In this document: one piece after another, positions 1 through 64,000 of the stretch | Position numbering within the stretch: the first letter of the stretch is position 1 | Layout of the letters: every line of letters starts with the position of its first letter | DNA from: an uncultured delta proteobacterium | Lineage (GTDB): Bacteria > Desulfobacterota > RBG-13-43-22 | Assembly (NCBI GenBank): GCA_963802945.1 | Contig: CAWDKY010000032.1 | Location: forward strand, 1-64,000 | Direction of reading: 5' to 3' | Length of the DNA: 64,000 nt | Made by a program: the position numbers and the translations under genes | The notes under the pieces: generated by a model | The model's input: the letters and a program-made list of their open reading frames with translations, nothing else | Told to the model about the DNA's origin: nothing | Databases searched by the model: none

Positions 1-1958
1 CCTCACCGGTTTCCAAATCCACACTGACTTCGGCAATCATAGCCGAACAGCCATAGGCCGGGGAGGTCCCGACCGTCGCCCCTTTAAATGAGCCGCCCAG
101 CTTGGGTGGTTTATATTTGCCCGTGCCGACAATAGTTCCTCGATCTAAATAAGCCAGACGGGCTGCTTCTTTAAAAGTCAAGTGATCTCCCTGAGGTGGA
201 TCGGTCCAGCCCCGATGCTCTTTAATATAGCCGATGCGTATTGGTTCGAAATCCGGGGTGAGGCCTTCAAAAAAAATCAAGCCGTTGCGGACCGAAATCT
301 TTTCCACTGGAACGTTCAGGCTTTCAGACAATACCTCTAAGACCTGACGTTTGGCATCTTCGGCCGCTTCCTTGGTCGCATATCCGGTCATCAGGGTTTG
401 ACGGCTGGAATAGGCCCCCAGGTCCACGGACAGGTCTGTGTCCCCGGAGACGACCCGCACATCCTCATAGCAGACCCCCAGGGCCTCAGCGGCGATCATA
501 GCCAAGGCCGTGTCCGAGCCCTGGCCGATTTCGGCACTGCCTGTCTGGACCTGGATGGTCCCGCCGTCCTCGGAAATTTTAACCACCACGGTGGCATGAT
601 AGGTATCGGAACGATAAATAGGATAACCGGCACCGGAGACAAAGAAGCCGCAGGCCATGCCAATGCCTTTGCCTTTGGGCAGGCGGCCTTTTTTCTGTTT
701 CCAATCCGAATGATCCTGGATAGCTTCGATACATTCTTTCATCCCCAGGCTGCTCATGTTCAGCTCGTTGCAGGTTGTGTCTCCGGTTTCCATGATGTTT
801 TTTAAACGCATTTCCACCGGGTCGATGCCCAGTTCTTCGGCGATAATGTCCAACTGCTGTTCGAATCCGGCCCGGGCGGCCACGCCGCCATGTCCCCTTT
901 GGGCCCCGCAAGCCGGACGATTGGTGTAAACCCGAAAGCCGTCGTATTTCATATTGGGGAGTTTATAGGGGCCGCCCAAAAGCGAGCCGGCATAATAGAC
1001 CGTGGCTATCCCGAAGCTGGAATAGGCCCCACCTTCCAGAATGCAGGTATTGTGAAGGGCCATCAGGGTTCCGTCTTTCTTAACCCCGGTTTTAAAGGTG
1101 TGAAAAAATTGATGACGAGCCCGGCTGTGCAGAAAGACCTGTTCTCGGGTAAAATGCATCTTTACCGGGCGATGGGTTTTGACGGATAGCAGGCAGCCGA
1201 CCAATTCCAGGGTGGAAGCCGAGGCCTTGGGACCGAATCCGCCGCCCACATAGGGTTTGATGACTCTCACCTTGCCGACGTGCATTTGTAAAACCATGGC
1301 CACGGTTCGCTGGACATAATGGGGGACTTGGGTGGAACTGTAAAGGGTCAAAAAACCGTGGTGATCAAAGACGGCCACCACGTTGTTGGGTTCCAAGAAA
1401 GGCGGCATCCTGACGCTTATTGACAAACCGATGTTCATGGATCAGGTCGCATCGGGCAAAGGCCGCTTCCACATCACCGAACTCCTGGTGAACCTCGGCG
1501 CAGATATTGCGGGCGAAGGTCTCATGGATCTGAGGGGCCCCTTCGCTCATGGCCTCGAAAGGATCAAAGACAGCCGGAAGTTCCTCGTAATCCACCCGGA
1601 TCAATCCTAAGGCTTCCTGAGCCGTTTCCCAATCCATAGCAGCTACGGCAGCCACTTCATCCCCGACATAACGCACCTTATCGACCGCCAGGATGGTTTC
1701 GTCGTAACGGGCCGGGGAAACACCATAAGGGATGACCTTCACATCCCTGGCCGTTAACACATATTTTACTCCGAGAAGTTTCTTGGCCTGTGACGTATCG
1801 ATGTTTAAAATGCGGGCATGGGCCAAAGGACTTTGCAATACGGCCCCGTAAAGCATATTCGGAAAATGCAGATCATCAGTATAAATAGCCCGTCCGGTGG
1901 CCTTGTCCGGCGCATCCAGCCTTGGGGCCCGGCTATTGATGACGCTGTAGGAGTTCAT
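1..1958 (-). CDS. Xanthine dehydrogenase-family molybdopterin-binding large subunit (HcrA/CoxL-like); apparent frameshift near 1398; runs off the left edge
   Basis: ORF 1365-1958 has the a/b hammerhead N-terminus (RLDAPDKATGRAIYTDDL, SPLAHARI, DKVRYVGDEVAAVAA). Hand translation past one extra base continues LEPNNVVA..STQVPH..VGGGFGPK..GAQRGHGG..EIGQG..AYSSRQT..AEVSVDLETGE to the edge. Confidence 0.9.
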
Positions 1959-1977
1959 AAATTTTGTCCTTCCTTTA

Positions 1978-2162
1978 GAGGTTGCTGAAAAAGGCCCATC
2001 TATCCCGCCAACGGCGGGATTGCCATCACCCCTCCCCGCCTTTCGGCGGGGCAGGCTATGCAGCGTACTTCTTTGTTCGCCTCATTCCTCGGAATTTCCG
2101 GCGTCTTGTATCTAAACCTTTTTGAGCAACCTGTAATAAAGAATGTTTCAGCATCCTGTTAA
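1978..2162. repeat. MITE-like dispersed element, copy 1, with nested GC hairpins
   Basis: Inverted ends AGGTTGCTGAAAAAGG / CCTTTTTGAGCAACCT. Internal GCAGCGTAC..TTCGCCTCATTCCTC..GTATCT is shared with 32211-32340 and 60126-60337. Confidence 0.75.
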
Positions 2163-2270
2163 GTAACAAAGTTGGATTTAAAGGTTCCAGCGTTTAAAAA
2201 AGTTAACGATATAAGGTGCACTATGTAAGGCATATGGCTTTTCCTTGAATCTTCTGCCTCTCCGCAGGCC

Positions 2271-2735
2271 TTATACCTTATTGGCCACAGCTTGAATGGC
2301 ATCCACTATTTTCTGATAACCCGTGCAGCGGCAAAGGTTGCCGCTGATGGCTTCCCGAATTTCCGATTTGGCAGGCCTTGGGTTTTTATCCAACAAGGCC
2401 TTGGCCGACAGGATCATCCCGGGACTGCAAAAGCCGCATTGGATGCTGCCGTGCTCCACAAAAGCCTGTTGAATGGGATGGAGTTTTCCTTCCTCGGAGA
2501 GTCCTTCGATAGTCAGTATCTGGTGCCCTTCAGCTTCCACAGCCAGGACCAGACAGGAATTGACCGGTTGTCCGTCCATTAGGACGGTACACGAGCCGCA
2601 GTCCCCCAGACTGCAGCCCTGTTTAGTTCCTGTCAGCCTTAAATTTTCTCTAAGCACTTGAGTCAAGGTTCGGTTTACCGGTATAACCAGATCATACTCC
2701 CGGCCATTGACCTCAAGGGTAATCATTTTTTTCAT
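2271..2735 (-). CDS. 2x[2Fe-2S] small subunit of the molybdenum hydroxylase (CoxS/HcrC-like)
   Basis: GTKQGCSLGDCGSCTV, SCL, QCGFCSPG and GNLCRCTGY motifs. Confidence 0.95.
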   Translation of the reverse strand: MKKMITLEVNGREYDLVIPVNRTLTQVLRENLRLTGTKQGCSLGDCGSCTVLMDGQPVNSCLVLAVEAEGHQILTIEGLSEEGKLHPIQQAFVEHGSIQCGFCSPGMILSAKALLDKNPRPAKSEIREAISGNLCRCTGYQKIVDAIQAVANKV

Positions 2736-2745
2736 GGGAAATCTC

Positions 2746-3630
2746 CTACATTTTTTTCATGAGTTGCCGATAAGCGTCTTTCAGGGTGCGTAAGCTCAAA
2801 ATCTTCACCATGTCTTGACGATAATCCGCAGATCCGCGATGGTCGGTGATGGGTTTGGAGTCCTGAGCCGCAGCCTGGGCTGCCTCTTTAAAAACAGGGT
2901 CCTCTTCATTTTTAGGTCTGGCGCCTTTCAGGATTTTAGCCGCCGAAGGCGCAAGCATCGGGATAGGGGCCACTGCACCCAAGGCCACTCGGGCCTGCTG
3001 GATCGAACCATCGGGTGTCAGTTCGAGGAAAGAGGCGACATTGACCAGGGCAATTTCCAAAGCTTTCCGACTTCCCAATTTGATATAGGCTCCGGCCCCT
3101 TGGGTTTTGGGGATAAGGATTTGAGTCAGAATCTCATCGACCTGAATGGCGGTCTGGCCGGGTCCCAGAAAAAAATTGTCCAGGGGTATTGTGCGTTCTC
3201 CTTTGGGTCCTTTTAAAACCACCTCGGCCGATAAGACCAACAAGGGTGGCGCCAGATCGGAAGCCGGACGGGCCGTGACTAAATTCCCTCCTAGAGTGGC
3301 CCGGTTGCGAACCAAAGGCGATCCCAGTCTTCCGGCCCCCTGGGCCAATATGGGAATCTTTTCTTGAATCAGTTTGGAGTTGGAAAGATTAGACGCCGTT
3401 CCTAAAGGACCGAGAACCAGCCTTGTTCGGCTTTGATAGGAGACCTCGTCCAGGCCTTCAATTCTGTTCAGGCTGATAATCTGTTCTGGTGACAGAAGTT
3501 TCTTTTTCATGTTGACCAGAAGATCAGTCCCACCGGCCAGAACTTTGGATTTGGCCCCATAATGAGCTAATAGGGAACAGGCCTCATCAATCGTTGTTGG
3601 GGCATGATAAGCAAATTTAGGTAAGAGCAT
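2746..3630 (-). CDS. FAD-binding medium subunit of the molybdenum hydroxylase (CoxM-like)
   Basis: LAGGTDL, RNRATLGGN, PASD and DHRGSADYR motifs. ATG at 3630 follows GGAGG. Confidence 0.93.
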   Translation of the reverse strand: MLLPKFAYHAPTTIDEACSLLAHYGAKSKVLAGGTDLLVNMKKKLLSPEQIISLNRIEGLDEVSYQSRTRLVLGPLGTASNLSNSKLIQEKIPILAQGAGRLGSPLVRNRATLGGNLVTARPASDLAPPLLVLSAEVVLKGPKGERTIPLDNFFLGPGQTAIQVDEILTQILIPKTQGAGAYIKLGSRKALEIALVNVASFLELTPDGSIQQARVALGAVAPIPMLAPSAAKILKGARPKNEEDPVFKEAAQAAAQDSKPITDHRGSADYRQDMVKILSLRTLKDAYRQLMKKM

Positions 3631-3790
3631 GCATTCCTCCAAAAAAAGCGGGGGCCCTATGGTCAATGACGAGCAATAGTCACAAATTCCAGATAGCTAA
3701 AGGGATGGTCCAAAATGGTCCGGACCCCGATTTCCATCGGGGTGATCGTTATGGTAAAGTTATATTATAATTACATTATAGTTATCAGAA

Positions 3791-3820
3791 ACTATAAAGA
3801 GCCAAGAAGGTTGTTGTCAA
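3791..3820 (-). promoter_or_regulatory. Sigma70-type promoter for the molybdoenzyme operon
   Basis: Minus strand TTGACA-N18-TATAGT. Confidence 0.55.
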
Positions 3821-3895
3821 GAGGAAAAATGGTTGATGGATTAACTTGCTTATAAGAATATTCGATATGGGTTTCTAAATATCAACCCTTGTTTC

Positions 3896-4255
3896 TTATC
3901 CGGTTATTGAGGTATTAAATTCCACTTCGAGATGCATTCCGGCTGCCCAGGCCTTTAAGAGCCGGGCGTTGACCCTGGCCTGCTTTATGCGGATTGTTTG
4001 GATTTCAGTTTCCTTAATCTTTTCCGCCCGGGTAAATCCCAGACAGCAGAAATAATGCCAATCTTTATAACCTCCAAATGGGGTTCCATCCAAGGGGCGA
4101 TTGGCGGCCTTTATCCCCCGGGCGATCTGACGGTCCACCGGAACCACCACATGATACCTCCTGCCGTCGGGGGAAATTCCAAGATATCCTTCGTTGCCGC
4201 AGTCTTCATCCAGGGTTGCCCGGACCATATCGTTAAAGTTGATCTGTAAAATCAT
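3896..4255 (-). CDS. Hypothetical protein (119 aa)
   Basis: Protein-like composition, co-oriented with neighbours. No motif recognised. Confidence 0.7.
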   Translation of the reverse strand: MILQINFNDMVRATLDEDCGNEGYLGISPDGRRYHVVVPVDRQIARGIKAANRPLDGTPFGGYKDWHYFCCLGFTRAEKIKETEIQTIRIKQARVNARLLKAWAAGMHLEVEFNTSITG

Positions 4256-4347
4256 CGTTACTGGATTCTCGATCCTGGGTTAGAGGTTTTGCGAAATCAT
4301 GAGATTTCATCCAACATCCAGTATCCAGAAATTAGTATCCAATTTTT

Positions 4348-4548
4348 TCATCCTCCGAAGGCCGGATGAATGAATTCCAAGACATCCCCTTCCGTTAAAT
4401 AAGTGGATTCATAATCTTTCTGATGAATAAAACGATGGTTTAATTCCACGATCATATGGATCTCAAATTCCCGGCTGGAATGGATCACATCGTTTATAGA
4501 GGTCTTTTCCGGAAGGGATTCTTTAAAACCATTAATGACGGCCCACAT
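4348..4548 (-). CDS. ThiS/MoaD-family ubiquitin-like sulfur carrier
   Basis: 66 aa, N-terminal VING, LTEGDVLEFI and a C-terminal GG. Confidence 0.85.
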   Translation of the reverse strand: MWAVINGFKESLPEKTSINDVIHSSREFEIHMIVELNHRFIHQKDYESTYLTEGDVLEFIHPAFGG

Positions 4549-4569
4549 GGTAAAAATTTTTCGGCCCTG

Positions 4570-4929
4570 CTATTTTTTTAAATGTTTTTTCACCGTTTCT
4601 TTAAGCTCCGTCAGATCGGAAGATTTGACCACGTAATCCTCCGAGGCCCAGACTGAAAAATCCTGCTTGAATTCACTATAGGCCGAGCAAAGGATGACCG
4701 GTATTCGGGGATATTTTTCCTTGATGATTCTCAGGGTTTCAATGCCGTTCATTTCCGGCATGCGGATATCCATAACGATGATATCCGGCAGGTGATCCGA
4801 ATCCTCCAAACAGGAGAGCACCTCTTTGCCGTTTCCGGCTATCATGACCTCATAGCCTTCTTCTTCAAATTCTTCCTGGTAAAGCCTTTGGAGGGACTCT
4901 TCATCGTCAGCGATTAATATCCGTTTCAT
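4570..4929 (-). CDS. Single-domain response regulator
   Basis: ILIADDE, DIRMPEMNG and ILCSAY receiver motifs. ATG at 4929. Confidence 0.93.
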   Translation of the reverse strand: MKRILIADDEESLQRLYQEEFEEEGYEVMIAGNGKEVLSCLEDSDHLPDIIVMDIRMPEMNGIETLRIIKEKYPRIPVILCSAYSEFKQDFSVWASEDYVVKSSDLTELKETVKKHLKK

Positions 4930-7367
4930 GGTTTTCCTCCCTAAAAAATTTGTTTTTTCGCAAATGTTGCCGGGCTTCTTTGGCTGTAGGAAACTTGATG
5001 AGAAATGAGATCCCTTCTCCCGGCCGGTTATCGATAGCCACTTCCCCATTATGGCGGGTGACGATTTTATGAACTAAGGGCAGACCTAAACCCGAGCCGT
5101 GATCCTTGGTGGTAAAAAAAGGATTAAAGATATTATGCAGGAGTTCGGGCGGAATTCCTCCTCCGGTATCCTTGACCTCACAAGTGACCCAGGAGCGATC
5201 CGGCCCTTTGTCTAAATAGGTCCGCACCGTCAACAACCCTCCCTGGGGCATGGCCTGACAGGAATTTAAAAACAGGTTGTAAAAAACATGGCCCAACTCG
5301 CGGTTGTCTCCAAAGACTTTGGGAATTTTCCCCCATTCTTTTTGAACCCGGATATTTTTCTCATCCAATTCCCTTTGAATAAGACTCAGGGCTTCTTCCA
5401 CGATTCGATTAAGTTCCCATTCTTTGTATTTCCCTCGCGGGTCTTGGGAAAAATCCATGATTTCATTCAAGATTTTTTCCAGCCGCTCGACCTCATTGAT
5501 GATCACCTGGAAATAGGACTGGGCCTGATCATCGTCAGGAAATTTTTTATGAAGGCGGCGAACAAAACCTCCGATGGAAACCAGCGGATTTCTGATCTCA
5601 TGGGCCAATCCGGAGGCCATTTCGCCGATGGCCACCATTTTTTCCGATTCAATCAACCGTTCTCGGGTCACTTTAAGTTCTTCGTTGGTTTTTTCAATGA
5701 AGGCATAGAGACGGGCATTCTCCAAGGCCAGCCCGGCCTGATGAGCCAACATGGACAATAAATAGAGGTCTTGTTCGGTGATCGGACGTTTGTCCAAAAA
5801 ATTATCCACCTCGATCACCCCGACCACTTTATCCTTGGCATAGATAGGGATGGAGGCAAAGGAGTCCAATTGCAATCGTTTGGCCAGCTCTTTGTTGATG
5901 CGCGGGTCTTCAGAGATATGATTCACTAAGAAAGTCCGACCTTCCAAAAAGGTGCGGGATAGAATCCCCGATTCTTTGGTTAAGGGAACCTTGATATCCT
6001 GGACCACTTGATCCGTCTGTTGTCGGGTATTTCTGATTTGAGCGGCTTGTTTGAGAAAGTAACCGCTTAAGGCATTCCCGGTCAAACCTATTTGTTTTTG
6101 TAAGGGAGGGCCCTGACCGGATTCCCTTTGTATGGACCAGGCCATAGGGGTCAGCATTTTTTTGCCTTCATCGGCCAGAAACAGGATGGCCCGATTAAAC
6201 CCCAACCCTTCCTTCAAGGTAACGGCCTCCAAAATAATCTGAGGAAGATCTTTTAAGGAAGCCGAGGTCATCATGGCGCTGTCAATCTGGTACAACGTGG
6301 ATAAATTTCTGACCATCCATTCATTTTTTTTGGCCAGGGTCTCGATCTTTTGAAAGGTCAGGGCGTTTTCCAGAGAACTGGCAATGATATTGCCGATGGT
6401 GGAAAGAACCGACAGGTCATCCTCGTTAAAATGAGAGGCCGTATCGTCACCTAATGGAATCTTCTCATAGACACAAAGCCGACCCCGATAGGACCCCATA
6501 AAATTCAAGTTAATGCACATAAAAGAAGCCACCGAAGGCTTTTCCGCCGATTCTTGAGAATGGTCATCTTCAAGGGGGACATTGATCCAATCTTTTGTAG
6601 AACCGGCCCTCCGATTATAAATATGATCGCCTTTCCGGTTGACAATGTCTTGGAGGATTTTCCTTTTCACCTGAAAGGGTACCAGGCCGAATTCCTTTTC
6701 AACGATGACGGTTTCGGATTCTTTTTCCAATATCATCAAAGCCGAACCTGTGGCATTGATCACTTGGGCGGTAATAGCCACGGTACGCTCTATTAGATCA
6801 TCCAGTTCCAAGGTTGAGCCGATCACCTTGCCCACCTGGTACAAGACGCTGAGTTCGGCAATTCTTTTTTTGGATTCGGTGTAAACCCAGGAGTTTCGAA
6901 TAATGCCGGCCAGCTCACGGGCAATCAGGTCCAGCAGTTCCCACTGCTCCTGGTCAGGTTTTATGGCCTGTCGGGAAAGCAAACATAAAACCCCGTATAA
7001 TAAATTGTCGTCTTCAACAGGAAGGACGATCAGGGAATCAAACCCTTTAAACAGAGGGTTCTTGATCAGGGCCTTGTGCTCTTTCCGATTCAAACGGGGA
7101 ATGAAAAGGGGTGTTCGATTTTGAAGGGTGCTCTCCAATAGGAGTCCTGGCCAAATTAAAGGATTGGCCGTCCCAGGAGACCTCTCGAGGGCTGATCTTT
7201 TTTAATTCAAAGGCTTCATATCCCGGTGTTACGGAGAGAAGGATCGCCCTTTCCATCCCTTCCTTCCGGACCAGTAAATCCAAGATACCCTGAAGGCGGT
7301 CTTCAAATCCAATACTGGAATTGGCCACCTGGATCACTTTTTTTAACAGTTCAAGACCTCGTTCCAT
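4907..7367 (-). CDS. Multi-GAF sensor histidine kinase; apparent frameshift near 7139 joins ORFs 7047-7367 and 4907-7138
   Basis: H-box AHEIRNPL, N-box NLFLNS, DTGGGI, FNPFFTTK, GSGLGL. GAF ends such as AGLALENARLY. Removing one A fuses the two ORFs. Confidence 0.88.
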
Positions 7368-7376
7368 TAGGTTAAA

Positions 7377-8840
7377 TCAATTACTCCTTGCCTTTTTTCT
7401 CCCGGGCTTTTTATAAAGCGATTCATATTGAGAGGCTGATTTTCCCCAGGAAAAATCCTGATTCATCGCCCTTTGAATCAATCGTTTCCAGCGAGGCTTG
7501 TCCCGATAGACCGATAAGGCCCGCTGAATGGTCTGAAACAATTTTTCCTCTTCATACTCTTTGAATTTAAACCCAGTTCCCTGGTCGGTTTGGGGGTTGT
7601 AATCTTCAACCGTATCTTCCAATCCCCCTACGGCCCTGACGATGGGGATAGTCCCATATTTCAAGGCGTATAATTGATCGAGTCCGCAGGGTTCATAACG
7701 GGAGGGCATGAGCAGGATATCGGCCCCGGCCTGAATCTGGTGGGCCAGGGGCCCGTTATACCCCATTTCCAGACCGATGAAACCCGGATATTTCTCGGCC
7801 ATCTCCAAGGCCCAGACTTGATATTGTTCCAGACCTTGTCCCATTAAGATGACCTCTATTTCCAATTCCATCAACCGGGGGAATATCCGGCTGACCAGGT
7901 CCATACCTTTTCGATCCAGAAGACGGGAAATAATGGCTATTACTGGGAGTTCCCCCTTTTTCTTCAGGTGGAATAAATCCTGAAGATTGGCTTTACAAAC
8001 CTTTTTATTCTCCAGGCTTGGATGGTGTATACGTTGCAGACAACAAAGGATCCCTGGAGGGATCCCAAACCTCGTAATCCACCCCATTCAAAACAGCATA
8101 CAGGTCGGCTTCCCTGGTTTTGAGTACCCCTCCAAGCCAAACCCATTGGCCGGGGTTAGAATCTCTTTCCGGTAATTGGGGCTGACCGTATTCAAGATAT
8201 CGGCGAAAACGATCCCGCCTTTCATCAGGTTCAACTTGCCGAAGAACTCTAAAGCCTTGGGAGTAAAAAGTTCCCATCCCAATCCGGTCAAATGAAGGTC
8301 GTAGTGCCAGAAAAGGCCTTGATATCCCAGGTTGTGAATGGTGAAAAGACTGGCCGTTGATTGGAGAGAGGGGGCGTGGGCATATAGAGTTTTCAAATAA
8401 ACCGGTATTAATCCGGTTTGCCAGTCATTGCTATGGATGATATCGGGGTGAAGGTCCAGGGCCAGACATAATTCCAAAACAGCACGGGAGAAAAAGATAA
8501 AACGCTCGGCGTTGTCCTGGTAGTCTCCGTACTCATTTCCATATAGCCCTTCCCGGTCATAAAGGTCATCCCGGCCGATAAAATAAACCGATACCTTTTC
8601 GGCCAGACTGGATTGATAAATTTGAGCTGTTTTTTTCATCCAGGAGATAGGGACTTCCAGATGAGTATCCAGGAGCTTCAGCGGGGGTTTGATCTTTCTG
8701 GTTTGACGGTACTTGGGAGTGGCTATACATATTTCATGTCCCATTCGGGCCAAGGCCAAGGGCAGGTCGGCCGAAACGTCAGCCAGTCCCCCGGCCCTGG
8801 AAAAAGGACTGATTTCGGAAGTGGCAAAAAGGATCTTCAT
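7377..8840 (-). CDS. glgA: Glycogen synthase, split by two apparent frameshifts (~8128, ~8018)
   Basis: GGLADV, HSNDWQTGL, FTIHNLGYQG, NGVDYEVWDP and PSRYEPCGLDQLYALKYGT are spread over three overlapping ORFs. Confidence 0.9.
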
Positions 8841-9847
8841 TTTTCCTCCTCAAGACGAACTTCCCTTAGATATTTGGCGGCTTCTTCGGGAGGAGAGGGG
8901 TTGATATAAAACCCGGAACCCCATTCAAACCCGGCAATTCTGGTCAGTTTAGGGACGATTTCAAAATGCCAATGATAATAATCCCTATGAGATTCCTTGA
9001 CCGGAGAGGTATGGAGCATGAAGTTATAGGGCCGATTGTTCAAGGCTTTGTCCAAACGTTTCAAGGTCTCGGAAAAAATCTGGGCCAGGGAAGCAAATTT
9101 GCTCTCTTCCAGTTCGGTATAAACGGCGTTATGGGCTTTGGGGATAAGCCAGACTTCAAAAGGGGAACGGGGGGCAAAAGGGGAGCAGACCAGGAAGTCC
9201 TGGTTTTCAGCAACCACACGTATTTTGGCTTCCTGCTCCTGTCGGACGATGTCACAATAGACACAGCGGTCTTTGTAAGAGAAATATTTTTGGGAACCGT
9301 TTAACTCTTCATGAGCGACTTCAGGGATGACCGGCAAGGCGATCAATTGAGAGTGGCTGTGTTCCAGAGAAGCCCCGGCTGCCCGGCCTTGGTTTTTGAA
9401 GACCAGGATATATTGAAACCGGGGGTCTTTAGATAAGTCGACGATACGGTCCCGATAGGCCCGAAGGACGTCGGCAAAACGGTCGAGCGGCATGGTGGAA
9501 AGGGTTTCTTCGTGATCAGGGGTTTCGATGATAACTTCATGAGCCCCTATCCCGTTCATCTTGTCATATAAGCCCTCCCCAATTTTATTCAAACTGCCTT
9601 CAATAATGAGGGCTGGAAATTTATTGGCCACCACACGCAAGGTCCAGCCGGGTGTATTAGGCTGAGATCCCGGGGTTCGATAGGCAGTGATTTCCGGCGG
9701 GGTGGTTTTTTCATTCCCGGAATCAAAGGGGCAAAACCCCCCTTTGGGGGTCTCGTCCTCAGGGGCAAAGTCAAAAGGGCGCTTGGCCCTTTCGGTGGAA
9801 ATAATCACCCATCGCCCGACAATGGGATCCTTTCGCAATTCCGGCAT
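8837..9847 (-). CDS. galT: GalT-family hexose-1-phosphate nucleotidyltransferase
   Basis: ELRKDP, CPFD, NKFPAL, HEVIIETP and AGASLEHSHSQ (HxHxQ). Confidence 0.9.
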   Translation of the reverse strand: MPELRKDPIVGRWVIISTERAKRPFDFAPEDETPKGGFCPFDSGNEKTTPPEITAYRTPGSQPNTPGWTLRVVANKFPALIIEGSLNKIGEGLYDKMNGIGAHEVIIETPDHEETLSTMPLDRFADVLRAYRDRIVDLSKDPRFQYILVFKNQGRAAGASLEHSHSQLIALPVIPEVAHEELNGSQKYFSYKDRCVYCDIVRQEQEAKIRVVAENQDFLVCSPFAPRSPFEVWLIPKAHNAVYTELEESKFASLAQIFSETLKRLDKALNNRPYNFMLHTSPVKESHRDYYHWHFEIVPKLTRIAGFEWGSGFYINPSPPEEAAKYLREVRLEEEK

Positions 9848-10206
9848 TGAACCCTCCTCTTTTTCACAATTCCGAATGCAAGGAAATAAGAATAATTTTT
9901 ATTTTATCATTTTATTCCTTTAATGTACATGCCAAAACGGGAGTGAAAAAGTTTCAAATTTTTGGAAACCTTTGGATTTTTGGAAAGAATAGCAGATTAA
10001 ATTTATTAGCTTTAATCTTCTATCCCTTTTCATTTTTTAAAAAATTGCTGGCTATCGGGAGGGGAAAGTACATCATTGTTACTTGACTCATCGAACCGGG
10101 GAGGGGCTTAATGATATTACCTACCCTTGCCTTAACCAGTTCCACGGGTAAGACTGATCAGAACCAAATAAGTTTCAGAAAAGTCCATAAAGAATGATTC
10201 CTCCGG

Positions 10207-10656
10207 TCAGGAAACAGAAAAATCATATTCTTTTAATAATTTCCCATCCAAAAAAAGCTGGGCCTTCCAGGGACCGATAAAATTTCTCTCAAAGGGAGAG
10301 ATATTCAAGAGTCCTTTAGTAAAAGCCAAATAGGCCCAGGAGGTATAGTTCGGGATTTTAGATGAAATGTTTTCCTTGATTCGAACGGTTTCCTGAACCT
10401 TATTATCCGGCCGGATCCACAGGACCTTTATTTCGTGGTCCCCTTGAAGACCCGTCCAGACGGTATATAAATAGATCCGATCGTTTCTTGAAAAAGAAGC
10501 AATTGGAATCAGTCGGTTCAGGTCTTTAGTCAGGATAGAATGAAAGGTTGGGGCTTTGGTTTGAGCCAGGACAGCGGTCAAACAAAAAACACCGACCAGC
10601 AGGAATCCCATGCTGATCCACGGCTGGTTATGGAGTCTCTTTATTGTCTTGCCCAA
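10207..10656 (-). CDS. Hypothetical exported protein (Ig-like beta domain)
   Basis: Hydrophobic signal region ending VLA-Q. WIRPD and GPWKAQLFLDG pattern. Confidence 0.7.
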   Translation of the reverse strand: MGKTIKRLHNQPWISMGFLLVGVFCLTAVLAQTKAPTFHSILTKDLNRLIPIASFSRNDRIYLYTVWTGLQGDHEIKVLWIRPDNKVQETVRIKENISSKIPNYTSWAYLAFTKGLLNISPFERNFIGPWKAQLFLDGKLLKEYDFSVS

Positions 10657-11588
10657 AGATCTCTTTGATGTAATAAATCGGTTTCCCTTGAGATTCGTGA
10701 TAAGTTCGGACCTGAAGTTCGCCCAAAAGGCCCATGCTGATAAACTGAATGCCGATAAAGATCAAAAGAACGGCTAAAAGCAGAATGGGTCGGTTGGCCA
10801 AAGGAACGGCGAAAAATAATCGTTGAACAGTCAAATAGCAGGCCAAGCCGAAACCGGCCAACCCCGACAAGGATCCCCCAAAGCCCAAAGACATGGATGG
10901 GTCTGGTAGAATAGGTCAATAAAAACTTAACGGTTATCAGATCCAACAGAACTCTTATGGTCCTGGAGATTCCATAGTTAGACCGACCAAATTTGCGGGA
11001 TCGATGGTTAACCGGTATCTCGGCAATGGTCACTCCCATCCAACTGGCAGTAGCCGGGATGAAACGATGCATCTCGCCGTACAATCGGATGTGTTTAGCA
11101 ACCTCCTTTTTAAAGGCCTTCAAGGTGCAACCGTAATCATGGAGCTTCACTCCTGTAACCCAGGAGATCATCTTGTTGGCTATTAGGGAAGGGAGACGTC
11201 TGGAGAAAAAAGGATCCTCCCGTTTTTCCCGCCATCCGCTTACGATGTCGTATCCTTCTCTGATCTTGGCAACCAGCGCAGGAATATCCTTGGGGTCGTT
11301 TTGAAGATCGCCGTCCATGGTTATGATGATATCACCCTTAGCCGAATCAAAACCGGCCGAAAGGGCCGCCGTCTGCCCAAAATTTTTTCTCAGGCGCAGC
11401 ACCTTGATATGATTGCGCCGTATAGCTTCCTCCTTTAAGAGAGCAAAGGTTTCATCCATACTCCCGTCATCGATGGCTAAAATTTCCCACGTCAGTTCCG
11501 TGTCTTGGAGTGCCTGGCACAGTTCATCGAAAAAAACCGAAATATTTCGGGCTTCGTTATAAAAAGGGATAATTACCGACAGGTCCAA
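10628..11588 (-). CDS. GT2 glycosyltransferase (ArnC/GtrB-like); apparent frameshift near 10877
   Basis: IIPFYNE, IDDGS, NFGQTAA, MDGDLQNDP, DYGCTLKA and GEMHRFIP. The C-terminal TM part (SMGLLGE..YHESQGKPIY) is in ORF 10628-10894. Confidence 0.9.
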
Positions 11589-11734
11589 ATGGCTTTCCTA
11601 TTTCTCTAATAGTATTGTTAGGTTAGTTGATCATTTTGCAAGTTAGAGGGTTTGGGTTAAAAAGTCAAGATTTATTTGGGAGTATGCTTTCGGGAGGGAA
11701 ATTATTAGGGAGGCATCCCTGAATTTTTGTAGAG

Positions 11735-12691
11735 TTACTCCCTTATTTTTTGCAGCATGAGACCAAGGGTTTCCTGAACGATGGAATAGGGGTCCTTCTC
11801 TCCCCTTTCGATTTGCTGCACGGCCTTTTCGAGGTTTCCATCTTTTTCCCAAAGTTGGAGAATCAGACCGAGTAATTGTTTTTCCAGCAAAGCGATGAGC
11901 TCTTCTCTGATCCGCACCCCCTGCCAAACCCGTCGACGGTCGGAAGAGGCCAGGAGGTTCAGGCTAGTGTTTACCAACTCGGTTATGCCTTCATTCTGAC
12001 TGGCCACGGTTCGGAGGACAGGTGGCCTGGGGTTGTTCTGGGATGAATCCAACTCCAGCATGGCCTGAATATCAAGAAAAACTTGTTCCGCGCCATCCCG
12101 ATCCGACTTGTTGACCACGAAGATATCAGCGATTTCCATGATGCCGGCCTTAAGGGCCTGTACCCCGTCTCCTTGTCCCGGAACGCAGACAACCAGGACC
12201 AGATCGGCTGCCCGGACCACTTCCACTTCATCCTGCCCTACCCCGACCGTTTCGATGAGCACCAAGTCCTTGCCAAAGGCATCCAGAATCTTGGCTACAT
12301 CCCGGGCCGATTGATTTAGGCCGCCCAAAGCCCCTCTGGTGGCCATGGAACGAATGAAGACCTGGTCGAGATTCCACAGGTCTTTCATCCGGACCCGGTC
12401 ACCCAGAATGGAGCCTCCGGAGAAAGGACTGGATGGGTCCACGGCAATGATACCCACTTTGAAGCCCCTGGAAACTAACTCCCGTGCAATTCCGTTGGTT
12501 AATGTACTCTTGCCCGCACCCGGTGAACCGGTGACTCCGATGAGCCGGGCCTTGCCGGACAGGGAGTAAATCTGCTGCATGGCCTCCATCCAGCCGGGCT
12601 CACGATTTTCAACCCGGCTCACTAAACGGGACAGGGCCCGAACTGATCCCTGGCGCATGTTATCAATTAGCTCCGACCAATCGTTGTTCAT
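11735..12691 (-). CDS. meaB: MeaB/ArgK acyl-CoA mutase-associated GTPase
   Basis: GSPGAGKST, AVDPSSPFSGGSILGDRVRM, ETVGVGQDE and NKSD. Confidence 0.95.
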   Translation of the reverse strand: MNNDWSELIDNMRQGSVRALSRLVSRVENREPGWMEAMQQIYSLSGKARLIGVTGSPGAGKSTLTNGIARELVSRGFKVGIIAVDPSSPFSGGSILGDRVRMKDLWNLDQVFIRSMATRGALGGLNQSARDVAKILDAFGKDLVLIETVGVGQDEVEVVRAADLVLVVCVPGQGDGVQALKAGIMEIADIFVVNKSDRDGAEQVFLDIQAMLELDSSQNNPRPPVLRTVASQNEGITELVNTSLNLLASSDRRRVWQGVRIREELIALLEKQLLGLILQLWEKDGNLEKAVQQIERGEKDPYSIVQETLGLMLQKIRE

Positions 12692-12697
12692 GATTTT

Positions 12698-13885
12698 TCA
12701 AACGACTTTTTCCAGCCGCAAGGCGTCTATTTTTTCCTTTGAGAAGCCCAAAAGTTGCGACAGGATCTCTTCCGTATTTTCTCCCATAACAGGAGGATAA
12801 GTGTATTTAGTCCTCAATTCCGGCGGCGTTCCTGACATTTTGATGGGGTTCGCGGTCTGTCTTATCCGCCCGCCCGAATCATTTTCAATCGTGGCCACCA
12901 TATCCGTTGCCGCCACCTGCGGATCGGCCAGGGCTTTGTCCAATGAATTTACCGGCCCGCTGGGCACATCGGCCTCGGTGAGCAGCTTCATCCATTCGTC
13001 GGTCCCCTTGGTAAGAAAAATCTCCTGAATGACTGCATTTCGCTGTTTTTTATTTTCACGAGTGGCCGGACCTTTAAAAAGGGGCTCCTTGAGCACCTCT
13101 TCCCGGCCCATGGCCTTAAACAAACGGGGATATTTATCCCCCACAGCGGCGATGGCGATATACCCATCCTTGGTCTGAAAGGCCTGATAAACCGGGAGGG
13201 TGCGATGCCCTGAACCTACCGGTCCCGGCACTTCGCCAGTTGCAAAATAAATACTCGCTTCATATGCCAGCAGGGCTAATGTGGCTTCAAAAAGTGAGGT
13301 CTCCACTTTTTGCCCCGCGCCGGTGTGTTCCCGGGCATAAAGGGCGGCCATAATGCCATGAGCGGCAAACATGCCTGCACCCAGATCGCTGATGGCGATT
13401 CCTGCCCTCACCGGCGGCCTGCCTTCCTCACCGGTAATGCTCATAGACCCAGTGATGGCCTGGATGGTCACATCATAAGCCGGCCGGTCCCGATAGGGAC
13501 CGTTGGAACCGAACCCGCTGATAGAACAGCAGATGATACGGGGATTAATATTTTTGAGGGTTTCATAGTCCATTTTTAGCCTCTCGAGTACTCCGGGCCT
13601 GAAATTGTCCAACACGACGTCAGAAATTTTCACCAGATCGTAGAAGATCTCCCTCCCCTTCTCCGTCCGGGTATCCAGAGTGATACTCTTCTTGCTGCGG
13701 TTGATGCTCATATTGTAGGCATCCTGCCCTCTATAGGCAGTCGGTCCGGTGAATCCTCTATTGGCGGCCACAGCCTCGATTTTTATAATCTCCGCACCCA
13801 GATCACCCAAAATCATCGAACCAAAGGGGCCGGCTAAGGCACGGGTGAGATCAAGAACTCTTACAGTAGCTAATGCCGTTTCCAT
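12698..13885 (-). CDS. Family III (CaiB/BaiF) CoA transferase
   Basis: VLDLTRALAGP, NRSKKSITLD, NFRPG, SGFGSNGPY..PAYD and catalytic ISD. Confidence 0.93.
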   Translation of the reverse strand: METALATVRVLDLTRALAGPFGSMILGDLGAEIIKIEAVAANRGFTGPTAYRGQDAYNMSINRSKKSITLDTRTEKGREIFYDLVKISDVVLDNFRPGVLERLKMDYETLKNINPRIICCSISGFGSNGPYRDRPAYDVTIQAITGSMSITGEEGRPPVRAGIAISDLGAGMFAAHGIMAALYAREHTGAGQKVETSLFEATLALLAYEASIYFATGEVPGPVGSGHRTLPVYQAFQTKDGYIAIAAVGDKYPRLFKAMGREEVLKEPLFKGPATRENKKQRNAVIQEIFLTKGTDEWMKLLTEADVPSGPVNSLDKALADPQVAATDMVATIENDSGGRIRQTANPIKMSGTPPELRTKYTYPPVMGENTEEILSQLLGFSKEKIDALRLEKVV

Positions 13886-13917
13886 TAATTAATTTCCTTT
13901 CTATGATGTAATAAAAA

Positions 13918-13975
13918 AAGGTTTAAGGTTCAAGGTGTAAGGTCCAAGGAAAAACCTTAAACCATAAACCATGTA
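13918..13975. repeat. Heptamer array plus inverted array
   Basis: AAGGTTT-AAGGTTC-AAGGTGT-AAGGTCC-AAGGAAAAACCTT-AAACCAT-AAACCAT. Confidence 0.8.
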
Positions 13976-15334
13976 TCATGTACCTTGAACTTTTGGTTGA
14001 ACGCGTTTCACGAACGTTTTTATATTCTTCAAATCTTCCAAGGCCAGGATGGATTTTAGGATCTTATCCGCCCGCTCTCGGCCCATAACGGGGGCGCACA
14101 AATCCATAAATTTAGTTCGCACCTTTTCCTTTTTTATTTCCAGTTCAGGTATTTCATTGAGAATGTCATTAAAACCTTGAAACACCCGGCCGGCATGGGT
14201 CTTCACTTCGACCTTGGCGGCCAGGCCCTGAATGTTTGAATCCAACACAACCTCAATCTTTTTCATCAAATCCCTTATGTCGGGATCATCCACCTTTTCA
14301 TCGGTAAAGGCCTGCATGCCCGTATCGCCTCTCAAAAGGGCATTGGCCACACAATAATAAATACTGAATTTGCCTTCCAGTCCGGTCTTCGGGATCGTTT
14401 TCCCGGCGATGGCTATGGCTGTTTGAGAAGTGCGTACGGTTATGGATTGGATGTCTGGAGCAGTCAAATTATCTTCCTTGACCATGTTTAACACAGCCTC
14501 TATGGCCGAATGGGTACCATGACAAGAGGCATGGTATTTCTGGGCCAGTTTGTCCGTATCCCAGGTTCTTCCCAACGAGGCCACGGCCCTTTCGTTTACC
14601 CGGCCTTTTAAAAGCTGGAAAAAACCGTCCGGCCCTTCCAGGATATCCTCGGCACTGGTGAATTGATCATCGGCCAACAGAACCGCTTCCAATCCCACCT
14701 GGGAGGCCCGGCCGGCATGATAGGGCTTGCACATGGTACCAAACACCCGCTTTAACCCTGAGGCCTGAGTTCCGGCTATGCCCAGGGCATAAACTGTCTG
14801 TTGTTCGTCCAATCCCAACAATCGGGCACAACCGGCGGCTGAGGCCAAACGTCCTATGGTTGAAGTTCCGTGCCACCCGGCCCCGTAATGTTCCACTCCG
14901 GCGCAGACACCGATAACGGCCCCGGCTTTAAGACCAATGATGTAGGCCGTTAAAAAATCAAATCCCGATTTTTCCTTCCACTCGGACAAGGCCAGTAAAC
15001 CTGGGAATAAGGTCACCGAGGGGTGGCCGGAGAATTGGGCCATGGTATCATCATAATCCAGGGCATGCGACATGGCTCCATGAATTAAAGCGGCCTGACT
15101 GACGTTGGTTTTCAGGCCGTGTCCCAGGACCGTGGCCTGAGGATTGCCTCCCATGAGCTCGGCATAATGGATAAGCTTCAATACCAGCGGCTCGTCTTTG
15201 CCGGCCATCCCCACAGCCAGCCAATCCAGAAAGGCTACCTTGGCCTGCTCAAAGCACTCGAAGGGAATGGTTGAAGAATCAATGTCAACAATAAATCGGG
15301 CGATGGTTTTAGTTAGTCCGAGATTTGCTTCCAT
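13976..15334 (-). CDS. MmgE/PrpD family protein
   Basis: HALDYDD, GHPS, GWHGT, KPYHAG, KYHASC and KFSIYY. Confidence 0.92.
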   Translation of the reverse strand: MEANLGLTKTIARFIVDIDSSTIPFECFEQAKVAFLDWLAVGMAGKDEPLVLKLIHYAELMGGNPQATVLGHGLKTNVSQAALIHGAMSHALDYDDTMAQFSGHPSVTLFPGLLALSEWKEKSGFDFLTAYIIGLKAGAVIGVCAGVEHYGAGWHGTSTIGRLASAAGCARLLGLDEQQTVYALGIAGTQASGLKRVFGTMCKPYHAGRASQVGLEAVLLADDQFTSAEDILEGPDGFFQLLKGRVNERAVASLGRTWDTDKLAQKYHASCHGTHSAIEAVLNMVKEDNLTAPDIQSITVRTSQTAIAIAGKTIPKTGLEGKFSIYYCVANALLRGDTGMQAFTDEKVDDPDIRDLMKKIEVVLDSNIQGLAAKVEVKTHAGRVFQGFNDILNEIPELEIKKEKVRTKFMDLCAPVMGRERADKILKSILALEDLKNIKTFVKRVQPKVQGT

Positions 15335-15357
15335 CCTTTCACTCCTCTAAAAAGAAA

Positions 15358-15468
15358 ATAGGGTACATGGTACACGGTGCACGGTACAGGGTATAAGGTC
15401 TAAGGTTCACGGTATATGGTATATGGTTTAAGGTTTTCCTTACACCTTGTACCTTAAACCTTGGACCT
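15358..15468. repeat. Heptamer array plus inverted array
   Basis: About 10 units of N(A/C/T)GGTNN, then AAGGTTTTCCTT, then ACCTT-type inverted units. Confidence 0.8.
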
Positions 15469-15469
15469 A

Positions 15470-16267
15470 TTATCTGCCTTTAAATTCCGGTTTACGTTTT
15501 TGCATAAAGGCCTTCTGGGCTTCTTTCAGATCCTCACTGTTGAAGGCCTGGCCTATAAGTTTGTTGGCCTCCCGGCGGTCCTCGTCCGACAATTTGAACG
15601 ATTGAGAAAGCAGATTCAGAATTCTTTTCGTTCCTTTTACGGATAAAGGGGAATTACCGGCAATTTCTTCGGCCATTACATAGACAAAGGATTCCAATTC
15701 CTGCCTGGGCAGCAGGTAATGTACCAGCCCCATTTCCTTGGCTCTCCCCGCAGGATAATAGCGTCCGGTAAAAAAAAGCTCCCGGGTATTGGAAATTCCG
15801 ATGATCTGAATAAAACGCATCAACCCCGCCAGTTGATAAATCAAACCCAATTTAGCCGGGGGCATGCCCATTCGTATATCGTCGGCCCCGATGCGCAGAT
15901 CGCAGCAGACGGCCAATTCACAGCCCGCACCAAAGGCATACCCATTCAACAGAGCAATAACAGGATAGGGGAAGTTGATGACGCTGTTCAAGGCAAGCTC
16001 CAGGGGGTTCTGTTCTCTCAACTGTTCCCGGGTTCTTGGGGAAACCTCGGTGGGAATGGCACCGATATCATACCCCGATGAAAAGGCTTGGTCACCGGCA
16101 CCGCGTATGACCACTGCTCGCACTGTGTCCTCTTGAATAAAATCTTCCAGGGCCTGGTGCATTTTGATCAACATGTCCGGAGAAAGGGAGTTTCGTTTTT
16201 CAGGACGGTTTATGACCAGGGTTCCCACCTGGTCTTTTATCTCAACCAATAAAGTCTCTGTGCTCAC
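15470..16267 (-). CDS. Crotonase-superfamily enzyme (enoyl-CoA hydratase/ScpB-like)
   Basis: NRPEKRNS, FSSGYDI, PVIALLNG, GAGCEL, MPPAKLGLIY and KRKPEFKGR. Confidence 0.9.
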   Translation of the reverse strand: MSTETLLVEIKDQVGTLVINRPEKRNSLSPDMLIKMHQALEDFIQEDTVRAVVIRGAGDQAFSSGYDIGAIPTEVSPRTREQLREQNPLELALNSVINFPYPVIALLNGYAFGAGCELAVCCDLRIGADDIRMGMPPAKLGLIYQLAGLMRFIQIIGISNTRELFFTGRYYPAGRAKEMGLVHYLLPRQELESFVYVMAEEIAGNSPLSVKGTKRILNLLSQSFKLSDEDRREANKLIGQAFNSEDLKEAQKAFMQKRKPEFKGR

Positions 16268-16289
16268 TTGGATACCTCCATAATTTTGA

Positions 16290-16392
16290 AAATAGGGTAC
16301 AAGGTTCAGGGTTTAAGGTCCAAGGTAAAACCTCAAACCCTATACCGTGAACCTTGTACCCTATACCTTGAACCTTAAACCCTGCACTGTGT
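16290..16392. repeat. Heptamer array plus inverted array
   Basis: AGGGTAC-AAGGTTC-AGGGTTT-AAGGTCC-AAGGTAAAACCTC followed by about 8 ACC(T/C)-type units. Confidence 0.8.
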
Positions 16393-16397
16393 CTATC

Positions 16398-16802
16398 TCA
16401 CCCGTTGAGATGGACATGCTTCTTGATCGCCTCCACAATCTGATCTATGCTGGCTCCGGAGGTAAAGATCTCCGCCACCCCCATTTCCTTCAGGGCTGGG
16501 ATATCTTCATCTGGAATAACTCCCCCCAGCACCAGCACTACATCTTCGCCCCCTTGGGCCTTTAGTCCTTCAGCCACCCGCCGGGTCAGGGCCAGATGAG
16601 CCCCGGAAAGAATAGACAGACCCACCACGTCCACATCCTCCTGTATGGCCGCCCGAACAATGGAATCGGTGGTCTGCCTCAGACCTGAATAGATCACTTC
16701 AAAACCAGCGTCGCGTAGAGAATAGGCAATCACTTTGGCCCCTCTGTCGTGACCGTCCAGGCCGGGCTTGGCCACAAGTACCCTGATTCTTTTTTCAGTC
16801 AT
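16398..16802 (-). CDS. Cobalamin-binding small subunit of an acyl-CoA mutase
   Basis: [10 protein letters not shown] (DxHxxG), SILSGAH and GGVIP. Confidence 0.95.
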
Positions 16803-16827
16803 GGCTGTTCTCCTTTAAAACAATATT

Positions 16828-16892
16828 ATGGTGCAAGGTGCACGGTATAGGGTTTAAGGTTTTCCCTTGGACCTATCCTTTACCCCTTGAAT
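16828..16892. repeat. Heptamer array plus inverted array
   Basis: ATGGTGC-AAGGTGC-ACGGTAT-AGGGTTT-AAGGTTTTCCCTT-GGACCT. Confidence 0.75.
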
Positions 16893-16936
16893 CTCTTTCA
16901 TGCTAAACTGCGCCCGCATAAAACGGACATAGGGAT

Positions 16937-18727
16937 TCAATCGAAAATGGGATCGCATTCGATCAACTCCACAGGAATCCCGGTCAGGCGCTCAATGTCT
17001 TTGTATACCCTTCCGGTCAGATCCCTTCCCCATCCGCTCAAATGAAAAGGAGAGGAGGGGATGACGATCAAGTCAGGCAACACCCGATCTTCATTTAAAA
17101 AGTCTTTTACCGCGGCGATAAAATCTTCCACCACCAACAAATCACCCATAAAGATATTTCCCCCCAAGTATTGATTGGACGGAACACGCAGATGGAAATG
17201 CACATCAGCCGGGAAAAGGGTTTCCCGGATCCGTTTTTCTAATATGGGTTTTACCAGGGTGGAGGTCAAAACCAGTATCTCCCGAGCCTTCTCTGAAGCA
17301 ATCATGGTTTGCAGTTGTTCCATCCAACTTAAGGGGATCCCGGCCGATGGGAAGACACATCCGGCAAAGGGGACTGTTCGAGGGTCAAAGGGGTATTCGA
17401 AGTGATTCAAATCCATGTCCAGATCCAACAATCCACCAGACCGCTCCACGATCAGCGAAACTTTTTCCAGGCTGCTGTTTTGGACCATCCCTAATAGGGA
17501 AAGGGCCTGGGTCCGGTTTTTGATCCGAAGGCCGTTGATGCCGATTAACCGGTCTCCGAGTACCAAACCTGCTCTGGCCGCCGGAGAATGCTTAATCACC
17601 CCAATCAGACGTGGAGTGTCAATGGCCTCCGGGTCCAAGTATTCTTCATATAAACCGGGACGAATGATCAGGGGACAGTCCGTAACGGTCCTGAGGTGCT
17701 GAATCTCGATCTTCAACCGGTTCCAAACCTCTTCCCGATCAAAAAGGGTCTTTTTGGAAAACCAACGCGAATACCCCGGCAGGCTGATCTGAATATAGGC
17801 TGGGCTAAAGCGGGCTGAAAAAGCAACGGTTGGGGCAAGGTCCTCCAGCATTTCTTTAAAGGAAGGGAAAGGCCAGGGCACAATGACCACCGAATAGGGA
17901 ATATGGGTGGACCCAAGTTCGGCCAAGGCATTGAGGGCCACCTCTGGTTTATGGTCTCCCATAAGCCAGCGACGACGATTGGGCGAACTGGTATTTAAGG
18001 AGAGATCTATAAGCAAAGGCTGATATTGAGACAAGTCCCGAATCATCTCTGGAGTGAGAAGGGATCCGTTGGTCGGGATCCGAAAGACTTCGTCGGTCTT
18101 TCGGCGAAGGGCAGCCAGTATCTCCAGGATATAGGGATGGGTAAGCATCTCACAGGGACTGCCCGTATCGGGGAACAGACTTAACTTGGACCCTGGGACG
18201 TAATAAGCAATGCGGGTCAAAATTTCCTGATATTCTGCTTCGGCCTTTCGGGAAGTCTCTTTGAAGACCGGCGGGCTACCGAGGTTGTAACAAAAACGAC
18301 ACTTCAGGTTGCAGCGGGTGGCTGCCTGGGCCAGGATGTCGGCAGCCCCGCCGCCGGGTTTCAGCCATTGATCAGGTCTTTTCAAGCGAAAACCGTCTAT
18401 TCGAACTGGCTTTCCCTGATATTCGAAATCCACGATGGAAAGGATCAATTCCATCCATTGGCGGATATAAGGAAGGCGCGGTTCATAAATGTCCAGACGA
18501 TCAATGTATTGGGCAGACTCCTGGTTGACATCAGGATAAAGGGGATGGTCCATATCGGGTTCGTCCAACAGACGATATCCGTCTATGTGGACCCTTTTAC
18601 CCTTCCAGGTGAGAGTCAACAGGTCCAGGATGGCCCGAAGGTGCCCGGCCAACATTTCTTGTAGGTTCAAAGGACCAGGGCGAGAAACATCTCCCACCGG
18701 GTACCTGAAAAGGTACTCCATATTCAT
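16937..18727 (-). CDS. Radical SAM protein with PDZ and C-terminal DUF512-like domain
   Basis: CNLKCRFC (CxxxCxxC), PTNGSLL, PDZ (HSPAARAGLVLGDRLIGING), and DUF512-like NQYLGGNIFMGDLLVVEDF..DLIVIP..GIPVELI. Start placed at ATG 18727 after AAGGAA, which avoids overlap with the mutase. Confidence 0.82.
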   Translation of the reverse strand: MNMEYLFRYPVGDVSRPGPLNLQEMLAGHLRAILDLLTLTWKGKRVHIDGYRLLDEPDMDHPLYPDVNQESAQYIDRLDIYEPRLPYIRQWMELILSIVDFEYQGKPVRIDGFRLKRPDQWLKPGGGAADILAQAATRCNLKCRFCYNLGSPPVFKETSRKAEAEYQEILTRIAYYVPGSKLSLFPDTGSPCEMLTHPYILEILAALRRKTDEVFRIPTNGSLLTPEMIRDLSQYQPLLIDLSLNTSSPNRRRWLMGDHKPEVALNALAELGSTHIPYSVVIVPWPFPSFKEMLEDLAPTVAFSARFSPAYIQISLPGYSRWFSKKTLFDREEVWNRLKIEIQHLRTVTDCPLIIRPGLYEEYLDPEAIDTPRLIGVIKHSPAARAGLVLGDRLIGINGLRIKNRTQALSLLGMVQNSSLEKVSLIVERSGGLLDLDMDLNHFEYPFDPRTVPFAGCVFPSAGIPLSWMEQLQTMIASEKAREILVLTSTLVKPILEKRIRETLFPADVHFHLRVPSNQYLGGNIFMGDLLVVEDFIAAVKDFLNEDRVLPDLIVIPSSPFHLSGWGRDLTGRVYKDIERLTGIPVELIECDPIFD

Positions 18728-18767
18728 TTGGGAATTCCTTATGATGTTAGGTTCCAACCCGGGTTCT

Positions 18768-20516
18768 TTAGAAAATGGAAGGGGGATCATATTCTCCGAA
18801 AACATCCCTGAGTACATCGCAAACCTCTTGTAAGGTGACGTAAGCCTTGGCGCAAGCAATCAGGTGACTGACCAGGTTTACTTTCTCTTCCGTTGCTTGT
18901 TTTTTTAACTCGATCAATAGCCTCTGAACCTCCGAGTTATCCCTTTTCTTCTTGACCTCTTTTAAATTGGCGATCTGTTTCTCCTCCGCCCGGGCACGTC
19001 GATCGGGATCATAAGGGTGCGGGACCAGGCGTGTGGTCTGAACCTCAAGTTCGTGTTCGCCGGTAAAACAGTTCACTCCCACCACCAGGATTTCACCGCT
19101 GGCGATTTTTTTCTGATGTTCATAGGCGTTTCGAGTCACCTCCCGTTGAACATAGCCCTGTTCAATGGCGGCCACGATTCCTCCCATCTTATCCAGTTTG
19201 TCCAATTCGGCCCAGGCCTCTCTCTCAATCTCATCGGTCGTGGCTTCCATATAATAAGAACCGGCGAAAGGGTCGGTCACTTCCATCAATCTGGCCTCGC
19301 AGGACAGGATTCGACTGACGTCCTGAGATAATTGCGAAGCCTCCCGGCTCCATCCCAGTCCGAGTGGTTCGTCATATGGCGGGAAGGCCGATGGTGGTCC
19401 CCCGGATAAGGCCCCGGCCACGGCCCCAAGAACAGCCCTGGTCAGGTTATTCAGCGGTCGCTGTTTGGTGGTGCTCGAAGGCCCGATATGGGCGGTCATC
19501 TGTTCCCTGAGCAGCATACTGCGGGGATTCTTGGCCCCGAAACGCTCTTTGAGAATTCGGGCATACATACGGCGGGCAGCCCTCTGAAAGGCTATTTCCT
19601 GCAAGAACTCCATACTCCCGCCCATGGCGTTGAAGGTGAAACGGGGTGCAAAGGCGTCCACCTCCAAACCGGCATCAATCCCTTCCTGCAGATAGGCGCA
19701 GGCAATGGCCATACTATAAGCCAGGTCCTGAACACGCGTGGCCCCGGCTTCCCGGATGTGATAACCTCCCATGCTGGTAATATTCATACGCGGCATATAT
19801 TGGTTGATAAAGGTCAGGGTGTCCCGGAAAAAACGCATGGCCGATTTGGGTGGGAAAATATAGGCCCCCCGGGCGATATATTCTTTCAAGATATCATTTT
19901 GAGGGGTGGCCTGCAGTTTGTCCAAAGGGATACCCCGCTTTTCGGCCAAGGCCGCATACATGGCGATCAGATAAATAGCCGGGGCATTGATGGTGAAATT
20001 GGAAGCGATGCGGTCCAGGTTAAGGTCCCCCTGATAAGGTTCGTAAATTATCTCCAGGTCTCGAAGGGTATCGATGGCTACTCCCACCTTGCCCACCTCT
20101 CCGGCCATCAAGGGATTGTCGGAGTCGTAGCCGCATTGCGTCACCAGGTCCATAGCCAGATTGGGGCCTTGCCGGGCGCCCCGGGAAATAGTCTGTTTAT
20201 AATAGTCCCGGGTGTCTTCCGGCGTTCCGTATCCGGAATAGCCTGAGGCCCGGGTCAACCCTGAGCCGGAACGGCTACTCCTAGCCGCTGTCCTGGAAAC
20301 ACCGGCCCGGGGATCGAATGGATAGATGTTGGCGGTAAACGGATACTCTCCCGGAAAGCCGACCTGGTTAAGAAAATCAAAGTCCTGGATATCTAGAGGC
20401 GTATAGAATCGGCTGGGAGATTCGTTAAAAATTGGAAAACGCTCCAGGGCCTTCTTCACCGTCCGATCCTGCCATTGCTGTCTTCTCTGACGGATTTTTT
20501 CATATTGATCGCTCAT
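18768..20516 (-). CDS. Divergent acyl-CoA mutase large (substrate-binding) subunit, methylmalonyl-CoA mutase family
   Basis: GFPGEYPFT, GYDSD..GEVGKVGVAIDT, FTINAPA, QNDILKEYIARG, GYHIREAG and DPFAGSYY. Confidence 0.93.
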   Translation of the reverse strand: MSDQYEKIRQRRQQWQDRTVKKALERFPIFNESPSRFYTPLDIQDFDFLNQVGFPGEYPFTANIYPFDPRAGVSRTAARSSRSGSGLTRASGYSGYGTPEDTRDYYKQTISRGARQGPNLAMDLVTQCGYDSDNPLMAGEVGKVGVAIDTLRDLEIIYEPYQGDLNLDRIASNFTINAPAIYLIAMYAALAEKRGIPLDKLQATPQNDILKEYIARGAYIFPPKSAMRFFRDTLTFINQYMPRMNITSMGGYHIREAGATRVQDLAYSMAIACAYLQEGIDAGLEVDAFAPRFTFNAMGGSMEFLQEIAFQRAARRMYARILKERFGAKNPRSMLLREQMTAHIGPSSTTKQRPLNNLTRAVLGAVAGALSGGPPSAFPPYDEPLGLGWSREASQLSQDVSRILSCEARLMEVTDPFAGSYYMEATTDEIEREAWAELDKLDKMGGIVAAIEQGYVQREVTRNAYEHQKKIASGEILVVGVNCFTGEHELEVQTTRLVPHPYDPDRRARAEEKQIANLKEVKKKRDNSEVQRLLIELKKQATEEKVNLVSHLIACAKAYVTLQEVCDVLRDVFGEYDPPSIF

Positions 20517-20559
20517 CTTTTCCCCTCCGAGTAAAAAATTCTTGCTTGATATTATATTG

Positions 20560-20636
20560 ACGGTTCAAGTTTAAGGTCTAGGCTTTTACCCTTGCACCCT
20601 ACACCATGCACCGTGTACCTTACACCTTGTATGCCT
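20560..20636. repeat. Heptamer array plus inverted array
   Basis: ACGGTTC-AAGTTT-AAGGTCT-AGGCTTTTACCCTT followed by GCACCCT-ACACCAT-GCACCGT-GTACCTT-ACACCTT. Confidence 0.75.
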
Positions 20637-21371
20637 TCATGTGTTGACTCTCACCAACTCAGCCACACCTTGATAGACATCTCCAGGGAAATGGGTGACC
20701 GCCATCTCCAGGGCCCGACCCGACCTGGAAAAATAAATCCGCTTAACGACCAGAAGTGGAGCCCCTTTTTTAACGCCCATAATCCTTGCCAAAGAGGGAT
20801 CGGCCATCGAGGCTGAGATGATCTGCCGACCGCGTTTTACGGTTTCCAAAATTTCCCTCTCAACCCTCTCGATGAATAGCGGGCGGGACGGATCCTTCAA
20901 TCGAATATTTTTCCCGATCTCTTCCGGGACAAAGGCCTGGAAAAAGGCCTGACGCTCACTATAAAGATACCGAAGACCTTCAAAGAGATAAACTTTTTCC
21001 TTTGGGCTAAGTTCCATATCCTTTACAATCCCAGGGTCTGGATTGATCAATCTCTTAGAATGAAGCTTCAAAAGGGTTTGAGCCCCCATTTGAAAAAGGT
21101 CTTCCACCATTCCATAGAGTCTGAACTTTATAGGATTTTCTTTGCGAAAGGAGACAAAAGTACCTCGACCCTGCTCTCGGCGAATGAGGTCGTCACTTTC
21201 AAGAGAAAGGAGGGCCTGTCTTACGGTGATCCGGCTGACCCCAAATTCCTGACACAACTCTTTTTCGGTAGGCACGGCTTGATCGGTTTTGAGTTTGCCG
21301 GAAAGGATCCGTTTTCGGAGAACCTTTTCCAGTTGATAGTAAAGGGGAACAGGATTTTTCTTTAATTTCAT
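20637..21371 (-). CDS. GntR-family regulator, HutC/UTRA subfamily
   Basis: PLYYQL, PTEKELCQEFGVSRITVRQAL and QGRGTFV, with a C-terminal UTRA-like domain. Confidence 0.93.
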   Translation of the reverse strand: MKLKKNPVPLYYQLEKVLRKRILSGKLKTDQAVPTEKELCQEFGVSRITVRQALLSLESDDLIRREQGRGTFVSFRKENPIKFRLYGMVEDLFQMGAQTLLKLHSKRLINPDPGIVKDMELSPKEKVYLFEGLRYLYSERQAFFQAFVPEEIGKNIRLKDPSRPLFIERVEREILETVKRGRQIISASMADPSLARIMGVKKGAPLLVVKRIYFSRSGRALEMAVTHFPGDVYQGVAELVRVNT

Positions 21372-21458
21372 CCCAAACTCTCCCGCCGGGGCAGGCCATG
21401 AAGGGTTATCTATGGAAAAGTTATAAGAACTTTGATGACTTTGGTATGAATGACAGAA

Positions 21459-21487
21459 AGGTTATAATGTCATAACAAATTTGTCAA
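21459..21487 (-). promoter_or_regulatory. Promoter of gntR with an overlapping palindromic operator
   Basis: Minus strand TTGACA-N17-TAACCT. The near-palindrome GTTATAATGTCATAAC (21461-21476) overlaps it. Confidence 0.55.
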
Positions 21488-21623
21488 CCGTTTTTTGAGT
21501 GGAACCAGGAATGGATTCACAATTTAAGTCCTCATCTTTTTCATCTCAACTTATCTCCAGTTTTAATCTCCCGATTAAATATTTAGAGGCAAACTCTGTG
21601 ATGAATTGATTAGCTTAGCGGGT

Positions 21624-22157
21624 TTATTTGGGAAAGATCACTCTTCGCCAAGAGATTATCCATAGAGGAATCAACAAAACACTTTCCACCGAAAAGCAAA
21701 ATAGGGCCTGAGTCCAAAAGTCAGGATGCCCCCAAGTCCGAAGCACACGGGGAAAGATGGGAACAGAAGACAAAAAATAAGTTTCAGAAACAGGCCAAAA
21801 CATTGGAAATCCAGAAGGCGCTTCTGTGAAAAAATCCAAAAAGAGGTGTGAAAATACAAGGATAAAAATAAAACCGCTCGTTTTTAGAAAAGACCGAGTC
21901 CATCCTAAAAAGGCAATTAAAAATCCGGCCATCAAAGATAAGCCAACTGCCGTCCCCAGACTGTGAAAAAATCCATGATGAAACCGGCCGGGATTCCCCA
22001 AAAAGAGCCCCGGAATAAAATCCAGGTCAGGAGCAAGAGCCCCTAAAACAACCAAACCATAAAGCAGCCAGGTATTTATTCGGGAAGTAACCGGTCGTGG
22101 ATAACAGAGGTTAAATAGACTCAGACCGACCAAGGCGTGTCCATAAGGAGAAGCCAT
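21624..22157 (-). CDS. Membrane-bound metal-dependent hydrolase (YdjM/DUF457-like)
   Basis: GHAL, APDLD, HHGFFHS, SHLFLD and FWP motifs. Confidence 0.85.
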   Translation of the reverse strand: MASPYGHALVGLSLFNLCYPRPVTSRINTWLLYGLVVLGALAPDLDFIPGLFLGNPGRFHHGFFHSLGTAVGLSLMAGFLIAFLGWTRSFLKTSGFIFILVFSHLFLDFFTEAPSGFPMFWPVSETYFLSSVPIFPRVLRTWGHPDFWTQALFCFSVESVLLIPLWIISWRRVIFPK

Positions 22158-22160
22158 ATT

Positions 22161-23186
22161 TCAGGCAACCTCCCCCCCTCCCTCACCCTCCCCCTCGGAA
22201 GGGGGAGGGAAGGGGTGGGGGTGGTCATCCGATTCGGGGTTGTTTTCAGATGATCCTTTGAGATAAAAATAAGCCCCTGGAAGCCCAACGAGGATATTTC
22301 CCAAGTTGGAAGCAAATCCGAGGGTAAAGGCCACAGTAGTCGAAATTCCAAAAAAAGAAAATAAAGCGATAAACAGCCCTTCTTGAATCCCAAAGCCGCT
22401 CAGGGAAACAGGTATCCGGGCAAAAAATTGGGCAATGGGGATGATGGGGACCAAATAAAGGAAGGGCACGGAAAGGCCCAAAGTCAAAACTAAAAAGTAA
22501 ATGGTCAAAATAGGCACCAGCTGTTCCCCAAAGGACCACAAGAAAAATTTTCCCAAGGCTTTAGGCTGAATTCGATAGAGTACGAAGGACGAAGTTATTT
22601 TGGAGATCTTGTCGGCCCAGGGAAGCTTGGCCATGAAGTTTTTTAAGGCCGTCGGTCCGCCCCCGCGCATAAGGAGGACAAGAAATAAAACACCGGCGGA
22701 CAGGAAGGTTAACAGGAGCCATAAAAGGAACCTGGGAAAATCGGGGACGAAAAAGAACAGCAGGGGAATGGCCATAAGGGCCATTATGGCCGAAGAAAGA
22801 AATCCGAGAAACCTTTCCATGATAATGGATGAGATCACATCGACCCCTGTTTGGGTGTTCCGGGAAAGCTCATAGGCGCGGATGGCATCCCCTCCCAGGG
22901 AGGTGGGAAATAAATTGCCTAAAAATGTCCCTTTAAAATAGACCACGATGAGTTTTTCCCAGGAACAGGAAATCGCTTTGGCATCGAGGAGTATCTTCCA
23001 TTTGTAAGCCATGACAAAACGGTCAAAAAAATTAAGGGCGAAATATCCGATCAGGTATGGCCAGCGAATATTTTTCAGGAGCTCGGCCAATTCCCTCTGG
23101 TTGACAAAACGGAGCAGAAATAAAATGAGAAGGAGACTGACCAGCAGCTTCCAGAAATAGGAATTCAGATTCGACTTGTTCATCAA
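22161..23186 (-). CDS. Lysylphosphatidylglycerol-synthase TM / flippase-like membrane protein
   Basis: Multi-TM, with PTSLGGDAIR, SIIMERFLG and IPVSLSGFGIQEG. Confidence 0.85.
   Translation of the reverse strand: MMNKSNLNSYFWKLLVSLLLILFLLRFVNQRELAELLKNIRWPYLIGYFALNFFDRFVMAYKWKILLDAKAISCSWEKLIVVYFKGTFLGNLFPTSLGGDAIRAYELSRNTQTGVDVISSIIMERFLGFLSSAIMALMAIPLLFFFVPDFPRFLLWLLLTFLSAGVLFLVLLMRGGGPTALKNFMAKLPWADKISKITSSFVLYRIQPKALGKFFLWSFGEQLVPILTIYFLVLTLGLSVPFLYLVPIIPIAQFFARIPVSLSGFGIQEGLFIALFSFFGISTTVAFTLGFASNLGNILVGLPGAYFYLKGSSENNPESDDHPHPFPPPSEGEGEGGGEVA
22172..22224. repeat. C-rich/G-rich REP-like palindrome within the 3' end of the CDS
   Basis: CCCTCACCCTCCCCCTCGGAAGGGGGAGGGAAGGGG. Near copies at 26312-26364 and 53622-53668. 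Confidence 0.8.
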
Positions 23187-23225
23187 AACCTAATGGAATA
23201 GTAGATTAATTATTTCAACCGGCGG

Positions 23226-25085
23226 TCAGGCGAAAAATCGTTGATGCCACAACCCCAAATTCAACAAGGCCCAGAGGATATGATTGTGATTATGAGTCCG
23301 GGCCATGTGCTGTTCAATAAGCTTCCCTACAAAAGGGCCATTCATATAATCTCTTATAACCGGGGACTCGTTCAACACAGTGATCAAGGGCTCTTTAAGC
23401 CCTTCACGCAGCCAATTCTTAATAGGCAGACTATAACCCTGTTTCCCCCGCCAGACGATCTGATCCGGCAGAAGGCCGCTTAAGGCCTCTCGGAAAATGG
23501 CCTTGGTGCGAAATCCTTTTAATTTCCAATCTCCGGGCAGAGAGGCCGTGAATTCCACAAAACGGTGATCCAGAAAGGGGACACGGATCTCCAGGGCATG
23601 GGCCATACTCATCTTATCGACCTTCATCAGGACCGAGTCGGGCATCATGAAACGTAAATCAACATAAAGCTCCTGATCCAGTCGATCAATCCCGTCCCAG
23701 TTTGATTTAAACGTCCTTACAGGGGCAAAGGGATCCATCTTAACCCGTCCTTTGAACAGATCGTTATACAACCGGTCATCCTGCGTGGCCGAAGAAAAAT
23801 ATTGCCACCTTAGGTGCCCCCCATCCAAAGGTAGATGGGAGCCTTCCACAAATCGTTTCACGATATTGATCAGTCCTTTTTTTTGGGGCTGATCCGGAAG
23901 GGCCTCGATGATCGGAAAAATCATTTTTTCTCTGATCAGTGAAGGCAGGATGCGGTAAACTTGATCGGCCTTACTGGCCTTAAAGCGGTCATAGCCGGCA
24001 AATATTTCATCCCCGCCTTCTCCGGAAAGACAAACGGTCACATATTTTTTGGCCTCCCGGCAAACCAAATAAAGGGGTAAGGCCGAAAGATCGGTCATGG
24101 GTTCATCGAGATGCCAGACCGTCTCTTCCAGGTCATTCAAGGTAACTTCAGGAATCATCAGAACCGTATGGTCGGTATCAAATTGTTTGGCCACCAATTC
24201 GGCATAAGGCAGCTCGCTGAAAGAAGGATCCGAATAACCGATGGAAAAGGTCCTTAAAGGATTCACCCCCAACCGTCGCATCAAGGCCACCAGGGTGCTG
24301 GAATCCAATCCCCCGGAGAGAAAAACACCCAAAGGAACATCACTGATCAGGTGTTTTTGAACGGTTTCCTGAAGCAGGCGACGCAGTTCAACGACCGCTT
24401 CCTCCTGGGTCAGCGAAGTGCCGGGCCGGTTGAGATCCCAATAAGGTTTTAGGGTCAATTCATTACCGGATAACCTCAGGTAGTGACCTGGAGGAAGTTT
24501 ATTAATCCCCTCAAACATGGTCAAGGGGCTGGGTACGAATTCATAGCCCAAGTAATAATACAAGGCCTGAAGATCAACGCCTCGTGGTATTTCCGGGATT
24601 TGTAACAGGGCTTTGATCTCCGAAGCAAAGGCCAGCCGTCCTTTTTGGAAATAATAATAAAGGGGCTTTATTCCCAAACGGTCCCGGGCGACAAGGAGCT
24701 TCTGTTGACTTTGGTCCCAAAGCCCGAAAGCGAACATGCCTTGCAGACGGTCCAAACATTTTTCCGCCCATTCCTCATAGGCGTGAATAATGACCTCGGA
24801 GTCGGCTTTGCTTCGGAAATGATGTCCTTTATCTTCCAATTCCTGACGGAGTTCTAAAAAATTATAAATTTCCCCGTTAAAAACCAGTTGAATGGTTCCG
24901 TCTTCATTGGGCATAGGCTGACTGCCCTGCTCGGACAGGTCAATGATGGACAGGCGGCGGAATCCCATGGTAATCCCCGGTTCAGTAAAAACCCCTTCCT
25001 GGTCCGGCCCGCGATGTTTTATTATTTGGCACAGCCGCTCTCCAAGAGAGCGATCCGGCCAGTTAAATCCTACAATCCCGCACAC
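23226..25085 (-). CDS. asnB: Asparagine synthase (glutamine-hydrolysing)-family amidotransferase
   Basis: N-terminal CGI, HRGPD, RRLSIID, NGEIYN, LSGGLDSS, SGEGGDE and RVPFLD. Confidence 0.93.
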   Translation of the reverse strand: MCGIVGFNWPDRSLGERLCQIIKHRGPDQEGVFTEPGITMGFRRLSIIDLSEQGSQPMPNEDGTIQLVFNGEIYNFLELRQELEDKGHHFRSKADSEVIIHAYEEWAEKCLDRLQGMFAFGLWDQSQQKLLVARDRLGIKPLYYYFQKGRLAFASEIKALLQIPEIPRGVDLQALYYYLGYEFVPSPLTMFEGINKLPPGHYLRLSGNELTLKPYWDLNRPGTSLTQEEAVVELRRLLQETVQKHLISDVPLGVFLSGGLDSSTLVALMRRLGVNPLRTFSIGYSDPSFSELPYAELVAKQFDTDHTVLMIPEVTLNDLEETVWHLDEPMTDLSALPLYLVCREAKKYVTVCLSGEGGDEIFAGYDRFKASKADQVYRILPSLIREKMIFPIIEALPDQPQKKGLINIVKRFVEGSHLPLDGGHLRWQYFSSATQDDRLYNDLFKGRVKMDPFAPVRTFKSNWDGIDRLDQELYVDLRFMMPDSVLMKVDKMSMAHALEIRVPFLDHRFVEFTASLPGDWKLKGFRTKAIFREALSGLLPDQIVWRGKQGYSLPIKNWLREGLKEPLITVLNESPVIRDYMNGPFVGKLIEQHMARTHNHNHILWALLNLGLWHQRFFA

Positions 25086-25109
25086 GATCCTGCTCCTTTA
25101 GTTCGAAAA

Positions 25110-25272
25110 TAGGGTTCGAGGATTCGTAGGATTCCAGAGTTCAAGTGGTTTCACTTCCATGCCTTTCACTTGAATCCTTGAACCCTTGGCACGTTGAATC
25201 CTCATCCGGAATAAAAAACAATCTGCCGAGAGACGATATTCTTCTATTCTGAATTCTGACTCCTGGATTCTA
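25110..25272. repeat. Octamer (GGATTCRA) array-core-inverted array, then a TTCTGAA-type heptamer run
   Basis: GGTTCGAGGATTCGTAGGATTCC..GTTCAAGTGGTTTCACTTCCATGCCTTTCAC..TTGAATCCTTGAACCC. Confidence 0.75.
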
Positions 25273-26256
25273 TTATAGATACCCCTCTTTTTTATACCAT
25301 TCGGCAGTCAGCCTCAATCCCTCATCAATGCCCACTTTAGGCTGATAGTCTAATTCCCGCTTGGCCTTGTTTATGTTGAAGGCCCTGTTTTGACGATACC
25401 AATCCACCCGGCGGGGGAAGATGGGAGGGGTGATGCGAAAGGGTTTGTAGAGCTTCTCAAAAACATGACCGGCAATGATGAGGGGTATGATCGGATAATG
25501 ATTGATTTTGACTTCAATCCCCAAAGCATGTCCGACTTTTTGGACAAGATCCTTTATTTCGAGGTATTCTTCATCGGCAATCAGATAGGCCTGACCGTCT
25601 CCTTTCCCTTCTTCCATGGTAAGCATAAAGGCATCGATCAAATTATCAATATACAGAGGATGATAAAAGGTCTTCCCGTTCCCGAACATGGGGAAGCTCC
25701 CTTTGGCCACCCTTTTGAAGATCATATAAAACCGCTCAGGATCCCCGGGCCCATAAATGGCCGCCGGTCGTAAGATAACGGTTTTCATGCCCTTCATAAA
25801 ATATTCATGGACCAAAGGTTCGGCCTCGAACTTGGTGGCTTGGTAATAATCCGCGGGTTGGATAGGGGCATCTTCACCGCCGGGAGGATGGTCGATATTT
25901 CCATGGACACCGCAAGTGCTGCAATAAATAAATTTTTTCACTCCCTGTCGGAAGGCAGCCTCTAGGACATTGGAGGTGCCGCCCACATTAACCTCATGAT
26001 AATAGGTGTCTGGGACATTTAATTCGCGAAAGGCAGCCGCTAAATGATGAACCACTTCCACACCCTGAATGCTTTTTTCAACCACCGCCTTATCGGTGAC
26101 ACTGCCGATAACGACTTCCGCACCCCATTTTCGGAGTTCTTCGGTTTTAAGCCCTTCTTTATAATCCAGTGCTCTAACCTGATTGCCTTCTTCGATGAGC
26201 TTTTTTACCAGGGCTTTACCGGTAAAACCCGTTCCTCCGGTTACCAAAATCCGCAT
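25273..26256 (-). CDS. NAD-dependent epimerase/dehydratase (extended SDR)
   Basis: TGGTGFTG, HLAA, YQATK (YxxxK) and IYGPGD. Confidence 0.92.
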   Translation of the reverse strand: MRILVTGGTGFTGKALVKKLIEEGNQVRALDYKEGLKTEELRKWGAEVVIGSVTDKAVVEKSIQGVEVVHHLAAAFRELNVPDTYYHEVNVGGTSNVLEAAFRQGVKKFIYCSTCGVHGNIDHPPGGEDAPIQPADYYQATKFEAEPLVHEYFMKGMKTVILRPAAIYGPGDPERFYMIFKRVAKGSFPMFGNGKTFYHPLYIDNLIDAFMLTMEEGKGDGQAYLIADEEYLEIKDLVQKVGHALGIEVKINHYPIIPLIIAGHVFEKLYKPFRITPPIFPRRVDWYRQNRAFNINKAKRELDYQPKVGIDEGLRLTAEWYKKEGYL

Positions 26257-26311
26257 GAATTGCCCCTCCTTTTCCTTTTATATCACTTTACAATTGGGAA
26301 AAAAATCACAT

Positions 26312-26364
26312 CCCCCCACCCTCACCCTCCCCCTCAGAGGGGGGAGGGCAAGGGAGGGGGTGGG
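26312..26364. repeat. C-rich/G-rich REP-like palindrome
   Basis: CCCCCCACCCTCACCCTCCCCCTCAGAGGGGGGAGGGCAAGGGAGGGGGTGGG. Confidence 0.8.
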
Positions 26365-26403
26365 TCTATTAAGCTTTCTAAACATATCAAAAGTTATCTA
26401 ACG

Positions 26404-26467
26404 TGACGGCACAGTAAAAAGTTCTCCCGCCAAAGGCGGGACTGATGGGCTTTTTACGAAGCTGTCA
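26404..26467. repeat. Short MITE-like element overlapping the GT4 stop codon
   Basis: Inverted ends TGACGGCACAGTAAAAAG / CTTTTTACGAAGCTGTCA, with a central CCCGCCAAAGGCGGG hairpin. Confidence 0.7.
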
Positions 26468-27617
26468 ACCTTGCCTCCAGTTGATTATAAAAGTAAATCA
26501 GTTTTTTTTGGAAGGCTTCAAAACAATACTCTTCCTGAACGCGCTTCTTGGCTGCCAGGGTCAGCCTATCTCTCAAGGAAGCGTTTCCCATCAAGACTGC
26601 CATGCCTTCGGCCATGTCTTCGGAATTGGGGGCTGCCAGATAGGCGATCTCGTCATCCAATACCTGCGTGTGGGTCGAAAGACGGGTGGCCAGGACCGCC
26701 TTCCCGGAATCCAGATAAGAAAATATTTTCATGGGCGTATTATTGCCTTGCGTTCTAGGAGAAACCAGTATCTGAGCCTGGGCTAACCATTGAGGGAGTT
26801 CGGAAACAGGCTTGGGGCCGAGGAAGGCGACCCTTTCTTTAATCCCCAAATCCTCCGCCCGTTTCTGATAATGCTTGATATCTGATTCACCGCCGCCGAT
26901 GATGACCAACTTGGCATCCCCCACTCGAGGTAAGGCCTTTTGAAAACCTTCCAGAAGTAAATCGATCCCCTGGTATTTTTCAAGGTTGCCGACATACATG
27001 ATCACCGGCTCCTGGAAGGCCTTTGTTGGTGTTAAGTCCTCTTCCCCTCCTTGCTCTGAAAGGAGGGTGATATCCTCCAGCCGACAGACCAATTTCCCGG
27101 GCTGGCATTTTAGGACCTCCTCTTCTAGGACCTTGCAGACGGCAATGGCCCCAGCACTTTCCCGGATCGCTTTTTTTTCAAAAAAATGCATGATCGACTT
27201 AAGGGGTTTCATTAAAATATATTTTTCAGAAATCTGCTGGGACATGGAAGAATCCAGGTCATAAACAAAAGGGAGGTGATATATTTTTTTCACAGCCAGG
27301 GCCATGAAGGCCGACTCTTCCACGGCATGAATGATATCAAATCGATTTTTCCTAACCAAACCGACCAGCTTAAAAAACATGACCAGATCATAAACCAATT
27401 TCTTCCAGGATGGGCCGGGTTTAATATTCTTGACACCGGGCAAAGCCGTAATCCTGGTGATGGACCCATTTTGGATCGGCACCGGTTCCCCTTCGGGATA
27501 GGTCAGAATATGAAGATGATGCCCTGCCCCAGCCAGGACCTCCGTGACTAATTTGATGGCAATCGGCGTCCCCCTTTCCTGAAAAAAGGGACAAGGGGCC
27601 AATAATAAAATCTTCAT
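26454..27617 (-). CDS. GT4 glycosyltransferase
   Basis: MKILLLAP..ERGTPIA, MYVGNLEKYQGIDLL and NTPMKIFSYL. ATG at 27617 overlaps the upstream stop. Confidence 0.9.
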   Translation of the reverse strand: MKILLLAPCPFFQERGTPIAIKLVTEVLAGAGHHLHILTYPEGEPVPIQNGSITRITALPGVKNIKPGPSWKKLVYDLVMFFKLVGLVRKNRFDIIHAVEESAFMALAVKKIYHLPFVYDLDSSMSQQISEKYILMKPLKSIMHFFEKKAIRESAGAIAVCKVLEEEVLKCQPGKLVCRLEDITLLSEQGGEEDLTPTKAFQEPVIMYVGNLEKYQGIDLLLEGFQKALPRVGDAKLVIIGGGESDIKHYQKRAEDLGIKERVAFLGPKPVSELPQWLAQAQILVSPRTQGNNTPMKIFSYLDSGKAVLATRLSTHTQVLDDEIAYLAAPNSEDMAEGMAVLMGNASLRDRLTLAAKKRVQEEYCFEAFQKKLIYFYNQLEARLTAS

Positions 27618-28348
27618 GACGGGGTCACCCTTAAAATGACCGGCGAACCTAAAAGATGCGTCAATCCGAGCCCCTGACAAACCGCTTCCAATCTCCTTGA
27701 TACAGTTGCGCTTTTCAAGGCCCGATGAAGAGCCATAGGTAAAAAAAATTCCGGCTGAAAAAGGGTCTGGCCGAAGTGGTTTTTGGAAAATTCATCCTTT
27801 AATTCCCGGCGGCTGAAGCAGCTAAAAGGTCTGGTATTTTTTTCAATGGCTTTTTTGACCTTAAAAAAAAGCTTGGAAAAAATATTGATGCTGCGAATAT
27901 CAGGATAATCAACGATTACCGCCTTGCCGGCCAAACGGCAACATTCAGCGACTAATTTCGGCCAGTCTTCCACATGAGGCAATAGACGAAAGGAAAGAAC
28001 GATATCGAAGCTTTGGTCCTCCAAAGGGAGTGACAATAGATTTCCCCATTTAAAATCATAAGAGCCTGGGGGTAGCAGACGATCAAGACGCTCCCGACAA
28101 ATCGGATGGCTCCCGGCCACCGTTACCTGATAACCGGCCTTGACCAAAGGCAAGGCCAACTGCCCGTGCCCCCCACCAATATCCAGGATCTTGGCGCCGG
28201 GCCAGGGTTCCAATAGGGCCAGAGTAATTTGAGTCTGAAGGGCCAAAAAAAAATCCCCCACCGGCCCGGAAAAACGTTGGGCATAGCCTTCCGATGAAGT
28301 TTCGACATCGGCAAATTCCAAGGGATTTCCAAAGGTCTCAGGATTCAT
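27614..28348 (-). CDS. Class I SAM-dependent methyltransferase
   Basis: ILDIGGGHG and LPLEDQSFDIV. Confidence 0.88.
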   Translation of the reverse strand: MNPETFGNPLEFADVETSSEGYAQRFSGPVGDFFLALQTQITLALLEPWPGAKILDIGGGHGQLALPLVKAGYQVTVAGSHPICRERLDRLLPPGSYDFKWGNLLSLPLEDQSFDIVLSFRLLPHVEDWPKLVAECCRLAGKAVIVDYPDIRSINIFSKLFFKVKKAIEKNTRPFSCFSRRELKDEFSKNHFGQTLFQPEFFLPMALHRALKSATVSRRLEAVCQGLGLTHLLGSPVILRVTPS

Positions 28349-30015
28349 ACCCGTTTCCTGAAAGGCTGATAGACCTGTAATACCGAACCTATTTCCTGCC
28401 TCCGGCGTATTTCATCCCATCCCAACTCTTTGGACATTATTTCTGAAACCTTTTGAAGGCTTTCTTGGGTCGGACAACCGGCTTGGGCCATGTCGGTCCG
28501 CCGGCAAATGATATCGGATAATTTTAAAGCCATCTCCTCCCGCATCCCATAGAGGACCTCACCAATGGTCACCAGGGGACTTATCGAGATGAGTTGAGAC
28601 GCTTCGGGATCACGTCGTATAAATTCAAGAACTTTTTTACTTCGAGGGCCGTAGCTTTGCCAAAAATGATCGATCAGCAAACCGATGGAATAGGCTTGAT
28701 CCTTGAAGGGCAGTTGGCCTATATCCTCTTCAAGTGATGTTTTTTTATAAAGAGAAATTTCCGCGGACTGCGAAGCAGGGCCGGCCGGCAAATTCCCTTT
28801 AGCTGTAACAAGATCCAAAACTTTTTCAGCCACCACAGGGGCAGTGGTATATTTGGTACTTTTGACAGAGATCAAACCCTTCACCCCGGCCAGAGATTCA
28901 TGATCAAAGATCTCAGAATGCCGGTCCGGTTCGGGATGGGCCTCGTTTTCATCCTGACCCTCGGAAACCGGTTGAAGACCGTAATGTCCAAAGGCAACAT
29001 CATTCGTGGTCAATTGGGCTTGAGGATAGATGGTGTTGATCTCTTTTAAAAAATCCACAATCTCTTTTTCTTCCAGCCGGGCAAAATCCGGGGCTCCGCT
29101 GTAACGGTTATAGGCGGTCCCGATCATCGTCTGTCCGTGCCAAGGGATAAAAAAGAAAAAACGTGATCCTTTCCCGGAGGCAGTCTTTTTATTTTCCTGC
29201 AGGCCTACCCCATACTTCTGAAAGAGGGTTTTATGGATAATCAAATTCATTCCCTTGACCCAACTCATGGATTGCTTAGTAGACTGGGTCAAGGGTTGCC
29301 ATATCTCCATAAGCCAGGGGCCCGAGGCATTGATCACCATTGCGGCCTGAATAGGAAATTCTGTTTTTGAAAAAACCTCTTCGGCCTTAATCCCTTTTGC
29401 CGTTCCTTGCTCTATTATTAGGTCTTTGGCCAGAACATAATTAGCAACCATGGCCCCTTTTTCCGAAGCGGCCAGGATAAACTCCAAGGTCAATCGTTCC
29501 GTATGTTGAGCCTGTCCGTCGTACCACAGGGCACCGCCGGTTAGACCTTGTTTTTTTATATCCGGGATTATAGTTAGACAATCTTGTCGGGAAACAAGCC
29601 TTCCTCTGGGAAGAAAATTTTCTTCGGGAAGATTTTGATTCCGATCCCAGCTCAATAAATCATTCATCCTCAGGGCCGCAGCCATGGCTTCTTTACCCTT
29701 GATCCCGTGTCCGTAAACAGGGATTAAAAAGGGTTGAGGAAGAACCAAGTGGGGGGCAAAGGCCATAAATTTTCTCCGCGCTCGGATGGATTGCCGGATA
29801 CGTTTCAGATCGGCTTGCTGTAAATAACGCAGACCTCCATGAATCGTCTTTAAACTGTTGGCCGACGTGGCCTGTCCAAAATCTCCTTTCTCGATGAGGG
29901 CTGACTTAAAACCTCTTTCCGTCGCCTCATGAAGTATGGCCGCCCCAAGGATACCCCCACCAATGACCAGAATATCAAATTGGTTATCCGCTAGGGCCTC
30001 CGGCTTTCTTTTCAT
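28345..30015 (-). CDS. FAD-dependent glycerol-3-phosphate dehydrogenase/oxidase-family protein
   Basis: VIGGGILG, TSANSLKTIHGGLRYLQ, INASGPW, KYTT and RRT. Confidence 0.88.
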   Translation of the reverse strand: MKRKPEALADNQFDILVIGGGILGAAILHEATERGFKSALIEKGDFGQATSANSLKTIHGGLRYLQQADLKRIRQSIRARRKFMAFAPHLVLPQPFLIPVYGHGIKGKEAMAAALRMNDLLSWDRNQNLPEENFLPRGRLVSRQDCLTIIPDIKKQGLTGGALWYDGQAQHTERLTLEFILAASEKGAMVANYVLAKDLIIEQGTAKGIKAEEVFSKTEFPIQAAMVINASGPWLMEIWQPLTQSTKQSMSWVKGMNLIIHKTLFQKYGVGLQENKKTASGKGSRFFFFIPWHGQTMIGTAYNRYSGAPDFARLEEKEIVDFLKEINTIYPQAQLTTNDVAFGHYGLQPVSEGQDENEAHPEPDRHSEIFDHESLAGVKGLISVKSTKYTTAPVVAEKVLDLVTAKGNLPAGPASQSAEISLYKKTSLEEDIGQLPFKDQAYSIGLLIDHFWQSYGPRSKKVLEFIRRDPEASQLISISPLVTIGEVLYGMREEMALKLSDIICRRTDMAQAGCPTQESLQKVSEIMSKELGWDEIRRRQEIGSVLQVYQPFRKRV

Positions 30016-30019
30016 AGTC

Positions 30020-30874
30020 TTATTTCCCGGCCTTTGCCCTAAGGCAAAACTGATCCCAAAAAAAACGAAATGGCCCTTCCTGTCTGCCATAAGGGACGAC
30101 CGAGATCTTAGGATCGAGGAGCAATTTTTTTATACTCTTAAAGGGATAGTCTGAATTAATCTCTCCCTTAAGCCGAAAACCATAACTCCCAGTGACCTTC
30201 TGGTGGGACGGTAGGGGCAAGGGATCACTGCCGGGAAGGGTCTTCAAACCTTTGAGTTCAGCCTGCCTAAAAATAGAGGATTTCGGCCAAAAGACAGGAC
30301 GATTTCTGGTGTCGCCCAAAAAAAACGGCGGGACATTCTGATTTTGAAGAAGATTTTTTATTGTTTGTCCCCTGGCCCCAAACCATTTACCTGCACCCCA
30401 GGGAATGACCGGTATGGCCCCTCTCTTTCCAATAGTTTGAATCAATTCTTTAACCGGCCGCCCCTCTTCAAAAGGTTCGATATTCCCTAAGGCTAGAACT
30501 TCCAGGTTGCTCTCAGCCTTGATCTGTCTGCCGGCAATTAAGAAAAGGCCTTCTTCTTCGTTTAAATGCCCGTAAAGGGAACAATCTTCACGGGTGTTTT
30601 GAAAAGACCATTTTCCGATTCCTTTAGGAGAAAAGGTATTATTCCCTGCTGCCGACTTGTTCAAAATGTAAAACCAATTTTCGTTTTTGGCTTCGACCAA
30701 AAACAAAAAAGGGCTCCAGGGACTCTTTAATCCTTGCTGAGCCGCCATCCTTTTAAAATTTTCAAGCGCCCCGCTCAATAATATTTCCAGATTAACTTCT
30801 TGATAAATATGAAAATGGGCATCGGCCAAAATCAAGCCGCCTGGTTTGGAATTATTATTCATCGGGTTTTTCAC
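30020..30874 (-). CDS. Hypothetical protein with PHP-like metal-binding motifs
   Basis: DAHFH near the N-terminus, GRQI..EVL, PWGAGKW and GSDPLP. Confidence 0.7.
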   Translation of the reverse strand: MKNPMNNNSKPGGLILADAHFHIYQEVNLEILLSGALENFKRMAAQQGLKSPWSPFLFLVEAKNENWFYILNKSAAGNNTFSPKGIGKWSFQNTREDCSLYGHLNEEEGLFLIAGRQIKAESNLEVLALGNIEPFEEGRPVKELIQTIGKRGAIPVIPWGAGKWFGARGQTIKNLLQNQNVPPFFLGDTRNRPVFWPKSSIFRQAELKGLKTLPGSDPLPLPSHQKVTGSYGFRLKGEINSDYPFKSIKKLLLDPKISVVPYGRQEGPFRFFWDQFCLRAKAGK

Positions 30875-31555
30875 AAATTACATCCCAGCCGTATACGCCT
30901 ATCGCCGGGCCGGTATGGCCGCCAGCCATAAATCCATCCGGACGATGAGGTTTGCCCTTGCCTTGGCCTTGCCGAAAAGAATTCACCCATTCCGTCATCC
31001 GAAGACGTTTCCGGCCTCCAGAAAAGGGTAGTCCGTGTGCCGAAGATACTCTCTTCCTAACTCGACCATGTTGATATCAGCAAACATACGGGCCGGTCTA
31101 TTGATGTGTCCCTTGATGGTCCTCGGACTGAAACTGTACAAAGGATTGGGTGCGGAAGGAAGGGATACGAACCCCCTTCCCCGAAGGGGAAACACTTTTT
31201 TAACTAAGGACATCAACCCCCTCGGTCGTCCCTCCTTGAGCCTATTTTATGTACCATGCCGTTCTTTTTCTGTCAACTCAACAAATTAGCCTAATTGCAC
31301 CACCTCATTTTACCTAAACTGGTTTTTCTGCTTTTTGCATTGTTTTTTTTAAAGTCGAAGAAGGAAACGATTGTTGTAATTTTATTTGCTTTCCAATGGG
31401 TTTTAATGCTAAAAAGGAAGGGAACAAAAATATTTGAAGGCATAACTTTTTCAAAAACCATTACAAATACCGTATTGCCTGGTGTTAAATTTTGTCCTTG
31501 GTTTTGAGCTTTTAATCCGACAAACAGGAAATAGGTCTTAACGGATCGAATCAAC

Positions 31556-31825
31556 ATGCCTTCCCGAATCACCCTTGAAGGGGAAATCACCCTCCATAAT
31601 CTGGAATGGTTGCATAAGCAATTCCAGTCGGCCCTGCAGGGATCAGGAGATGTGATCCTATCCTGTAGAGGACTGCTTTACCTGGACACCGCCGCCTTTC
31701 AACTTTTGGTTTCTTTAAAAAAGTCCCTTAGAAATCGCCCTCTTGTTTTTCAGAAGGTTCCTTCGGCTGTCATCGAAATGGGTGACCTGCTGGGTCTGAA
31801 TAACTTTCTTAAGTTAGGAGGATAA
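31556..31825 (+). CDS. STAS-domain protein
   Basis: LEGEIT and YLDTAAFQLL. First gene of the che cluster. Confidence 0.85.
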   Translation: MPSRITLEGEITLHNLEWLHKQFQSALQGSGDVILSCRGLLYLDTAAFQLLVSLKKSLRNRPLVFQKVPSAVIEMGDLLGLNNFLKLGG

Positions 31826-31831
31826 ATTGTC

Positions 31832-32209
31832 ATGGACCGCGATATCCTGATTGTCGATGATTCCCCGACCCTTCGGACCTCACTGTGCTTCTGCCTGGAA
31901 AATGCCGGCTATCAAATTCTTCAATCGGAAAACGGGCAGGAAGGTCTGCACATACTGACCAGGCTTAAAGAAGAGGGAAAATCCATTGCCCTGATTATCA
32001 CCGATATCAATATGCCGGTTATGGACGGTATTGGTTTTATCCGGGAAGTCAAGGCCACTTCCTTCCGATTTGTCCCTATTTTGGTGTTGAGCACGGAAAC
32101 AGAGAGAAGTTTGAAAGATCAGGCCAAAGAGGCCGGTGCCGCCGGCTGGCTGAATAAACCGTTTCGCCCCGAGCAGTTACTTTGGGTCGTAAAAAAATTT
32201 ATCAGGTAA
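31832..32209 (+). CDS. cheY: CheY-like response regulator
   Basis: ILIVDDS, TDINMPVMDG, LSTE and GWLNKPF. Confidence 0.9.
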   Translation: MDRDILIVDDSPTLRTSLCFCLENAGYQILQSENGQEGLHILTRLKEEGKSIALIITDINMPVMDGIGFIREVKATSFRFVPILVLSTETERSLKDQAKEAGAAGWLNKPFRPEQLLWVVKKFIR

Positions 32210-32210
32210 C

Positions 32211-32340
32211 GATGGCTTCGGAAAAAGCCCATTTGCTTTGTTGCGCAGCATCCTTCGTCGTTGCAGCGTACAAGAAAGTACGCCTCACTCCATCAGGATT
32301 TGCGCGCCTCGCATCTGAAACTTTCTTCAAAGCCATCCAA
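32211..32340. repeat. MITE-like dispersed element, copy 2
   Basis: Ends GATGGCTTCGGAAAAAG / CTTTCTTCAAAGCCATC. Internal GCAGCGTAC..GTACGCCTCA..GGATTT..CCTCGCATCTG matches copies 1 and 3. Confidence 0.75.
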
Positions 32341-32379
32341 TAATTATTTTTTTTAACAAATTTTTCAGGTGGAAATTTT

Positions 32380-34482
32380 TTGGAAAGCGCCGAACTTCTA
32401 GAGATTTATTACTCTGAGGCGGAAGATCTGCTCCAAAGGATCGAGAAATCTCTCTTGACCCTTGAACAGGTGCCCGAAGATTCTACCCAGATCCAGGAAG
32501 TATTTCGGGCCGTTCACACCATGAAAAGCAGTTCGGCCATGGTAGGCTTTGATACCATCTCCGAGTATGCCCACCTCTTGGAAAACCTCCTCGATCGCTT
32601 GCGCAGCGGCCGACTTCAACCATCCCGGTCTCTCATCTCCCATCTTTTGACCGGCCAGGGACTACTTCGAACCATGATCGAGAAGGCTTCCAGGGGCGAA
32701 GAACCGATCTCTCCGCCTGAACTGGCGGCCCAAAAAGAACAACTGGCCCGTTTCATGGGTATTCAGGGTTCAGAAGAAGCCCCTTCTGTCTTGCCTTCAA
32801 TTCCTCCTGTGGCGGAAGAGCAAGATCATATTTATAAAATAAACCTATCCTTTAGAGAAGACTTGTTTTTTTCCGGTCAGGATCCTTTGATGCTCCTGAG
32901 AGAACTTCAGGACCTGGGAGAGGTTGTCCAGGTGAAGGCCGATTACTCACGGGTTCCAGGGATTGCTGAGATCAACCCCTTTTCCCTTTACCTTTCCTGG
33001 AAAATCCTGTTTCGAACCCAGGAACCTCTTACTTCCATCGAAGAAGTCTTTTGTTTTATCAAAGAAGATCATTCATTGGAAATACTGGATGTGACCCGTC
33101 AGTTCCCTGAAGGGATCGATCTTTCCCTAGCCGACAAACGAATTGGAGACATACTGCTTGAAGAAGGAGTCATCAACCCGGAAGACTTGCTGGACGCCTT
33201 GCAGGATCAAAAAAAAATCGGGCAGGTCCTGGTTGAAAAAGGGAAAGTGGCGGCGAAAACCCTTTCCCTACTCATGACCGAACAGGAAAAAAGCCGCACC
33301 CTGCTAAGGAAATCCACCATCAGGGTGGAAACCCAAAAGCTGGACAACCTGGCTAATTTTGTCGAAGAGCTGTCGGTCAATCTTTCCAGAGTTTCACACG
33401 AATTGGAAGAAAAGGGGCCTAATTCTTCCCGGATCTTGCTGGAAGAAATGGACCGGGTGGAGCAAAACCTAAGAGAAATTCGGGAACAGGTCATGCGGGT
33501 CCGTATGTTCCCCCTGGAAGGGACTTTCCAGAGATTGCAACGGATGGCCCGGGACCTAGCTGTCGAAGAGGGTAAAGATATAAGAGTTGAGATTCAAGGG
33601 GCGGAGACCGAACTAGATAAGGATCTGATCGAGCAGATCACCGATCCGCTCAAACATTGCATTCGAAATGCCATCGATCACGGAATCGAGCCGCCGGAGG
33701 AACGAGAAAAAAGCGAGAAGAACCCTCAAGGCATTTTATCCATCAAGGCCTTTCAGAGGGAAGGCAAGATTATTATCCAGGTTGCGGACGACGGCCGGGG
33801 TCTGGACCAGGAAGCTATTTACAAGAAAGCGTTGGAAAACCAACTCATCCCACCGGGAACCAGACCTGCCCAGGCCGACTTGCAACGCTTGATCCTGCTT
33901 CCTGGTTTTTCTACCACTGAGACCGTTTCCGATCTCTCCGGCAGAGGAGTCGGTTTGGATGTAGTTCGGGACCAGATCCATCGTATAGGCGGCCTTATTG
34001 ACATTTCTTCTTCTCCCGGACAGGGGACAACCTTCACTTTGAGTATCCCCTTAACCCTGGCGGTTATGGAAGGTCTCCGGATTGATGTCGGAGGGGAGTC
34101 TTATATTGTACCTGTTTCTTCCGTCCTAACGGTCAGGAAGGTCCAGGAACAGGATATTAAAACCGTCGAGGCCCGTGAGGAAATGATCCGTTTCGAAGAG
34201 CAATATATCCCGGCAATTCGTCTGGAAAACGTATTAGGTGTTCCCCGGGAAAAAATCAACGGTCAAAAGATCGCTCTGATCCTGGACAGTCAAAAGAGAA
34301 GATTTGCCCTGCTGGCTGATCAGATATTGGAAACCCGGCAAGTGGTTATCAAAGGCTTGGAAACCCATTTCCGTTCTATTCCTGGATTTTCCGGTGGAGC
34401 TATTCTCGGAGATGGGAAGGTGTGCTTAATCCTGGATATTTATGGCCTGGATCATTTGATCTTTGGGGACTCCATGACCTGA
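32380..34482 (+). CDS. cheA: Chemotaxis histidine kinase CheA
   Basis: Hpt FRAVHTMK, RNAIDHGIE, DDGRG, PGFST, SGRGVGLDVV and a C-terminal CheW domain. Confidence 0.95.
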   Translation: MESAELLEIYYSEAEDLLQRIEKSLLTLEQVPEDSTQIQEVFRAVHTMKSSSAMVGFDTISEYAHLLENLLDRLRSGRLQPSRSLISHLLTGQGLLRTMIEKASRGEEPISPPELAAQKEQLARFMGIQGSEEAPSVLPSIPPVAEEQDHIYKINLSFREDLFFSGQDPLMLLRELQDLGEVVQVKADYSRVPGIAEINPFSLYLSWKILFRTQEPLTSIEEVFCFIKEDHSLEILDVTRQFPEGIDLSLADKRIGDILLEEGVINPEDLLDALQDQKKIGQVLVEKGKVAAKTLSLLMTEQEKSRTLLRKSTIRVETQKLDNLANFVEELSVNLSRVSHELEEKGPNSSRILLEEMDRVEQNLREIREQVMRVRMFPLEGTFQRLQRMARDLAVEEGKDIRVEIQGAETELDKDLIEQITDPLKHCIRNAIDHGIEPPEEREKSEKNPQGILSIKAFQREGKIIIQVADDGRGLDQEAIYKKALENQLIPPGTRPAQADLQRLILLPGFSTTETVSDLSGRGVGLDVVRDQIHRIGGLIDISSSPGQGTTFTLSIPLTLAVMEGLRIDVGGESYIVPVSSVLTVRKVQEQDIKTVEAREEMIRFEEQYIPAIRLENVLGVPREKINGQKIALILDSQKRRFALLADQILETRQVVIKGLETHFRSIPGFSGGAILGDGKVCLILDIYGLDHLIFGDSMT

Positions 34483-34614
34483 AGCCAAGGCATGATAACG
34501 GATGCCCGATATTGGAAAAATTCACAACCAAAACCGTTTTTTTGATATTATTAATAATGGTCATTTCGCAATCCGCAATCAACAATTATCAATCTTAAAT
34601 GGGGGGGGTATGTT

Positions 34615-36486
34615 ATGAGCCGGCTGAGTCTTAAGGCAATTGAAAAAAGCCTTCGGTTTAAAATCCTGGCCATCCTGGTGATTACCTTTGGCGTGCTCGG
34701 GGAATTTTTAATGGTCCTTGCCAGGTATTTCCATTTCTCAATTCAACAGATTTTTTACCTGGGCATCTTAGGTGGGGTAGCCATTATCGTCATCGTTTAT
34801 TTTTGCCTGTATAAGTTGATAACCCAAAGGATAAGGATCTTAACCAGGCTGACCCGGGAGATTGGTCAGGGAAATTTGGATCTGGAAATTCCGGTTCAAG
34901 GAGGGGATTCCATTGGGAGATTGGCCGACAACATCAGAACCATGGTTCTAAACCACAAGGATCAGATTGAGTTCGCCAATATTCTGAAGAAGGCCATTCC
35001 TGTTCCCTTGTTTTTTGTCGATCCGAATATGACCGTAACCTTTTTAAATCGAACGGCTTGCGGGACCTCCGGCTTAACCGCCGAGGAGGTGGAAGGCAAG
35101 ATGAAGTGCTGGGACGTATTTAATTCCAACAAGTGCCAGGAGGAATGTATCCTGAAAAAAACCCTTAAAACCGGGAAATTTATTTTGGGTGATGCTCAAT
35201 TCATCCAACCCAAGAAAGGTAAGCCCATAACGATACTGGCTTCTTCCGCTCCCCTTAAAGATTCAAAGGGAAATATCCTGGGTGCCCTGGAGATCTTTCG
35301 AGATGATTCCGATATAGTTCAGACCCAAAATCTATTAAAAAAAGCCGCTCAAAAAGAGGAGGAAGATCGCAAATATCTGGAAGAACGGGTTGAAAAACTC
35401 ACCAACGTATTGCAAAAAGCAGCCTCGGGAGACCTCTCCATCCAGGCCCCGCTTGATGCTAAAGATGATATCATGGACCAACTCTCAATCAAAACCAATG
35501 AGACCTTTGGCAATATGGGAAGATTGATAGCCCAGACCAAGGGCGCAGCCCTGGGTGTGGCCCATCTGGCTGCCCAAATATCAGGTGGGAATCAGGATCT
35601 TTCCTTGCGGACTCAGCAGCAGGCCGGTACCATGGAAGAAATCAGCGCCACTATGGAAGAAATGTCCGCCTCGATTCTTCAAACAGCCAGTAACACCAAG
35701 CGGGCCGATCAAATGGCCAGGGAAGCCGTTGCCCTGGCTCAGGAAGGAAATCAAGTCCTTCAAAAAACCTCATCATCCATGGATCAGGTCATTCAGTCCA
35801 GTCAAAAGATCTCCGAAATTTTAACTCTGGTCAATGAAATCACTTTTCAGACCAATCTGCTGGCCTTAAATGCCGCCATTGAGGCCGCCAGGGCCGGAGA
35901 ACACGGCCGGGGATTCGCTGTAGTGGCTCATGAAGTCCGAAGTCTGGCCAAACGAAGTCAAGAGGCGTCCAAAGAAATTCAGGACCTCATTCATAACAGC
36001 CTCGACAAGGTCTCCTCGGTCCACAAATTAGTGGGAGAAACGCATACCAGCCTGGATAAAATCCGGACCTTGATCCAGAGGCTTTCCGAACACATATCCC
36101 AGGTAACAACAACTTCTCAGGAACAATCCAAAGGGACAGAAGAAATCAACCAGGCTTTGCTTGAGCTTCAAAATATTATCCAACAAAATGCCACTTTGGT
36201 TGAGGACTTGGCTCATTCCAGTCAGATGTTGGCCGAAAGTGCCGAAGGGCTGCAATTATCCACCGAAGGGTTCATCCTCCCCCAGGAGATCGGGGTAAAA
36301 ATACCGGAATTTCATACGCCATCGCTTAAAAAAAAGGAAAGTCTTGTTAAACCGAAAGACCGCCGGGGGATTGAGCCTCCTATCCGTCGGCGTCCGGAAG
36401 AAGATCTGATCAAGACCGGTTCCCAGGAAGACAAACCCTTCTCCGCAAAAGACCTGGATCTGGAAGAAGGATTTGAAGAGTTTTAA
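34615..36486 (+). CDS. Methyl-accepting chemotaxis protein (2TM-HAMP-PAS-MA)
   Basis: [27 protein letters not shown] hairpin and C-terminal GFEEF pentapeptide. Confidence 0.95.
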
Positions 36487-36506
36487 CCCTTGGAAAGAAA
36501 GCGATC

Positions 36507-36962
36507 ATGTCTGATACCATCCAATATATTACTTTTTTTCTGGACCAGGAAGAATATGCCCTAGAATTACTGAAAATCAAGGAGATTATTGCCTTTCGCC
36601 CCTTGACCAGGGTCCCCAGGATGGGTGGGTTTATCAAAGGCATTTTAAACTTGAGGGGGGTGATTCTTCCGGTCTTCGATCCTCGTGAAAAATTTGGTCT
36701 CCCTTCCCGCTCCTATGACTCTCATACCGTTATTTTTATCATGGAACTGGCGGGAAGGTTGGTTGGGCTTATTGTGGATATGGCCAGTGATGTCGTTGAC
36801 CTGACGACGGAGGACGTACAGTCTACCCCGGGCTTCTCCACTCCGATACAAAGCGATTACATCCAGGGGATCGGCTCCATCGAAGGCCGCCTGGTCGTCC
36901 TCCTTAATGCCGACCGCCTCCTGGATGAACAGGAGATAGCGGCCCTGGATAAAACGATTTAA
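36507..36962 (+). CDS. cheW: CheW
   Basis: GILNLRGVILPV and VGLIVD. Confidence 0.95.
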   Translation: MSDTIQYITFFLDQEEYALELLKIKEIIAFRPLTRVPRMGGFIKGILNLRGVILPVFDPREKFGLPSRSYDSHTVIFIMELAGRLVGLIVDMASDVVDLTTEDVQSTPGFSTPIQSDYIQGIGSIEGRLVVLLNADRLLDEQEIAALDKTI

Positions 36963-36972
36963 TAAGAAAAAA

Positions 36973-37090
36973 GGGCTCAAGGATTCGAGGATTCGAGGAT
37001 TCGAGGATTCAAGGGTTCAAGTGGTTTTACTTTCACGCCTTACACTCCGCCCTGCGGTCCTTGACCCCTCGGCCCCTTGAATCCTTTGAA
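36973..37090. repeat. Octamer (GGATTCGA) array-core-inverted array
   Basis: GGATTCGA x3 perfect from 36981, then GGATTCAA, GGGTTCAA, core GTGGTTTTACTTTCACGCCTTACAC, and TTGACCCC..TTGAATCC. Confidence 0.85.
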
Positions 37091-37175
37091 TAATTTTCAT
37101 GTTTCATAACGCCTGCTGTAAGCGGGCATAAGGGTTTATTAAGTAAATTTTAATTTTTTTCCCAAGTCATAACGG

Positions 37176-38021
37176 ATGAGCCTAATTCCCCCATTAAAAC
37201 TACCTGATTCAGATTTTCTGGCTTTACGAAGGCTTATTGCCGATGAGACGGGCATCCGACTTTCGGATTTTAAGAAGGGCTTCCTTATATCTCGGCTGTC
37301 CCCAAGACTTAAAGAACTGGGGCTCCGGAGTTTTAAAGAATATGTCCGATTGTTACAACACCCTGGTTCACAAAAAGGAGAAATAGGTCTTCTGATTAAT
37401 CAGATTACCACCAACGAAACCCGGTTTTTCAGAGAAAACCATCACTTTGAATATTTGACTGAAACCTATCTCCCCTCATTAATCCGAGAGAACAAAACTC
37501 CAAGGAGGATATCGTTCTGGAGCGCCGGCTGCGCCACTGGGGAAGAGGCCTACAGTCTGGCCATGATCCTATTTGATTTTAAGAGGAAATATCCCTGGAT
37601 ACAACCCCGTATCCTGGCCACCGACATCGATTCCAGAGCCTTGAATAAGGCCCAAGCCGGACTTTTTCCGGACAAGTCCACCAGGCATATCCCGCCCTCG
37701 CTTCTGAATAAATATTTTCTTAGAGGGGTCAAGGAATGGAGCGGCTGGATAAAGGCCCGTTCCTTTATCAAGGAACTGATTATCTTTAAATATTTCAATC
37801 TCCATAAACCAGGGAAGCTTTCCTTAGGACCTTTTGATGGAATCTTTTGTCGAAATGTCCTCATCTATTTCCTACCCGAATCACAGGAAAGGATCCGGGA
37901 GGTCTTTTACCGAAGTTTGATTCCTAATGGGCTGCTCTTCTTAGGGCACAGTGAACTCCTTTTCGGCAAGGAGGAGGCCTTTAAGTCTTTGGGGAAAACC
38001 ATATACCAGAAAAAAGGATGA
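37176..38021 (+). CDS. cheR: CheR methyltransferase
   Basis: TTNETRFFRE, WSAGCATGEEAYS and FCRNVLIYF. Confidence 0.95.
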   Translation: MSLIPPLKLPDSDFLALRRLIADETGIRLSDFKKGFLISRLSPRLKELGLRSFKEYVRLLQHPGSQKGEIGLLINQITTNETRFFRENHHFEYLTETYLPSLIRENKTPRRISFWSAGCATGEEAYSLAMILFDFKRKYPWIQPRILATDIDSRALNKAQAGLFPDKSTRHIPPSLLNKYFLRGVKEWSGWIKARSFIKELIIFKYFNLHKPGKLSLGPFDGIFCRNVLIYFLPESQERIREVFYRSLIPNGLLFLGHSELLFGKEEAFKSLGKTIYQKKG

Positions 38022-38166
38022 TCTTGAAGGGACAAGTGACGAGGAAAAACAGGAATGGGGGAAATTTTGGAGTAATGGAGGAACAAGATGATCCAACATC
38101 ACAATACTCCATCACTCCGTTTTTAAGTGCACTCGTTTTCCCCGTCACTGATGTTAAGGAAATTTT

Positions 38167-38739
38167 ATGCAAACCGGGTTTAGTGAAAAATATAAACTCC
38201 CGATCCATTTCTTGAACCCCGGGGAGTATTATGCCACCGACCGACCGGAGATCCTGAGCACCATACTCGGGTCCTGCATCTCGGTCTGTCTGGTCGACGA
38301 AAAGAACCAAATAGGGGGGATGAACCATTTTATGCTCCCGGGATGTATTTCCACCAATGAGATCCTGATAAGCGAGATCGGCCGCTATGGCCTCTATGCC
38401 ATGGAACTGCTGATTGGGGAAATCATCAAAAAAGGAGGAGACCGTAAGGCCATTAAAGCAAGATGCTTTGGAGGAGGAGCGGTATTACGGTTTCGTCAAT
38501 CCGATGGAGATGTCCCGGAAGCCAATATTCAGTTCATTCGAAAGTATTTTGAGTTAGAAAAAATCCCCCTGGTGGCCGAGGATCTTGGGGGAGCCCAAGG
38601 GCGAAAAATTTATTTCTTTGTTCCTGAAGGCCGAGTCCTGTTGAAGCGTTTAAAAGATATCACTAAAGAACTGATCGACCTGGAAAACAATTACAAGGGA
38701 GCCCTTTTCAAGAAAAGGATGAAGTCAAAAATTTATTAA
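38167..38739 (+). CDS. cheD: CheD chemoreceptor glutamine deamidase
   Basis: LGSCISVCL, GGMNHFMLP and EDLGG..GRKI. Confidence 0.93.
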   Translation: MQTGFSEKYKLPIHFLNPGEYYATDRPEILSTILGSCISVCLVDEKNQIGGMNHFMLPGCISTNEILISEIGRYGLYAMELLIGEIIKKGGDRKAIKARCFGGGAVLRFRQSDGDVPEANIQFIRKYFELEKIPLVAEDLGGAQGRKIYFFVPEGRVLLKRLKDITKELIDLENNYKGALFKKRMKSKIY

Positions 38740-38798
38740 AAGAAGGCCAGAGAAACCGGGCTTGATGAGCGTTTCTCTAAATAAACGAGGGATCTGTT

Positions 38799-39848
38799 TT
38801 GAAAAAAATTCATGTGCTGATTGTTGATGATTCCCCGCTGATGCAGGCCTGGCTGAAAAAAATCCTTTCAGCCGATCCTGAAGTCGGGGAGGTGACTGTA
38901 GCTCAAAATGCGGAAGAGGCCAGGAAATCTCTGCAAACCAAGAGACCCGATGTTATCACCCTGGATGTGGAACTGCCCGGAATAGACGGTATTTCCTTTT
39001 TAAAAGAACTTATGTCCACCTGCCCTTTGCCTGTGGTCATGGTCAGTGCCTATACCCAGGAAAATTGTCGAACTACGATCAAGGCCCTTTCCCTAGGGGC
39101 GGTAGATTTTATCCCAAAACCAGGACCTGGTTTAAAAGAGGAAAAAGAAACCTTCCCCCAGAGGCTCCGGGCCAAGGTCAAAGAAGCAGCCCAGGCACGA
39201 ACCATAGCTCCTCTTCCTGGTCCCCCTTTGCACCTTCACCGTTATGGAATAAAAACAGACCGACGCCCGTTCCGGGAAGTGCAAGGGTCTGTAATCGGAA
39301 TAGGGGCTTCCACCGGCGGGACCCTAGCCCTTAACTTTCTGCTTTCTCAATTACCTGAAAATATTCCTCCGATTGTTATTGTCCAGCACATGCCCCCCCA
39401 GTTTACCGGTGCTTTTGCCGACCATCTGAATCAGGTCTCTCAAATAACTGTTAAAGAAGCCTTCTCGGGAGACCGCCTGAAACGGGGGTTGGCCCTGATC
39501 GTCCCCGGGGGAAAACATGGACAGGTCCAAAAAGATCAACAAGGTCTTTTCCTGACCCTGAATGAAAATCCGCCGGTCAACCACCATCGTCCATCGATAG
39601 ATGTCTTGTTCCAATCTATCGCCCTGACCGTTCAGGAAAAAGGGATCGGCATCCTGCTGACCGGCATGGGAGAAGACGGGGCCCGTGGACTCCTGGCCAT
39701 GCGGAAACAGGGGGCCAAAACATTAGCCCAGGATGAATCGACTTCCGCCATTTTTGGAATGCCCCGGGCGGCCATAAAATTGGGAGCGGCTCAGGAGGTG
39801 GCCCCTCTGGAGGAAGTGCCTGCCTGGCTGATAAAAAAGGTGAGGTGA
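38799..39848 (+). CDS. cheB: CheB methylesterase (REC + CheB)
   Basis: GASTGG, VQHMP, RPSIDVLF and LTGMGEDGA. Confidence 0.95.
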   Translation: MKKIHVLIVDDSPLMQAWLKKILSADPEVGEVTVAQNAEEARKSLQTKRPDVITLDVELPGIDGISFLKELMSTCPLPVVMVSAYTQENCRTTIKALSLGAVDFIPKPGPGLKEEKETFPQRLRAKVKEAAQARTIAPLPGPPLHLHRYGIKTDRRPFREVQGSVIGIGASTGGTLALNFLLSQLPENIPPIVIVQHMPPQFTGAFADHLNQVSQITVKEAFSGDRLKRGLALIVPGGKHGQVQKDQQGLFLTLNENPPVNHHRPSIDVLFQSIALTVQEKGIGILLTGMGEDGARGLLAMRKQGAKTLAQDESTSAIFGMPRAAIKLGAAQEVAPLEEVPAWLIKKVR

Positions 39849-39857
39849 TAACCGGCC

Positions 39858-40781
39858 ATGAGTAAAATTCTGATCATCGATGACAGCCGTCTGATCACTC
39901 AGTTCGGTAAAAGTATTCTGACCGGCAAAGGCCATGAAGTGTTAACTGCCGATTCAGGAGAAATGGGTTTAGAGCTGGCCATACAGGACCATCCGGATTT
40001 GATTCTTTTGGATGTCATCCTGCCTGGGATGGACGGCTATCAGATTTGTCAAAAACTTAAAGCAACAGGGCAGAGTCAGGACATCCCGGTGATCATGTTG
40101 ACCTCCAAGGCTGAGCCAGCCGACAAGATCCAAGGGCTGATGTTGGGTGCAGTGGATTATGTAACCAAACCCTTTGATGCCGGAGAATTGATCGCTCGGG
40201 TCAATACCCATTTAAAGATAAAAGAGCTTTATGAGGCCCTTCAGGAAAGAAACCGTCAACTCCAGGAATTGGCCAACCGAGACGGCTTGACCAATCTCTT
40301 TAACCATAGATTCTTTCATGAACACCTGACCCGGGAAATGGACCGGGTACGGCGGTACGGCGGAGTCATTACCTGTGTCCTTGTGGACATTGATTTTTTT
40401 AAGAAAGTCAACGACACCCATGGGCATCAGGTCGGGGACAGCATCCTGACCGAACTGGCCCTGATCCTTCAGAAAGGAATTCGGGAAAGCGACCTGGCCG
40501 CCCGTTATGGAGGGGAAGAATTCGCCCTGGTCCTGATTCAAACCGAAAGCCTGGCCGCCCAGTTGGTTTGTGAACGCCTAAGGTCACATATCGCCGCCTA
40601 CCCTTTTACCGTTGTAGATCCTCCTCTTCAGATTACGGCCAGTTTTGGTATAGCCTCTTTCCCCACAACCAGGATTAAAAAAGAGAAAGATCTGGTTGAG
40701 GCTGCCGATCGGGCCTTGTATCAGGCCAAGGAAGGGGGGAGGAACAAGGTGGTGTTGTTTACTCCCGTGAGCGGAGTATAG
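39858..40781 (+). CDS. REC-GGDEF diguanylate cyclase
   Basis: Receiver domain, DGLTNLFN, DIDFFKKVND and RESD I-site followed by RYGGEEF. Confidence 0.93.
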   Translation: MSKILIIDDSRLITQFGKSILTGKGHEVLTADSGEMGLELAIQDHPDLILLDVILPGMDGYQICQKLKATGQSQDIPVIMLTSKAEPADKIQGLMLGAVDYVTKPFDAGELIARVNTHLKIKELYEALQERNRQLQELANRDGLTNLFNHRFFHEHLTREMDRVRRYGGVITCVLVDIDFFKKVNDTHGHQVGDSILTELALILQKGIRESDLAARYGGEEFALVLIQTESLAAQLVCERLRSHIAAYPFTVVDPPLQITASFGIASFPTTRIKKEKDLVEAADRALYQAKEGGRNKVVLFTPVSGV

Positions 40782-41103
40782 GAATCTTTATTTACTCCTT
40801 GACAGTCGCTGGAAATATTCGATAGAGTTCCATCCGAACATATATGAAATTTCTATTCTCCAATCAGATCCGTCGGAGATGAAAGGCTGATTAAATCCCT
40901 TCGATAGATACTAGATTAAAATGCCGATACTGGATGTAGGATGAGGGATTTTTATCCAGTATCCAGTATCGTTTTTTGGTTTTATCCAGTATCGCCTACG
41001 AAAGAGCTATTGACCATGAGATAATAACAAGTTAGGGATAAATTCACAGATTTAAAAGTTTCAGAATCCACAATAGAAATTATCATTTATTAAGGAGAGG
41101 TTA

Positions 41104-41520
41104 ATGGAACGAACGTTATCCATCATTAAACCTGATGGAGTGGCCAAAGGACTGATCGGGGAGGTCATTAGGAGATTTGAATCCAATGGCCTTAAAGTTG
41201 CGGCCATAAAGATGATCTGCATGGATAAAAAACAGGCCGAAGGTTTTTATGATGTTCACAGGCAAAAGTCGTTTTTCAACAGCCTGGCCGATTTTATGTC
41301 TTCTGGACCCTGTGTGGTCTTGGTCCTCAAAGGGGAAGGGGCTATCGAGAAAAATAGAAAATTGATGGGGGCAACCGATTACACCAAAGCAGAGCCTGGG
41401 ACCATCCGAGCCGATTTCGCCAGCAGTATCGAGAGAAACATAGTCCATGGATCTGATGGTTCGGAAACAGCCCGGTATGAAATCGGATATTTTTTCAATG
41501 CCCTGGAAATAGTCGGTTAG
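41104..41520 (+). CDS. ndk: Nucleoside diphosphate kinase
   Basis: [18 protein letters not shown] and NIVHGSD. Confidence 0.97.
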
Positions 41521-41524
41521 TTTC

Positions 41525-42445
41525 GTGTTGGCGATCAAAGAAACGGTCAAAAAGGTTTTTCTTGTTTTCGGCTTCTTGGTTGTATTTTCCTTGGTCTGGA
41601 CGAGTCAGCCCAGAGCTTCTTGTTATACTTTTCCTTCCTCCCTGACCATCTGCAATGAGCCGGTTCCCTTATCGGATCGAAGCGTTTGGGAAAGAATGGA
41701 CCGGGAGTTCATGCTTGGTGTCTATGACCGAGGCCAGGTTTATTTGTGGTTAAAAAGGAGTAAACGCTATTTCCCTTATATCGAGGCCCGACTGAAAGAA
41801 AAGGGGATGCCTGATGACCTGAAGTACCTGATGGTGGCCGAAAGCTCACTTAATCCTCGGGCGATTTCCAACAAGGCGGCAGCAGGATTCTGGCAGTTTA
41901 TTGAAAAAACAGGGCAAAGATTCGGCCTGCAAAAAAAACTCTGGATTGACGAAAGGCTTGACCTGGCCAAATCCACCGATGCGGCCATCAATTATTTGAA
42001 ATTTTTATACGATTATTTTGGGAAGTGGACCATGGCCATGGCGGCCTATAATTGCGGAGAAGACCGAGTTAAAGAGGAAATAGCCCAGCAAGGAGAAAAT
42101 GATTATTTCCGCCTGGCTTTGCCCCAGGAGACCGAGCGGTATGTCTTTCGTATTTTAACCGCTAAAGTTATCTTAAGCAATCCTGAGTTGTACGGTTTTG
42201 ATCTCCCGGAAAAAGAAGGCTATTACCCCATTGAAACTGATTCTATTGTCCTGCAGCTTCCCCATTCGGTTCCCCTTCGGGATATTGCCAAGGCCTGTGG
42301 ATCCTATATCAAGGAACTCAAAGATTTAAATCCGGAAATTCAAGGCTATACCTTGCCAGCGGGCATGTATCAACTAAAAATTCCGGCTGGGAAAAAATCC
42401 CTTCTGGAAAAAAACTTTAAAGATTTTATAAAAACCACTCCCTAA
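41525..42445 (+). CDS. Lytic transglycosylase (SLT, MltD-like)
   Basis: AESS, AAGFWQF, AAYNCG, LPQETERYV and a LysM-like LKDLNPE tail. Confidence 0.9.
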   Translation: MLAIKETVKKVFLVFGFLVVFSLVWTSQPRASCYTFPSSLTICNEPVPLSDRSVWERMDREFMLGVYDRGQVYLWLKRSKRYFPYIEARLKEKGMPDDLKYLMVAESSLNPRAISNKAAAGFWQFIEKTGQRFGLQKKLWIDERLDLAKSTDAAINYLKFLYDYFGKWTMAMAAYNCGEDRVKEEIAQQGENDYFRLALPQETERYVFRILTAKVILSNPELYGFDLPEKEGYYPIETDSIVLQLPHSVPLRDIAKACGSYIKELKDLNPEIQGYTLPAGMYQLKIPAGKKSLLEKNFKDFIKTTP

Positions 42446-42630
42446 CTACCCCTGTTTTTTCAAATAACCGCTTAAAGTGAAGGTTCTGCGGACGCTTCCT
42501 CTCACCAGAACATCTGATTCAACTTTCATTTCTCTTCACCCTCTTCCCAACCCTCCTTGTCAGGTTTGTTCCCACGGCAGGTATCAAGGGAGAAGCGGCT
42601 TGGGGACTTTTTTAAATCCATTATTTTTGA

Positions 42631-42683
42631 TTGACACGCAATATATTGTGTGTTAGATACTTCCTATATACTATATGGAGGAA
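42631..42683 (+). promoter_or_regulatory. Promoter (TTGACA at 42631) overlapped by an NrdR-box-like palindrome, with a degenerate second box
   Basis: ACGCAATATATTGTGT (42636-42651). ATACTATATGGAGGAA starts 32 nt downstream. Confidence 0.55.
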
Positions 42684-42712
42684 ATAGAGGGGGTTTCCCC
42701 CAAGGAGGGGCT

Positions 42713-42898
42713 ATGGATGAAAAGTTACAGGAAAACCACTTCTGCTATAATATAAAGCTCCCGGATGCCCAATGTTATCGATGTATCTGGCTGGAATGGA
42801 ATGAAAACGCCTCAAACTGCCTTAATAGGAAAAGAATGATCTGTAGCCTTTATATTGAAGAAGTCTTTGGAGACTTTATCACCAAAACAGTCAATTGA
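42713..42898 (+). CDS. Small Cys-rich hypothetical protein (61 aa)
   Basis: AAGGAGG RBS before the ATG. Five Cys including CYRC. Own promoter. Confidence 0.65.
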   Translation: MDEKLQENHFCYNIKLPDAQCYRCIWLEWNENASNCLNRKRMICSLYIEEVFGDFITKTVN

Positions 42899-43033
42899 AT
42901 ATAAAGGATTCAAGAGGTCCAGGGGGTAAGAATTTAACTGAATGGCATGGAAGTTAAAATCCTTGAACGTCTCGGCTGAGCTCGTCGCAGGCCCTTGAAT
43001 CTTCATCATCCTCGCACCCTATTTTTTACATTG

Positions 43034-43173
43034 AGAGCTTTGAAAAAGGTTCAATTTTGTTCAAGGTCAAGGAAGACGAAAATTTTTGCCACAGGAATAC
43101 ATTTAGTATTTTGAGAATTAAAATTTGAGTCTGAGACAGAGATTGGGCAAAAGGGGACATCTTTCAAAGCTCT
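43034..43173. mobile_element. 140-bp MITE-like element
   Basis: Perfect 12-bp terminal inverted repeats AGAGCTTTGAAA / TTTCAAAGCTCT. No transposase. Confidence 0.75.
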
Positions 43174-43193
43174 TGAAGATTCCAAAGTCTAAA

Positions 43194-43517
43194 CTAATGT
43201 TGTAAGAAGTTAAATGGTAAAGGGGGCAGGTCTCCGTTTGGCCTATGATCAAAGTTATCCTTGTGGACAAAGAATAACAGGCAACTATTTTGGTCTTCAA
43301 AATTTCGAGTCGATAGTTGACCACGATTATGCGGCGCCTTAAAATAGTCGCCGATGACCAAAAAGCCGGTGATATTTTTATCAAACTTTAGGTAAAAAAG
43401 AAAAAGGACTGACAAGAATGTGGCCAAGATTAAGAAAAGGGCCATAAACTCCTTTTGCCTAAGGCTTCTTTCTGTGACACTTCTAAAAAATTTTAATAAT
43501 GGCTTAATGCGCTTCAA
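43194..43517 (-). pseudogene. Possible membrane-protein fragment
   Basis: One strong TM, then FDKNITGFLVIGDYF, then low-plausibility sequence ending next to the MITE. Confidence 0.4.
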
Positions 43518-43761
43518 TGTCCTGACTTTCTTTTAAGCTTAAAACCCGATTCCCCTCCCATTTAATCTCTTTAACCCCCTTCATTAAGTTGCACCAAATT
43601 AATGGATGGGTTAGAGACTCAAACTTGATTTCTTTCTCTTTGAAATTTTCCCCACATCAAGAAGATCAAATACGGCAAGGATAAAACGACGAGGGAAATG
43701 ATTCATTTAAAAAAGAAGTCAGCGTCGGTTAATAATCATTCTTCAATCGTTCCTGGTTATT

Positions 43762-44754
43762 TTAAATCATCCACTCCCTGAATACCTCTTTAGACAACTT
43801 AGCAACCTTGATCTGCCACCTTCGATCCCCTTGTCCCAATTGGACCGGAACAACCTGGTCTCCCGGTGCATCACTATAGGTCAGGCAGAGGTGGGCAAAC
43901 CTTTCCCAGTCTTCCGGCTTATTCGGGCGGCCCAGGGCAAGGGCCATTGGGCCCGGGTGCCCGATCACCCGGGCCCAGACGTCTTCCGGATCAGCCCATT
44001 TTTCAATAAATTCGTTTTCTTTTTTGTTTCTGCCGACAACAGCTTTGAACTCCGGGCTTAAACGAAAATGACGACCGGCTTTCAGCAACTCCACTTCTCT
44101 TAAGGGAGGGTCCGGGGAGTGGGAAAATAGTTCTTTTAATCGCCCGGAAAAAATGGGATCGGTTAGCAGACATCCTCCAGCCGGAGCAGGATATGTGAGT
44201 CCATAGCCTTCGGCCATAGCCATCTGCCGTTTTCGAGACCGGCCTTGGATATCCAAAAGCCGAAAGCGGTCCACCAGACCTTCCTGTTCAGGTCTTGTTT
44301 CCGATAGCAGGAGGGCACTCAAGGGTCGAAGGATACGGTTAAGATGGCCGGAGGCCTTTTCAACGGCCCGCAGCGACGTTTTGGTTTGAGAAAACGGCCT
44401 TTGCCCCAGGACCTCTCCAGTAAAAAGAAAATCGGCTCGGACCTTTTCCATCCACTCCCCGGCCTTACGAATCATAAGGGCGTGACAATCAATACAGGGA
44501 TTCATCCCTTTGCCGTAACCGTATCTGGGAGACTTCAGCATCACCCAATGGTCCTGGGTGATATCCAGGACCGTTAAGGGGATATTCAATTGCTCCGCAG
44601 CCCGCCGGGCCTTTTCTTCCCCGAAAAAAGGAGTGACCAAGGCGACCCCCAAAACCTGAATCCCCTGGTCGGATAGAATTCGGGCGGCCAGCATACTGTC
44701 CAGGCCGCCTGAGAGCAAGCCGACTGCCTTAATAGGATGTTTCATGAATTCCAA
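43762..44754 (-). CDS. PP-loop tRNA sulfurtransferase (ThiI/MnmA-like)
   Basis: LSGGLDS, NPCIDC, TGEVLGQRPFSQ, PAGGCLLT and GRHFR. Confidence 0.85.
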   Translation of the reverse strand: MEFMKHPIKAVGLLSGGLDSMLAARILSDQGIQVLGVALVTPFFGEEKARRAAEQLNIPLTVLDITQDHWVMLKSPRYGYGKGMNPCIDCHALMIRKAGEWMEKVRADFLFTGEVLGQRPFSQTKTSLRAVEKASGHLNRILRPLSALLLSETRPEQEGLVDRFRLLDIQGRSRKRQMAMAEGYGLTYPAPAGGCLLTDPIFSGRLKELFSHSPDPPLREVELLKAGRHFRLSPEFKAVVGRNKKENEFIEKWADPEDVWARVIGHPGPMALALGRPNKPEDWERFAHLCLTYSDAPGDQVVPVQLGQGDRRWQIKVAKLSKEVFREWMI

Positions 44755-44905
44755 AAGCTTTTATTAGAATGAATCGACTTTGAGCGTTCGTCGTTCAGCC
44801 TATTTTTAGAAAAATCGTCTTAGAGCTGTTTAAAAGTATAGCCGAGGCAGAAGGTTAGGTCAAGAACTCCCTGGGGCTTTTCATTAAATGGTTCAGAATA
44901 AAACC

Positions 44906-44934
44906 TTGACATGCACAGATTTTTATATTATAAT
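44906..44934 (+). promoter_or_regulatory. Perfect sigma70 consensus promoter of vapBC
   Basis: TTGACA-N17-TATAAT. Confidence 0.8.
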
Positions 44935-44967
44935 TGTTCACAAACAATACACAACCAGGAGGAAGAA

Positions 44968-45165
44968 ATGCGTTCAACGGTAACCTTGGATAAAGCCAGA
45001 CTGGATAGGCTTCTGGAAGAAACCCATTGCCGGAGCAAGGCCTCGGCGGTTTCCCTGGCCATCGACTCGTATCTTAAGCAGAAAAAAATTGAAAAGATAA
45101 AATCCATGAAAGGTAAATTAGAATTCGCCCTGAGGGCCGAGGAGATCAGACATCGTGAAAGATAA
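44968..45165 (+). CDS. vapB: VapB-type antitoxin
   Basis: MRSTVTLD RHH-like start, AGGAGG RBS, overlaps the PIN gene. Confidence 0.8.
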   Translation: MRSTVTLDKARLDRLLEETHCRSKASAVSLAIDSYLKQKKIEKIKSMKGKLEFALRAEEIRHRER

Positions 45166-45559
45166 AAGGGTCATCATTGATACTTCGGTTTGGATTGCCT
45201 ATTTTAAAGAAAACAACCGGCTGCTGGCCGAAAAGGTGGACCGGGTTTTGAGGGATTGGGAGGTCTTGGTCCCCAGAGTCGTCATGGCCGAATTAATACA
45301 AGGCGCCAAATCAGAAAAGGAAACCTCGGTCATTGCCGAGTTTATTGATGCCTTTAAGATTATCGAGCAGACTAAAGATACCTGGCTGGAGGCCGGTCGA
45401 CTTTCCTATGCCCTGAGAAAGAAAGGGATAATCATCCATCTCCTGGATTGTTATATCACTATCCTGGCTATGGAAAACCAGTGCCGGATTTTCAGCCTGG
45501 ATGAACATTTTATTCTTATTAACAAGCTTAACAAACTCAAACTGATTGCCCAAATTTAA
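45155..45559 (+). CDS. vapC: VapC PIN-domain toxin
   Basis: IIDTSVWI, ELIQG, DCYI and SLDEHF. Confidence 0.9.
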   Translation: MKDKRVIIDTSVWIAYFKENNRLLAEKVDRVLRDWEVLVPRVVMAELIQGAKSEKETSVIAEFIDAFKIIEQTKDTWLEAGRLSYALRKKGIIIHLLDCYITILAMENQCRIFSLDEHFILINKLNKLKLIAQI

Positions 45560-45596
45560 TTCGACTGAAGGAAAAAAGCCCACAGGATGGCAAACG

Positions 45597-48500
45597 ATGA
45601 ATAAAAAAGCCAAAACCAAGAAGGAACCCCTGGATGAAATGACTGTCCTGCAGCAGGAGTTGGCAAAATTTAAATCCGCAAATGTCGCCCTTAAGAAAGG
45701 CAGGAAGACCCTGGAAAAAAGGGAGAAGTTCACATCCGGTATTTTTTCCAGCATCCTGGAAGGGATCAGTGTCACAGATAAAGAGATGAACATCCTTTTT
45801 GTCAACCCCACCATGGAACGATGGTTTCCTGATGTCCGGCCCCTGATCGGCAAAAAATGTTATCAGGCTTATCATGGAAGGGATCAGGTCTGTGAGGATT
45901 GTCCCTGTCGTCAAACTCTTCAGACCGGCCAGGACGCTAATGCGGTCATTCCCCGTCTGGATGCCAAGGGAGATATCTTCGGATGGTACCATCACTTCAG
46001 TTTCCCCATGCTGGATCCGAAGACAGGACGGGTTATCGGCGTTATCGAGTACATCCGTAACGTGACCAGACGGAAACAGGCCGAGGACACCCTAAAGGCC
46101 TCGGAAGAGAAGTATCACTCCATTCTTGAAAATCTTGCCGACGGGTATTATGAAGTCGATTTGGCCGGCAACCTCACCTTTTTCAACAATGAATTGGTTA
46201 AGATCTATGGTTATCCCAGAGAATCCATGCTGGGGATAAACAATCGCGTCTATACCGATGAAGAGAATGCCAAAAAGATGTATCAGGCCTTTAATCGGGT
46301 GTATCGCACCGGAGAATTGGCTAGAGGCGTCCAGATTGAAATTATTACCGCAAAAAAGATCAGGAAAAATATGGAGTTTTCCATAGCTTTGATCAGGGAT
46401 CCTCTTGGAAATCTGGTTGGCTTCCAGGGCATTGCCAGGGACATTACCGACCTTATGCAGACCCAGAAAGAGTTAAAGGAGAGCGAGGAGCGATACCGGA
46501 CCATTATTGAAACCATTGAAGACGGATATTATGAGGTGGACCTGAACGGCCATCTGACCTTTTTTAACGATGCCATGACGCGGATCAACGGCTATTCCAG
46601 GGAAGAAATGATGGGGATGCACGCCCGTGATTATACCGACGCCGAAAATAACAAGCTGTTGGATCGTGAATTTAGACAGGTTTATCGTACCCGAACACCT
46701 TCCAAGGGTATCCATTACGAAGTAATCACCAAAAACGGTGAAAAGAAAAACGTAGAGACTTCCATATCCTTGATCAGGGATCCTTCAGATAAACCCATTG
46801 GCTTCCGGGGCATTGCTCGAGACGTTTCCGAATTTACTAAAATCCAGCAAGCGTTAAAGGAGAGCGAGGAGCGATACCGGACTATTATTGAAACCATTGA
46901 AGACGCTTTTTATGAAGTGGATCTGTCCGGAAACTTCACCTATTACAACGATGCTATGATCCGAATGTTAGAATATCCTAAGGATGAACTGTTGGGGATG
47001 AATTACCGGCAATATGCCAATACCGAAAACGCCAAAATATTATTTCAGGCCTTTAATCAGGTGTATCGCACTGGAGAACCTGCCAATGGGGTCATTTACG
47101 ATGCGGTTACCAAGAATGGCAAAGGGAAAACCATTTCGACTTCCGTATCGCTGATCAGGAATCCATTAGGCAACCCGGTCGGGTTTCGGGGCATCTCCAA
47201 GGATATCACCGATCTCATACAGATCCAGACCGCTTTAAAGGAGAGCGAAGAAAGATACCGGACCATTATTGAAACCATTGAAGACGGCTATTATGAGACG
47301 GACCTGGCCGGCAACCTGACCTATTTCAATGACAGCATGTTTCGGATACATGAATATTCAAGAGAAGAACTAATGGGTATGAATAATCGGCAATATACCG
47401 ATGCCGAAAATGCCAAAATTCTGTTTAAAGCCTTTAACCGGGTCTATCGAACCGGGGAACCTTCCACGGGCACCTATTATGATATTATGACCAAAGATGG
47501 TAAAAAGAAAAATTTGGAGGCCTCGGTATCGTTGATCAAAGACCCTTCAGGTAAACCTATCGGTTTCCGGGGCATCGCCCGGGATGTAAGCGAACTTAGA
47601 AAGACAGAGAAGGCCCTACAAACCAGCGAAGAGCGTTTTCGTATGGCCGCTGAAAGTTCCAATGATTTTATTTATGAATGGGATCTCCAATCAGGTCGAA
47701 TTGATTGGTCCGGCACTGCCGGTATGAAACTTGGACATGTTTTAGGTGAACTTCCAGTCACCGCTGTTGACTTTGATAGACTGATTCATCCAGAGGACCA
47801 TGAACGTTTCTCAGAAGCCGTTATAAACCATTTGAGGCACGGGAAGCCTTACATGGAAGAATACCGGATGATCAGGAAAGACGGGAATATCATCCACATG
47901 AGCGCTGCCGGAATGTGTCTGCGGAATGAAGCCGGAAGGGCTTACAAATGGATCGGGGCCTTAAGCGACATTACCGAACGTAAAAGAGCCGAAGAAGAAC
48001 TCAAAGATAGTTTAGACAAGCTGCACAAGGCCATGGGGGGGATCATCCAGGCCATGGCCTTAACGGTAGAAAGCAAGGACCCTTACACCGCCGGGCATCA
48101 ACAACGGGTCTCCAAACTGGCGCGGACTATCGCCCAGGAAATGGGCCTGTCTAAGGACCAGATTGAGGCTATCCGTATGGCCGGCGTAGTCCATGATCTG
48201 GGCAAGATATCAGTGCCGGCCGAAATCTTAAGTAAGCCGACCAAACTTTCTGATATCGAATTCAGCCTGATCAAAGGTCACTCGCAAACGAGTTATGATA
48301 TCCTGAAGGATATAGAGTTCCCCTGGCCTATTGCCGAGATCACCCTCCAGCACCACGAACGGCTGGATGGTTCCGGGTATCCTTCGGGTCTCAAAGGGGA
48401 TCAAATTATGCTCGAGGCCCAAGTCCTGATGGTGGCTGATGTGGTCGAGGCCATTGCCTCCCATCGGCCTTACCGGCCGGCCCTGGGGGTTGAGGTAGCC

Positions 48501-48599
48501 CTGGATGAGATTTCAAAAAACAAAGGGAAATTATACAACCCGGCTGCGGTTGAAGCCTGTGTAAGGATTTTCAAGGAAAAGGGATACTCTTTCAATTAA
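45597..48599 (+). CDS. Multi-PAS HD-GYP cyclic-dinucleotide phosphodiesterase
   Basis: Six PAS/PAC domains. DPYTAGHQQRV, HDLGK, HHERLDGSGYP and HRPYR. Confidence 0.93.
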   Translation: MNKKAKTKKEPLDEMTVLQQELAKFKSANVALKKGRKTLEKREKFTSGIFSSILEGISVTDKEMNILFVNPTMERWFPDVRPLIGKKCYQAYHGRDQVCEDCPCRQTLQTGQDANAVIPRLDAKGDIFGWYHHFSFPMLDPKTGRVIGVIEYIRNVTRRKQAEDTLKASEEKYHSILENLADGYYEVDLAGNLTFFNNELVKIYGYPRESMLGINNRVYTDEENAKKMYQAFNRVYRTGELARGVQIEIITAKKIRKNMEFSIALIRDPLGNLVGFQGIARDITDLMQTQKELKESEERYRTIIETIEDGYYEVDLNGHLTFFNDAMTRINGYSREEMMGMHARDYTDAENNKLLDREFRQVYRTRTPSKGIHYEVITKNGEKKNVETSISLIRDPSDKPIGFRGIARDVSEFTKIQQALKESEERYRTIIETIEDAFYEVDLSGNFTYYNDAMIRMLEYPKDELLGMNYRQYANTENAKILFQAFNQVYRTGEPANGVIYDAVTKNGKGKTISTSVSLIRNPLGNPVGFRGISKDITDLIQIQTALKESEERYRTIIETIEDGYYETDLAGNLTYFNDSMFRIHEYSREELMGMNNRQYTDAENAKILFKAFNRVYRTGEPSTGTYYDIMTKDGKKKNLEASVSLIKDPSGKPIGFRGIARDVSELRKTEKALQTSEERFRMAAESSNDFIYEWDLQSGRIDWSGTAGMKLGHVLGELPVTAVDFDRLIHPEDHERFSEAVINHLRHGKPYMEEYRMIRKDGNIIHMSAAGMCLRNEAGRAYKWIGALSDITERKRAEEELKDSLDKLHKAMGGIIQAMALTVESKDPYTAGHQQRVSKLARTIAQEMGLSKDQIEAIRMAGVVHDLGKISVPAEILSKPTKLSDIEFSLIKGHSQTSYDILKDIEFPWPIAEITLQHHERLDGSGYPSGLKGDQIMLEAQVLMVADVVEAIASHRPYRPALGVEVALDEISKNKGKLYNPAAVEACVRIFKEKGYSFN
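46100..47623 (+). repeat. Four tandem intragenic 381-bp PAS repeats
   Basis: GAGCGARGA anchor at 46481, 46862 and 47243 (period 381 nt, 127 aa). Confidence 0.9.
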
Positions 48600-48636
48600 T
48601 TCCTTTTTACGGCCACAGACCCAAGCCCCTTTCTAT

Positions 48637-49494
48637 CTATCTGGGAACCAATCGGATCTCGAACACTTTCGGCCAATATTTTCCGGTTACAAAAATCCGG
48701 TTTTCCTGGGCATCATAGGCGATGCCGTTTAAAACATCCACGCCTTGAGCACGATCTGTTGCGGGCAATAACCCTTGCAGATCGATCCAGCCGGTTACCC
48801 GGCCGGTCTTGGGTGAAATCCTGACGATCCGATCGGTCAGATAAACATTGGCGTAAATTTTCCCTTGGATATATTCCAGCTCATTGAGCAGGGTTACGGG
48901 AAGGCCCCGGTCGTGGACTTGAATCCGTTTGACTTCCTTGAAGTTGTCAGGGTCCAGAAAATGCAAGAACGACGTACCGTCGCTCATGATCAAATATTTT
49001 CCGTCTTGGGTGATCCCCCAGCCTTCCGTGGGGTAGGTAAATTTCCTAAGCAATTGAAACGTCCCCCGGTCATAAACAAAACCCGTTCTCGTTTTCCAGG
49101 TCAGTTGAATAATTTTGTTTTGCCATAAGGTTATCCCTTCACCGAAAAATTGATAGGGTAATTGGTAAAGTTTTACTGTTTGTCCGGTCTCCAGCTTGAC
49201 TTTCCGCAAAGACGATTTCCCCAAAAGGCCCGTTCCTTCATAAAGAAATCCTTGGTGAAATACCAGCCCCTGGGTAAAGGCTTTGGGGTCGTGCGGAAAG
49301 ACACGGACAACCTTGAAACCGAAAACCGGCGTGGGTGATCCTGAACCTTCGGCCTTTTGTTGAAGAGAAAAGAGGGAACCTATCAGAATAAAAAAAAGTA
49401 TTAATCCAAAAACAAAAACTCTCAGCCTTAAGCTTTGAGCTTTTAGCCTCCGGCTTTTAGCTTTAAAACTTTCGCCTCGTCCCTTAGGTCTCAT
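48637..49494 (-). CDS. Glutaminyl-peptide cyclotransferase (plant/bacterial type)
   Basis: HDPKAFTQGL, FGEG, EGWG, LNELE, VLNGIAY and TGKYWP. Start uncertain. Confidence 0.9.
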   Translation of the reverse strand: MRPKGRGESFKAKSRRLKAQSLRLRVFVFGLILFFILIGSLFSLQQKAEGSGSPTPVFGFKVVRVFPHDPKAFTQGLVFHQGFLYEGTGLLGKSSLRKVKLETGQTVKLYQLPYQFFGEGITLWQNKIIQLTWKTRTGFVYDRGTFQLLRKFTYPTEGWGITQDGKYLIMSDGTSFLHFLDPDNFKEVKRIQVHDRGLPVTLLNELEYIQGKIYANVYLTDRIVRISPKTGRVTGWIDLQGLLPATDRAQGVDVLNGIAYDAQENRIFVTGKYWPKVFEIRLVPR

Positions 49495-49674
49495 GCCTCG
49501 TTCCTCTTATGAGTTTTCCAAACCACTACCTTTTAACTTATCAAAAATTTAACTAAATGTCATTCCTTAGATGTTTGGTTAAAAAAAGCGAGCAATTATA
49601 AAAGAAATGGTATAAACATATTGACAAGGAGAAATTAATGGTAATTATTATTAAAATCAAGATAAGGAGGGCCT

Positions 49675-50169
49675 ATGACTAAAACCGAACAAAATTTACA
49701 AGAAGCCTTTGCCGGCGAATCCCAGGCCAACCGTAAATATCTGGCCTTTGCCAAACAGGCCGATCAGGAGGGTTACCCCCAGGCGGCCGAACTGTTCCGG
49801 GCTGCGGCCGAAGCAGAAACGGTTCATGCCCATGCCCATTTGCGCGCCTTGGGAGGGATCAGGAAGACAGCGGAAAACTTGAAGGAGGCCATCTCGGGGG
49901 AGACCCATGAATTTAAAAAGATGTACCCGGGTATGATTGAGACCGCCAAGCAAGAAGGCCATAAAGCGGCTGAAAGAAGTTTTTCCTATGCCAATGCCGT
50001 TGAAGAAGTCCATGCCAATCTCTACCAAAAGGTCCTTGACAACCTGGAAAACAAGAAACCGGTCGATTATTATGTCTGTTCGGTGTGCGGGTATACTTGT
50101 GAAAATGGACCTCCGGAAACCTGCCCGGTTTGCGGCTCCAAGGCCAAGGCCTTTTCTAAAGTTGATTAA
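49675..50169 (+). CDS. rbr: Rubrerythrin
   Basis: AFAGESQAN, ETVHA, EEVHA, CSVCGY and CPVCG. Confidence 0.95.
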   Translation: MTKTEQNLQEAFAGESQANRKYLAFAKQADQEGYPQAAELFRAAAEAETVHAHAHLRALGGIRKTAENLKEAISGETHEFKKMYPGMIETAKQEGHKAAERSFSYANAVEEVHANLYQKVLDNLENKKPVDYYVCSVCGYTCENGPPETCPVCGSKAKAFSKVD

Positions 50170-50210
50170 ATTTATTCATTGAAGCAGGGCAAAGGAATCC
50201 TTTCGAATTT

Positions 50211-51305
50211 ATGCGACAACAACTGATCATCTTCCTTTCCATTGCCCTGCTGATTTATTTTGGGCTCCATAGCCTCCTTTTTTCTCTCTTCATAAAATTT
50301 TTCAATCCCAGGAGGGCTACTCAATTTGAATTGGCCTTCCTTCTCTTGTTTCTGGCTTTATGTTTCATTACGGCCTTTATCTGGGCCCAATTCAGCAGTC
50401 ATAGCTTTATCCGGTGGTTCTATTATTTTTCGGCCATCTGGTTTGGTGTTCTGATTAATCTATTGCTCATTTTCGCTGCCGGACTTTTGGTGATGACTAT
50501 CCTTCAATGGCTTTCCTTGAGTATAAACCAACGAGCCTTCGGCGTCTTTCTGTTGGTTCTAACGGCTCTATATACCTCCTATGGTCTTTATCACGCCACT
50601 CAGTTAAAAACAAAACTCCTATCCATCCCCATTAAAAATTGCCCCAGGGAATGGCGAGGCAAAAAAATCGCCCAGCTATCGGACCTCCATCTGGGCATTA
50701 TAAACGGAGAAGGATTAACTCGAAAAATCCTTTCAAAAATAATTGAACAGAAGGCTGACTTCGTTTTTATTACCGGTGATCTTTTCGACGGCACAGGAGA
50801 CGATCTCTATCAGTCCATTGAACCTTTAACTCAATTAAAAGTTCCGATTTATTATATCACCGGCAATCATGAAACCTACTTGGGTATCGATAAGGCCGTA
50901 TCGGCTATTGGAAAAACAAAAATTAAATTATTGCGCGACGAGATCGTTGACCTTGGCGGGATTCAGTTGATCGGTATCGATTACCCCCCGAGAGGATGGA
51001 GAAAAGATATTACACCCATTTTGGAGAAAATCGACCAAACTAAACCCAGCATCCTCCTCTATCATGAGCCTGCCCAGGTTGAAACGGCCCAACGATTCAA
51101 TGTCTCTTTGCAGCTTTCAGGTCATACCCATAACGGACAGATGTGGCCCATGAAAATCTTCACACATTTCATCTATAAGGGATTGGATTACGGGTTTCAT
51201 CAAACAGGAGATTATTGCCTTTACACCAGCAGCGGGGCCGGCACCTGGGGTCCGCCCATGCGCATAGGCAGCACCCCGGAAATCGTCATCATAACCGTTA
51301 AATAG
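50211..51305 (+). CDS. Membrane-anchored metallophosphoesterase (YaeI/YkuE-like)
   Basis: SDLH, TGDLFD, GNHE and SGHTHNGQ. Confidence 0.92.
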   Translation: MRQQLIIFLSIALLIYFGLHSLLFSLFIKFFNPRRATQFELAFLLLFLALCFITAFIWAQFSSHSFIRWFYYFSAIWFGVLINLLLIFAAGLLVMTILQWLSLSINQRAFGVFLLVLTALYTSYGLYHATQLKTKLLSIPIKNCPREWRGKKIAQLSDLHLGIINGEGLTRKILSKIIEQKADFVFITGDLFDGTGDDLYQSIEPLTQLKVPIYYITGNHETYLGIDKAVSAIGKTKIKLLRDEIVDLGGIQLIGIDYPPRGWRKDITPILEKIDQTKPSILLYHEPAQVETAQRFNVSLQLSGHTHNGQMWPMKIFTHFIYKGLDYGFHQTGDYCLYTSSGAGTWGPPMRIGSTPEIVIITVK

Positions 51306-51361
51306 GGGACTGTTTTCGTTGAAACCGGAGTCGGAAAAAGTTCGTCCTTGGAACAAAGACC

Positions 51362-51805
51362 TCACGAATCCCAGAGGATCTTCGGGGAGCGACTCGCCTT
51401 CACCCGGCTTCGTCTCTTTTTTTCAGCAATCCTTTCCTCCTGGACTCTGCGGGAAAGCCGGGTCTTTTTTCTGAACCGGGGTTTGGTTAAGGCCTGCTCT
51501 ATCAGTTCAACAAAACGCTGTAAGGCCAGTTCCCGATTGCCGACCTGACTGCGGGTTTGTTGGGCGTTGACCCAAAGGATCCCCGCTTTATTAATACGGG
51601 TGGGGAGCTTTTTAAGGAGCTGCTGTTTTTCTTCTGCTGAAAGGGAAGGCGACTTGAGGACATCGAACCAGAGGGTGATGCGGGTACTGACCTTGTTGAC
51701 GTTCTGTCCCCCGGCTCCACTGCTTCGGGAGGCGGTAAAATAAAGTTCCCCTTCGAGAATAAAAAGCCGGTCGGTAATTTTAATGCCCCGTTGTTCTGAT
51801 CCCAT
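51362..51805 (-). CDS. arfB: Alternative ribosome rescue factor ArfB
   Basis: SSGAGGQNVNKV, RSQ..NR and a basic C-tail. Confidence 0.93.
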   Translation of the reverse strand: MGSEQRGIKITDRLFILEGELYFTASRSSGAGGQNVNKVSTRITLWFDVLKSPSLSAEEKQQLLKKLPTRINKAGILWVNAQQTRSQVGNRELALQRFVELIEQALTKPRFRKKTRLSRRVQEERIAEKKRRSRVKASRSPKILWDS

Positions 51806-52083
51806 CCTATTTTCTTATCCTTACGTCCGAAACGGCTCGGATTATCCTTAAAGCCGTTGGAACTTTTTGGTTTTTGGGCGCTTGTTACAGGATAGAGCGA
51901 TTTTCCTGAAAAGCCAATATATCACTGCATCTTATCCGCTTCAACTATATAAAAAGCCAATATATTGAAAATATTTTTTGACAAAACTCTTCATAATTGA
52001 TTAAAAATATAAAATAAATTTAACAGGGCCATAGGGTTTGGGGATTTCAGGAAGTTTTTGGTTTCAGGAAGGCGCCATTCGAA

Positions 52084-52242
52084 TTCGGGGCCGGGGCCGA
52101 ATCCCGCTGCGGTCTCTTGGTCTGGCCATGGTCGGGGGGGCTGGTGTTTTCCCAGCTTTTGACCCTCTATATCACACCGGTCTTTTTTGTCTACATGGAG
52201 TCCTTTCATAAAAAATTAAGACAGTGGAGAGAAAAAAAGTGA
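52084..52242 (+). pseudogene. C-terminal remnant of an RND (AcrB/MdtBC-type) efflux permease
   Basis: Hand translation across two indels gives [51 protein letters not shown]. Confidence 0.8.
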
Positions 52243-53030
52243 GTCCTACAAAAAAACAGAAACGGTTTTATCTCGGGCTAAGCCTTTTTATTTTCTTTTC
52301 GATCTCGGCCTGTGTTCAAGCCCCTTTAAACACCGTCAACCAGGTTTCGACTATTGACGCCTTACTGGCTGGCTCCTATGAAGGACAGATGTCCTTGGAG
52401 AAACTGCTGACCTATGGGAATTTTGGCATCGGGACTTTTGAGAACCTGGATGGAGAGATGGTCCTATTGGACGGCCGTGTTTATCAAGTCAAGGCCGATG
52501 GAAAGGTCTATCGTCCACCCCTGGATTTATCGACCCCCTTTGCTTCGGTGGTCCAATTTAAAGCAGATTATAGCTTTCCGATCGACAAAGAAATGGATCT
52601 TAAAGGCCTAGAAAAAATGATCGAAGATACGATACCCAACAAGAATCTGTTTTATGCCATTAAAGTGAAAGGGATCTTCCAGACCATGAAGACCCGAAGT
52701 GTTCCGGCCCAGAAGAAACCCTATCCTCCTCTGGCCGAGGTGACTAAAAACCAACTTATTTTTTCCTTCGAAACTATTTCCGGAACGGTGGTTGGATTCA
52801 GATCGCCGGTATTTGTGAAAGGTGTTAACGTGCCGGGCAATCACCTCCATTTTATCTCCGATGATTTTAAATCAGGAGGGCATGTTCTGGATTTTCGACT
52901 GCAAAAAGGAATCATTGAGATTGACCGTTGCCATCAATTCTTCATGATCCTGCCTGAAAAGGAAGGCTCATTTAGTCAGGTTGACCTTGGCCGTGATCGG
53001 ACTGAGGAGTTGGAAAAAGTGGAGCACTAA
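52239..53030 (+). CDS. budA: Alpha-acetolactate decarboxylase with lipoprotein-type signal
   Basis: QVSTIDAL, GIGTF..LDGEM, TPFA, HLHF and GGHV. Lipobox-like ISAC. The GTG start overlaps the remnant's TGA. Confidence 0.88.
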   Translation: MSPTKKQKRFYLGLSLFIFFSISACVQAPLNTVNQVSTIDALLAGSYEGQMSLEKLLTYGNFGIGTFENLDGEMVLLDGRVYQVKADGKVYRPPLDLSTPFASVVQFKADYSFPIDKEMDLKGLEKMIEDTIPNKNLFYAIKVKGIFQTMKTRSVPAQKKPYPPLAEVTKNQLIFSFETISGTVVGFRSPVFVKGVNVPGNHLHFISDDFKSGGHVLDFRLQKGIIEIDRCHQFFMILPEKEGSFSQVDLGRDRTEELEKVEH

Positions 53031-53046
53031 TTCAAAAAGGATTCAA

Positions 53047-53190
53047 GGGATCAGTGGCGCCTTTGGGATAATACCTTTCGTCGCCGTCTATCCATATCAT
53101 TTCCTTCGATGCCTTGTCCTGCAAGACCATCATGGTTCCCCTGAGTAACACCCCTAAAGAACCTCTGATGAAGAAATAGACACAAGCCTG
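53047..53190 (-). pseudogene. Degenerate internal copy of the PNPOx-like gene at 56016-56162
   Basis: Identical run CGCCTTTGGGATAATACCTTTCGTCGCCGTCTATCCATATCATTTCCTTCGATGCCTTGTCCTGCAA, then diverged sequence with small indels. Confidence 0.9.
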
Positions 53191-53621
53191 GTAGGGTCGT
53201 GAGGGCAAATCTTCAGTTATGACATTTCCGATGGATGAATATTTTCCTTATTTTTCTCTTTATATAGAAAGATATAGTGAGGAACGTTTGTACTTGTTAA
53301 GGTAAGTCAAGGTATAGAAGGTACAAGAAAAAGGTCGATTTTCAATAACGTCCCCATTTATGCATGATTATGTGTTCTGACCAATGTTGTGGTGACGGAC
53401 AGTGTCAAGATAAATCTTCTTGCGACTTACAAATGGGTGCTATTATGAAGTGCAAAGGTCAGATTATGATTTGAACTAAACAAGCTACTTACCAGAAAAT
53501 GAGGCGGTCAGAATATTAGCCAGGAAGATAGTGATGAGGACCATCTGATAGTTGCTCTGTTTCAGCTTAATCAATAGGTTCATAGTAGACCTAAGGGGTT
53601 CCGGCATTGGTTCGATGATAT

Positions 53622-53668
53622 CCTCCCCTCCTAACCCTCTCCACCGGGGGAAGGAAAGGGCGGGGATG
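53622..53668. repeat. C-rich/G-rich REP-like palindrome just downstream of the SBP gene
   Basis: CCTCCCCTCCTAACCCTCTCCACCGGGGGAAGGAAAGGGCGGGG. Confidence 0.6.
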
Positions 53669-53688
53669 CTTTATCGGACCAAAATAAA

Positions 53689-54930
53689 TTATCGCTTCTC
53701 CCAACTGGGGAAAGGATAAATAAGCTGGGAAGTTGAAAACTCAAAGGGCCAGATGACCTGTTGCTGCCCTTTCTGCCACTGGAGGATCTTCTGTTTAGTG
53801 AACCCTTGATGTTTAATTATATGGCTCGGCTCTATGGTCAGAGTTTCTCCGATAGGGGAAATATACTTCGTTTTTTCAAGCGCCTCGATTAAGGCCGCTT
53901 TATCCAGAGTTCCGGCTTTTTTAATACCCTCGGCTACGAAATAAATATTCGTGTAGGCCAAGGGAGCAAAATAAGTAGCCGGTTCCTGATTGTATTCTTT
54001 GATGTAAGCCTCCCAGAAATGTTTACTCACCGGGCTTACCTCTTTGATGGAAGGCGCCCACATACCGTATAGAACGACTCCCTCTGCCAACGGGGATTTT
54101 CCAAAAACAGCCGGCCATCCTGGAGTAGTCCCTATAAAGATTGGAGGAGCAAATTGAATCTCCTTGCTCTGCTCTATAATGGGTAGCGCATCGGCGCCAT
54201 ACCCGGTCCATAGGAAAATATCCGGTTTGGCTTCTTGAGCGTGCCGGAGGATGGCGCTATAGTCTCCGCCGCCTCGCGCCGCACTCTTGAAAGGTTCTCC
54301 CTCAAGTGTCCGTAATTTTCCTTCAATTGTCTTCCAGTCCTTAAACTGAGCTTTACCCGCGTTGAATGAAGCGCTGCCGTAGGCTTCTTCTTCATAGGCC
54401 TGAAACCATTTGTCTATTTTAATCTCAGGATGGTTTTTGTTGATCGCTGTCCAGCCTTCCAGATAACTCCCTTCCTGTTGGTAATCCCAGGGATGAAGGT
54501 GAAAGTACCAATCGGCAGCCTTACCCACAGCCTGCTCACAACGAGAGGATGCAGCGCCTATCCAAACGGTTACCTTTGCGTATTTTTTCATAATCGGGAT
54601 TTCGCCCAGATGTACACCACTGGACATGCCCCCGATGAGTACATCAACTTTGTCCACAGTGACCAGTTTCTCCACCGCGGCCGCTCCTTTTATCGGCCTC
54701 ATTTCATCATCGATCACGACCAGTTCGACCTGACGTCCCAGGAGACCGCCGGATTTGTTGATTTCTGTTACGGCCAACTTCATGGCTTTGGCCCCTTGCT
54801 CTCCGGTAATATCGGCCAAAGGGAGAATGGCTCCGAATTTGATGGGGCCTTGAGCAAATACTGCCGGGACCATTAGCAAGACTGAGATGAAAATAGCCAC
54901 ACACTGCCGTAAAATTTTTCGATATTTCAT
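53689..54930 (-). CDS. LivJ-type ABC substrate-binding protein (orphan)
   Basis: Signal peptide, IKFGAILPL, EINKSGGLLGRQVEL and ILQWQKG. Confidence 0.9.
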   Translation of the reverse strand: MKYRKILRQCVAIFISVLLMVPAVFAQGPIKFGAILPLADITGEQGAKAMKLAVTEINKSGGLLGRQVELVVIDDEMRPIKGAAAVEKLVTVDKVDVLIGGMSSGVHLGEIPIMKKYAKVTVWIGAASSRCEQAVGKAADWYFHLHPWDYQQEGSYLEGWTAINKNHPEIKIDKWFQAYEEEAYGSASFNAGKAQFKDWKTIEGKLRTLEGEPFKSAARGGGDYSAILRHAQEAKPDIFLWTGYGADALPIIEQSKEIQFAPPIFIGTTPGWPAVFGKSPLAEGVVLYGMWAPSIKEVSPVSKHFWEAYIKEYNQEPATYFAPLAYTNIYFVAEGIKKAGTLDKAALIEALEKTKYISPIGETLTIEPSHIIKHQGFTKQKILQWQKGQQQVIWPFEFSTSQLIYPFPSWEKR

Positions 54931-55026
54931 CTGATGAGTTCCTCTTTTGTGATTGTTGGGATTTTATATTCTTTCCATCCAAAAGTTAATTCTTTTCAAA
55001 TCATCGCCTTTATGTTGTGTTCCGAA

Positions 55027-55770
55027 TTATTTAGTGATTATTACAACCAGCCCAGTAGCGTTCCATGCAGGGCTATCAATGGTCCCTATTCCTGAAAAAA
55101 ATGAACCATTATCCAAAGATTTTCTACCAACTTGGAAATCGATAACCGCATTACCTCCCATTTTTAGCACAGCATTACGGAGTTCATACTTAAGGGTTTC
55201 GGTTCTATAATCAATGTCCTTTTGTTTTCTTGAACTGTGATCCTTTAAAAACCAACAGGGGTAATTCCAAGGCCCTAAGAAGTTGGGAATTGTAATAAGA
55301 AAAGGAAAGACTGGGGCATAGCTTTGAAAATTCATTGCCTTGCAGTATTTATTCAACCGGCTTATATCTCGATTGTTAACGTATAGGTAATTATTGATCC
55401 AGATTAACGGAGATGTTTCTTCGCCCTGTACAAGATTAATGTCAACTTTGCCTAGGGTTACGATTTTATTTTCAAATTCTTTTAATACCGAGGCGTTGGC
55501 AATTCTGAATAAATCTTTATCCTTAACAAGTCCTTCTCGATACACCCCTTCTTCTTTTAATACTTTGATTAAATCTTCATCCTTAACAATTCCTTCGGGA
55601 TAGGCCCCTTCAAATATTTCTATGTTTTCAATCTTGAAATTTGAGTCGGGTTTAATATTTTGGGATTGGCCGGCTTCAAATTTTGTGAGTTTGATGTCTG
55701 TTTTTGGGAGGTGCCCGCATCCCACCCATAAAGGCAATAAGAGTACGATAGCGATTAATTGTCTTTTCAT
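55027..55770 (-). CDS. Hypothetical lipoprotein
   Basis: GGAGGAG RBS, lipobox-like WVGC, and a YbjQ-like LKMGGNAVIDF near the C-terminus. AT-rich. Confidence 0.75.
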   Translation of the reverse strand: MKRQLIAIVLLLPLWVGCGHLPKTDIKLTKFEAGQSQNIKPDSNFKIENIEIFEGAYPEGIVKDEDLIKVLKEEGVYREGLVKDKDLFRIANASVLKEFENKIVTLGKVDINLVQGEETSPLIWINNYLYVNNRDISRLNKYCKAMNFQSYAPVFPFLITIPNFLGPWNYPCWFLKDHSSRKQKDIDYRTETLKYELRNAVLKMGGNAVIDFQVGRKSLDNGSFFSGIGTIDSPAWNATGLVVIITK

Positions 55771-55895
55771 CCACTCCTCCTGTTTAATGGTTTGACGATC
55801 ATCTATTATGACTGGTAATATACACAATTTTAGAACTTATTGGAAATGAAGAATTCAGCAAGAAGTCAACATCAAACTTGACAAGGCCTGTAAAG

Positions 55896-56354
55896 TCAAA
55901 TCCTGACTTTCACCGATGATTTGTCAAGGTGTTTTTTCTCGACTTCAAAATTTTCAGACTTGAAGTTACTGTAATATCGGCCGTTCTGAGCAGTGAACTT
56001 AAGCACGCAGTAATCGGGATCGGTGACGCCTTTGGGATAATACCTTTCGTCGCCGTCTATCCATATCATTTCCTTCGATGCCTTGTCCTGCAAAACCTCC
56101 ATGGTTCCCCTGAGCATGACACCCCTAAAGAACCTCTGGTCGAAGAAATAGACGCAAGCCTTGGGATTGGCATTGTATTGCTTGACTCTCATCGACGAGG
56201 TGTTCGTGGTAAAGAACAAATGCTTGATACCTTCTCTCTTCCGTGGAGGAAGCATGGCCTTCGAATTGGGAAAACCCGCTTTATCGACTGAGCTGATAAT
56301 GGAAACGGTCACCTTGTCGATCAGATTTCCAATGGTCTTTTCAGAATCTCTCAT
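55896..56354 (-). CDS. Pyridoxamine 5'-phosphate oxidase-like (general stress protein 26 family)
   Basis: GFPNSKAM, FTTNTSS and YYPKGVTDPDY. Confidence 0.88.
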   Translation of the reverse strand: MRDSEKTIGNLIDKVTVSIISSVDKAGFPNSKAMLPPRKREGIKHLFFTTNTSSMRVKQYNANPKACVYFFDQRFFRGVMLRGTMEVLQDKASKEMIWIDGDERYYPKGVTDPDYCVLKFTAQNGRYYSNFKSENFEVEKKHLDKSSVKVRI

Positions 56355-56393
56355 GGTCTCGCCCTTCTTTAGATTTGAATACCTGTTAAAAGT

Positions 56394-56527
56394 CGTCACA
56401 CCGGCCCCGCATCAAGTGCGGTGTAGGCTCCAGCCGGTGTCCAGGGAATCCTTAACTCTCGAAAATACTGGATGACGGCTTTGATGGCGCTGTCCGCTAT
56501 TACGACACAGTCTCTTCGCCGGAATGA
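56394..56527. repeat. Composite REP-like element
   Basis: GTCACACCGGC..GCCGGTGTCCAG..CTGGATGACGGC..TTCGCCGGAATGAC with inserted hairpins. Confidence 0.6.
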
Positions 56528-56631
56528 CCCCAATAAGTGTTCGGTGACTTTCCACATTCCATCAAATATTTTCAAGGGAGAAATAACATTCGTATTTATC
56601 CGTGTGGGATCGTAGTCAAAACTAAATTTGA

Positions 56632-56988
56632 TTAAGCTCTGTATTCCACAATGACCTCGGACTCAAGATTAAATGATGGTGTATGAACCAGGATCATCTT
56701 CACCGGTTTCGGACTATTGTTGGAGTATGAGAAATGCTGCCCCCGTTTAATAACGCACAAATCCCCGGCATTGAGGATTATAGGATCACCGTCAATCTGA
56801 AACGAAATATTTCCCGATATCAGGTAATAATACTTGTCGGATCGTTTCGACCAGGCTTCCGGGTGACTCGCCCCGCCGGGGACAACGATTTCAGCCACGG
56901 ATGAACTCCCCTCAAACCTGGCCGTGTAATCGCGTATCTCCAAGCCATAAAAATCAAATGGGATAATCTCTGCTTGTCTGACAATCAC
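56632..56988 (-). CDS. Cupin-domain protein
   Basis: YYYLISG, LNAGDLCVI..GQHF and VHTP. Confidence 0.85.
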   Translation of the reverse strand: MIVRQAEIIPFDFYGLEIRDYTARFEGSSSVAEIVVPGGASHPEAWSKRSDKYYYLISGNISFQIDGDPIILNAGDLCVIKRGQHFSYSNNSPKPVKMILVHTPSFNLESEVIVEYRA

Positions 56989-57117
56989 AGTTGTCCTCTC
57001 TCCTGTTTCAAATATTTGTCTAACAATATAGACCTGACCCTATAACCCAAAATACTTCTCAAAAGGAGTATGTCAAGGAATTTTATCAGGGACGAGGGCA
57101 AAATCGAGATTCAAAAC

Positions 57118-57930
57118 CTATTGAATCAAGCGGCGGACCATCAGGCGTATGGCTAAGGGAAGGGTTATCAGGCAGAAGACCAGGAGATACAAAAGGCTCC
57201 AGAGTAGTTGCGGAGAAAGGACATTCAAGGCCAGGGCGCGGGTCAGTTCCACGATATGGGTCAGGGGAAAGATCCAGGCCAGGATCTTGGCCCAGAAAGG
57301 AAGCTGATCCAAAGGGAAAAAGGTGCCGGAAAAAAGAAACATGGGGGTGATGAAAAGAAAGACCGGGAAATTGAAGGCTTCGATGGTGGGCATCAAGGCC
57401 GTAAAGCACATGCCCGCAGCCGCAAAGGCCAGCCCTCCAATCAGGGAGACCAGAAGTATCCCCAGAGACCAGGGATAAGCCAGAAGTCCGAAAAATGAAA
57501 GGATGATCATCATCAAGACCGTAGCCATCAAAGAACGACTGGTGCCCCAGAAGATTTCGCCCAGGATAACCTCTTCCGCCGTCAATGGCGTGGCCATAAT
57601 GGCGTCAAAAGTTTTTTGATAGTACATCCGCACATAGGAGGCGTAGGTGGTTTCAAAAAAGGCGTTCTGCATGATATTGATGGCCAGAATCCCCGGGGCA
57701 ATAAAGGCCGCATAACTGATCAGCCGTCCGGCGAAGTTCAGTTGCCCCACCAGGTAACCTAATCCCGCCCCAAAGGCCAAAAGATAAAAAATCGGTTCTA
57801 AAATCGGAGGCAGGAAATTGATCTTCCAGGTCTTGATATAAACATCCCAATTGCGCTGCCAGACACGGATAAAACGCCAAGTGATTTTGGTCGGAATATC
57901 GAGCCCGGGGTTCGAAGCGATGAGGTTCAT
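57118..57930 (-). CDS. ABC-2 type permease (NodJ-like)
   Basis: EPIFYLLAFG, YAAFIAPG and PMFLFSGTFFP. Confidence 0.9.
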   Translation of the reverse strand: MNLIASNPGLDIPTKITWRFIRVWQRNWDVYIKTWKINFLPPILEPIFYLLAFGAGLGYLVGQLNFAGRLISYAAFIAPGILAINIMQNAFFETTYASYVRMYYQKTFDAIMATPLTAEEVILGEIFWGTSRSLMATVLMMIILSFFGLLAYPWSLGILLVSLIGGLAFAAAGMCFTALMPTIEAFNFPVFLFITPMFLFSGTFFPLDQLPFWAKILAWIFPLTHIVELTRALALNVLSPQLLWSLLYLLVFCLITLPLAIRLMVRRLIQ

Positions 57931-58847
57931 TCGCGAAGCCCCCGGCCGGTAAATTTTAAGAACACATCTTCCAGAGTGGCCATCCGCAGAGTACAACCGC
58001 TGGTGCAATATTCATCGGAGATTTGACGGAACAATTTTTCTCCTTCCCGGGTCGGGATCAGCAAGAGGTGCGGGATTTGTTCAAAAGGGATCTGTTGAGC
58101 CTTGAGAAAATCCATCAGCGGTTGGCCTGGATTTTCCACCTCGATCACATTCCCGCCGATATGCTGCAGGATGAGGGAAAGAGGTTTCCCCTCCACCAGG
58201 ATATGCCCCTGATCCATAATCACCAGGCGGTCACAGATCTGTTCGGCCTCGTCCATATAATGGGTGGTCAGCAGGATACAAAGCCCCTTGGCCTTGAGCT
58301 GCCTCACCTGTTCCCAAACCTGGTGTCTGGACTGGGGGTCCAGTCCGGTAGTGGGTTCATCCAGGATCAACAGATCAGGATTATGGATCAAAGCCCGGGC
58401 AATGACCAGACGGCGCATGAGCCCGCCGGACAGCTCAGGAATCAGGGCCTGCTTCTTATTGGTCAAGCCCATAAAGGTCAGCCATTCTTCGGCCCGCTGG
58501 CGGGCGATATTCCTGGGCAGATTAAAATAGCGGGAATAAACCATCAGGTTTTCCCAGACAGTAAGATCCGGGTCGAGGTTGTTTTCCTGCTGGCAGACCC
58601 CGGTCCTGGCTTTGATTTCCCGGAAGTGTGTTCGAATGTCTTTTCCAAAAACCAGCAGACGCCCGTCGGTTATGGGAGAAAAGCCATAGATCATGCGGAT
58701 CGTACTGGTCTTGCCAGCGCCGTTGGGACCTAGAAACCCAAAGCACTCCCCGGCCTGGATCTCAAAGGAGATCCGATCCACGGCCACCATATCCGGGAAA
58801 CGCTTGGTCAGGTTTTCGGCTTTTATCACCGGATTCACGAAAGACAC
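57927..58847 (-). CDS. ABC ATP-binding protein (NodI-like)
   Basis: GPNGAGKT, LSGG, LDEPTTGLDP and TTHYM. Confidence 0.93.
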   Translation of the reverse strand: MSFVNPVIKAENLTKRFPDMVAVDRISFEIQAGECFGFLGPNGAGKTSTIRMIYGFSPITDGRLLVFGKDIRTHFREIKARTGVCQQENNLDPDLTVWENLMVYSRYFNLPRNIARQRAEEWLTFMGLTNKKQALIPELSGGLMRRLVIARALIHNPDLLILDEPTTGLDPQSRHQVWEQVRQLKAKGLCILLTTHYMDEAEQICDRLVIMDQGHILVEGKPLSLILQHIGGNVIEVENPGQPLMDFLKAQQIPFEQIPHLLLIPTREGEKLFRQISDEYCTSGCTLRMATLEDVFLKFTGRGLRE

Positions 58848-58848
58848 C

Positions 58849-60150
58849 TCAGCTTTCTACTTCTTCTCGTATGGGCACCCAGAACATTAGCAGCATGGCC
58901 GGGATTGAGGCGCCAAATGCAATGAGAAACATGTTCAGATACCCCATATGCTCCACAATAACCCCGCCGAATCCTCCGAAAAAGGTGGAAAAAATAGACA
59001 TGACCGCCGAGCCTACGGCATAGTGTGAGGCCTTGAATTCCGGTTTACAGGTGCGCAGAATATAGACGATCAACACGGCGTTACCCAGCCCGGCCGCCAT
59101 TTGTTCGTAACAATGCACTGCGGCAATGACGGCCAAACCGAAATGCGTGGCCGCTGAAGGAAGGGACCAGGCCAGCCAGACATAAGCCCAGATATTGAAG
59201 TTCATGAGGATGGTCAAAGGCCAGATGGCTTTTTTCAACCCTTTCTTCTTGATCCATATCCCACCAATGGACGTTCCGGCAATAGCCCCCAGCGCACCCA
59301 AAATCCCGCCAAGCCAGGAAAGCTGGGCCTTGGTCACGCCCAACTCTCGCATAAGAAACGGCGTGCCCATGGAAAATAGGATCTCATCCCCGATTTTATA
59401 GGTAATGATGAAGATAATAACCAGGGCCACTTTCTCCTGTTCAAAGTAGGTGCTGAAGGCGCGGCCGAAATCTCGTGTAATCCCGGAAAACGATCGCACC
59501 GCCTGAGGACGATCTTTCTCGAATCGGGGAAGCTGCCAGGTATGAAAAAGCGTGACCAGGAGCATAGTAACGGCAGCCGCCCCGAAGGCATAACCCCAGG
59601 GCCGGTATTTATCAGCCCCGCCGAGTCTGGCAGCAGCAAAGGCCGCCAAAGCCACAAATCCACTGCGGACCAGGATAACCGCCAATCTGTAAGCAAAAAC
59701 GCGGTATCCGGTATAGGCGGCCTGTTCCTTGGGGTCGGTCAGGCCTTCCATATAGTATCCGTCAATGGCGATGTCGTTGGTCGCCGAGAGGAAGGCCAGA
59801 ACAATAAAGGTCCCCGCAATGATGGCCAGGATCAAGCCGGCATCGGTTTGATGCGTGGCGATAAAACAGCAGTATGAAACCCCGATGATCAGCAGACTGA
59901 TGCCGGCCTGCACCGCGATCATCCAGGTCCGTTTCTTTCCAATGATGTCCAAAAAGGGGGCCCAGAGGAATTTCAGATTCCAGGGTATGCCGAGAAAATT
60001 CAAATAACCGATGTAACGTTCCTTCAATCCGATATCGGTAAAGAAGACCGACGAAAGTATCCGAATGATCGCATAGGGCAGGCCTTCGGCCAGGTAGGTG
60101 CTGAAAACCCAGACACCGGGTTTATTTACAGGTTGTTGAAAACGGCCCAT
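58849..60150 (-). CDS. AmpG-like MFS permease
   Basis: YLAEGLP, KFLWAPFLD and SATNDIAIDG. The present start codon lies inside a repeat element. Confidence 0.85.
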   Translation of the reverse strand: MGRFQQPVNKPGVWVFSTYLAEGLPYAIIRILSSVFFTDIGLKERYIGYLNFLGIPWNLKFLWAPFLDIIGKKRTWMIAVQAGISLLIIGVSYCCFIATHQTDAGLILAIIAGTFIVLAFLSATNDIAIDGYYMEGLTDPKEQAAYTGYRVFAYRLAVILVRSGFVALAAFAAARLGGADKYRPWGYAFGAAAVTMLLVTLFHTWQLPRFEKDRPQAVRSFSGITRDFGRAFSTYFEQEKVALVIIFIITYKIGDEILFSMGTPFLMRELGVTKAQLSWLGGILGALGAIAGTSIGGIWIKKKGLKKAIWPLTILMNFNIWAYVWLAWSLPSAATHFGLAVIAAVHCYEQMAAGLGNAVLIVYILRTCKPEFKASHYAVGSAVMSIFSTFFGGFGGVIVEHMGYLNMFLIAFGASIPAMLLMFWVPIREEVES

Positions 60151-60337
60151 CTACTTTGTTGCCCTCATCCCTCGTTATTGCGGCGTACTATTATGTACGC
60201 CTCATTCCTCTGGATTTCTTCGCGTAAAAGACAACGCTCAGTCCCACCCCTTCGAGACGGGTTCCGGGTTTCGGGTGCCTCGTATCTGGACCTTTTTGAG
60301 CAACCCGTGAAAAACGAGATTTTCCGAAATCTGTTAA
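60126..60337. mobile_element. MITE-like dispersed element, copy 3, inserted at the AmpG-like gene start
   Basis: AGGTTGTTGAAAACGGCCCATCTA..CCTTTTTGAGCAACC..CTGTTAA, collinear with 1978-2162. Confidence 0.8.
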
Positions 60338-60340
60338 GAT

Positions 60341-60964
60341 TCATAAAGAGGGTTGGATCGCCACAATGGCCGCCGCCAATTCTTCCAAGCCGAAAGAAAA
60401 GAAATGATCCGCTCCTTCAATAATTTTTAAGGGTGGGGAGGATGGCATCAATCGAATTACATTCTGGATATTAAGAATAGGGGCATAAGGGTCCTGATCG
60501 CCGACAACGATCAGACGGGTTTTAGTATCCTGAGCCAAAAAAGAAAAATCCATCATACCGGCCGGAGGCGAAACCAGGATCGATCCCTGAACATCCGGAT
60601 GGGTCAAGCCCGCCCGGACACTGACCCAGGCCCCGAAAGAATAACCGGCCAGGACAATGTGTTGTAGGCCCAAGCCTTTCAGATAGGCCATGGCCGCCGA
60701 AACATCGTCTGCCTCCCCTGCCCCTTGATCAAAATCCCCTTGGCTTCGGCCTACCCCGCGGAAGTTAAAACGTAAGCTCGTCCAACCCGACTCTTCAAAC
60801 GTCCGGGCGATGAGGCCAACAACATGGTTGTACATGTCACCACCATACAGAGGATGGGGATGAGAGACGACAACGGCTTTGGACAATTCACCTTGGGTCA
60901 GGAGCCCTTCCAGATAAAGGGACCCCGAAGGAAACAGAATCTTTTTTGCTGATCCGGCTTCCAT
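60341..60964 (-). CDS. Alpha/beta hydrolase
   Basis: HPHPLYGG, FNFRGVG, GYSFG and GADHFF. Confidence 0.92.
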   Translation of the reverse strand: MEAGSAKKILFPSGSLYLEGLLTQGELSKAVVVSHPHPLYGGDMYNHVVGLIARTFEESGWTSLRFNFRGVGRSQGDFDQGAGEADDVSAAMAYLKGLGLQHIVLAGYSFGAWVSVRAGLTHPDVQGSILVSPPAGMMDFSFLAQDTKTRLIVVGDQDPYAPILNIQNVIRLMPSSPPLKIIEGADHFFSFGLEELAAAIVAIQPSL

Positions 60965-60985
60965 AAAATTCCTTCCATTTGCGGA

Positions 60986-62403
60986 TTACACGTCGGCAAT
61001 TTGCCTGTTTTTCTTATAGCCGGTCCTCGTATACCTCAATAACATCCCCGGGCACGTCTTTGACGGTGACGCGCGCTCCCTGCTTGCGGAGGGTGTCTTG
61101 CAGCAGCTTTCACATCCAGTTTCCTCGGGGTCACATTATGACGGGCGGCCAGGGCGGCGGCGGTGCCGGCTGCCTGGCCAGTGCACATGCTGGGGGCGCA
61201 ATACCGGTCTGCGGCAAAGGCGTAGAAATCGGCCGAGATGGTGGCGCCGGCGGCCAAAAGGTTGTCCGTTTCGTTGGAGACCAGACAGCGATAAGGAATA
61301 TCGTGGGGCCGCACTACTTCATAGACGTGTTCACCATCAGGACCATAGATGTCCGGGCCCATATTGCTGACGGCAATGGAGTCGTCGAAAGCCCTGCCTT
61401 CATAAATGTCTTGCTCCGACAGGACATATTCCCCCAATATCCGGTGGGTATCCCTGAAGATGGGGATGGTGGCCGTCTTTTCCACCGAAGAATGTTCGAA
61501 CCCAGGGATATTGTCCTTGAGCAGATGAAAGGCGGACCAGACCTGTTTTCTGAGATCCATTTCCCCGGCCGTTACATCCTCGATCATCCAACCATGATGC
61601 CCCACCGCCAGGGGATAGTTGAAGCCTTCAATCATGGCGATTCCGGGTTTAGGGGTATGGACGATCAAAGTTTCGCGGTAGCCGTGGTATCGTCCGTCAG
61701 CCTTGGCCTTTTGAACCATGCTCTTACCACCATACAAGCCGCCCCATTCTTCCGGGTTTTCTTTTTTAAATCTGTTAAATCTTTCGGCATCCACACCGCT
61801 GATATAAAAACGGCAGCCGAAACCCATATGCCGGCCTTTCTTTGGTCCCCGGCCGTGTCCCTCATCCAGGCAGGGCGTGCCGGATTTCCAGGCGATGTCG
61901 GCGTTTCCTGTGGAATCGACGATGACTTTGCCCAGGATAGCGAATCTGCCCTGGATGCACTCGATAAAGATGCCTTTGAGGGCATTGTTTTCCTTGATCG
62001 CCCCGACGCCGGAGGTATGATACAGCAGCTTCACCTTCGCCTCGGACATCATATCGTCCAGAACCACTTTGTAGCATTCGCAATCGAAAGTGGTGGAAGT
62101 AAAGGCCCGATCCCGGGTTCGTGCAGCGGCATCTCTTAAAATGCCCCCGTCGGCCCTGAGCCGATTAACCACATCGGTAATAATGCCGCCCTGTATGGCC
62201 GGGTCAAGAAGTGAGAAGGTACTGCTCATACTGTGCGTCTGCATGCCTCCCAAGGCACCGAACTTTTCAATGAGTATGGTCTGCGCGCCGTTCCGGGCAG
62301 AGGCTAGGGCTGCGCCGATCCCGGCCGGTCCGCCGCCGACGACAATAACATCCGCTTCAACAAAAACGGGAATATTTTTTTGCGGCTCCATGATGGTCTT
62401 CAT
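60986..62403 (-). CDS. FAD-dependent oxidoreductase; apparent frameshifts near 61109 and 61020 at the C-terminus
   Basis: VGGGPAG, DSTGNADI, IPYRCL and TGQAAGTAAAL. The corrected tail LLQDTLRKQGARV matches the paralogue upstream. Confidence 0.88.
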
Positions 62404-62471
62404 AGGCATTCTCCTTGGCTGAGGTAATAGGTATAATTGGGTATACGATTACACATCTAAGATTGAAACTC

Positions 62472-64000
62472 TTAATACTTTCCTAAATCTTCTTCGGAAA
62501 TAAGAACTTCTTTGGTTCTTCTGGCCACGATCTTGGCCTGTTGAATAAATTGATACGGTTCAAGGGCCTCTGGGGGAACCTCTTTCACACTAACGCGGAC
62601 GCCCTGCTTACGAAGGGCTTCCTGAACCAATTTTGCATCAAGTTTTTTCGGCGTCACATGATTCTTGACGGCCAGGGCCGCGGCCGTGCCGGCTGCCTGA
62701 CCGGTACAGATAGAAGGTGTACAGTATCTGATGCCGGCAGCGCCAAAAGCACCGGCCGAAATGATAGCGCCGGCGGCCATAAGGTTTTCCACTTCTTTAG
62801 AAACCAAAGAACGGTAAGGAACGTCGTAGGGCAGGATGTCATAAGCAAACCGGCCCGACACTTCATAGACGTCAGGCGGCATATTGCTGATGGCTACAGC
62901 GTCCTCAAATATTTTGCCTTGGCGCATATCCCCGTAGGTCAGAACGTGTTCGCCGATGAGTCTGTGCTGGTTGCCCCATAGGGCGAACTGTGGAAATCGG
63001 TCGATGTAGGAGTTCTCAAATCCGCCGACGTTTTCCTTAAGAGCCTTGTGGATAGCAACAGCCTGCTTCCTCATGTCTATCTCCCCGGCCGTCAGATCTT
63101 TGGTACTCCAGCAGGCTTCGCGCGCCGCGTAAAGCAAGGTCATGATCCAAATCTTACCGCTTTGATGCATATCCCAGTTCTGGGAAACGATAATTTTATC
63201 GACAATAATATATTCTCCCGCTGCTTTTGCCTTGGCGAGGACCTTTGCTGCGCCGTACATGCCGGACCAGTCGTCCTTGTTGGCTACTCGAAAGGCGTCG
63301 AATTTGGTCTGGTCAACGCCTCCGATATAGAATGTGCTCAAATAACCACTCTGGCGGCCTTTGTTTTTTCCGGCAGGATAACCTTCATCGCCGCTGCAGG
63401 GCGCCCTGGATTTCCATATCATGTCCCCTGTACCCGTCGTGTCAACAACTACTTTTCCCAAAACCGCCCTCCGGCCTTCCTTGCCTTCAACGATAACGCC
63501 TTTAAGCAAGTTTTCTTCCCTGATAGCGGCCACGGCAAAGGAATGATATAACAATTTGACGCCTGCTTCGGCCATGAGACCGTCAAGCATATACTTGTAG
63601 TACTCCGGGTCAAAACAATAGCCCCAGCGCCCCCACCAGCCGACTTCGGTTTCAACCATTCGCTTCGGCAATTTATCGGCGCCCAACGTTGCCATAAAAA
63701 CGTCCTTCATCGGGGCTCGTGTTTCCGGAGGCAACTGCTCTGCGGTCAGCATAGCCCCGGCATCTTTGAGACGCCCCAGGAACTCCTGAATGATCCCGGA
63801 ATGCAGTTCAGGATCGACAAAAGCGAACATTGAGTTTTGTCCCTGCGTTTGGAGTCCGCCCAAACTGCCAAACCGGTCTATAAGAATTGTCTGGGCGCCG
63901 GTTCGCGCCGCGGCTAAAGCTGCCCCTATGCCCGACGGCCCGCCGCCGACAACAACGACATCAGCTTCATCAAGAACGCTGATCTCTCGTTGCGGTTCAA
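62472..64000 (-). CDS. FAD-dependent oxidoreductase, paralogue of the adjacent gene (5' end beyond window)
   Basis: Frame is open to the edge: EPQREISVLDEADVVVVGGGPSG..DTTGTGD..VPYRSL..TGQAAGTAAAL. Confidence 0.9.
   Translation of the reverse strand, partial: EPQREISVLDEADVVVVGGGPSGIGAALAAARTGAQTILIDRFGSLGGLQTQGQNSMFAFVDPELHSGIIQEFLGRLKDAGAMLTAEQLPPETRAPMKDVFMATLGADKLPKRMVETEVGWWGRWGYCFDPEYYKYMLDGLMAEAGVKLLYHSFAVAAIREENLLKGVIVEGKEGRRAVLGKVVVDTTGTGDMIWKSRAPCSGDEGYPAGKNKGRQSGYLSTFYIGGVDQTKFDAFRVANKDDWSGMYGAAKVLAKAKAAGEYIIVDKIIVSQNWDMHQSGKIWIMTLLYAAREACWSTKDLTAGEIDMRKQAVAIHKALKENVGGFENSYIDRFPQFALWGNQHRLIGEHVLTYGDMRQGKIFEDAVAISNMPPDVYEVSGRFAYDILPYDVPYRSLVSKEVENLMAAGAIISAGAFGAAGIRYCTPSICTGQAAGTAAALAVKNHVTPKKLDAKLVQEALRKQGVRVSVKEVPPEALEPYQFIQQAKIVARRTKEVLISEEDLGKY

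Follow-up and report, generated by a model that had tools for sequence, protein, structure and literature searches.

The eight genes at positions 11735-21371 of the window (the whole 64,000-nucleotide stretch of DNA that was analysed) are best explained, with a probability of roughly 0.55 for the whole explanation including the role of the radical SAM enzyme, as a catabolic module under GntR control whose substrate would be a 2-substituted succinate of the alkylsuccinate or methylsuccinate type. Its homologue is the downstream half of the islands for anaerobic alkane degradation by fumarate addition, a pathway that has already been described. The new part is a radical SAM gene, which is missing from the ass islands described so far and follows one subclade of the acyl-CoA mutases.

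Gene content of the operon

All eight open reading frames are intact and co-oriented on the minus strand, with gaps of 6-135 bp between neighbouring genes, and are presumably co-transcribed; Pfam and NCBIfam bear out the gene families named in the sequence-only reading. The GntR/HutC-type regulator (gntR, 20637..21371, 244 aa) has the Pfam domains GntR (1.5e-20) and UTRA (7.3e-19) and reached no NCBIfam equivalog cut-off. A promoter-like site on the minus strand in the interval between gntR and the mutase gene (20551..20580; TAGACC, 18-nt spacer, TATAAT), which is a pattern match only with 10 of 12 matches in a consensus scan, suggests that gntR may form a transcript separate from the rest of the operon. 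Also a pattern match only, from a pattern scan, is the terminator-like hairpin with T-run at 11537..11550 (minus strand), 185 bp 3' of meaB.

The large, substrate-binding mutase subunit (mutL, 18768..20516, 582 aa; PF01642 9e-135, 450.5 bits) and the small B12-binding subunit (mutS, 16398..16802, 134 aa; PF02310 2.6e-25, 89 bits) have the MM_CoA_mutase TIM-barrel and the B12-binding domain with DxHxxG that characterize adenosylcobalamin-dependent acyl-CoA mutases; the motif is DGHDRG in MutS and is invariant in the small-subunit alignment. MutS passes TIGR00640 (168.8 bits, cut-off 57.45), and the MeaB/ArgK G-protein chaperone of B12 mutases (meaB, 11735..12691, 318 aa; PF03308 2.7e-80) passes TIGR00750 (297.7 bits, cut-off 240.75). 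Neither MutL (389.7 bits) nor MutS (127.4 bits) reaches the cut-off of 876 bits for the methylmalonyl-CoA mutase (MCM) equivalog NF006944. The best solved relatives of MutL are the 2-hydroxyisobutyryl-CoA mutase HcmA (4R3U, 347 bits) and the MCMs 2XIJ (309 bits) and 1REQ (270 bits). HcmA is likewise split into large and small subunits, but in the alignment this enzyme has Ile and Gln where MutL keeps the MCM-type Tyr and Arg. In a phmmer alignment with 1REQ_A, Y93, R216 and the Y-H pair of MutL match Tyr89, Arg207 and Tyr243-His244 of the P. shermanii MCM, which are taken here to be its substrate-carboxylate residues, and their retention predicts that the mutase has a carboxylated substrate. 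Equivalents of these residues are expected in enzymes of the ethylmalonyl-CoA mutase type too, so they would mark a carboxylated substrate and not an MCM as such.

An insertion of approximately 20 residues precedes YSGYG in MutL, beside the substrate Tyr, and is absent from the canonical MCMs compared. Mutases with this insertion form a clade (SH-aLRT 100) apart from canonical MCM. Within the clade, MutL belongs to subclade B, sister to subclade A, which comprises MasD-adjacent mutases of genomes without the radical SAM gene; mutases linked to the radical SAM gene cluster apart from these, with an SH-aLRT for subclade B of only 87% and with its loci having been gathered by searches with the radical SAM protein itself. 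The genome of the window also contains a canonical MCM with transcarboxylase genes as neighbours (contig C53) and a paralogous gntR-mutL-mutS-caiB-NMO-ech cluster without a radical SAM gene (contig C26).

The crotonase-fold protein (ech, 15470..16267, 265 aa; ECH_1 2.7e-50) looks like a methylmalonyl-CoA decarboxylase (MMCD). It shares 29% identity with E. coli ScpB, and at two of three active-site positions the two proteins agree: Ala stands in place of the second hydratase Glu, the same loss as in ScpB, and Tyr140 is kept, but His66 is replaced by Tyr. Tyr140 and His66 presumably have active-site roles in ScpB; of 8 homologues, 7 retain the equivalent of Tyr140, and the position of His66 is occupied by Ala or Gly in other phyla. 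The best NCBIfam model is the generic PRK06127 (224.7 bits, cut-off 291) and the second best is MMCD (NF008506, 194.9 bits, cut-off 257), neither cut-off being reached.

The MmgE/PrpD-family protein (prpD, 13976..15334, 452 aa) has both Pfam domains of its family. Its identification as the 2-methylcitrate dehydratase PrpD was rejected: the NCBIfam PrpD equivalogs gave 36.5-61.4 bits against cut-offs of 458-950, and among solved structures PrpD (1SZQ, 2.2e-11) is far more distant than IRG1/cis-aconitate decarboxylase (CAD; 7BRA, 2.4e-53) and iminodisuccinate (IDS) epimerase (2HP0, 6.2e-50), which appear to be its nearest relatives and are about equally close. The family III (CaiB/BaiF) CoA-transferase (caiB, 12698..13885, 395 aa; PF02515 2e-121, 405.9 bits over residues 5-370) reached no NCBIfam equivalog cut-off; its best models, under cut-off, are the succinate-glutarate and succinyl-CoA:mesaconate CoA-transferases. 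Its PDB matches include 10UH, SUGCT (9BR7), BbsF (9FN0, 1e-42) and AMACR (7e-31), racemases of the AMACR type being more remote than dicarboxylate CoA-transferases.

Conservation and relationship to the alkane islands

The gene set is conserved, with its order rearranged, in Thermodesulfobacteriota, Bacillota and Chloroflexota, and thus is kept together elsewhere, a point on which the sequence-only reading had staked its proposal. In a synteny sample of 52 genome loci (51 fetched plus the window), mutL was present in 34, ech in 31, mutS and caiB in 23 each, prpD in 22 and meaB in 14, along with carboxyl transferase (11), NMO (9), AMP-ligase (8), ACAD (8) and TRAP DctQM (6) genes; gntR lies upstream of mutL in 10. 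The 37 metagenome loci of at least 9 kb, some of whose contigs are also in the genome set, contain mutL (27), ech (27), mutS (21), prpD (19), caiB (13), carboxyl transferase (11), DctQM (11) and MasD (1); among metagenome loci, versions of the module with TRAP transporters and without MasD are common.

The same set is already present in the ass/mas islands (PMC13685792, PMC7180275, as far as these accounts were consulted), so the earlier description of the pathway as undescribed does not hold and that interpretation overall is partly supported. The closest systems, with respect to the downstream genes, are the islands of Desulfatibacillum alkenivorans AK-01, Desulfoglaeba alkanexedens ALDC and Smithella family B. 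In the consulted portions of the two accounts, the island parts are large and small subunits of an 'hcmAB-like' or 'methylmalonyl-CoA' mutase, ArgK/MeaB, MmgE/PrpD, one or more enoyl-CoA hydratases and, in relatives, a carboxyl transferase, and the mutase set is a candidate for the step that rearranges the carbon skeleton after fumarate addition in anaerobic alkane degraders (PMC13685792, PMC7180275). The island mutases have the insertion in common with MutL. The module adjoins MasD in three loci (L018, L023, L026) and in one genus-mate (G384): in L018, the GRE adjoining mutL-rSAM-mutS (rSAM being the radical SAM gene) matches MasD 9O8U with 1272.7 bits, and in G384 the genes for MasD, small subunit, mutL', ligase, NMO, ech, prpD', activase and AAA5/VWA are directly upstream of the operon copy. 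The insertion-bearing mutase clade was found in 41 of 401 sampled genomes and in all 16 of those with MasD (at least 65% identity).

The operon differs from the islands in having its own GntR regulator and a radical SAM-PDZ-DUF512 gene between its mutase genes, in the placement of its MutL in subclade B, and in the absence of MasD/AssA, activase and AssE-type genes from its genome. In that genome, which is 100% complete by markers, MasD has no match at E<=1e-120, and the four GREs are only 28-33% identical to MasD. Five of the six genus-mates that carry the operon also lack MasD, as do 23 of the 27 genomes with the radical SAM gene, so that the term 'alkylsuccinate' is an extrapolation from four genomes and a few loci. 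The phrase 'radical SAM' does not occur in either of the two ass-island accounts (PMC13685792, PMC7180275), and a literature search found no mention of the radical SAM gene or of a MasD-free module.

The radical SAM enzyme

The radical SAM gene (16937..18727, 596 aa; Pfam matches to Radical_SAM, to PDZ_6 and, weakly, to DUF512) is assigned an ATG at 18727 with an upstream AAGGA motif, within a long open reading frame that extends to 18859; in a public gene call the protein has 617 aa, which would place the start at 18790. An N-terminal extension of approximately 130 aa with two 'DGFRL' repeats is followed by the radical SAM core (137-293; PF04055, 49.7 bits), a PDZ domain (377-438) and a DUF512-like domain (470-553). 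The cluster motif CX3CX2C (C139/C143/C146), with C139 and C143 invariant and C146 conserved in at least 90% of family alignment A1, is that of csDUF512 (9CG1), pfDUF512 (9CG2) and Mmp10. The sequence-only label 'DUF512-type' calls for a qualification. PF04459 (DUF512) matches 34 of 35 family C-termini at E<=1 (best 1e-6), and the family profile matches the pfDUF512 chain (E 9.9e-6 with alignment A1, 0.011 with alignment A2) and csDUF512 (E 0.039), but the window protein scores under the Pfam cut-off of 25 (16.4 bits full-length, 20.2 bits for the C-terminal 150 aa) and its PDZ domain, also present in csDUF512, lies between the radical SAM and DUF512 domains in place of the canonical order PDZ-RS-DUF512. 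The homologous C-terminal domains have the motif N-x-FFGGNI...LL in common, and a conserved Leu, L530, falls opposite the LL of pfDUF512 near L286, with an uncertain numbering offset; this is the region of the lower-axial Leu, which in the class lies under the cobalt of cobalamin bound base-off. Compared with csDUF512, pfDUF512 and Mmp10, the N-terminal repeat domain is extra, and the DDD motif of the csDUF512 cluster loop was not seen after this loop in the aligned family sequences (A1). The nearest Atlas families are DUF512 radical SAMs. The protein is classified by its domains and motifs as a divergent DUF512 enzyme, predicted to bind cobalamin as a class-2 enzyme, with the order RS-PDZ-DUF512.

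Among 48 loci with a full match, 25 have the gene no more than 400 bp from mutL or mutS, as do 28 of 80 metagenome loci. It lies between mutL and mutS in Thermodesulfobacteriota loci, beside mutS alone in L013 and L028, and beside the crotonase gene and not the mutase in nine loci. The mutase clade is present in 23 of 27 genomes with the radical SAM gene, and MutL homologues of 53-64% identity were found elsewhere in four of five further genomes whose radical SAM loci show no mutase. Among ten other sampled genomes of the genus, six have both the radical SAM gene and the mutase clade and four have neither. The radical SAM gene is missing from 18 of the 41 mutase-clade genomes, including 12 of the 16 with MasD, and therefore this mutase family can work without it. 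No fused radical SAM-mutase protein was found. A C-terminal tail of MutL that might fit the PDZ domain is also present on the canonical mutase of contig C53. A role of the radical SAM enzyme as a substitute for adenosyltransferase was not supported.

Proposed pathway and alternatives

From the gene content, protein families, conserved residues, synteny and co-occurrence, a substrate class and an order of steps can be predicted. The CoA-transferase would form the CoA thioester of the dicarboxylate; the MmgE/PrpD-family protein would adjust the free acid, most likely by epimerizing the C2 centre of the succinate; the MutL/MutS mutase, loaded with adenosylcobalamin with the assistance of MeaB, would shift the thioester carbon and so produce a substituted malonyl-CoA; and the crotonase would remove CO2 to leave a branched acyl-CoA for beta-oxidation. 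The carboxylate residues of the mutase, the second-Glu loss and Tyr140 of the crotonase, and the dicarboxylate relatives of the CoA-transferase agree with the activate-rearrange-decarboxylate logic of the sequence-only reading, and its idea of an isomerization by the MmgE/PrpD protein fits IRG1/CAD and IDS epimerase as nearest relatives, not PrpD dehydratases. Since the genome has no MasD/AssA match, the substrate is probably imported or made by another route and not from alkanes in the cell, and the substituted succinates that the operon breaks down probably have their source elsewhere. Set against this explanation are the MMCD score of the crotonase and its Tyr at the His66 position, the equal closeness of the MmgE/PrpD protein to cis-aconitate decarboxylases and epimerase, the C26 cluster without a radical SAM gene, and the absence of a transporter gene from the operon.

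An ordinary Sbm-type succinate-to-propionate cycle, in which a plain MCM and a methylmalonyl-CoA decarboxylase would work with a CoA-transferase that recycles propionyl-CoA onto succinate, is quite improbable, even though E. coli scpA-argK-scpB-scpC similarly unites genes for a mutase, a G-protein chaperone, a crotonase-fold decarboxylase and a CoA-transferase and the equivalents of Tyr89, Arg207 and His244, the resemblance of the crotonase to MMCD and ScpB, and the MeaB score all favour it. The mutase falls far under the MCM cut-off, is split and has the insertion; the CoA-transferase is of family III and not of the ScpC type; the genome already holds a canonical MCM; and the mutase clade accompanies MasD in every MasD-bearing genome, often within a few kb. 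Genes for MmgE/PrpD and radical SAM are missing from the E. coli operon, as the sequence-only reading had said, and so is a GntR gene. A route for C5/C6 acids of plants or fungi is somewhat less improbable than such a cycle: an IRG1-like protein would decarboxylate an aconitate-type acid to itaconate or isomerize itaconate, mesaconate or citraconate, and reduction and CoA transfer would lead to methylsuccinyl-CoA, whose rearrangement would give ethylmalonyl-CoA and, by decarboxylation, butyryl-CoA. The closeness to IRG1/CAD, the mesaconate and glutarate relatives of the CoA-transferase, the recurrence of NMO-type (enoyl-reductase-like), TRAP transporter, ACAD and ETF genes in related loci, and the absence of MasD from most loci all suit this route, but the operon has no reductase gene, IDS epimerase scores nearly as well as IRG1, and the MmgE/PrpD family is constant in alkane islands, where no part for aconitate is evident. 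Least probable of all is that the operon is a functionless remnant of an alkane island after loss of MasD. Its position in G384, where a full mas cluster lies directly upstream of it, the absence of MasD from its own genome, and the mobility and repeated loss of ass modules reported for Smithella in the consulted part of PMC13685792 would fit such a history, whereas the eight unbroken ORFs in an assembly with frameshifts in other genes, the identity of their proteins to those of L006 (83-96%) and other relatives (67-90%), the absence of MasD from most operon-bearing genus-mates, and the MasD-free versions with TRAP transporters speak against it.

For the substituted-succinate module preferred here, the role of the radical SAM enzyme is also a matter of prediction. 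Most cobalamin-dependent radical SAM enzymes act on small-molecule substrates, by C-methylation or other radical change, and a pathway enzyme that methylates or otherwise radically transforms a small-molecule substrate would agree with the loci in which its gene adjoins crotonase. Such a pathway enzyme is nevertheless unlikely: expenditure of two SAM per substrate molecule, by a general bioenergetic argument, ill fits the low-energy catabolism of an anaerobe, the gene is placed between or beside the mutase genes in Thermodesulfobacteriota, L013 and L028, and the presence of a PDZ domain hints at a ligand that is a protein or peptide. The consulted part of PMC11659888 reports that DUF512 proteins bind cobalamin. 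In favour of a pathway enzyme, it also reports that the four tested formed MeCbl from SAM and made 5'-deoxyadenosine, which its authors read as radical methylase behaviour; the reactions of DUF512 enzymes themselves are not yet established, according to the consulted part of PMC13331322. The target most likely is the mutase or its corrinoid, which would receive a one-off modification or cofactor service and not a turnover for each substrate molecule. It is tentatively proposed that the RS-PDZ-DUF512 protein serves a single subclade of substituted-succinyl-CoA mutases as a dedicated partner, using its own cobalamin and SAM on the mutase system. It might carry out a radical methyl modification of MutL or MutS, comparable to that of methyl-CoM reductase by Mmp10, or, most boldly, rebuild adenosylcobalamin on the spot from a SAM-derived 5'-deoxyadenosyl radical and mutase-derived cob(II)alamin, so that coenzyme B12 would be reached by an ATP-independent route. 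A partnership of either kind would be the first biological role assigned to a DUF512-class radical SAM enzyme.

A repeat search of the operon yielded repeat families D1-D5 and inverted repeats I1-I13. The intergenic hairpin at 16288..16392 (strand not assigned) consists of 7-nt GGT-periodic repeats and has a predicted RNA fold of -52.8 kcal/mol (z -6.25); similar elements are located at 13912-13993, 15351-15470, 16815-16897 and 20569-20637. The genome contains 34 GGT-periodic elements, compared to one in a reversed control, and they peak in the operon, the densest 10-kb bin of the genome.

The operon and its enzymes

Eight consecutive ORFs on the minus strand (window 11735-21371) encode, according to ORF reading and to Pfam and NCBIfam assignments, a GntR regulator with a UTRA domain (gntR), a 582-aa mutase large subunit of the MM_CoA_mutase family (mutL), a radical SAM protein with a PDZ domain (rSAM), a B12-binding small subunit (mutS), a crotonase (ech), an MmgE/PrpD protein with both domains (prpD), a family III CoA-transferase (caiB) and a MeaB protein that scores above its NCBIfam equivalog cut-off (meaB), which bears out the eight co-oriented genes and the family names of the sequence-only reading. 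The likeliest start of the rSAM gene is the ATG at 18727, which gives a protein of 596 aa (617 aa in the public gene call). Gaps of 6-135 bp separate the genes, a pattern scan places a promoter-like site between gntR and mutL and a terminator-like site 3' of meaB, and co-transcription is plausible.

Among solved structures, the mutase is nearest to HcmA (4R3U, 347 bits), human methylmalonyl-CoA mutase (MCM, 309 bits) and P. shermanii MCM (270 bits), and it falls below the NCBIfam MCM equivalog cut-off (389.7 versus 876 bits). In alignments to solved mutases, its Tyr, Arg and Tyr-His align with Tyr89, Arg207 and Tyr243-His244 of MCM, residues of substrate binding; the first two, Tyr and Arg, are replaced by Ile and Gln in HcmA. 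With these residues in place, the substrate should bear a free carboxylate. An insertion of approximately 20 residues directly before the active-site Tyr (...YSGYG replacing RQYAGF) is present in the operon mutase and absent from the genome's own canonical mutase, as well as from the mutases of two of the related loci (L042, L051).

The genome contains three mutase loci, namely the operon, the canonical locus on contig C53 and a paralogous cluster on contig C26. The canonical mutase adjoins transcarboxylase 5S/12S genes in a methylmalonyl-CoA pathway locus (C53 ~164960-171380, extracted as L059) that comprises 5S, carboxyl transferase, mutL and mutS genes; the HMGL-like 5S subunit is fused to a Cache/PDC sensor-like domain, and the carboxyl transferase and mutL genes are each split by frameshifts. 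The paralogous cluster (C26 ~21680-30190; L058 6678-15188) has the order gntR-mutL-mutS-caiB-NMO-ech-flavoprotein, with the insertion in its mutase and with neither radical SAM nor PrpD genes; identities to the operon are 57% for gntR, 49% for mutL, 56% for mutS, 43% for caiB and 33% for the crotonase. NMO-like, transglutaminase-like and FAD_binding_2 flavoprotein genes also lie in this cluster, and its mutL is split by a frameshift.

The operon crotonase looks like a decarboxylase: in an alignment to ScpB of E. coli, Ala occupies the position of the second catalytic Glu of hydratases and the Tyr equivalent to Tyr140 of ScpB is retained (present in seven of eight homologues), with Tyr in place of His66; the protein scores below the MMCD equivalog cut-off of NCBIfam. 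The closest solved relatives of the MmgE/PrpD protein are B. subtilis IRG1 (2.4e-53) and IDS epimerase (6.2e-50), followed by cis-aconitate decarboxylases (~1e-30) and, far off, PrpD (1e-11), and both epimerization at C2 of a succinate and decarboxylation or isomerization are possible functions. The CoA-transferase is closest to formyl-CoA-transferase-like enzymes and SUGCT, then to benzylsuccinate CoA-transferase, with AMACR-type racemases further off. As judged from residues and family relationships, the sequence-only reading was right in its chemical logic, by which an organic acid is activated, rearranged and probably decarboxylated.

A module of alkane-degradation islands, with and without MasD

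A search of genome contigs seeded with the radical SAM protein yielded 51 loci (52 with the window), which come from Thermodesulfobacteriota, Bacillota (Peptococcaceae, Desulfotomaculum, Desulfovirgula), Chloroflexota/Dehalococcoidia, Nitrospinota and others. By tblastn and all-against-all clustering, the partner genes are close by in variable order: of these 52 loci, 34 have mutL, 31 crotonase, 23 mutS, 23 CoA-transferase, 22 PrpD and 14 MeaB genes. Other recurring neighbours are carboxyl transferase (11 loci), NMO-like protein (9), AMP-ligase (8) and acyl-CoA dehydrogenase (8), and for transport and electron transfer TRAP DctQM (6), DctP (5) and ETF (6 and 5). A second set, also seeded with the radical SAM protein and overlapping the first in some contigs, comprises 80 metagenome loci; the 37 that are at least 9 kb long contain mutL (27), crotonase (27), mutS (21), PrpD (19), CoA-transferase (13), carboxyl transferase (11), DctQM (11) and MasD, (1-methylalkyl)succinate synthase (1). 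The gene set is found together across phyla, and in both sets the radical SAM protein keeps company with the module; the converse does not follow. In three Dehalococcoidia-type loci (L017, L031, L055), hydantoinase A/B genes (acetone-carboxylase or oxoprolinase-like) lie 3' of rSAM and acyl-CoA dehydrogenase and ETF genes 5', a neighbourhood that differs in flavour from the Thermodesulfobacteriota operon.

Several loci connect the module to fumarate-adding alkane degradation. Three of them (L018, L023, L026) have a glycyl radical enzyme of 832-844 aa inside the cluster, and the enzyme of L018 scores 1272.7 bits against MasD (9O8U), versus 480 bits against benzylsuccinate synthase and at most 327 bits against other glycyl radical enzymes. 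The rSAM gene is flanked by glycyl radical enzyme activases and AAA5/VWA pairs in L022 and L028 and by a VWA gene in L051, of which the source, Peptococcaceae SCADC, is described in PMC4161757 as a putative fumarate-adding alkane degrader. In a genus-mate of the window's organism (G384), one contig (with locus L010) carries, in this order, MasD, a small subunit, a second mutL, AMP-ligase, NMO, crotonase, a second PrpD, activase, AAA5 and VWA genes and, further along, gntR, mutL, rSAM, mutS, crotonase and PrpD genes. In a phylum sample of 401 genomes, with thresholds of at least 65% identity for MasD and E<=1e-150 for the mutase clade, MasD is present in 16 genomes, all 16 of which have the mutase clade (41 of 401 overall), and in these the mutase is often only a few kb from MasD. 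The published description of Desulfoglaeba ALDC cluster 1 names MmgE/PrpD and an LAO/AO (ArgK-type) protein beside the mutase subunits, in agreement with the operon (PMC7180275). The steps after fumarate addition, namely epimerization, carbon-skeleton rearrangement and decarboxylation, are still termed putative (PMC6776118; bioRxiv 10.1101/2023.08.24.554723). As a compact and self-regulated set of eight genes, the operon would lend itself to expression and assay. Given the MasD-linked loci, the co-occurrence and the published islands, the pathway that the sequence-only reading took to be undescribed is therefore a downstream module already noticed: the operon is the known, putative downstream part of alkane-degradation islands. 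Beside rSAM or MasD, seven loci (L022, L028, L051, L010, L023, L072, L065) show recurring genes for a VWA protein and a MoxR-like AAA5 ATPase, together with a conserved ORF of 112-142 aa (cluster c28, with no Pfam match); these are probably AssE/AssF-type genes of ass islands.

What is new is the broad occurrence of the module without MasD. The window's genome, 100% complete by markers with 6.7% contamination, has no MasD match. Endogenous alkane activation by one of its four PFL-like glycyl radical enzymes (C53:153737-155617, C24:73312-75135, C32:136261-138198 and C34:93197-94660, each with an activase nearby) was considered and rejected, as NCBIfam places all four in the PFL2/dehydratase group and they are 28-33% identical to MasD; none is above any NCBIfam equivalog cut-off, and one is on the window's contig, about 115 kb away. 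The operon is present in six of ten other sampled genomes of the genus, four have neither mutase nor radical SAM protein, and MasD is confined to G384. Alkane activation is thus not needed for the operon to be maintained as a unit; this persistence and the TRAP transporters of related loci suggest that the operon acts on substituted succinates that come from outside or by another route. Among the long metagenome loci, where TRAP transporters outnumber MasD eleven to one, the module is far commoner without MasD, which suggests that many anaerobes of sediment, wetland and groundwater may consume substituted succinates made by others; if so, alkylsuccinate "signature metabolites" would need another reading.

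The radical SAM protein and its mutase

An alignment of 36 homologues of the radical SAM protein (excluding L030, which has internal stops; a second alignment excludes L046) has one CX3CX2C cluster motif and a conserved radical SAM core, then a PDZ domain and, at the C-terminus, a domain marked by an invariant GGNIFMGD motif. In 34 of 35 members this last domain matches PF04459, and it can be aligned with the two solved DUF512 proteins over N-x-FFG(G)NI...LL. Compared to the solved enzymes, the operon family has the order radical SAM-PDZ-DUF512 and an extra N-terminal extension of about 130 aa that contains two "DGFRL" repeats. Among 1.84 billion representatives clustered at 50% identity, 386 clusters belong to the family (E<=1e-30), the members seen are all from MAGs or metagenomes and have generic names only, and its Atlas neighbours are DUF512 radical SAM proteins. 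In the account of DUF512 given in PMC11659888, the domain binds cobalamin, and the four proteins tested bind it, generate MeCbl from SAM and yield some 5'-dA; csDUF512 was isolated with 25% OHCbl, 37% MeCbl and 38% AdoCbl. Two reviews call the reactions of these enzymes unknown (PMC13331322, 2025; PMC12931638). The literature search returned nothing that ties this radical SAM protein to the pathway; supplementary tables of ass islands, which were outside the search, might list such a gene.

In 25 of 48 loci, and in 28 of 80 metagenome loci, no more than 400 bp separate the rSAM gene from mutL or mutS, and in all Thermodesulfobacteriota versions it is between the two mutase subunit genes. Of the 27 rSAM-positive genomes of the phylum sample, the window's included, 23 have the mutase clade; the other four are either fragmented MAGs or genomes in which rSAM is located at the end of a contig. 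For five rSAM loci that lack a mutase, four genomes have a mutL of 53-64% identity elsewhere; the fifth has a radical SAM protein of only 32% identity. Two loci (L013 5102-9229, L028 7938-11503) have rSAM-mutS(-ech-meaB or -caiB) with no mutL in the available flanks of 5-10 kb, and the partner of the radical SAM protein may be the B12-binding subunit itself. In a quick maximum-likelihood tree of MutL (44 rows, SH-aLRT support), from which ORFs under 500 aa (fragments L009, L035, L046, L049) and two short C53 HSPs are left out, the insertion-bearing clade has support of 100 and splits in two; mutL and mutS of four high-GC loci (L067-L070) were taken from tblastn HSPs. Clade A (8 rows, support 100) consists of MasD-adjacent copies from genomes without the radical SAM protein; clade B (29 rows, support 87) contains all MutL rows linked to rSAM, which come from three phyla, together with the MasD-adjacent copy of G384 and two rows from incomplete genomes in which no radical SAM protein was found. 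The radical SAM protein is absent from 18 of 41 mutase-positive and 12 of 16 MasD-positive genomes. The association is strong but is not obligatory across the wider mutase family. A predicted cobalamin-type radical SAM enzyme that appears locked to one mutase subclade is new. A DUF512-type subfamily so bound to a B12 mutase and MeaB would provide a concrete, testable context for the question, raised in one of these reviews (PMC13331322), of which reactions the DUF512 enzymes carry out.

The radical SAM protein may act on the mutase or its cofactor, by a one-off modification, by tailoring of the cofactor or by re-adenosylation. The gene position, the company of MeaB and MutS, a PDZ domain of the peptide-binding kind and Mmp10 as a precedent all fit this tentative reading, to which we give a probability of about 0.3. 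Mmp10, which we take to be the structurally closest characterised enzyme, modifies a protein. That the protein instead transforms a small molecule seems unlikely, since methylation at every turnover would consume SAM stoichiometrically, an improbable expense in low-energy anaerobic catabolism. Replacement of a PduO-type adenosyltransferase is not supported in that form, because PF01923 and the radical SAM protein are not anticorrelated: PF01923 occurs in 19 of 27 rSAM-positive genomes of the 401-genome sample, and it is absent from the window's genome, where a CobA-type enzyme is present, and from all 13 other genomes of the family, with or without the radical SAM protein. Recognition of the MutL C-terminus by the PDZ domain was rejected: the MutL proteins linked to rSAM have hydrophobic C-terminal tails of the form S/T/A-x-Phi, but so does the canonical C53 mutase, with -VSFL, and the tail is therefore not specific. 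Residues specific to the subclade in MutL and MutS amount to a few fixed differences (e.g., DGHDRG versus DGHERG), none of them interpretable. A search for fusion proteins found no longer homologue at E<=1e-10, which is weak evidence, and the N-terminal extensions of ten relatives of 696-747 aa match no Pfam domain.

Surroundings of the operon

The operon is flanked by unrelated genes for glycosyltransferases, glycogen synthase, asparagine synthase and membrane proteins, with chemotaxis and signalling genes further out, among them a chemotaxis cluster of CheA, an MCP with PAS domain, CheB and neighbours (window 32380-40781) and a multi-PAS HD-GYP-type protein of 1017 aa (window 45546-48599), neither of them related to the operon. 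The glycogen synthase (window 7377-8840) is two ORFs split at a TGA, and the conserved motif LNGVDYEVWDP spans the junction in the third frame, which indicates indels at homopolymers. With the frameshifts on C26 and C53, this suggests assembly indel errors, so care is needed with "pseudogenes" of this genome.

Every larger spacer of the operon contains a palindromic element of 7-nt GGT-periodic repeats (13912-13993, 15351-15470, 16288-16392, 16815-16897 and 20569-20637), and the one 3' of mutS folds into a hairpin of ~35 bp (-52.8 kcal/mol, z -6.25). These elements belong to no Rfam family, the Rfam search giving only a sub-threshold hairpin match. Approximately 34 occur genome-wide, versus one in a reversed control, with the densest cluster in this operon, and they may be hairpins that stabilize mRNA or serve its processing, or else form a small family of repeats.

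What the first reader, a model, noticed from the sequence alone, without database searches (positions are those of the whole stretch)
16937..18727. Radical SAM-PDZ-DUF512-like protein wedged between the two mutase subunit genes
Seen: CxxxCxxC, a PDZ segment and a C-terminal segment I recognise as DUF512-like. Known: DUF512 is the cobalamin-binding domain of Mmp10, which methylates an arginine of methyl-CoM reductase. Inference: a second B12 enzyme in the operon, acting as a post-translational maturase or reactivase of the mutase, or as a C-methylase of the substrate. I know of no described radical SAM partner for acyl-CoA mutases.
Basis: partly seen in the sequence, partly recalled or inferred. 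Interest (0 to 1): 0.8.

Follow-up and report, generated by a model that had tools for sequence, protein, structure and literature searches.

The report
B12 radical SAM enzyme beside mutase
A gene lying between the two subunit genes of a B12-dependent acyl-CoA mutase encodes an unusual, probably cobalamin-binding radical SAM enzyme that travels with this mutase in several bacterial phyla and whose function is unknown.

Summary
Window 16937-18727 (-) encodes a 596-aa protein with four parts: a duplicated N-terminal module of no known family, a radical SAM core (C139-x3-C143-x2-C146), a PDZ domain, and a C-terminal domain. The C-terminal domain is a divergent DUF512, the cobalamin-binding domain of Mmp10-type "class 2" B12 radical SAM enzymes. 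It scores below Pfam's cut-off, but profile-profile comparison gives 89.7% probability (E 1.9e-6) and the Leu beneath the corrin is invariant.

The gene sits between the large and small subunit genes of a split acyl-CoA mutase. That mutase keeps the carboxylate-binding Tyr and Arg of methylmalonyl-CoA mutase.

The link is conserved. Among relatives at least 38% identical with 3 kb or more of flank, 48 of 56 have a mutase subunit in the locus. Within the genus, the gene and the mutase orthologue appear or are missing together. The surrounding module (MeaB, crotonase, MmgE/PrpD, CoA-transferase) lies beside MasD-type alkylsuccinate synthase genes in other genomes.

One mutase clade, including those of cultured alkane degraders, lacks the gene.

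Best guess (0.38): a maturase acting on the mutase. Replacement of the adenosyltransferase is disfavoured. Structure tools were off. New variant of a known kind.

The parts
16937..18727 (-). Gene for the 596-aa radical SAM / PDZ / DUF512-like protein (stop codon included). It is single-copy in the genome.
18338..18727 (-). N-terminal module, residues 1-130. It is an internal tandem duplication of a helix plus 'V-x-(I/V)-D-G-(F/Y)-R-L' unit and belongs to no known family.
   Evidence: No Pfam or PDB sequence hit. hhalign of residues 24-53 against 86-115 gives 97% probability, E 2.8e-11.
17648..18337 (-). Radical SAM core, roughly residues 131-360. The boundaries are approximate.
   Evidence: Pfam PF04055 covers residues 137-293 above its cut-off. 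E193 is invariant in 'GSPCE', a GGE-like motif; that motif name is recalled.
18290..18313 (-). Codons for C139-x3-C143-x2-C146, the cluster-binding motif. It is followed directly by the invariant Y147.
   Evidence: Invariant columns in A1. The aromatic residue after the motif matches Y23, F95 and Y47 of Mmp10, csDUF512 and pfDUF512 as described in PMC11659888.
17405..17635 (-). PDZ domain, roughly residues 365-441, with the psi-G-psi carboxylate-binding loop I375-G376-V377.
   Evidence: Pfam PDZ_6 above its cut-off. PDB hits to RseP and DegP PDZ domains. G376, S381, P382 and D392 are invariant.
16940..17365 (-). C-terminal DUF512-like domain, the presumed cobalamin-binding domain, roughly residues 455-596. 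It carries the motif G522-G-N-I-F-M-G-D-L530.
   Evidence: L530 aligns with the invariant Leu of canonical DUF512, which is Leu286 of pfDUF512, the residue beneath the cobalt.
18768..20516 (-). Acyl-CoA mutase large (substrate-binding) subunit, 582 aa. Y93 and R216 correspond to MCM Tyr89 and Arg207. A clade-specific insertion of about 20 aa precedes Y93. The hydrophobic C-terminus reads ...FGEYDPPSIF.
16398..16802 (-). Mutase small B12-binding subunit, 134 aa, with D16-x-H18-x-x-G21.
15470..16267 (-). Crotonase-family protein. Among its closest NCBIfam models is methylmalonyl-CoA decarboxylase, but the score is below that model's cut-off.
13976..15334 (-). MmgE/PrpD-family protein.
12698..13885 (-). 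Family III CoA-transferase.
11735..12691 (-). MeaB-type G-protein chaperone of mutases. It scores above the TIGR00750 cut-off.
20637..21371 (-). GntR/UTRA-family regulator upstream of the operon.
   Evidence: It is conserved upstream in 10 of 56 well-flanked loci.
20551..20580 (-). Best sigma-70-like promoter match (10 of 12) just upstream of the mutase large-subunit gene. This is a consensus match only.
   Evidence: The number of sites found does not exceed the shuffles by much.

Best explanation
The gene encodes a cobalamin-dependent radical SAM enzyme of the Mmp10/DUF512 type ('class 2'), built in an undescribed order: duplicated N-terminal module, radical SAM core, PDZ domain, cobalamin-binding domain. 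It is a dedicated accessory of one clade of split, AdoCbl-dependent, substituted-succinyl-CoA mutase. That mutase belongs to a catabolic module (CoA-transferase, mutase, MeaB, crotonase or carboxyltransferase, MmgE/PrpD) that lies beside MasD-type alkylsuccinate synthase genes in other genomes.

Proposed mechanism. The enzyme works in sub-stoichiometric amounts on the mutase protein itself. The PDZ domain docks on the conserved hydrophobic C-terminal tail of the large subunit. The [4Fe-4S]/SAM site makes a 5'-deoxyadenosyl radical that abstracts a hydrogen from a mutase residue. Methylcobalamin held in the DUF512 domain then transfers a methyl group, as Mmp10 does to methyl-CoM reductase.

Shown here: the domain composition, the homology to DUF512 with the key contact residues conserved, single-copy status, and synteny and co-occurrence with this mutase clade across phyla.

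Inferred: cobalamin binding, methyl transfer, a protein substrate, docking of the PDZ domain on the mutase tail, and the identity of the target residue.
For: (1) Enzyme class.
- The radical SAM and PDZ domains score above the Pfam cut-offs.
- DUF512 homology at profile level: hhalign 89.7%, E 1.9e-6; 28 of 29 relatives hit PF04459; the two solved DUF512 proteins are the top PDB hits.
- The invariant L530 aligns with the Leu under the corrin. The invariant Y147 follows CxxxCxxC as in Mmp10, csDUF512 and pfDUF512.
- Language-model neighbours outside its own family are radical SAM + DUF512 clusters (score 0.97).

(2) Coupling to this mutase.
- 48 of 56 well-flanked relatives (>=38% identity) have a mutase subunit in the locus, and 7 of the other 8 have further module genes.
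- The gap to mutS is <=500 nt in 28 of 56 loci, and to mutL in 25 of 56.
- The order mutL-rSAM-mutS recurs in Thermodesulfobacteriota and Actinomycetota, and other orders occur in Chloroflexota and Bacillota.
- In the genus, 4 genomes have both genes adjacent on one contig. Three genomes of the family (one of the genus) have neither, although they carry other mutases.
- Only one of the three mutase loci of this genome has the gene.

(3) Protein substrate.
- The PDZ domain has an intact psi-G-psi loop.
- The mutase large subunit ends in F, L, I, V or M in 60 of 60 linked sequences, whereas mutS, ECH, PrpD and MeaB have no conserved C-terminus.
- The only DUF512-type enzyme with a known substrate, Mmp10, methylates a protein.
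- Three distant family members lie next to radical SAM/SPASM genes. Such genes are typical of peptide maturation, which is recalled knowledge.
- From general knowledge, radical SAM genes in catabolic operons are usually activases or maturases, because using 2 SAM per turnover on bulk flux is costly.

(4) Mutase residues that track the gene. Y96, E155 and Y559 are 100% conserved in 60 rSAM-linked mutases and are replaced in the 11-member rSAM-less clade.
Against: - A monophyletic clade of related mutases (53-62% identical) sits beside MasD-type genes with no such gene within 10 kb. None was found anywhere in the 5 of those genomes searched whole, which include Desulfatibacillum alkenivorans DSM 16219 and Desulfosarcina alkanivorans PL12. 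A modification therefore cannot be generally required for this chemistry.
- No post-translational modification of any acyl-CoA mutase is known to me (recalled).
- The hydrophobic C-terminus is also present in the rSAM-less clade and in paralogue C53, so it does not discriminate.
- The residues that track the gene stem from a single loss event, so the correlation is not independent of phylogeny.
- R89, the most Mmp10-like candidate target, is missing in 3 linked mutases.
- The DUF512 score is below Pfam's cut-off. The DDD motif of PDZ-bearing DUF512 proteins is absent.
- Neighbourhoods of the distant family members are heterogeneous.
Confidence: 0.38

Rival explanations
1. The enzyme acts on a small molecule of the pathway. 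It would perform a cobalamin-dependent radical reaction (C-methylation, epimerisation or another rearrangement) on the substituted succinate or its CoA thioester, before or after the mutase step. This would adapt the module to a substrate class that the rSAM-less clade does not handle.
For: - The gene lies in a catabolic operon and, in Chloroflexota, directly after a crotonase gene (gap <=500 nt to ECH in 18 of 56 loci).
- The rSAM-less mutase clade differs at residues next to the substrate-binding Tyr (S94G, Y96F, T102Y, Y106L). That pattern would fit a different substrate.
- rSAM-linked clusters more often carry a family III CoA-transferase (28 of 56, against 5 of 48 MasD loci), as well as TRAP transporter genes.
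- An epimerase downstream of MasD is postulated but unidentified (passages of PMC13450708).
Against: - A PDZ domain points to a protein or peptide ligand.
- A methylase consuming two SAM per turnover is implausibly expensive for bulk catabolism in anaerobes (general knowledge).
- The metabolites recalled for anaerobic alkane degradation need no extra methyl group.
- Epimerisation alpha to a thioester needs no radical chemistry.
- All other module genes are shared by the clusters with and without the gene.
Confidence: 0.25
2. The protein is a cofactor chaperone or reactivase. It would hold cob(II)alamin taken from the inactivated mutase and re-form adenosylcobalamin by recombination with a SAM-derived 5'-deoxyadenosyl radical, or it would load cofactor onto the small subunit.
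For: - The DUF512 domain binds cobalamin base-off.
- Purified pfDUF512 and csDUF512 carried 44% and 38% AdoCbl, and 5'-dA sat above the cobalt in pfDUF512 (PMC11659888).
- The gene lies next to the B12-binding subunit gene (gap <=500 nt in 28 of 56 loci).
- This genome, rated 100% complete, has no PduO-type adenosyltransferase.
- From recall, the reactivase gene of glutamate mutase also lies between the two subunit genes.
Against: - The genome has a CobA-type adenosyltransferase and a MeaB gene in the operon.
- Two other mutase loci in the genome, and 3-5 mutase matches in related genomes, have no such partner.
- In one phylum sample, PduO-type transferase is commoner in carriers (11 of 17) than in non-carriers (47 of 284), the opposite of a replacement pattern. 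Relatedness inflates this contrast.
- With named handles the counts were 2 of 5 rSAM-less genomes against 1 of 5 carriers.
Confidence: 0.12
3. The enzyme modifies another protein or peptide: the crotonase, the MmgE/PrpD protein, or a small unannotated peptide. The mutase would then be only a neighbour in the same operon.
For: - ECH is in 44 of 56 loci and PrpD in 36 of 56.
- Three distant family members lie next to radical SAM/SPASM genes.
Against: - ECH and PrpD are kept in the rSAM-less islands.
- Their C-termini are basic or variable.
- There is no room for a conserved small ORF next to the gene in most arrangements. The gap is 40 nt upstream here, and the gene directly abuts ECH in Chloroflexota.
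- Some loci hold only the gene plus mutase genes, for example L104, L113 and L138.
Confidence: 0.1

Closest known systems
PDZ-containing DUF512 radical SAM proteins (csDUF512, PDB 9cg1; TIGR03279-like), the 'class 2 cobalamin-dependent radical SAM enzymes'
   Same: Both combine a radical SAM core, a PDZ domain and a C-terminal Rossmann-like cobalamin-binding domain. Both have the N-x-(F/L)-(F/L)-G...G-L motif carrying the Leu beneath the corrin, and an aromatic residue right after CxxxCxxC. The substrate is unknown in both.
   Different: - Here the PDZ domain lies between the radical SAM core and the cobalamin domain, not at the N-terminus.
- The DDD motif, whose D112 binds the unique iron in csDUF512, is absent.
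- There is an extra duplicated N-terminal module of 130 aa.
- The Pfam DUF512 score is below the cut-off, so the family falls outside the ~6000 sequences counted in PMC11659888.
- Only DUF512 model columns 75-202 align.
- The gene is linked to a mutase.
Mmp10 (methanogenesis marker protein 10), the arginine C5-methylase of methyl-coenzyme M reductase
   Same: It has the same class of cobalamin-binding domain C-terminal to the radical SAM core. It acts as a maturase of a partner enzyme's active-site region, which is the model for the proposed mechanism.
   Different: - Mmp10 has no PDZ domain.
- No sequence hit to an Mmp10 chain appeared in the PDB searches.
- No methanogenesis-marker family was among the 20 NCBIfam hits.
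- The host here is a bacterium.
- The partner enzyme here is itself a B12 enzyme.
Accessory proteins of AdoCbl mutases: MeaB/ArgK G-proteins, PduO-type adenosyltransferase, and the glutamate mutase reactivase MutL/GlmL (this last one recalled)
   Same: The gene is encoded within the mutase operon. Like the glutamate mutase reactivase gene, it lies between the two subunit genes (recalled).
   Different: There is no sequence relationship. MeaB is present as well. The distribution does not complement that of PduO-type transferase.
[quoted passage not shown]
   Same: The same set of neighbouring genes occurs here. In 10 of 56 well-flanked loci a MasD-type glycyl radical enzyme lies in the same locus.
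   Different: - The main text of that paper contains neither 'radical SAM' nor 'PDZ' (its supplements were not seen).
- The Desulfatibacillum-type islands lack the gene.
- This genome has no MasD orthologue; its best glycyl radical enzyme is 34% identical.

Membership tests
Radical SAM superfamily | CxxxCxxC motif that binds the [4Fe-4S] cluster | tested here: met
   C139, C143 and C146 are invariant in 30 homologues.
Radical SAM superfamily | Match to PF04055 above the gathering score | tested here: met
   49.7 bits against 29.5.
Radical SAM superfamily | Reductive cleavage of SAM to the 5'-deoxyadenosyl radical | not testable with these tools
   This needs an enzyme assay.
Class 2 cobalamin-dependent radical SAM enzymes (Mmp10/DUF512) | DUF512 (PF04459) domain C-terminal to the radical SAM core, at Pfam's own threshold | tested here: not met
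   16.4 bits for the whole protein and 20.3 bits for the domain alone, against a cut-off of 25.
Class 2 cobalamin-dependent radical SAM enzymes (Mmp10/DUF512) | Homology of the C-terminal domain to DUF512 at profile level | tested here: met
   hhalign 89.7%, E 1.9e-6, 122 columns. 28 of 29 relatives hit PF04459 at E<=1. 9cg2 and 9cg1 are the top PDB hits.
Class 2 cobalamin-dependent radical SAM enzymes (Mmp10/DUF512) | Leu beneath the cobalt (L322 in Mmp10, L366 in csDUF512, L286 in pfDUF512) | tested here: met
   The invariant L530 aligns with the 'G-L' of pfDUF512 and with the invariant Leu of 12 canonical DUF512 domains. This rests on alignment only, with no structure.
Class 2 cobalamin-dependent radical SAM enzymes (Mmp10/DUF512) | Hydrophobic residue between cluster and corrin, directly after CxxxCxxC (Y23, F95, Y47) | tested here: met
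   Y147 is invariant. The residue's role is taken from PMC11659888.
Class 2 cobalamin-dependent radical SAM enzymes (Mmp10/DUF512) | Thr or Ser hydrogen-bonded to N3 of the dimethylbenzimidazole tail | tested here: inconclusive
   The invariant S489 (with T488) lies 41 residues before L530, a spacing like that in csDUF512 (43) and pfDUF512 (34). No alignment or structure fixes the residue.
Class 2 cobalamin-dependent radical SAM enzymes (Mmp10/DUF512) | Binds cobalamin and forms methylcobalamin from SAM | not testable with these tools
   Needs spectroscopy or LC-MS. No structure model could be made either.
PDZ-bearing DUF512 proteins (csDUF512 type) | N-terminal, circularly permuted PDZ domain that completes a shortened beta3-alpha4 barrel | tested here: not met
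   The PDZ domain is at residues 365-441, after the radical SAM core. Its fold could not be examined.
PDZ-bearing DUF512 proteins (csDUF512 type) | DDD motif on the cluster loop, in which D112 binds the unique iron | tested here: not met
   There is no DDD between C146 and the GSPCE motif. The motif is described in PMC11659888.
Mmp10 proper | Orthology to methanogenesis marker 10 and the presence of methyl-CoM reductase as substrate | tested here: not met
   No Mmp10 chain appeared among the PDB hits and no marker-10 model among the NCBIfam hits. Relatives are bacterial. I did not search the genome for mcrA.
Glycyl radical enzyme activases | PflA-like radical SAM activase family match | tested here: not met
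   No such family was among the 20 NCBIfam hits. 46 of the 56 well-flanked loci have no glycyl radical enzyme gene.

The most novel reading that the evidence does not exclude
This would be the first dedicated radical SAM / cobalamin maturase of an adenosylcobalamin-dependent acyl-CoA mutase. It would install a post-translational modification near the active site, as Mmp10 does for methyl-CoM reductase, using its PDZ domain to dock on the tail of the large subunit. It would be a so-far overlooked component of the carbon-skeleton rearrangement step in anaerobic catabolism of alkylsuccinates and other substituted succinates. It was ancestral to this mutase clade and was lost once, in the Desulfatibacillum-type lineage.
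Probability: 0.33. Interest if true: 0.85.

Novelty: new variant of a known kind. Interest (0 to 1): 0.66.

Why it matters
- The DUF512 or 'class 2' B12 radical SAM enzymes were recognised only in 2024, and only Mmp10 has a known substrate. A subfamily tied to one identifiable partner enzyme in several phyla offers a concrete, testable substrate hypothesis for this class.
- The steps after fumarate addition in anaerobic alkane degradation (epimerisation, carbon-skeleton rearrangement, decarboxylation) have not been reconstituted biochemically. A conserved unknown gene inside the mutase operon is a likely reason why such mutases might fail when expressed alone.
- If the mutase is modified, this would be the first post-translational modification of a B12 mutase.
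- If the protein instead handles the cofactor or a small molecule, it would add a new reaction type to class 2 enzymes.

Tried and rejected
- **Structure and complex tools.** No model, fold search or Mmp10 superposition was therefore possible. Complex prediction of the protein with the small subunit was not available.
- **Single-sequence searches.** The PDB search found only PDZ domains. NCBIfam gave only far sub-threshold radical SAM and PDZ hits.
- **N-terminal module.** No Pfam or PDB hit.
- **Longer family members (685-745 aa).** They showed no extra recognisable domain that could act as a 'Rosetta stone'.
- **'Replaces the adenosyltransferase'.** Tested and disfavoured.
- **'General partner of AdoCbl enzymes'.** One distant member lies 2 kb from a class II ribonucleotide reductase. 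Six other distant loci showed no B12 enzyme, so I treat that case as coincidence.
- **'The PDZ target is marked by a tail found only in linked mutases'.** Rejected. The rSAM-less clade and paralogue C53 also end hydrophobically.
- **'R89 is the Mmp10-like target'.** Weakened. L041, L081 and L082 lack it although the gene is present.
- **Small conserved peptide gene next to the enzyme.** None is evident from the gene spacings. I ran no dedicated small-ORF search.
- **Other local features.** No cobalamin riboswitch or other Rfam family lies in 9000-24000. Promoter and terminator scans did not exceed the shuffles by much.
- **Expression.** No RNA holder was listed.
- **Distant family in Acidobacteriota.** 3 of 301 genomes carried it, too few for statistics.
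- **Limits of the context counts and the tree.** The 38% identity boundary was chosen after seeing the data. The loci came from pattern-based scans and are not a random sample. The mutase tree was a FastTree run whose support values I did not inspect.
- **Literature.** Searches found no paper linking a radical SAM, PDZ or DUF512 protein to an acyl-CoA mutase. Supplements of PMC13685792 (orthogroup tables) and PMC11659888 (network and neighbourhood data) might mention this gene.


Full report
**1. What is at the coordinates**

The minus-strand ORF spans 16937-18859 from a TTG. The ATG at 18727 has AAGGA 8 nt upstream and lies 40 nt after the TAA of the preceding gene. It gives 596 aa, the length of most homologues.

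Pfam finds:
- Radical_SAM at 137-293, 49.7 bits against a cut-off of 29.5;
- PDZ_6 at 377-429, 35.5 bits against 27;
- DUF512 at 470-553, 16.4 bits against 25, E 0.0056.

C139-x3-C143-x2-C146 is invariant in an alignment of 30 homologues (A1). NCBIfam gives only far sub-threshold hits. A single-sequence PDB search sees only PDZ domains.

**2. Is the C-terminal domain really DUF512?**

I aligned the last ~147 residues of the window protein and 28 relatives (A2).
- 28 of 29 members hit PF04459 at E<=1. The best is 9.9e-7; the window's own is 3.7e-4 at 20.3 bits.
- The A2 profile has only three PDB hits at E<=10. The top two are 9cg2 (0.011) and 9cg1 (0.027). By length and residue numbering these fit the P. 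furiosus and C. sporogenes DUF512 proteins of PMC11659888. The full-length profile gives 6.2e-6 for 9cg2.
- I took 12 canonical DUF512 domains from genomes of the same phylum. hhalign of A2 against them gives 89.7% probability, E 1.9e-6, over 122 columns (DUF512 columns 75-202).
- In these alignments the invariant G522-G-N-I-F-M-G-D-L530 matches 'N-x-(F/L)-(F/L)-G...G-L' of the canonical domains. L530 falls on the Leu that lies under the cobalt in Mmp10, csDUF512 and pfDUF512, according to the sections I read.
- The invariant Y147 directly after the cluster motif matches the aromatic residue that sits between cluster and corrin in those structures.
- Language-model neighbours of homologue P0009 outside its own family are radical SAM + DUF512 clusters (0.97).

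I conclude that the domain is a divergent DUF512. It falls below Pfam's threshold, so it lies outside the ~6000 sequences that the 2024 paper built its network from.

**3. How it differs from described DUF512 proteins**

- The PDZ domain lies after the radical SAM core, not at the N-terminus.
- The DDD motif said to be conserved in PDZ-bearing DUF512 proteins is absent.
- There is an N-terminal module of 130 aa with no Pfam or PDB relative. It is an internal duplication: hhalign 97%, E 2.8e-11.
- The PDZ domain keeps the psi-G-psi loop (I375-G376-V377, with G376 invariant).

**4. The family**

- The word-indexed search found 224 proteins at E<=0.001 among the 8000 candidates scored.
- The exhaustive search of 50%-identity representatives found 747 at E<=0.001 and 234 at E<=1e-30.
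- The gene is single-copy in this genome, and no canonical DUF512 protein is present.

**5. Neighbours in the window**

All are on the minus strand, listed in transcription order:
- GntR/UTRA regulator, 20637-21371;
- mutase large subunit, 18768-20516;
- this gene;
- B12-binding small subunit, 16398-16802, with D-x-H-x-x-G;
- crotonase, 15470-16267;
- MmgE/PrpD, 13976-15334;
- family III CoA-transferase, 12698-13885;
- MeaB, 11735-12691.

The closest solved relative of the large subunit is the 2-hydroxyisobutyryl-CoA mutase large subunit, 4r3u. However, it carries Y93 and R216 at the positions of MCM Tyr89 and Arg207, where HcmA has Ile and Gln in the same alignment. The roles of these residues are recalled. 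This points to a substrate with a free carboxylate, a succinyl-CoA derivative.

**6. Conservation of the link**

Two pattern-based scans of species-representative genomes gave 60 and 80 loci. After removal of duplicates, 99 unique loci remained.

Of 86 loci at >=38% identity, 56 have at least 3 kb on both sides. Counts among these 56:

| Gene in the locus | Loci of 56 |
|---|---|
| Any mutase subunit | 48 |
| Mutase large subunit (mutL) | 47 |
| Mutase small subunit (mutS) | 44 |
| Crotonase (ECH) | 44 |
| PrpD-like | 36 |
| CoA-transferase | 28 |
| MeaB | 16 |
| Carboxyltransferase | 14 |
| FabK/NMO-like | 12 |
| MasD-like glycyl radical enzyme | 10 |

- Of the 8 loci without a mutase, 7 carry other module genes.
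- Below 38% identity, 1 of 8 has a mutase.
- The phyla named in the record titles include Thermodesulfobacteriota, Chloroflexota, Bacillota, Actinomycetota and Nitrospinota.
- The order mutL-rSAM-mutS recurs in Actinomycetota.

In a sample of 301 genomes of the phylum, 17 carry the gene. In the window's genus, G038, G076, G109 and G140 carry it directly beside an 87-91% identical large-subunit gene. G201, G171 and G283 have neither, although each has 3-4 other mutase matches. The threshold and the samples carry the caveats given under Tried and rejected.

**7. What the module is**

A glycyl radical enzyme in locus L015 scores 1272.7 bits against 9o8u, the MasD subunit of (1-methylalkyl)succinate synthase. 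Homologues 55-100% identical lie in 10 of the 56 well-flanked loci.

[quoted passage not shown] It calls the mutase the candidate for the carbon-skeleton rearrangement. Its main text contains no 'radical SAM' or 'PDZ' (passages of PMC13685792).

This genome itself has no MasD orthologue; its best glycyl radical enzyme is 34% identical. Several Chloroflexota clusters carry TRAP transporter genes. The module may therefore also serve imported substituted succinates, but that is inference.

**8. A natural control**

Starting from MasD-like genes, I kept 48 loci of at least 12 kb out of the 78 fetched. The radical SAM gene is in only 5 of the 48, while the large subunit is in 21, PrpD in 19 and MeaB in 17.

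Five such genomes have no copy anywhere. They include Desulfatibacillum alkenivorans DSM 16219 and Desulfosarcina alkanivorans PL12.

In a FastTree of the large subunits, 11 of the 12 MasD-linked sequences without the gene in their locus form one clade nested among the rSAM-linked sequences. The twelfth, L145, sits among the linked ones (supports not inspected). That pattern fits one loss.

Eighteen positions are >=90% conserved in the 60 linked sequences and changed in that clade. Six of them lie at residues 89-106, around the substrate Tyr. Y96, E155 and Y559 are 100% conserved in the linked set. Because this is a single evolutionary event, the correlation is only a lead.

**9. Weighing the mechanisms**

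*Cofactor supply or repair.*
- For: the genome lacks a PduO-type adenosyltransferase, and solved DUF512 proteins carried AdoCbl.
- Against: a CobA-type transferase is present. Other mutases manage without the gene. In the phylum sample, PduO-type genes are commoner in carriers (11 of 17) than in non-carriers (47 of 284), with the caveat that relatives are not independent.

*Small-molecule chemistry.*
- For: the operon context and the active-site differences.
- Against: the cost in SAM and the presence of a PDZ domain.

*Protein maturation.*
- For: the PDZ domain; the Mmp10 precedent; the strict pairing with one mutase clade; and a hydrophobic C-terminus on 60 of 60 linked large subunits, where the other cluster proteins have none.
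- Against: the rSAM-less clade shows it is dispensable, and that clade has a hydrophobic tail too.

I rank maturase at 0.38, small molecule at 0.25, cofactor at 0.12 and another protein at 0.10. The remainder is unassigned.

**10. Distant members**

Distant members (about 31-36% identical) sit in varied contexts:
- radical SAM/SPASM genes next door in 3 loci;
- a class B radical SAM plus a PRMT-like methyltransferase and a TPR protein in one;
- a class II ribonucleotide reductase nearby in one.

The link to mutases is therefore specific to the clade.

**11. Verdict**

The conserved pairing with a specific B12 mutase is a solid new observation that I could not find in print. The gene is a new variant of a known kind. 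Interest is 0.66.

Noticed in passing
window 18768-20516 (-), residues ~66-92 of the mutase large subunit: This mutase clade has an insertion of about 20 aa just before the substrate-binding Tyr (...LTRASGYSGYG). Canonical MCM-like paralogues lack it. Paralogue C26 of the same genome has a similar insertion but no radical SAM neighbour.
   Followed up: partly
G000 contigs C53:169161-170808 and C26:27613-29317 (loci L063-L066): The two other mutase large-subunit genes of the genome are each read as two pieces in different frames, with one TAA inside a match. They may be frameshifted genes or assembly errors. The C53 copy is preceded by a carboxyltransferase-like ORF. About 13 kb further upstream lies a glycyl radical enzyme gene (C53:153668-156040), 34% identical to the MasD-like query.
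   Followed up: no
L091, L096, L102, L120 (about 10.0-13.7 kb; L120 4.4-8.1 kb) and L042 (7503-10975): Several Thermodesulfobacteriota loci carry two tandem large-subunit paralogues after rSAM-mutS, and L042 (Chloroflexota) has two in tandem. One radical SAM gene may therefore serve two mutases.
   Followed up: no
L112:3630-5906: A class II-type ribonucleotide reductase (barrel + TSCPD domains) lies about 2 kb upstream of a distant (31%) family member, with a radical SAM/SPASM gene in between. This is a single case.
   Followed up: partly
L129:2960-4726 and 9205-10818; L132:8085-9482 and 9739-10317: Distant family members occur in pairs. In L129 (Planctomycetota) two copies flank a TPR protein, a class B (B12-binding) radical SAM gene and a PRMT-like methyltransferase. 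In L132 a second, shorter DUF512-like ORF lies on the opposite strand.
   Followed up: no
L145 (13169-16979), same contig as L006/L127: A MasD-linked large-subunit gene, 74% identical to the window's, is followed by about 2 kb with no tblastn hit to the radical SAM protein, at the position where relatives carry it. A second, complete cluster with the gene lies elsewhere on the same contig.
   Followed up: no
window 16937-18727 (-), last residues: The enzyme's own C-terminus (...E-C-D-P-I-F-D) is almost invariant. D596 is invariant and C591 is >=90% conserved in A1, and 53 of 66 ORFs end in D. No role is assigned.
   Followed up: no
loci, e.g. L157 (3594-8200): In Desulfatibacillum-type MasD islands the order is mutS-mutL-MeaB-PrpD upstream of the glycyl radical enzyme gene, with ECH-NMO-ECH-carboxyltransferase downstream. 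A family III CoA-transferase is rare there (5 of 48 loci, against 28 of 56 in the rSAM-linked clusters).
   Followed up: partly
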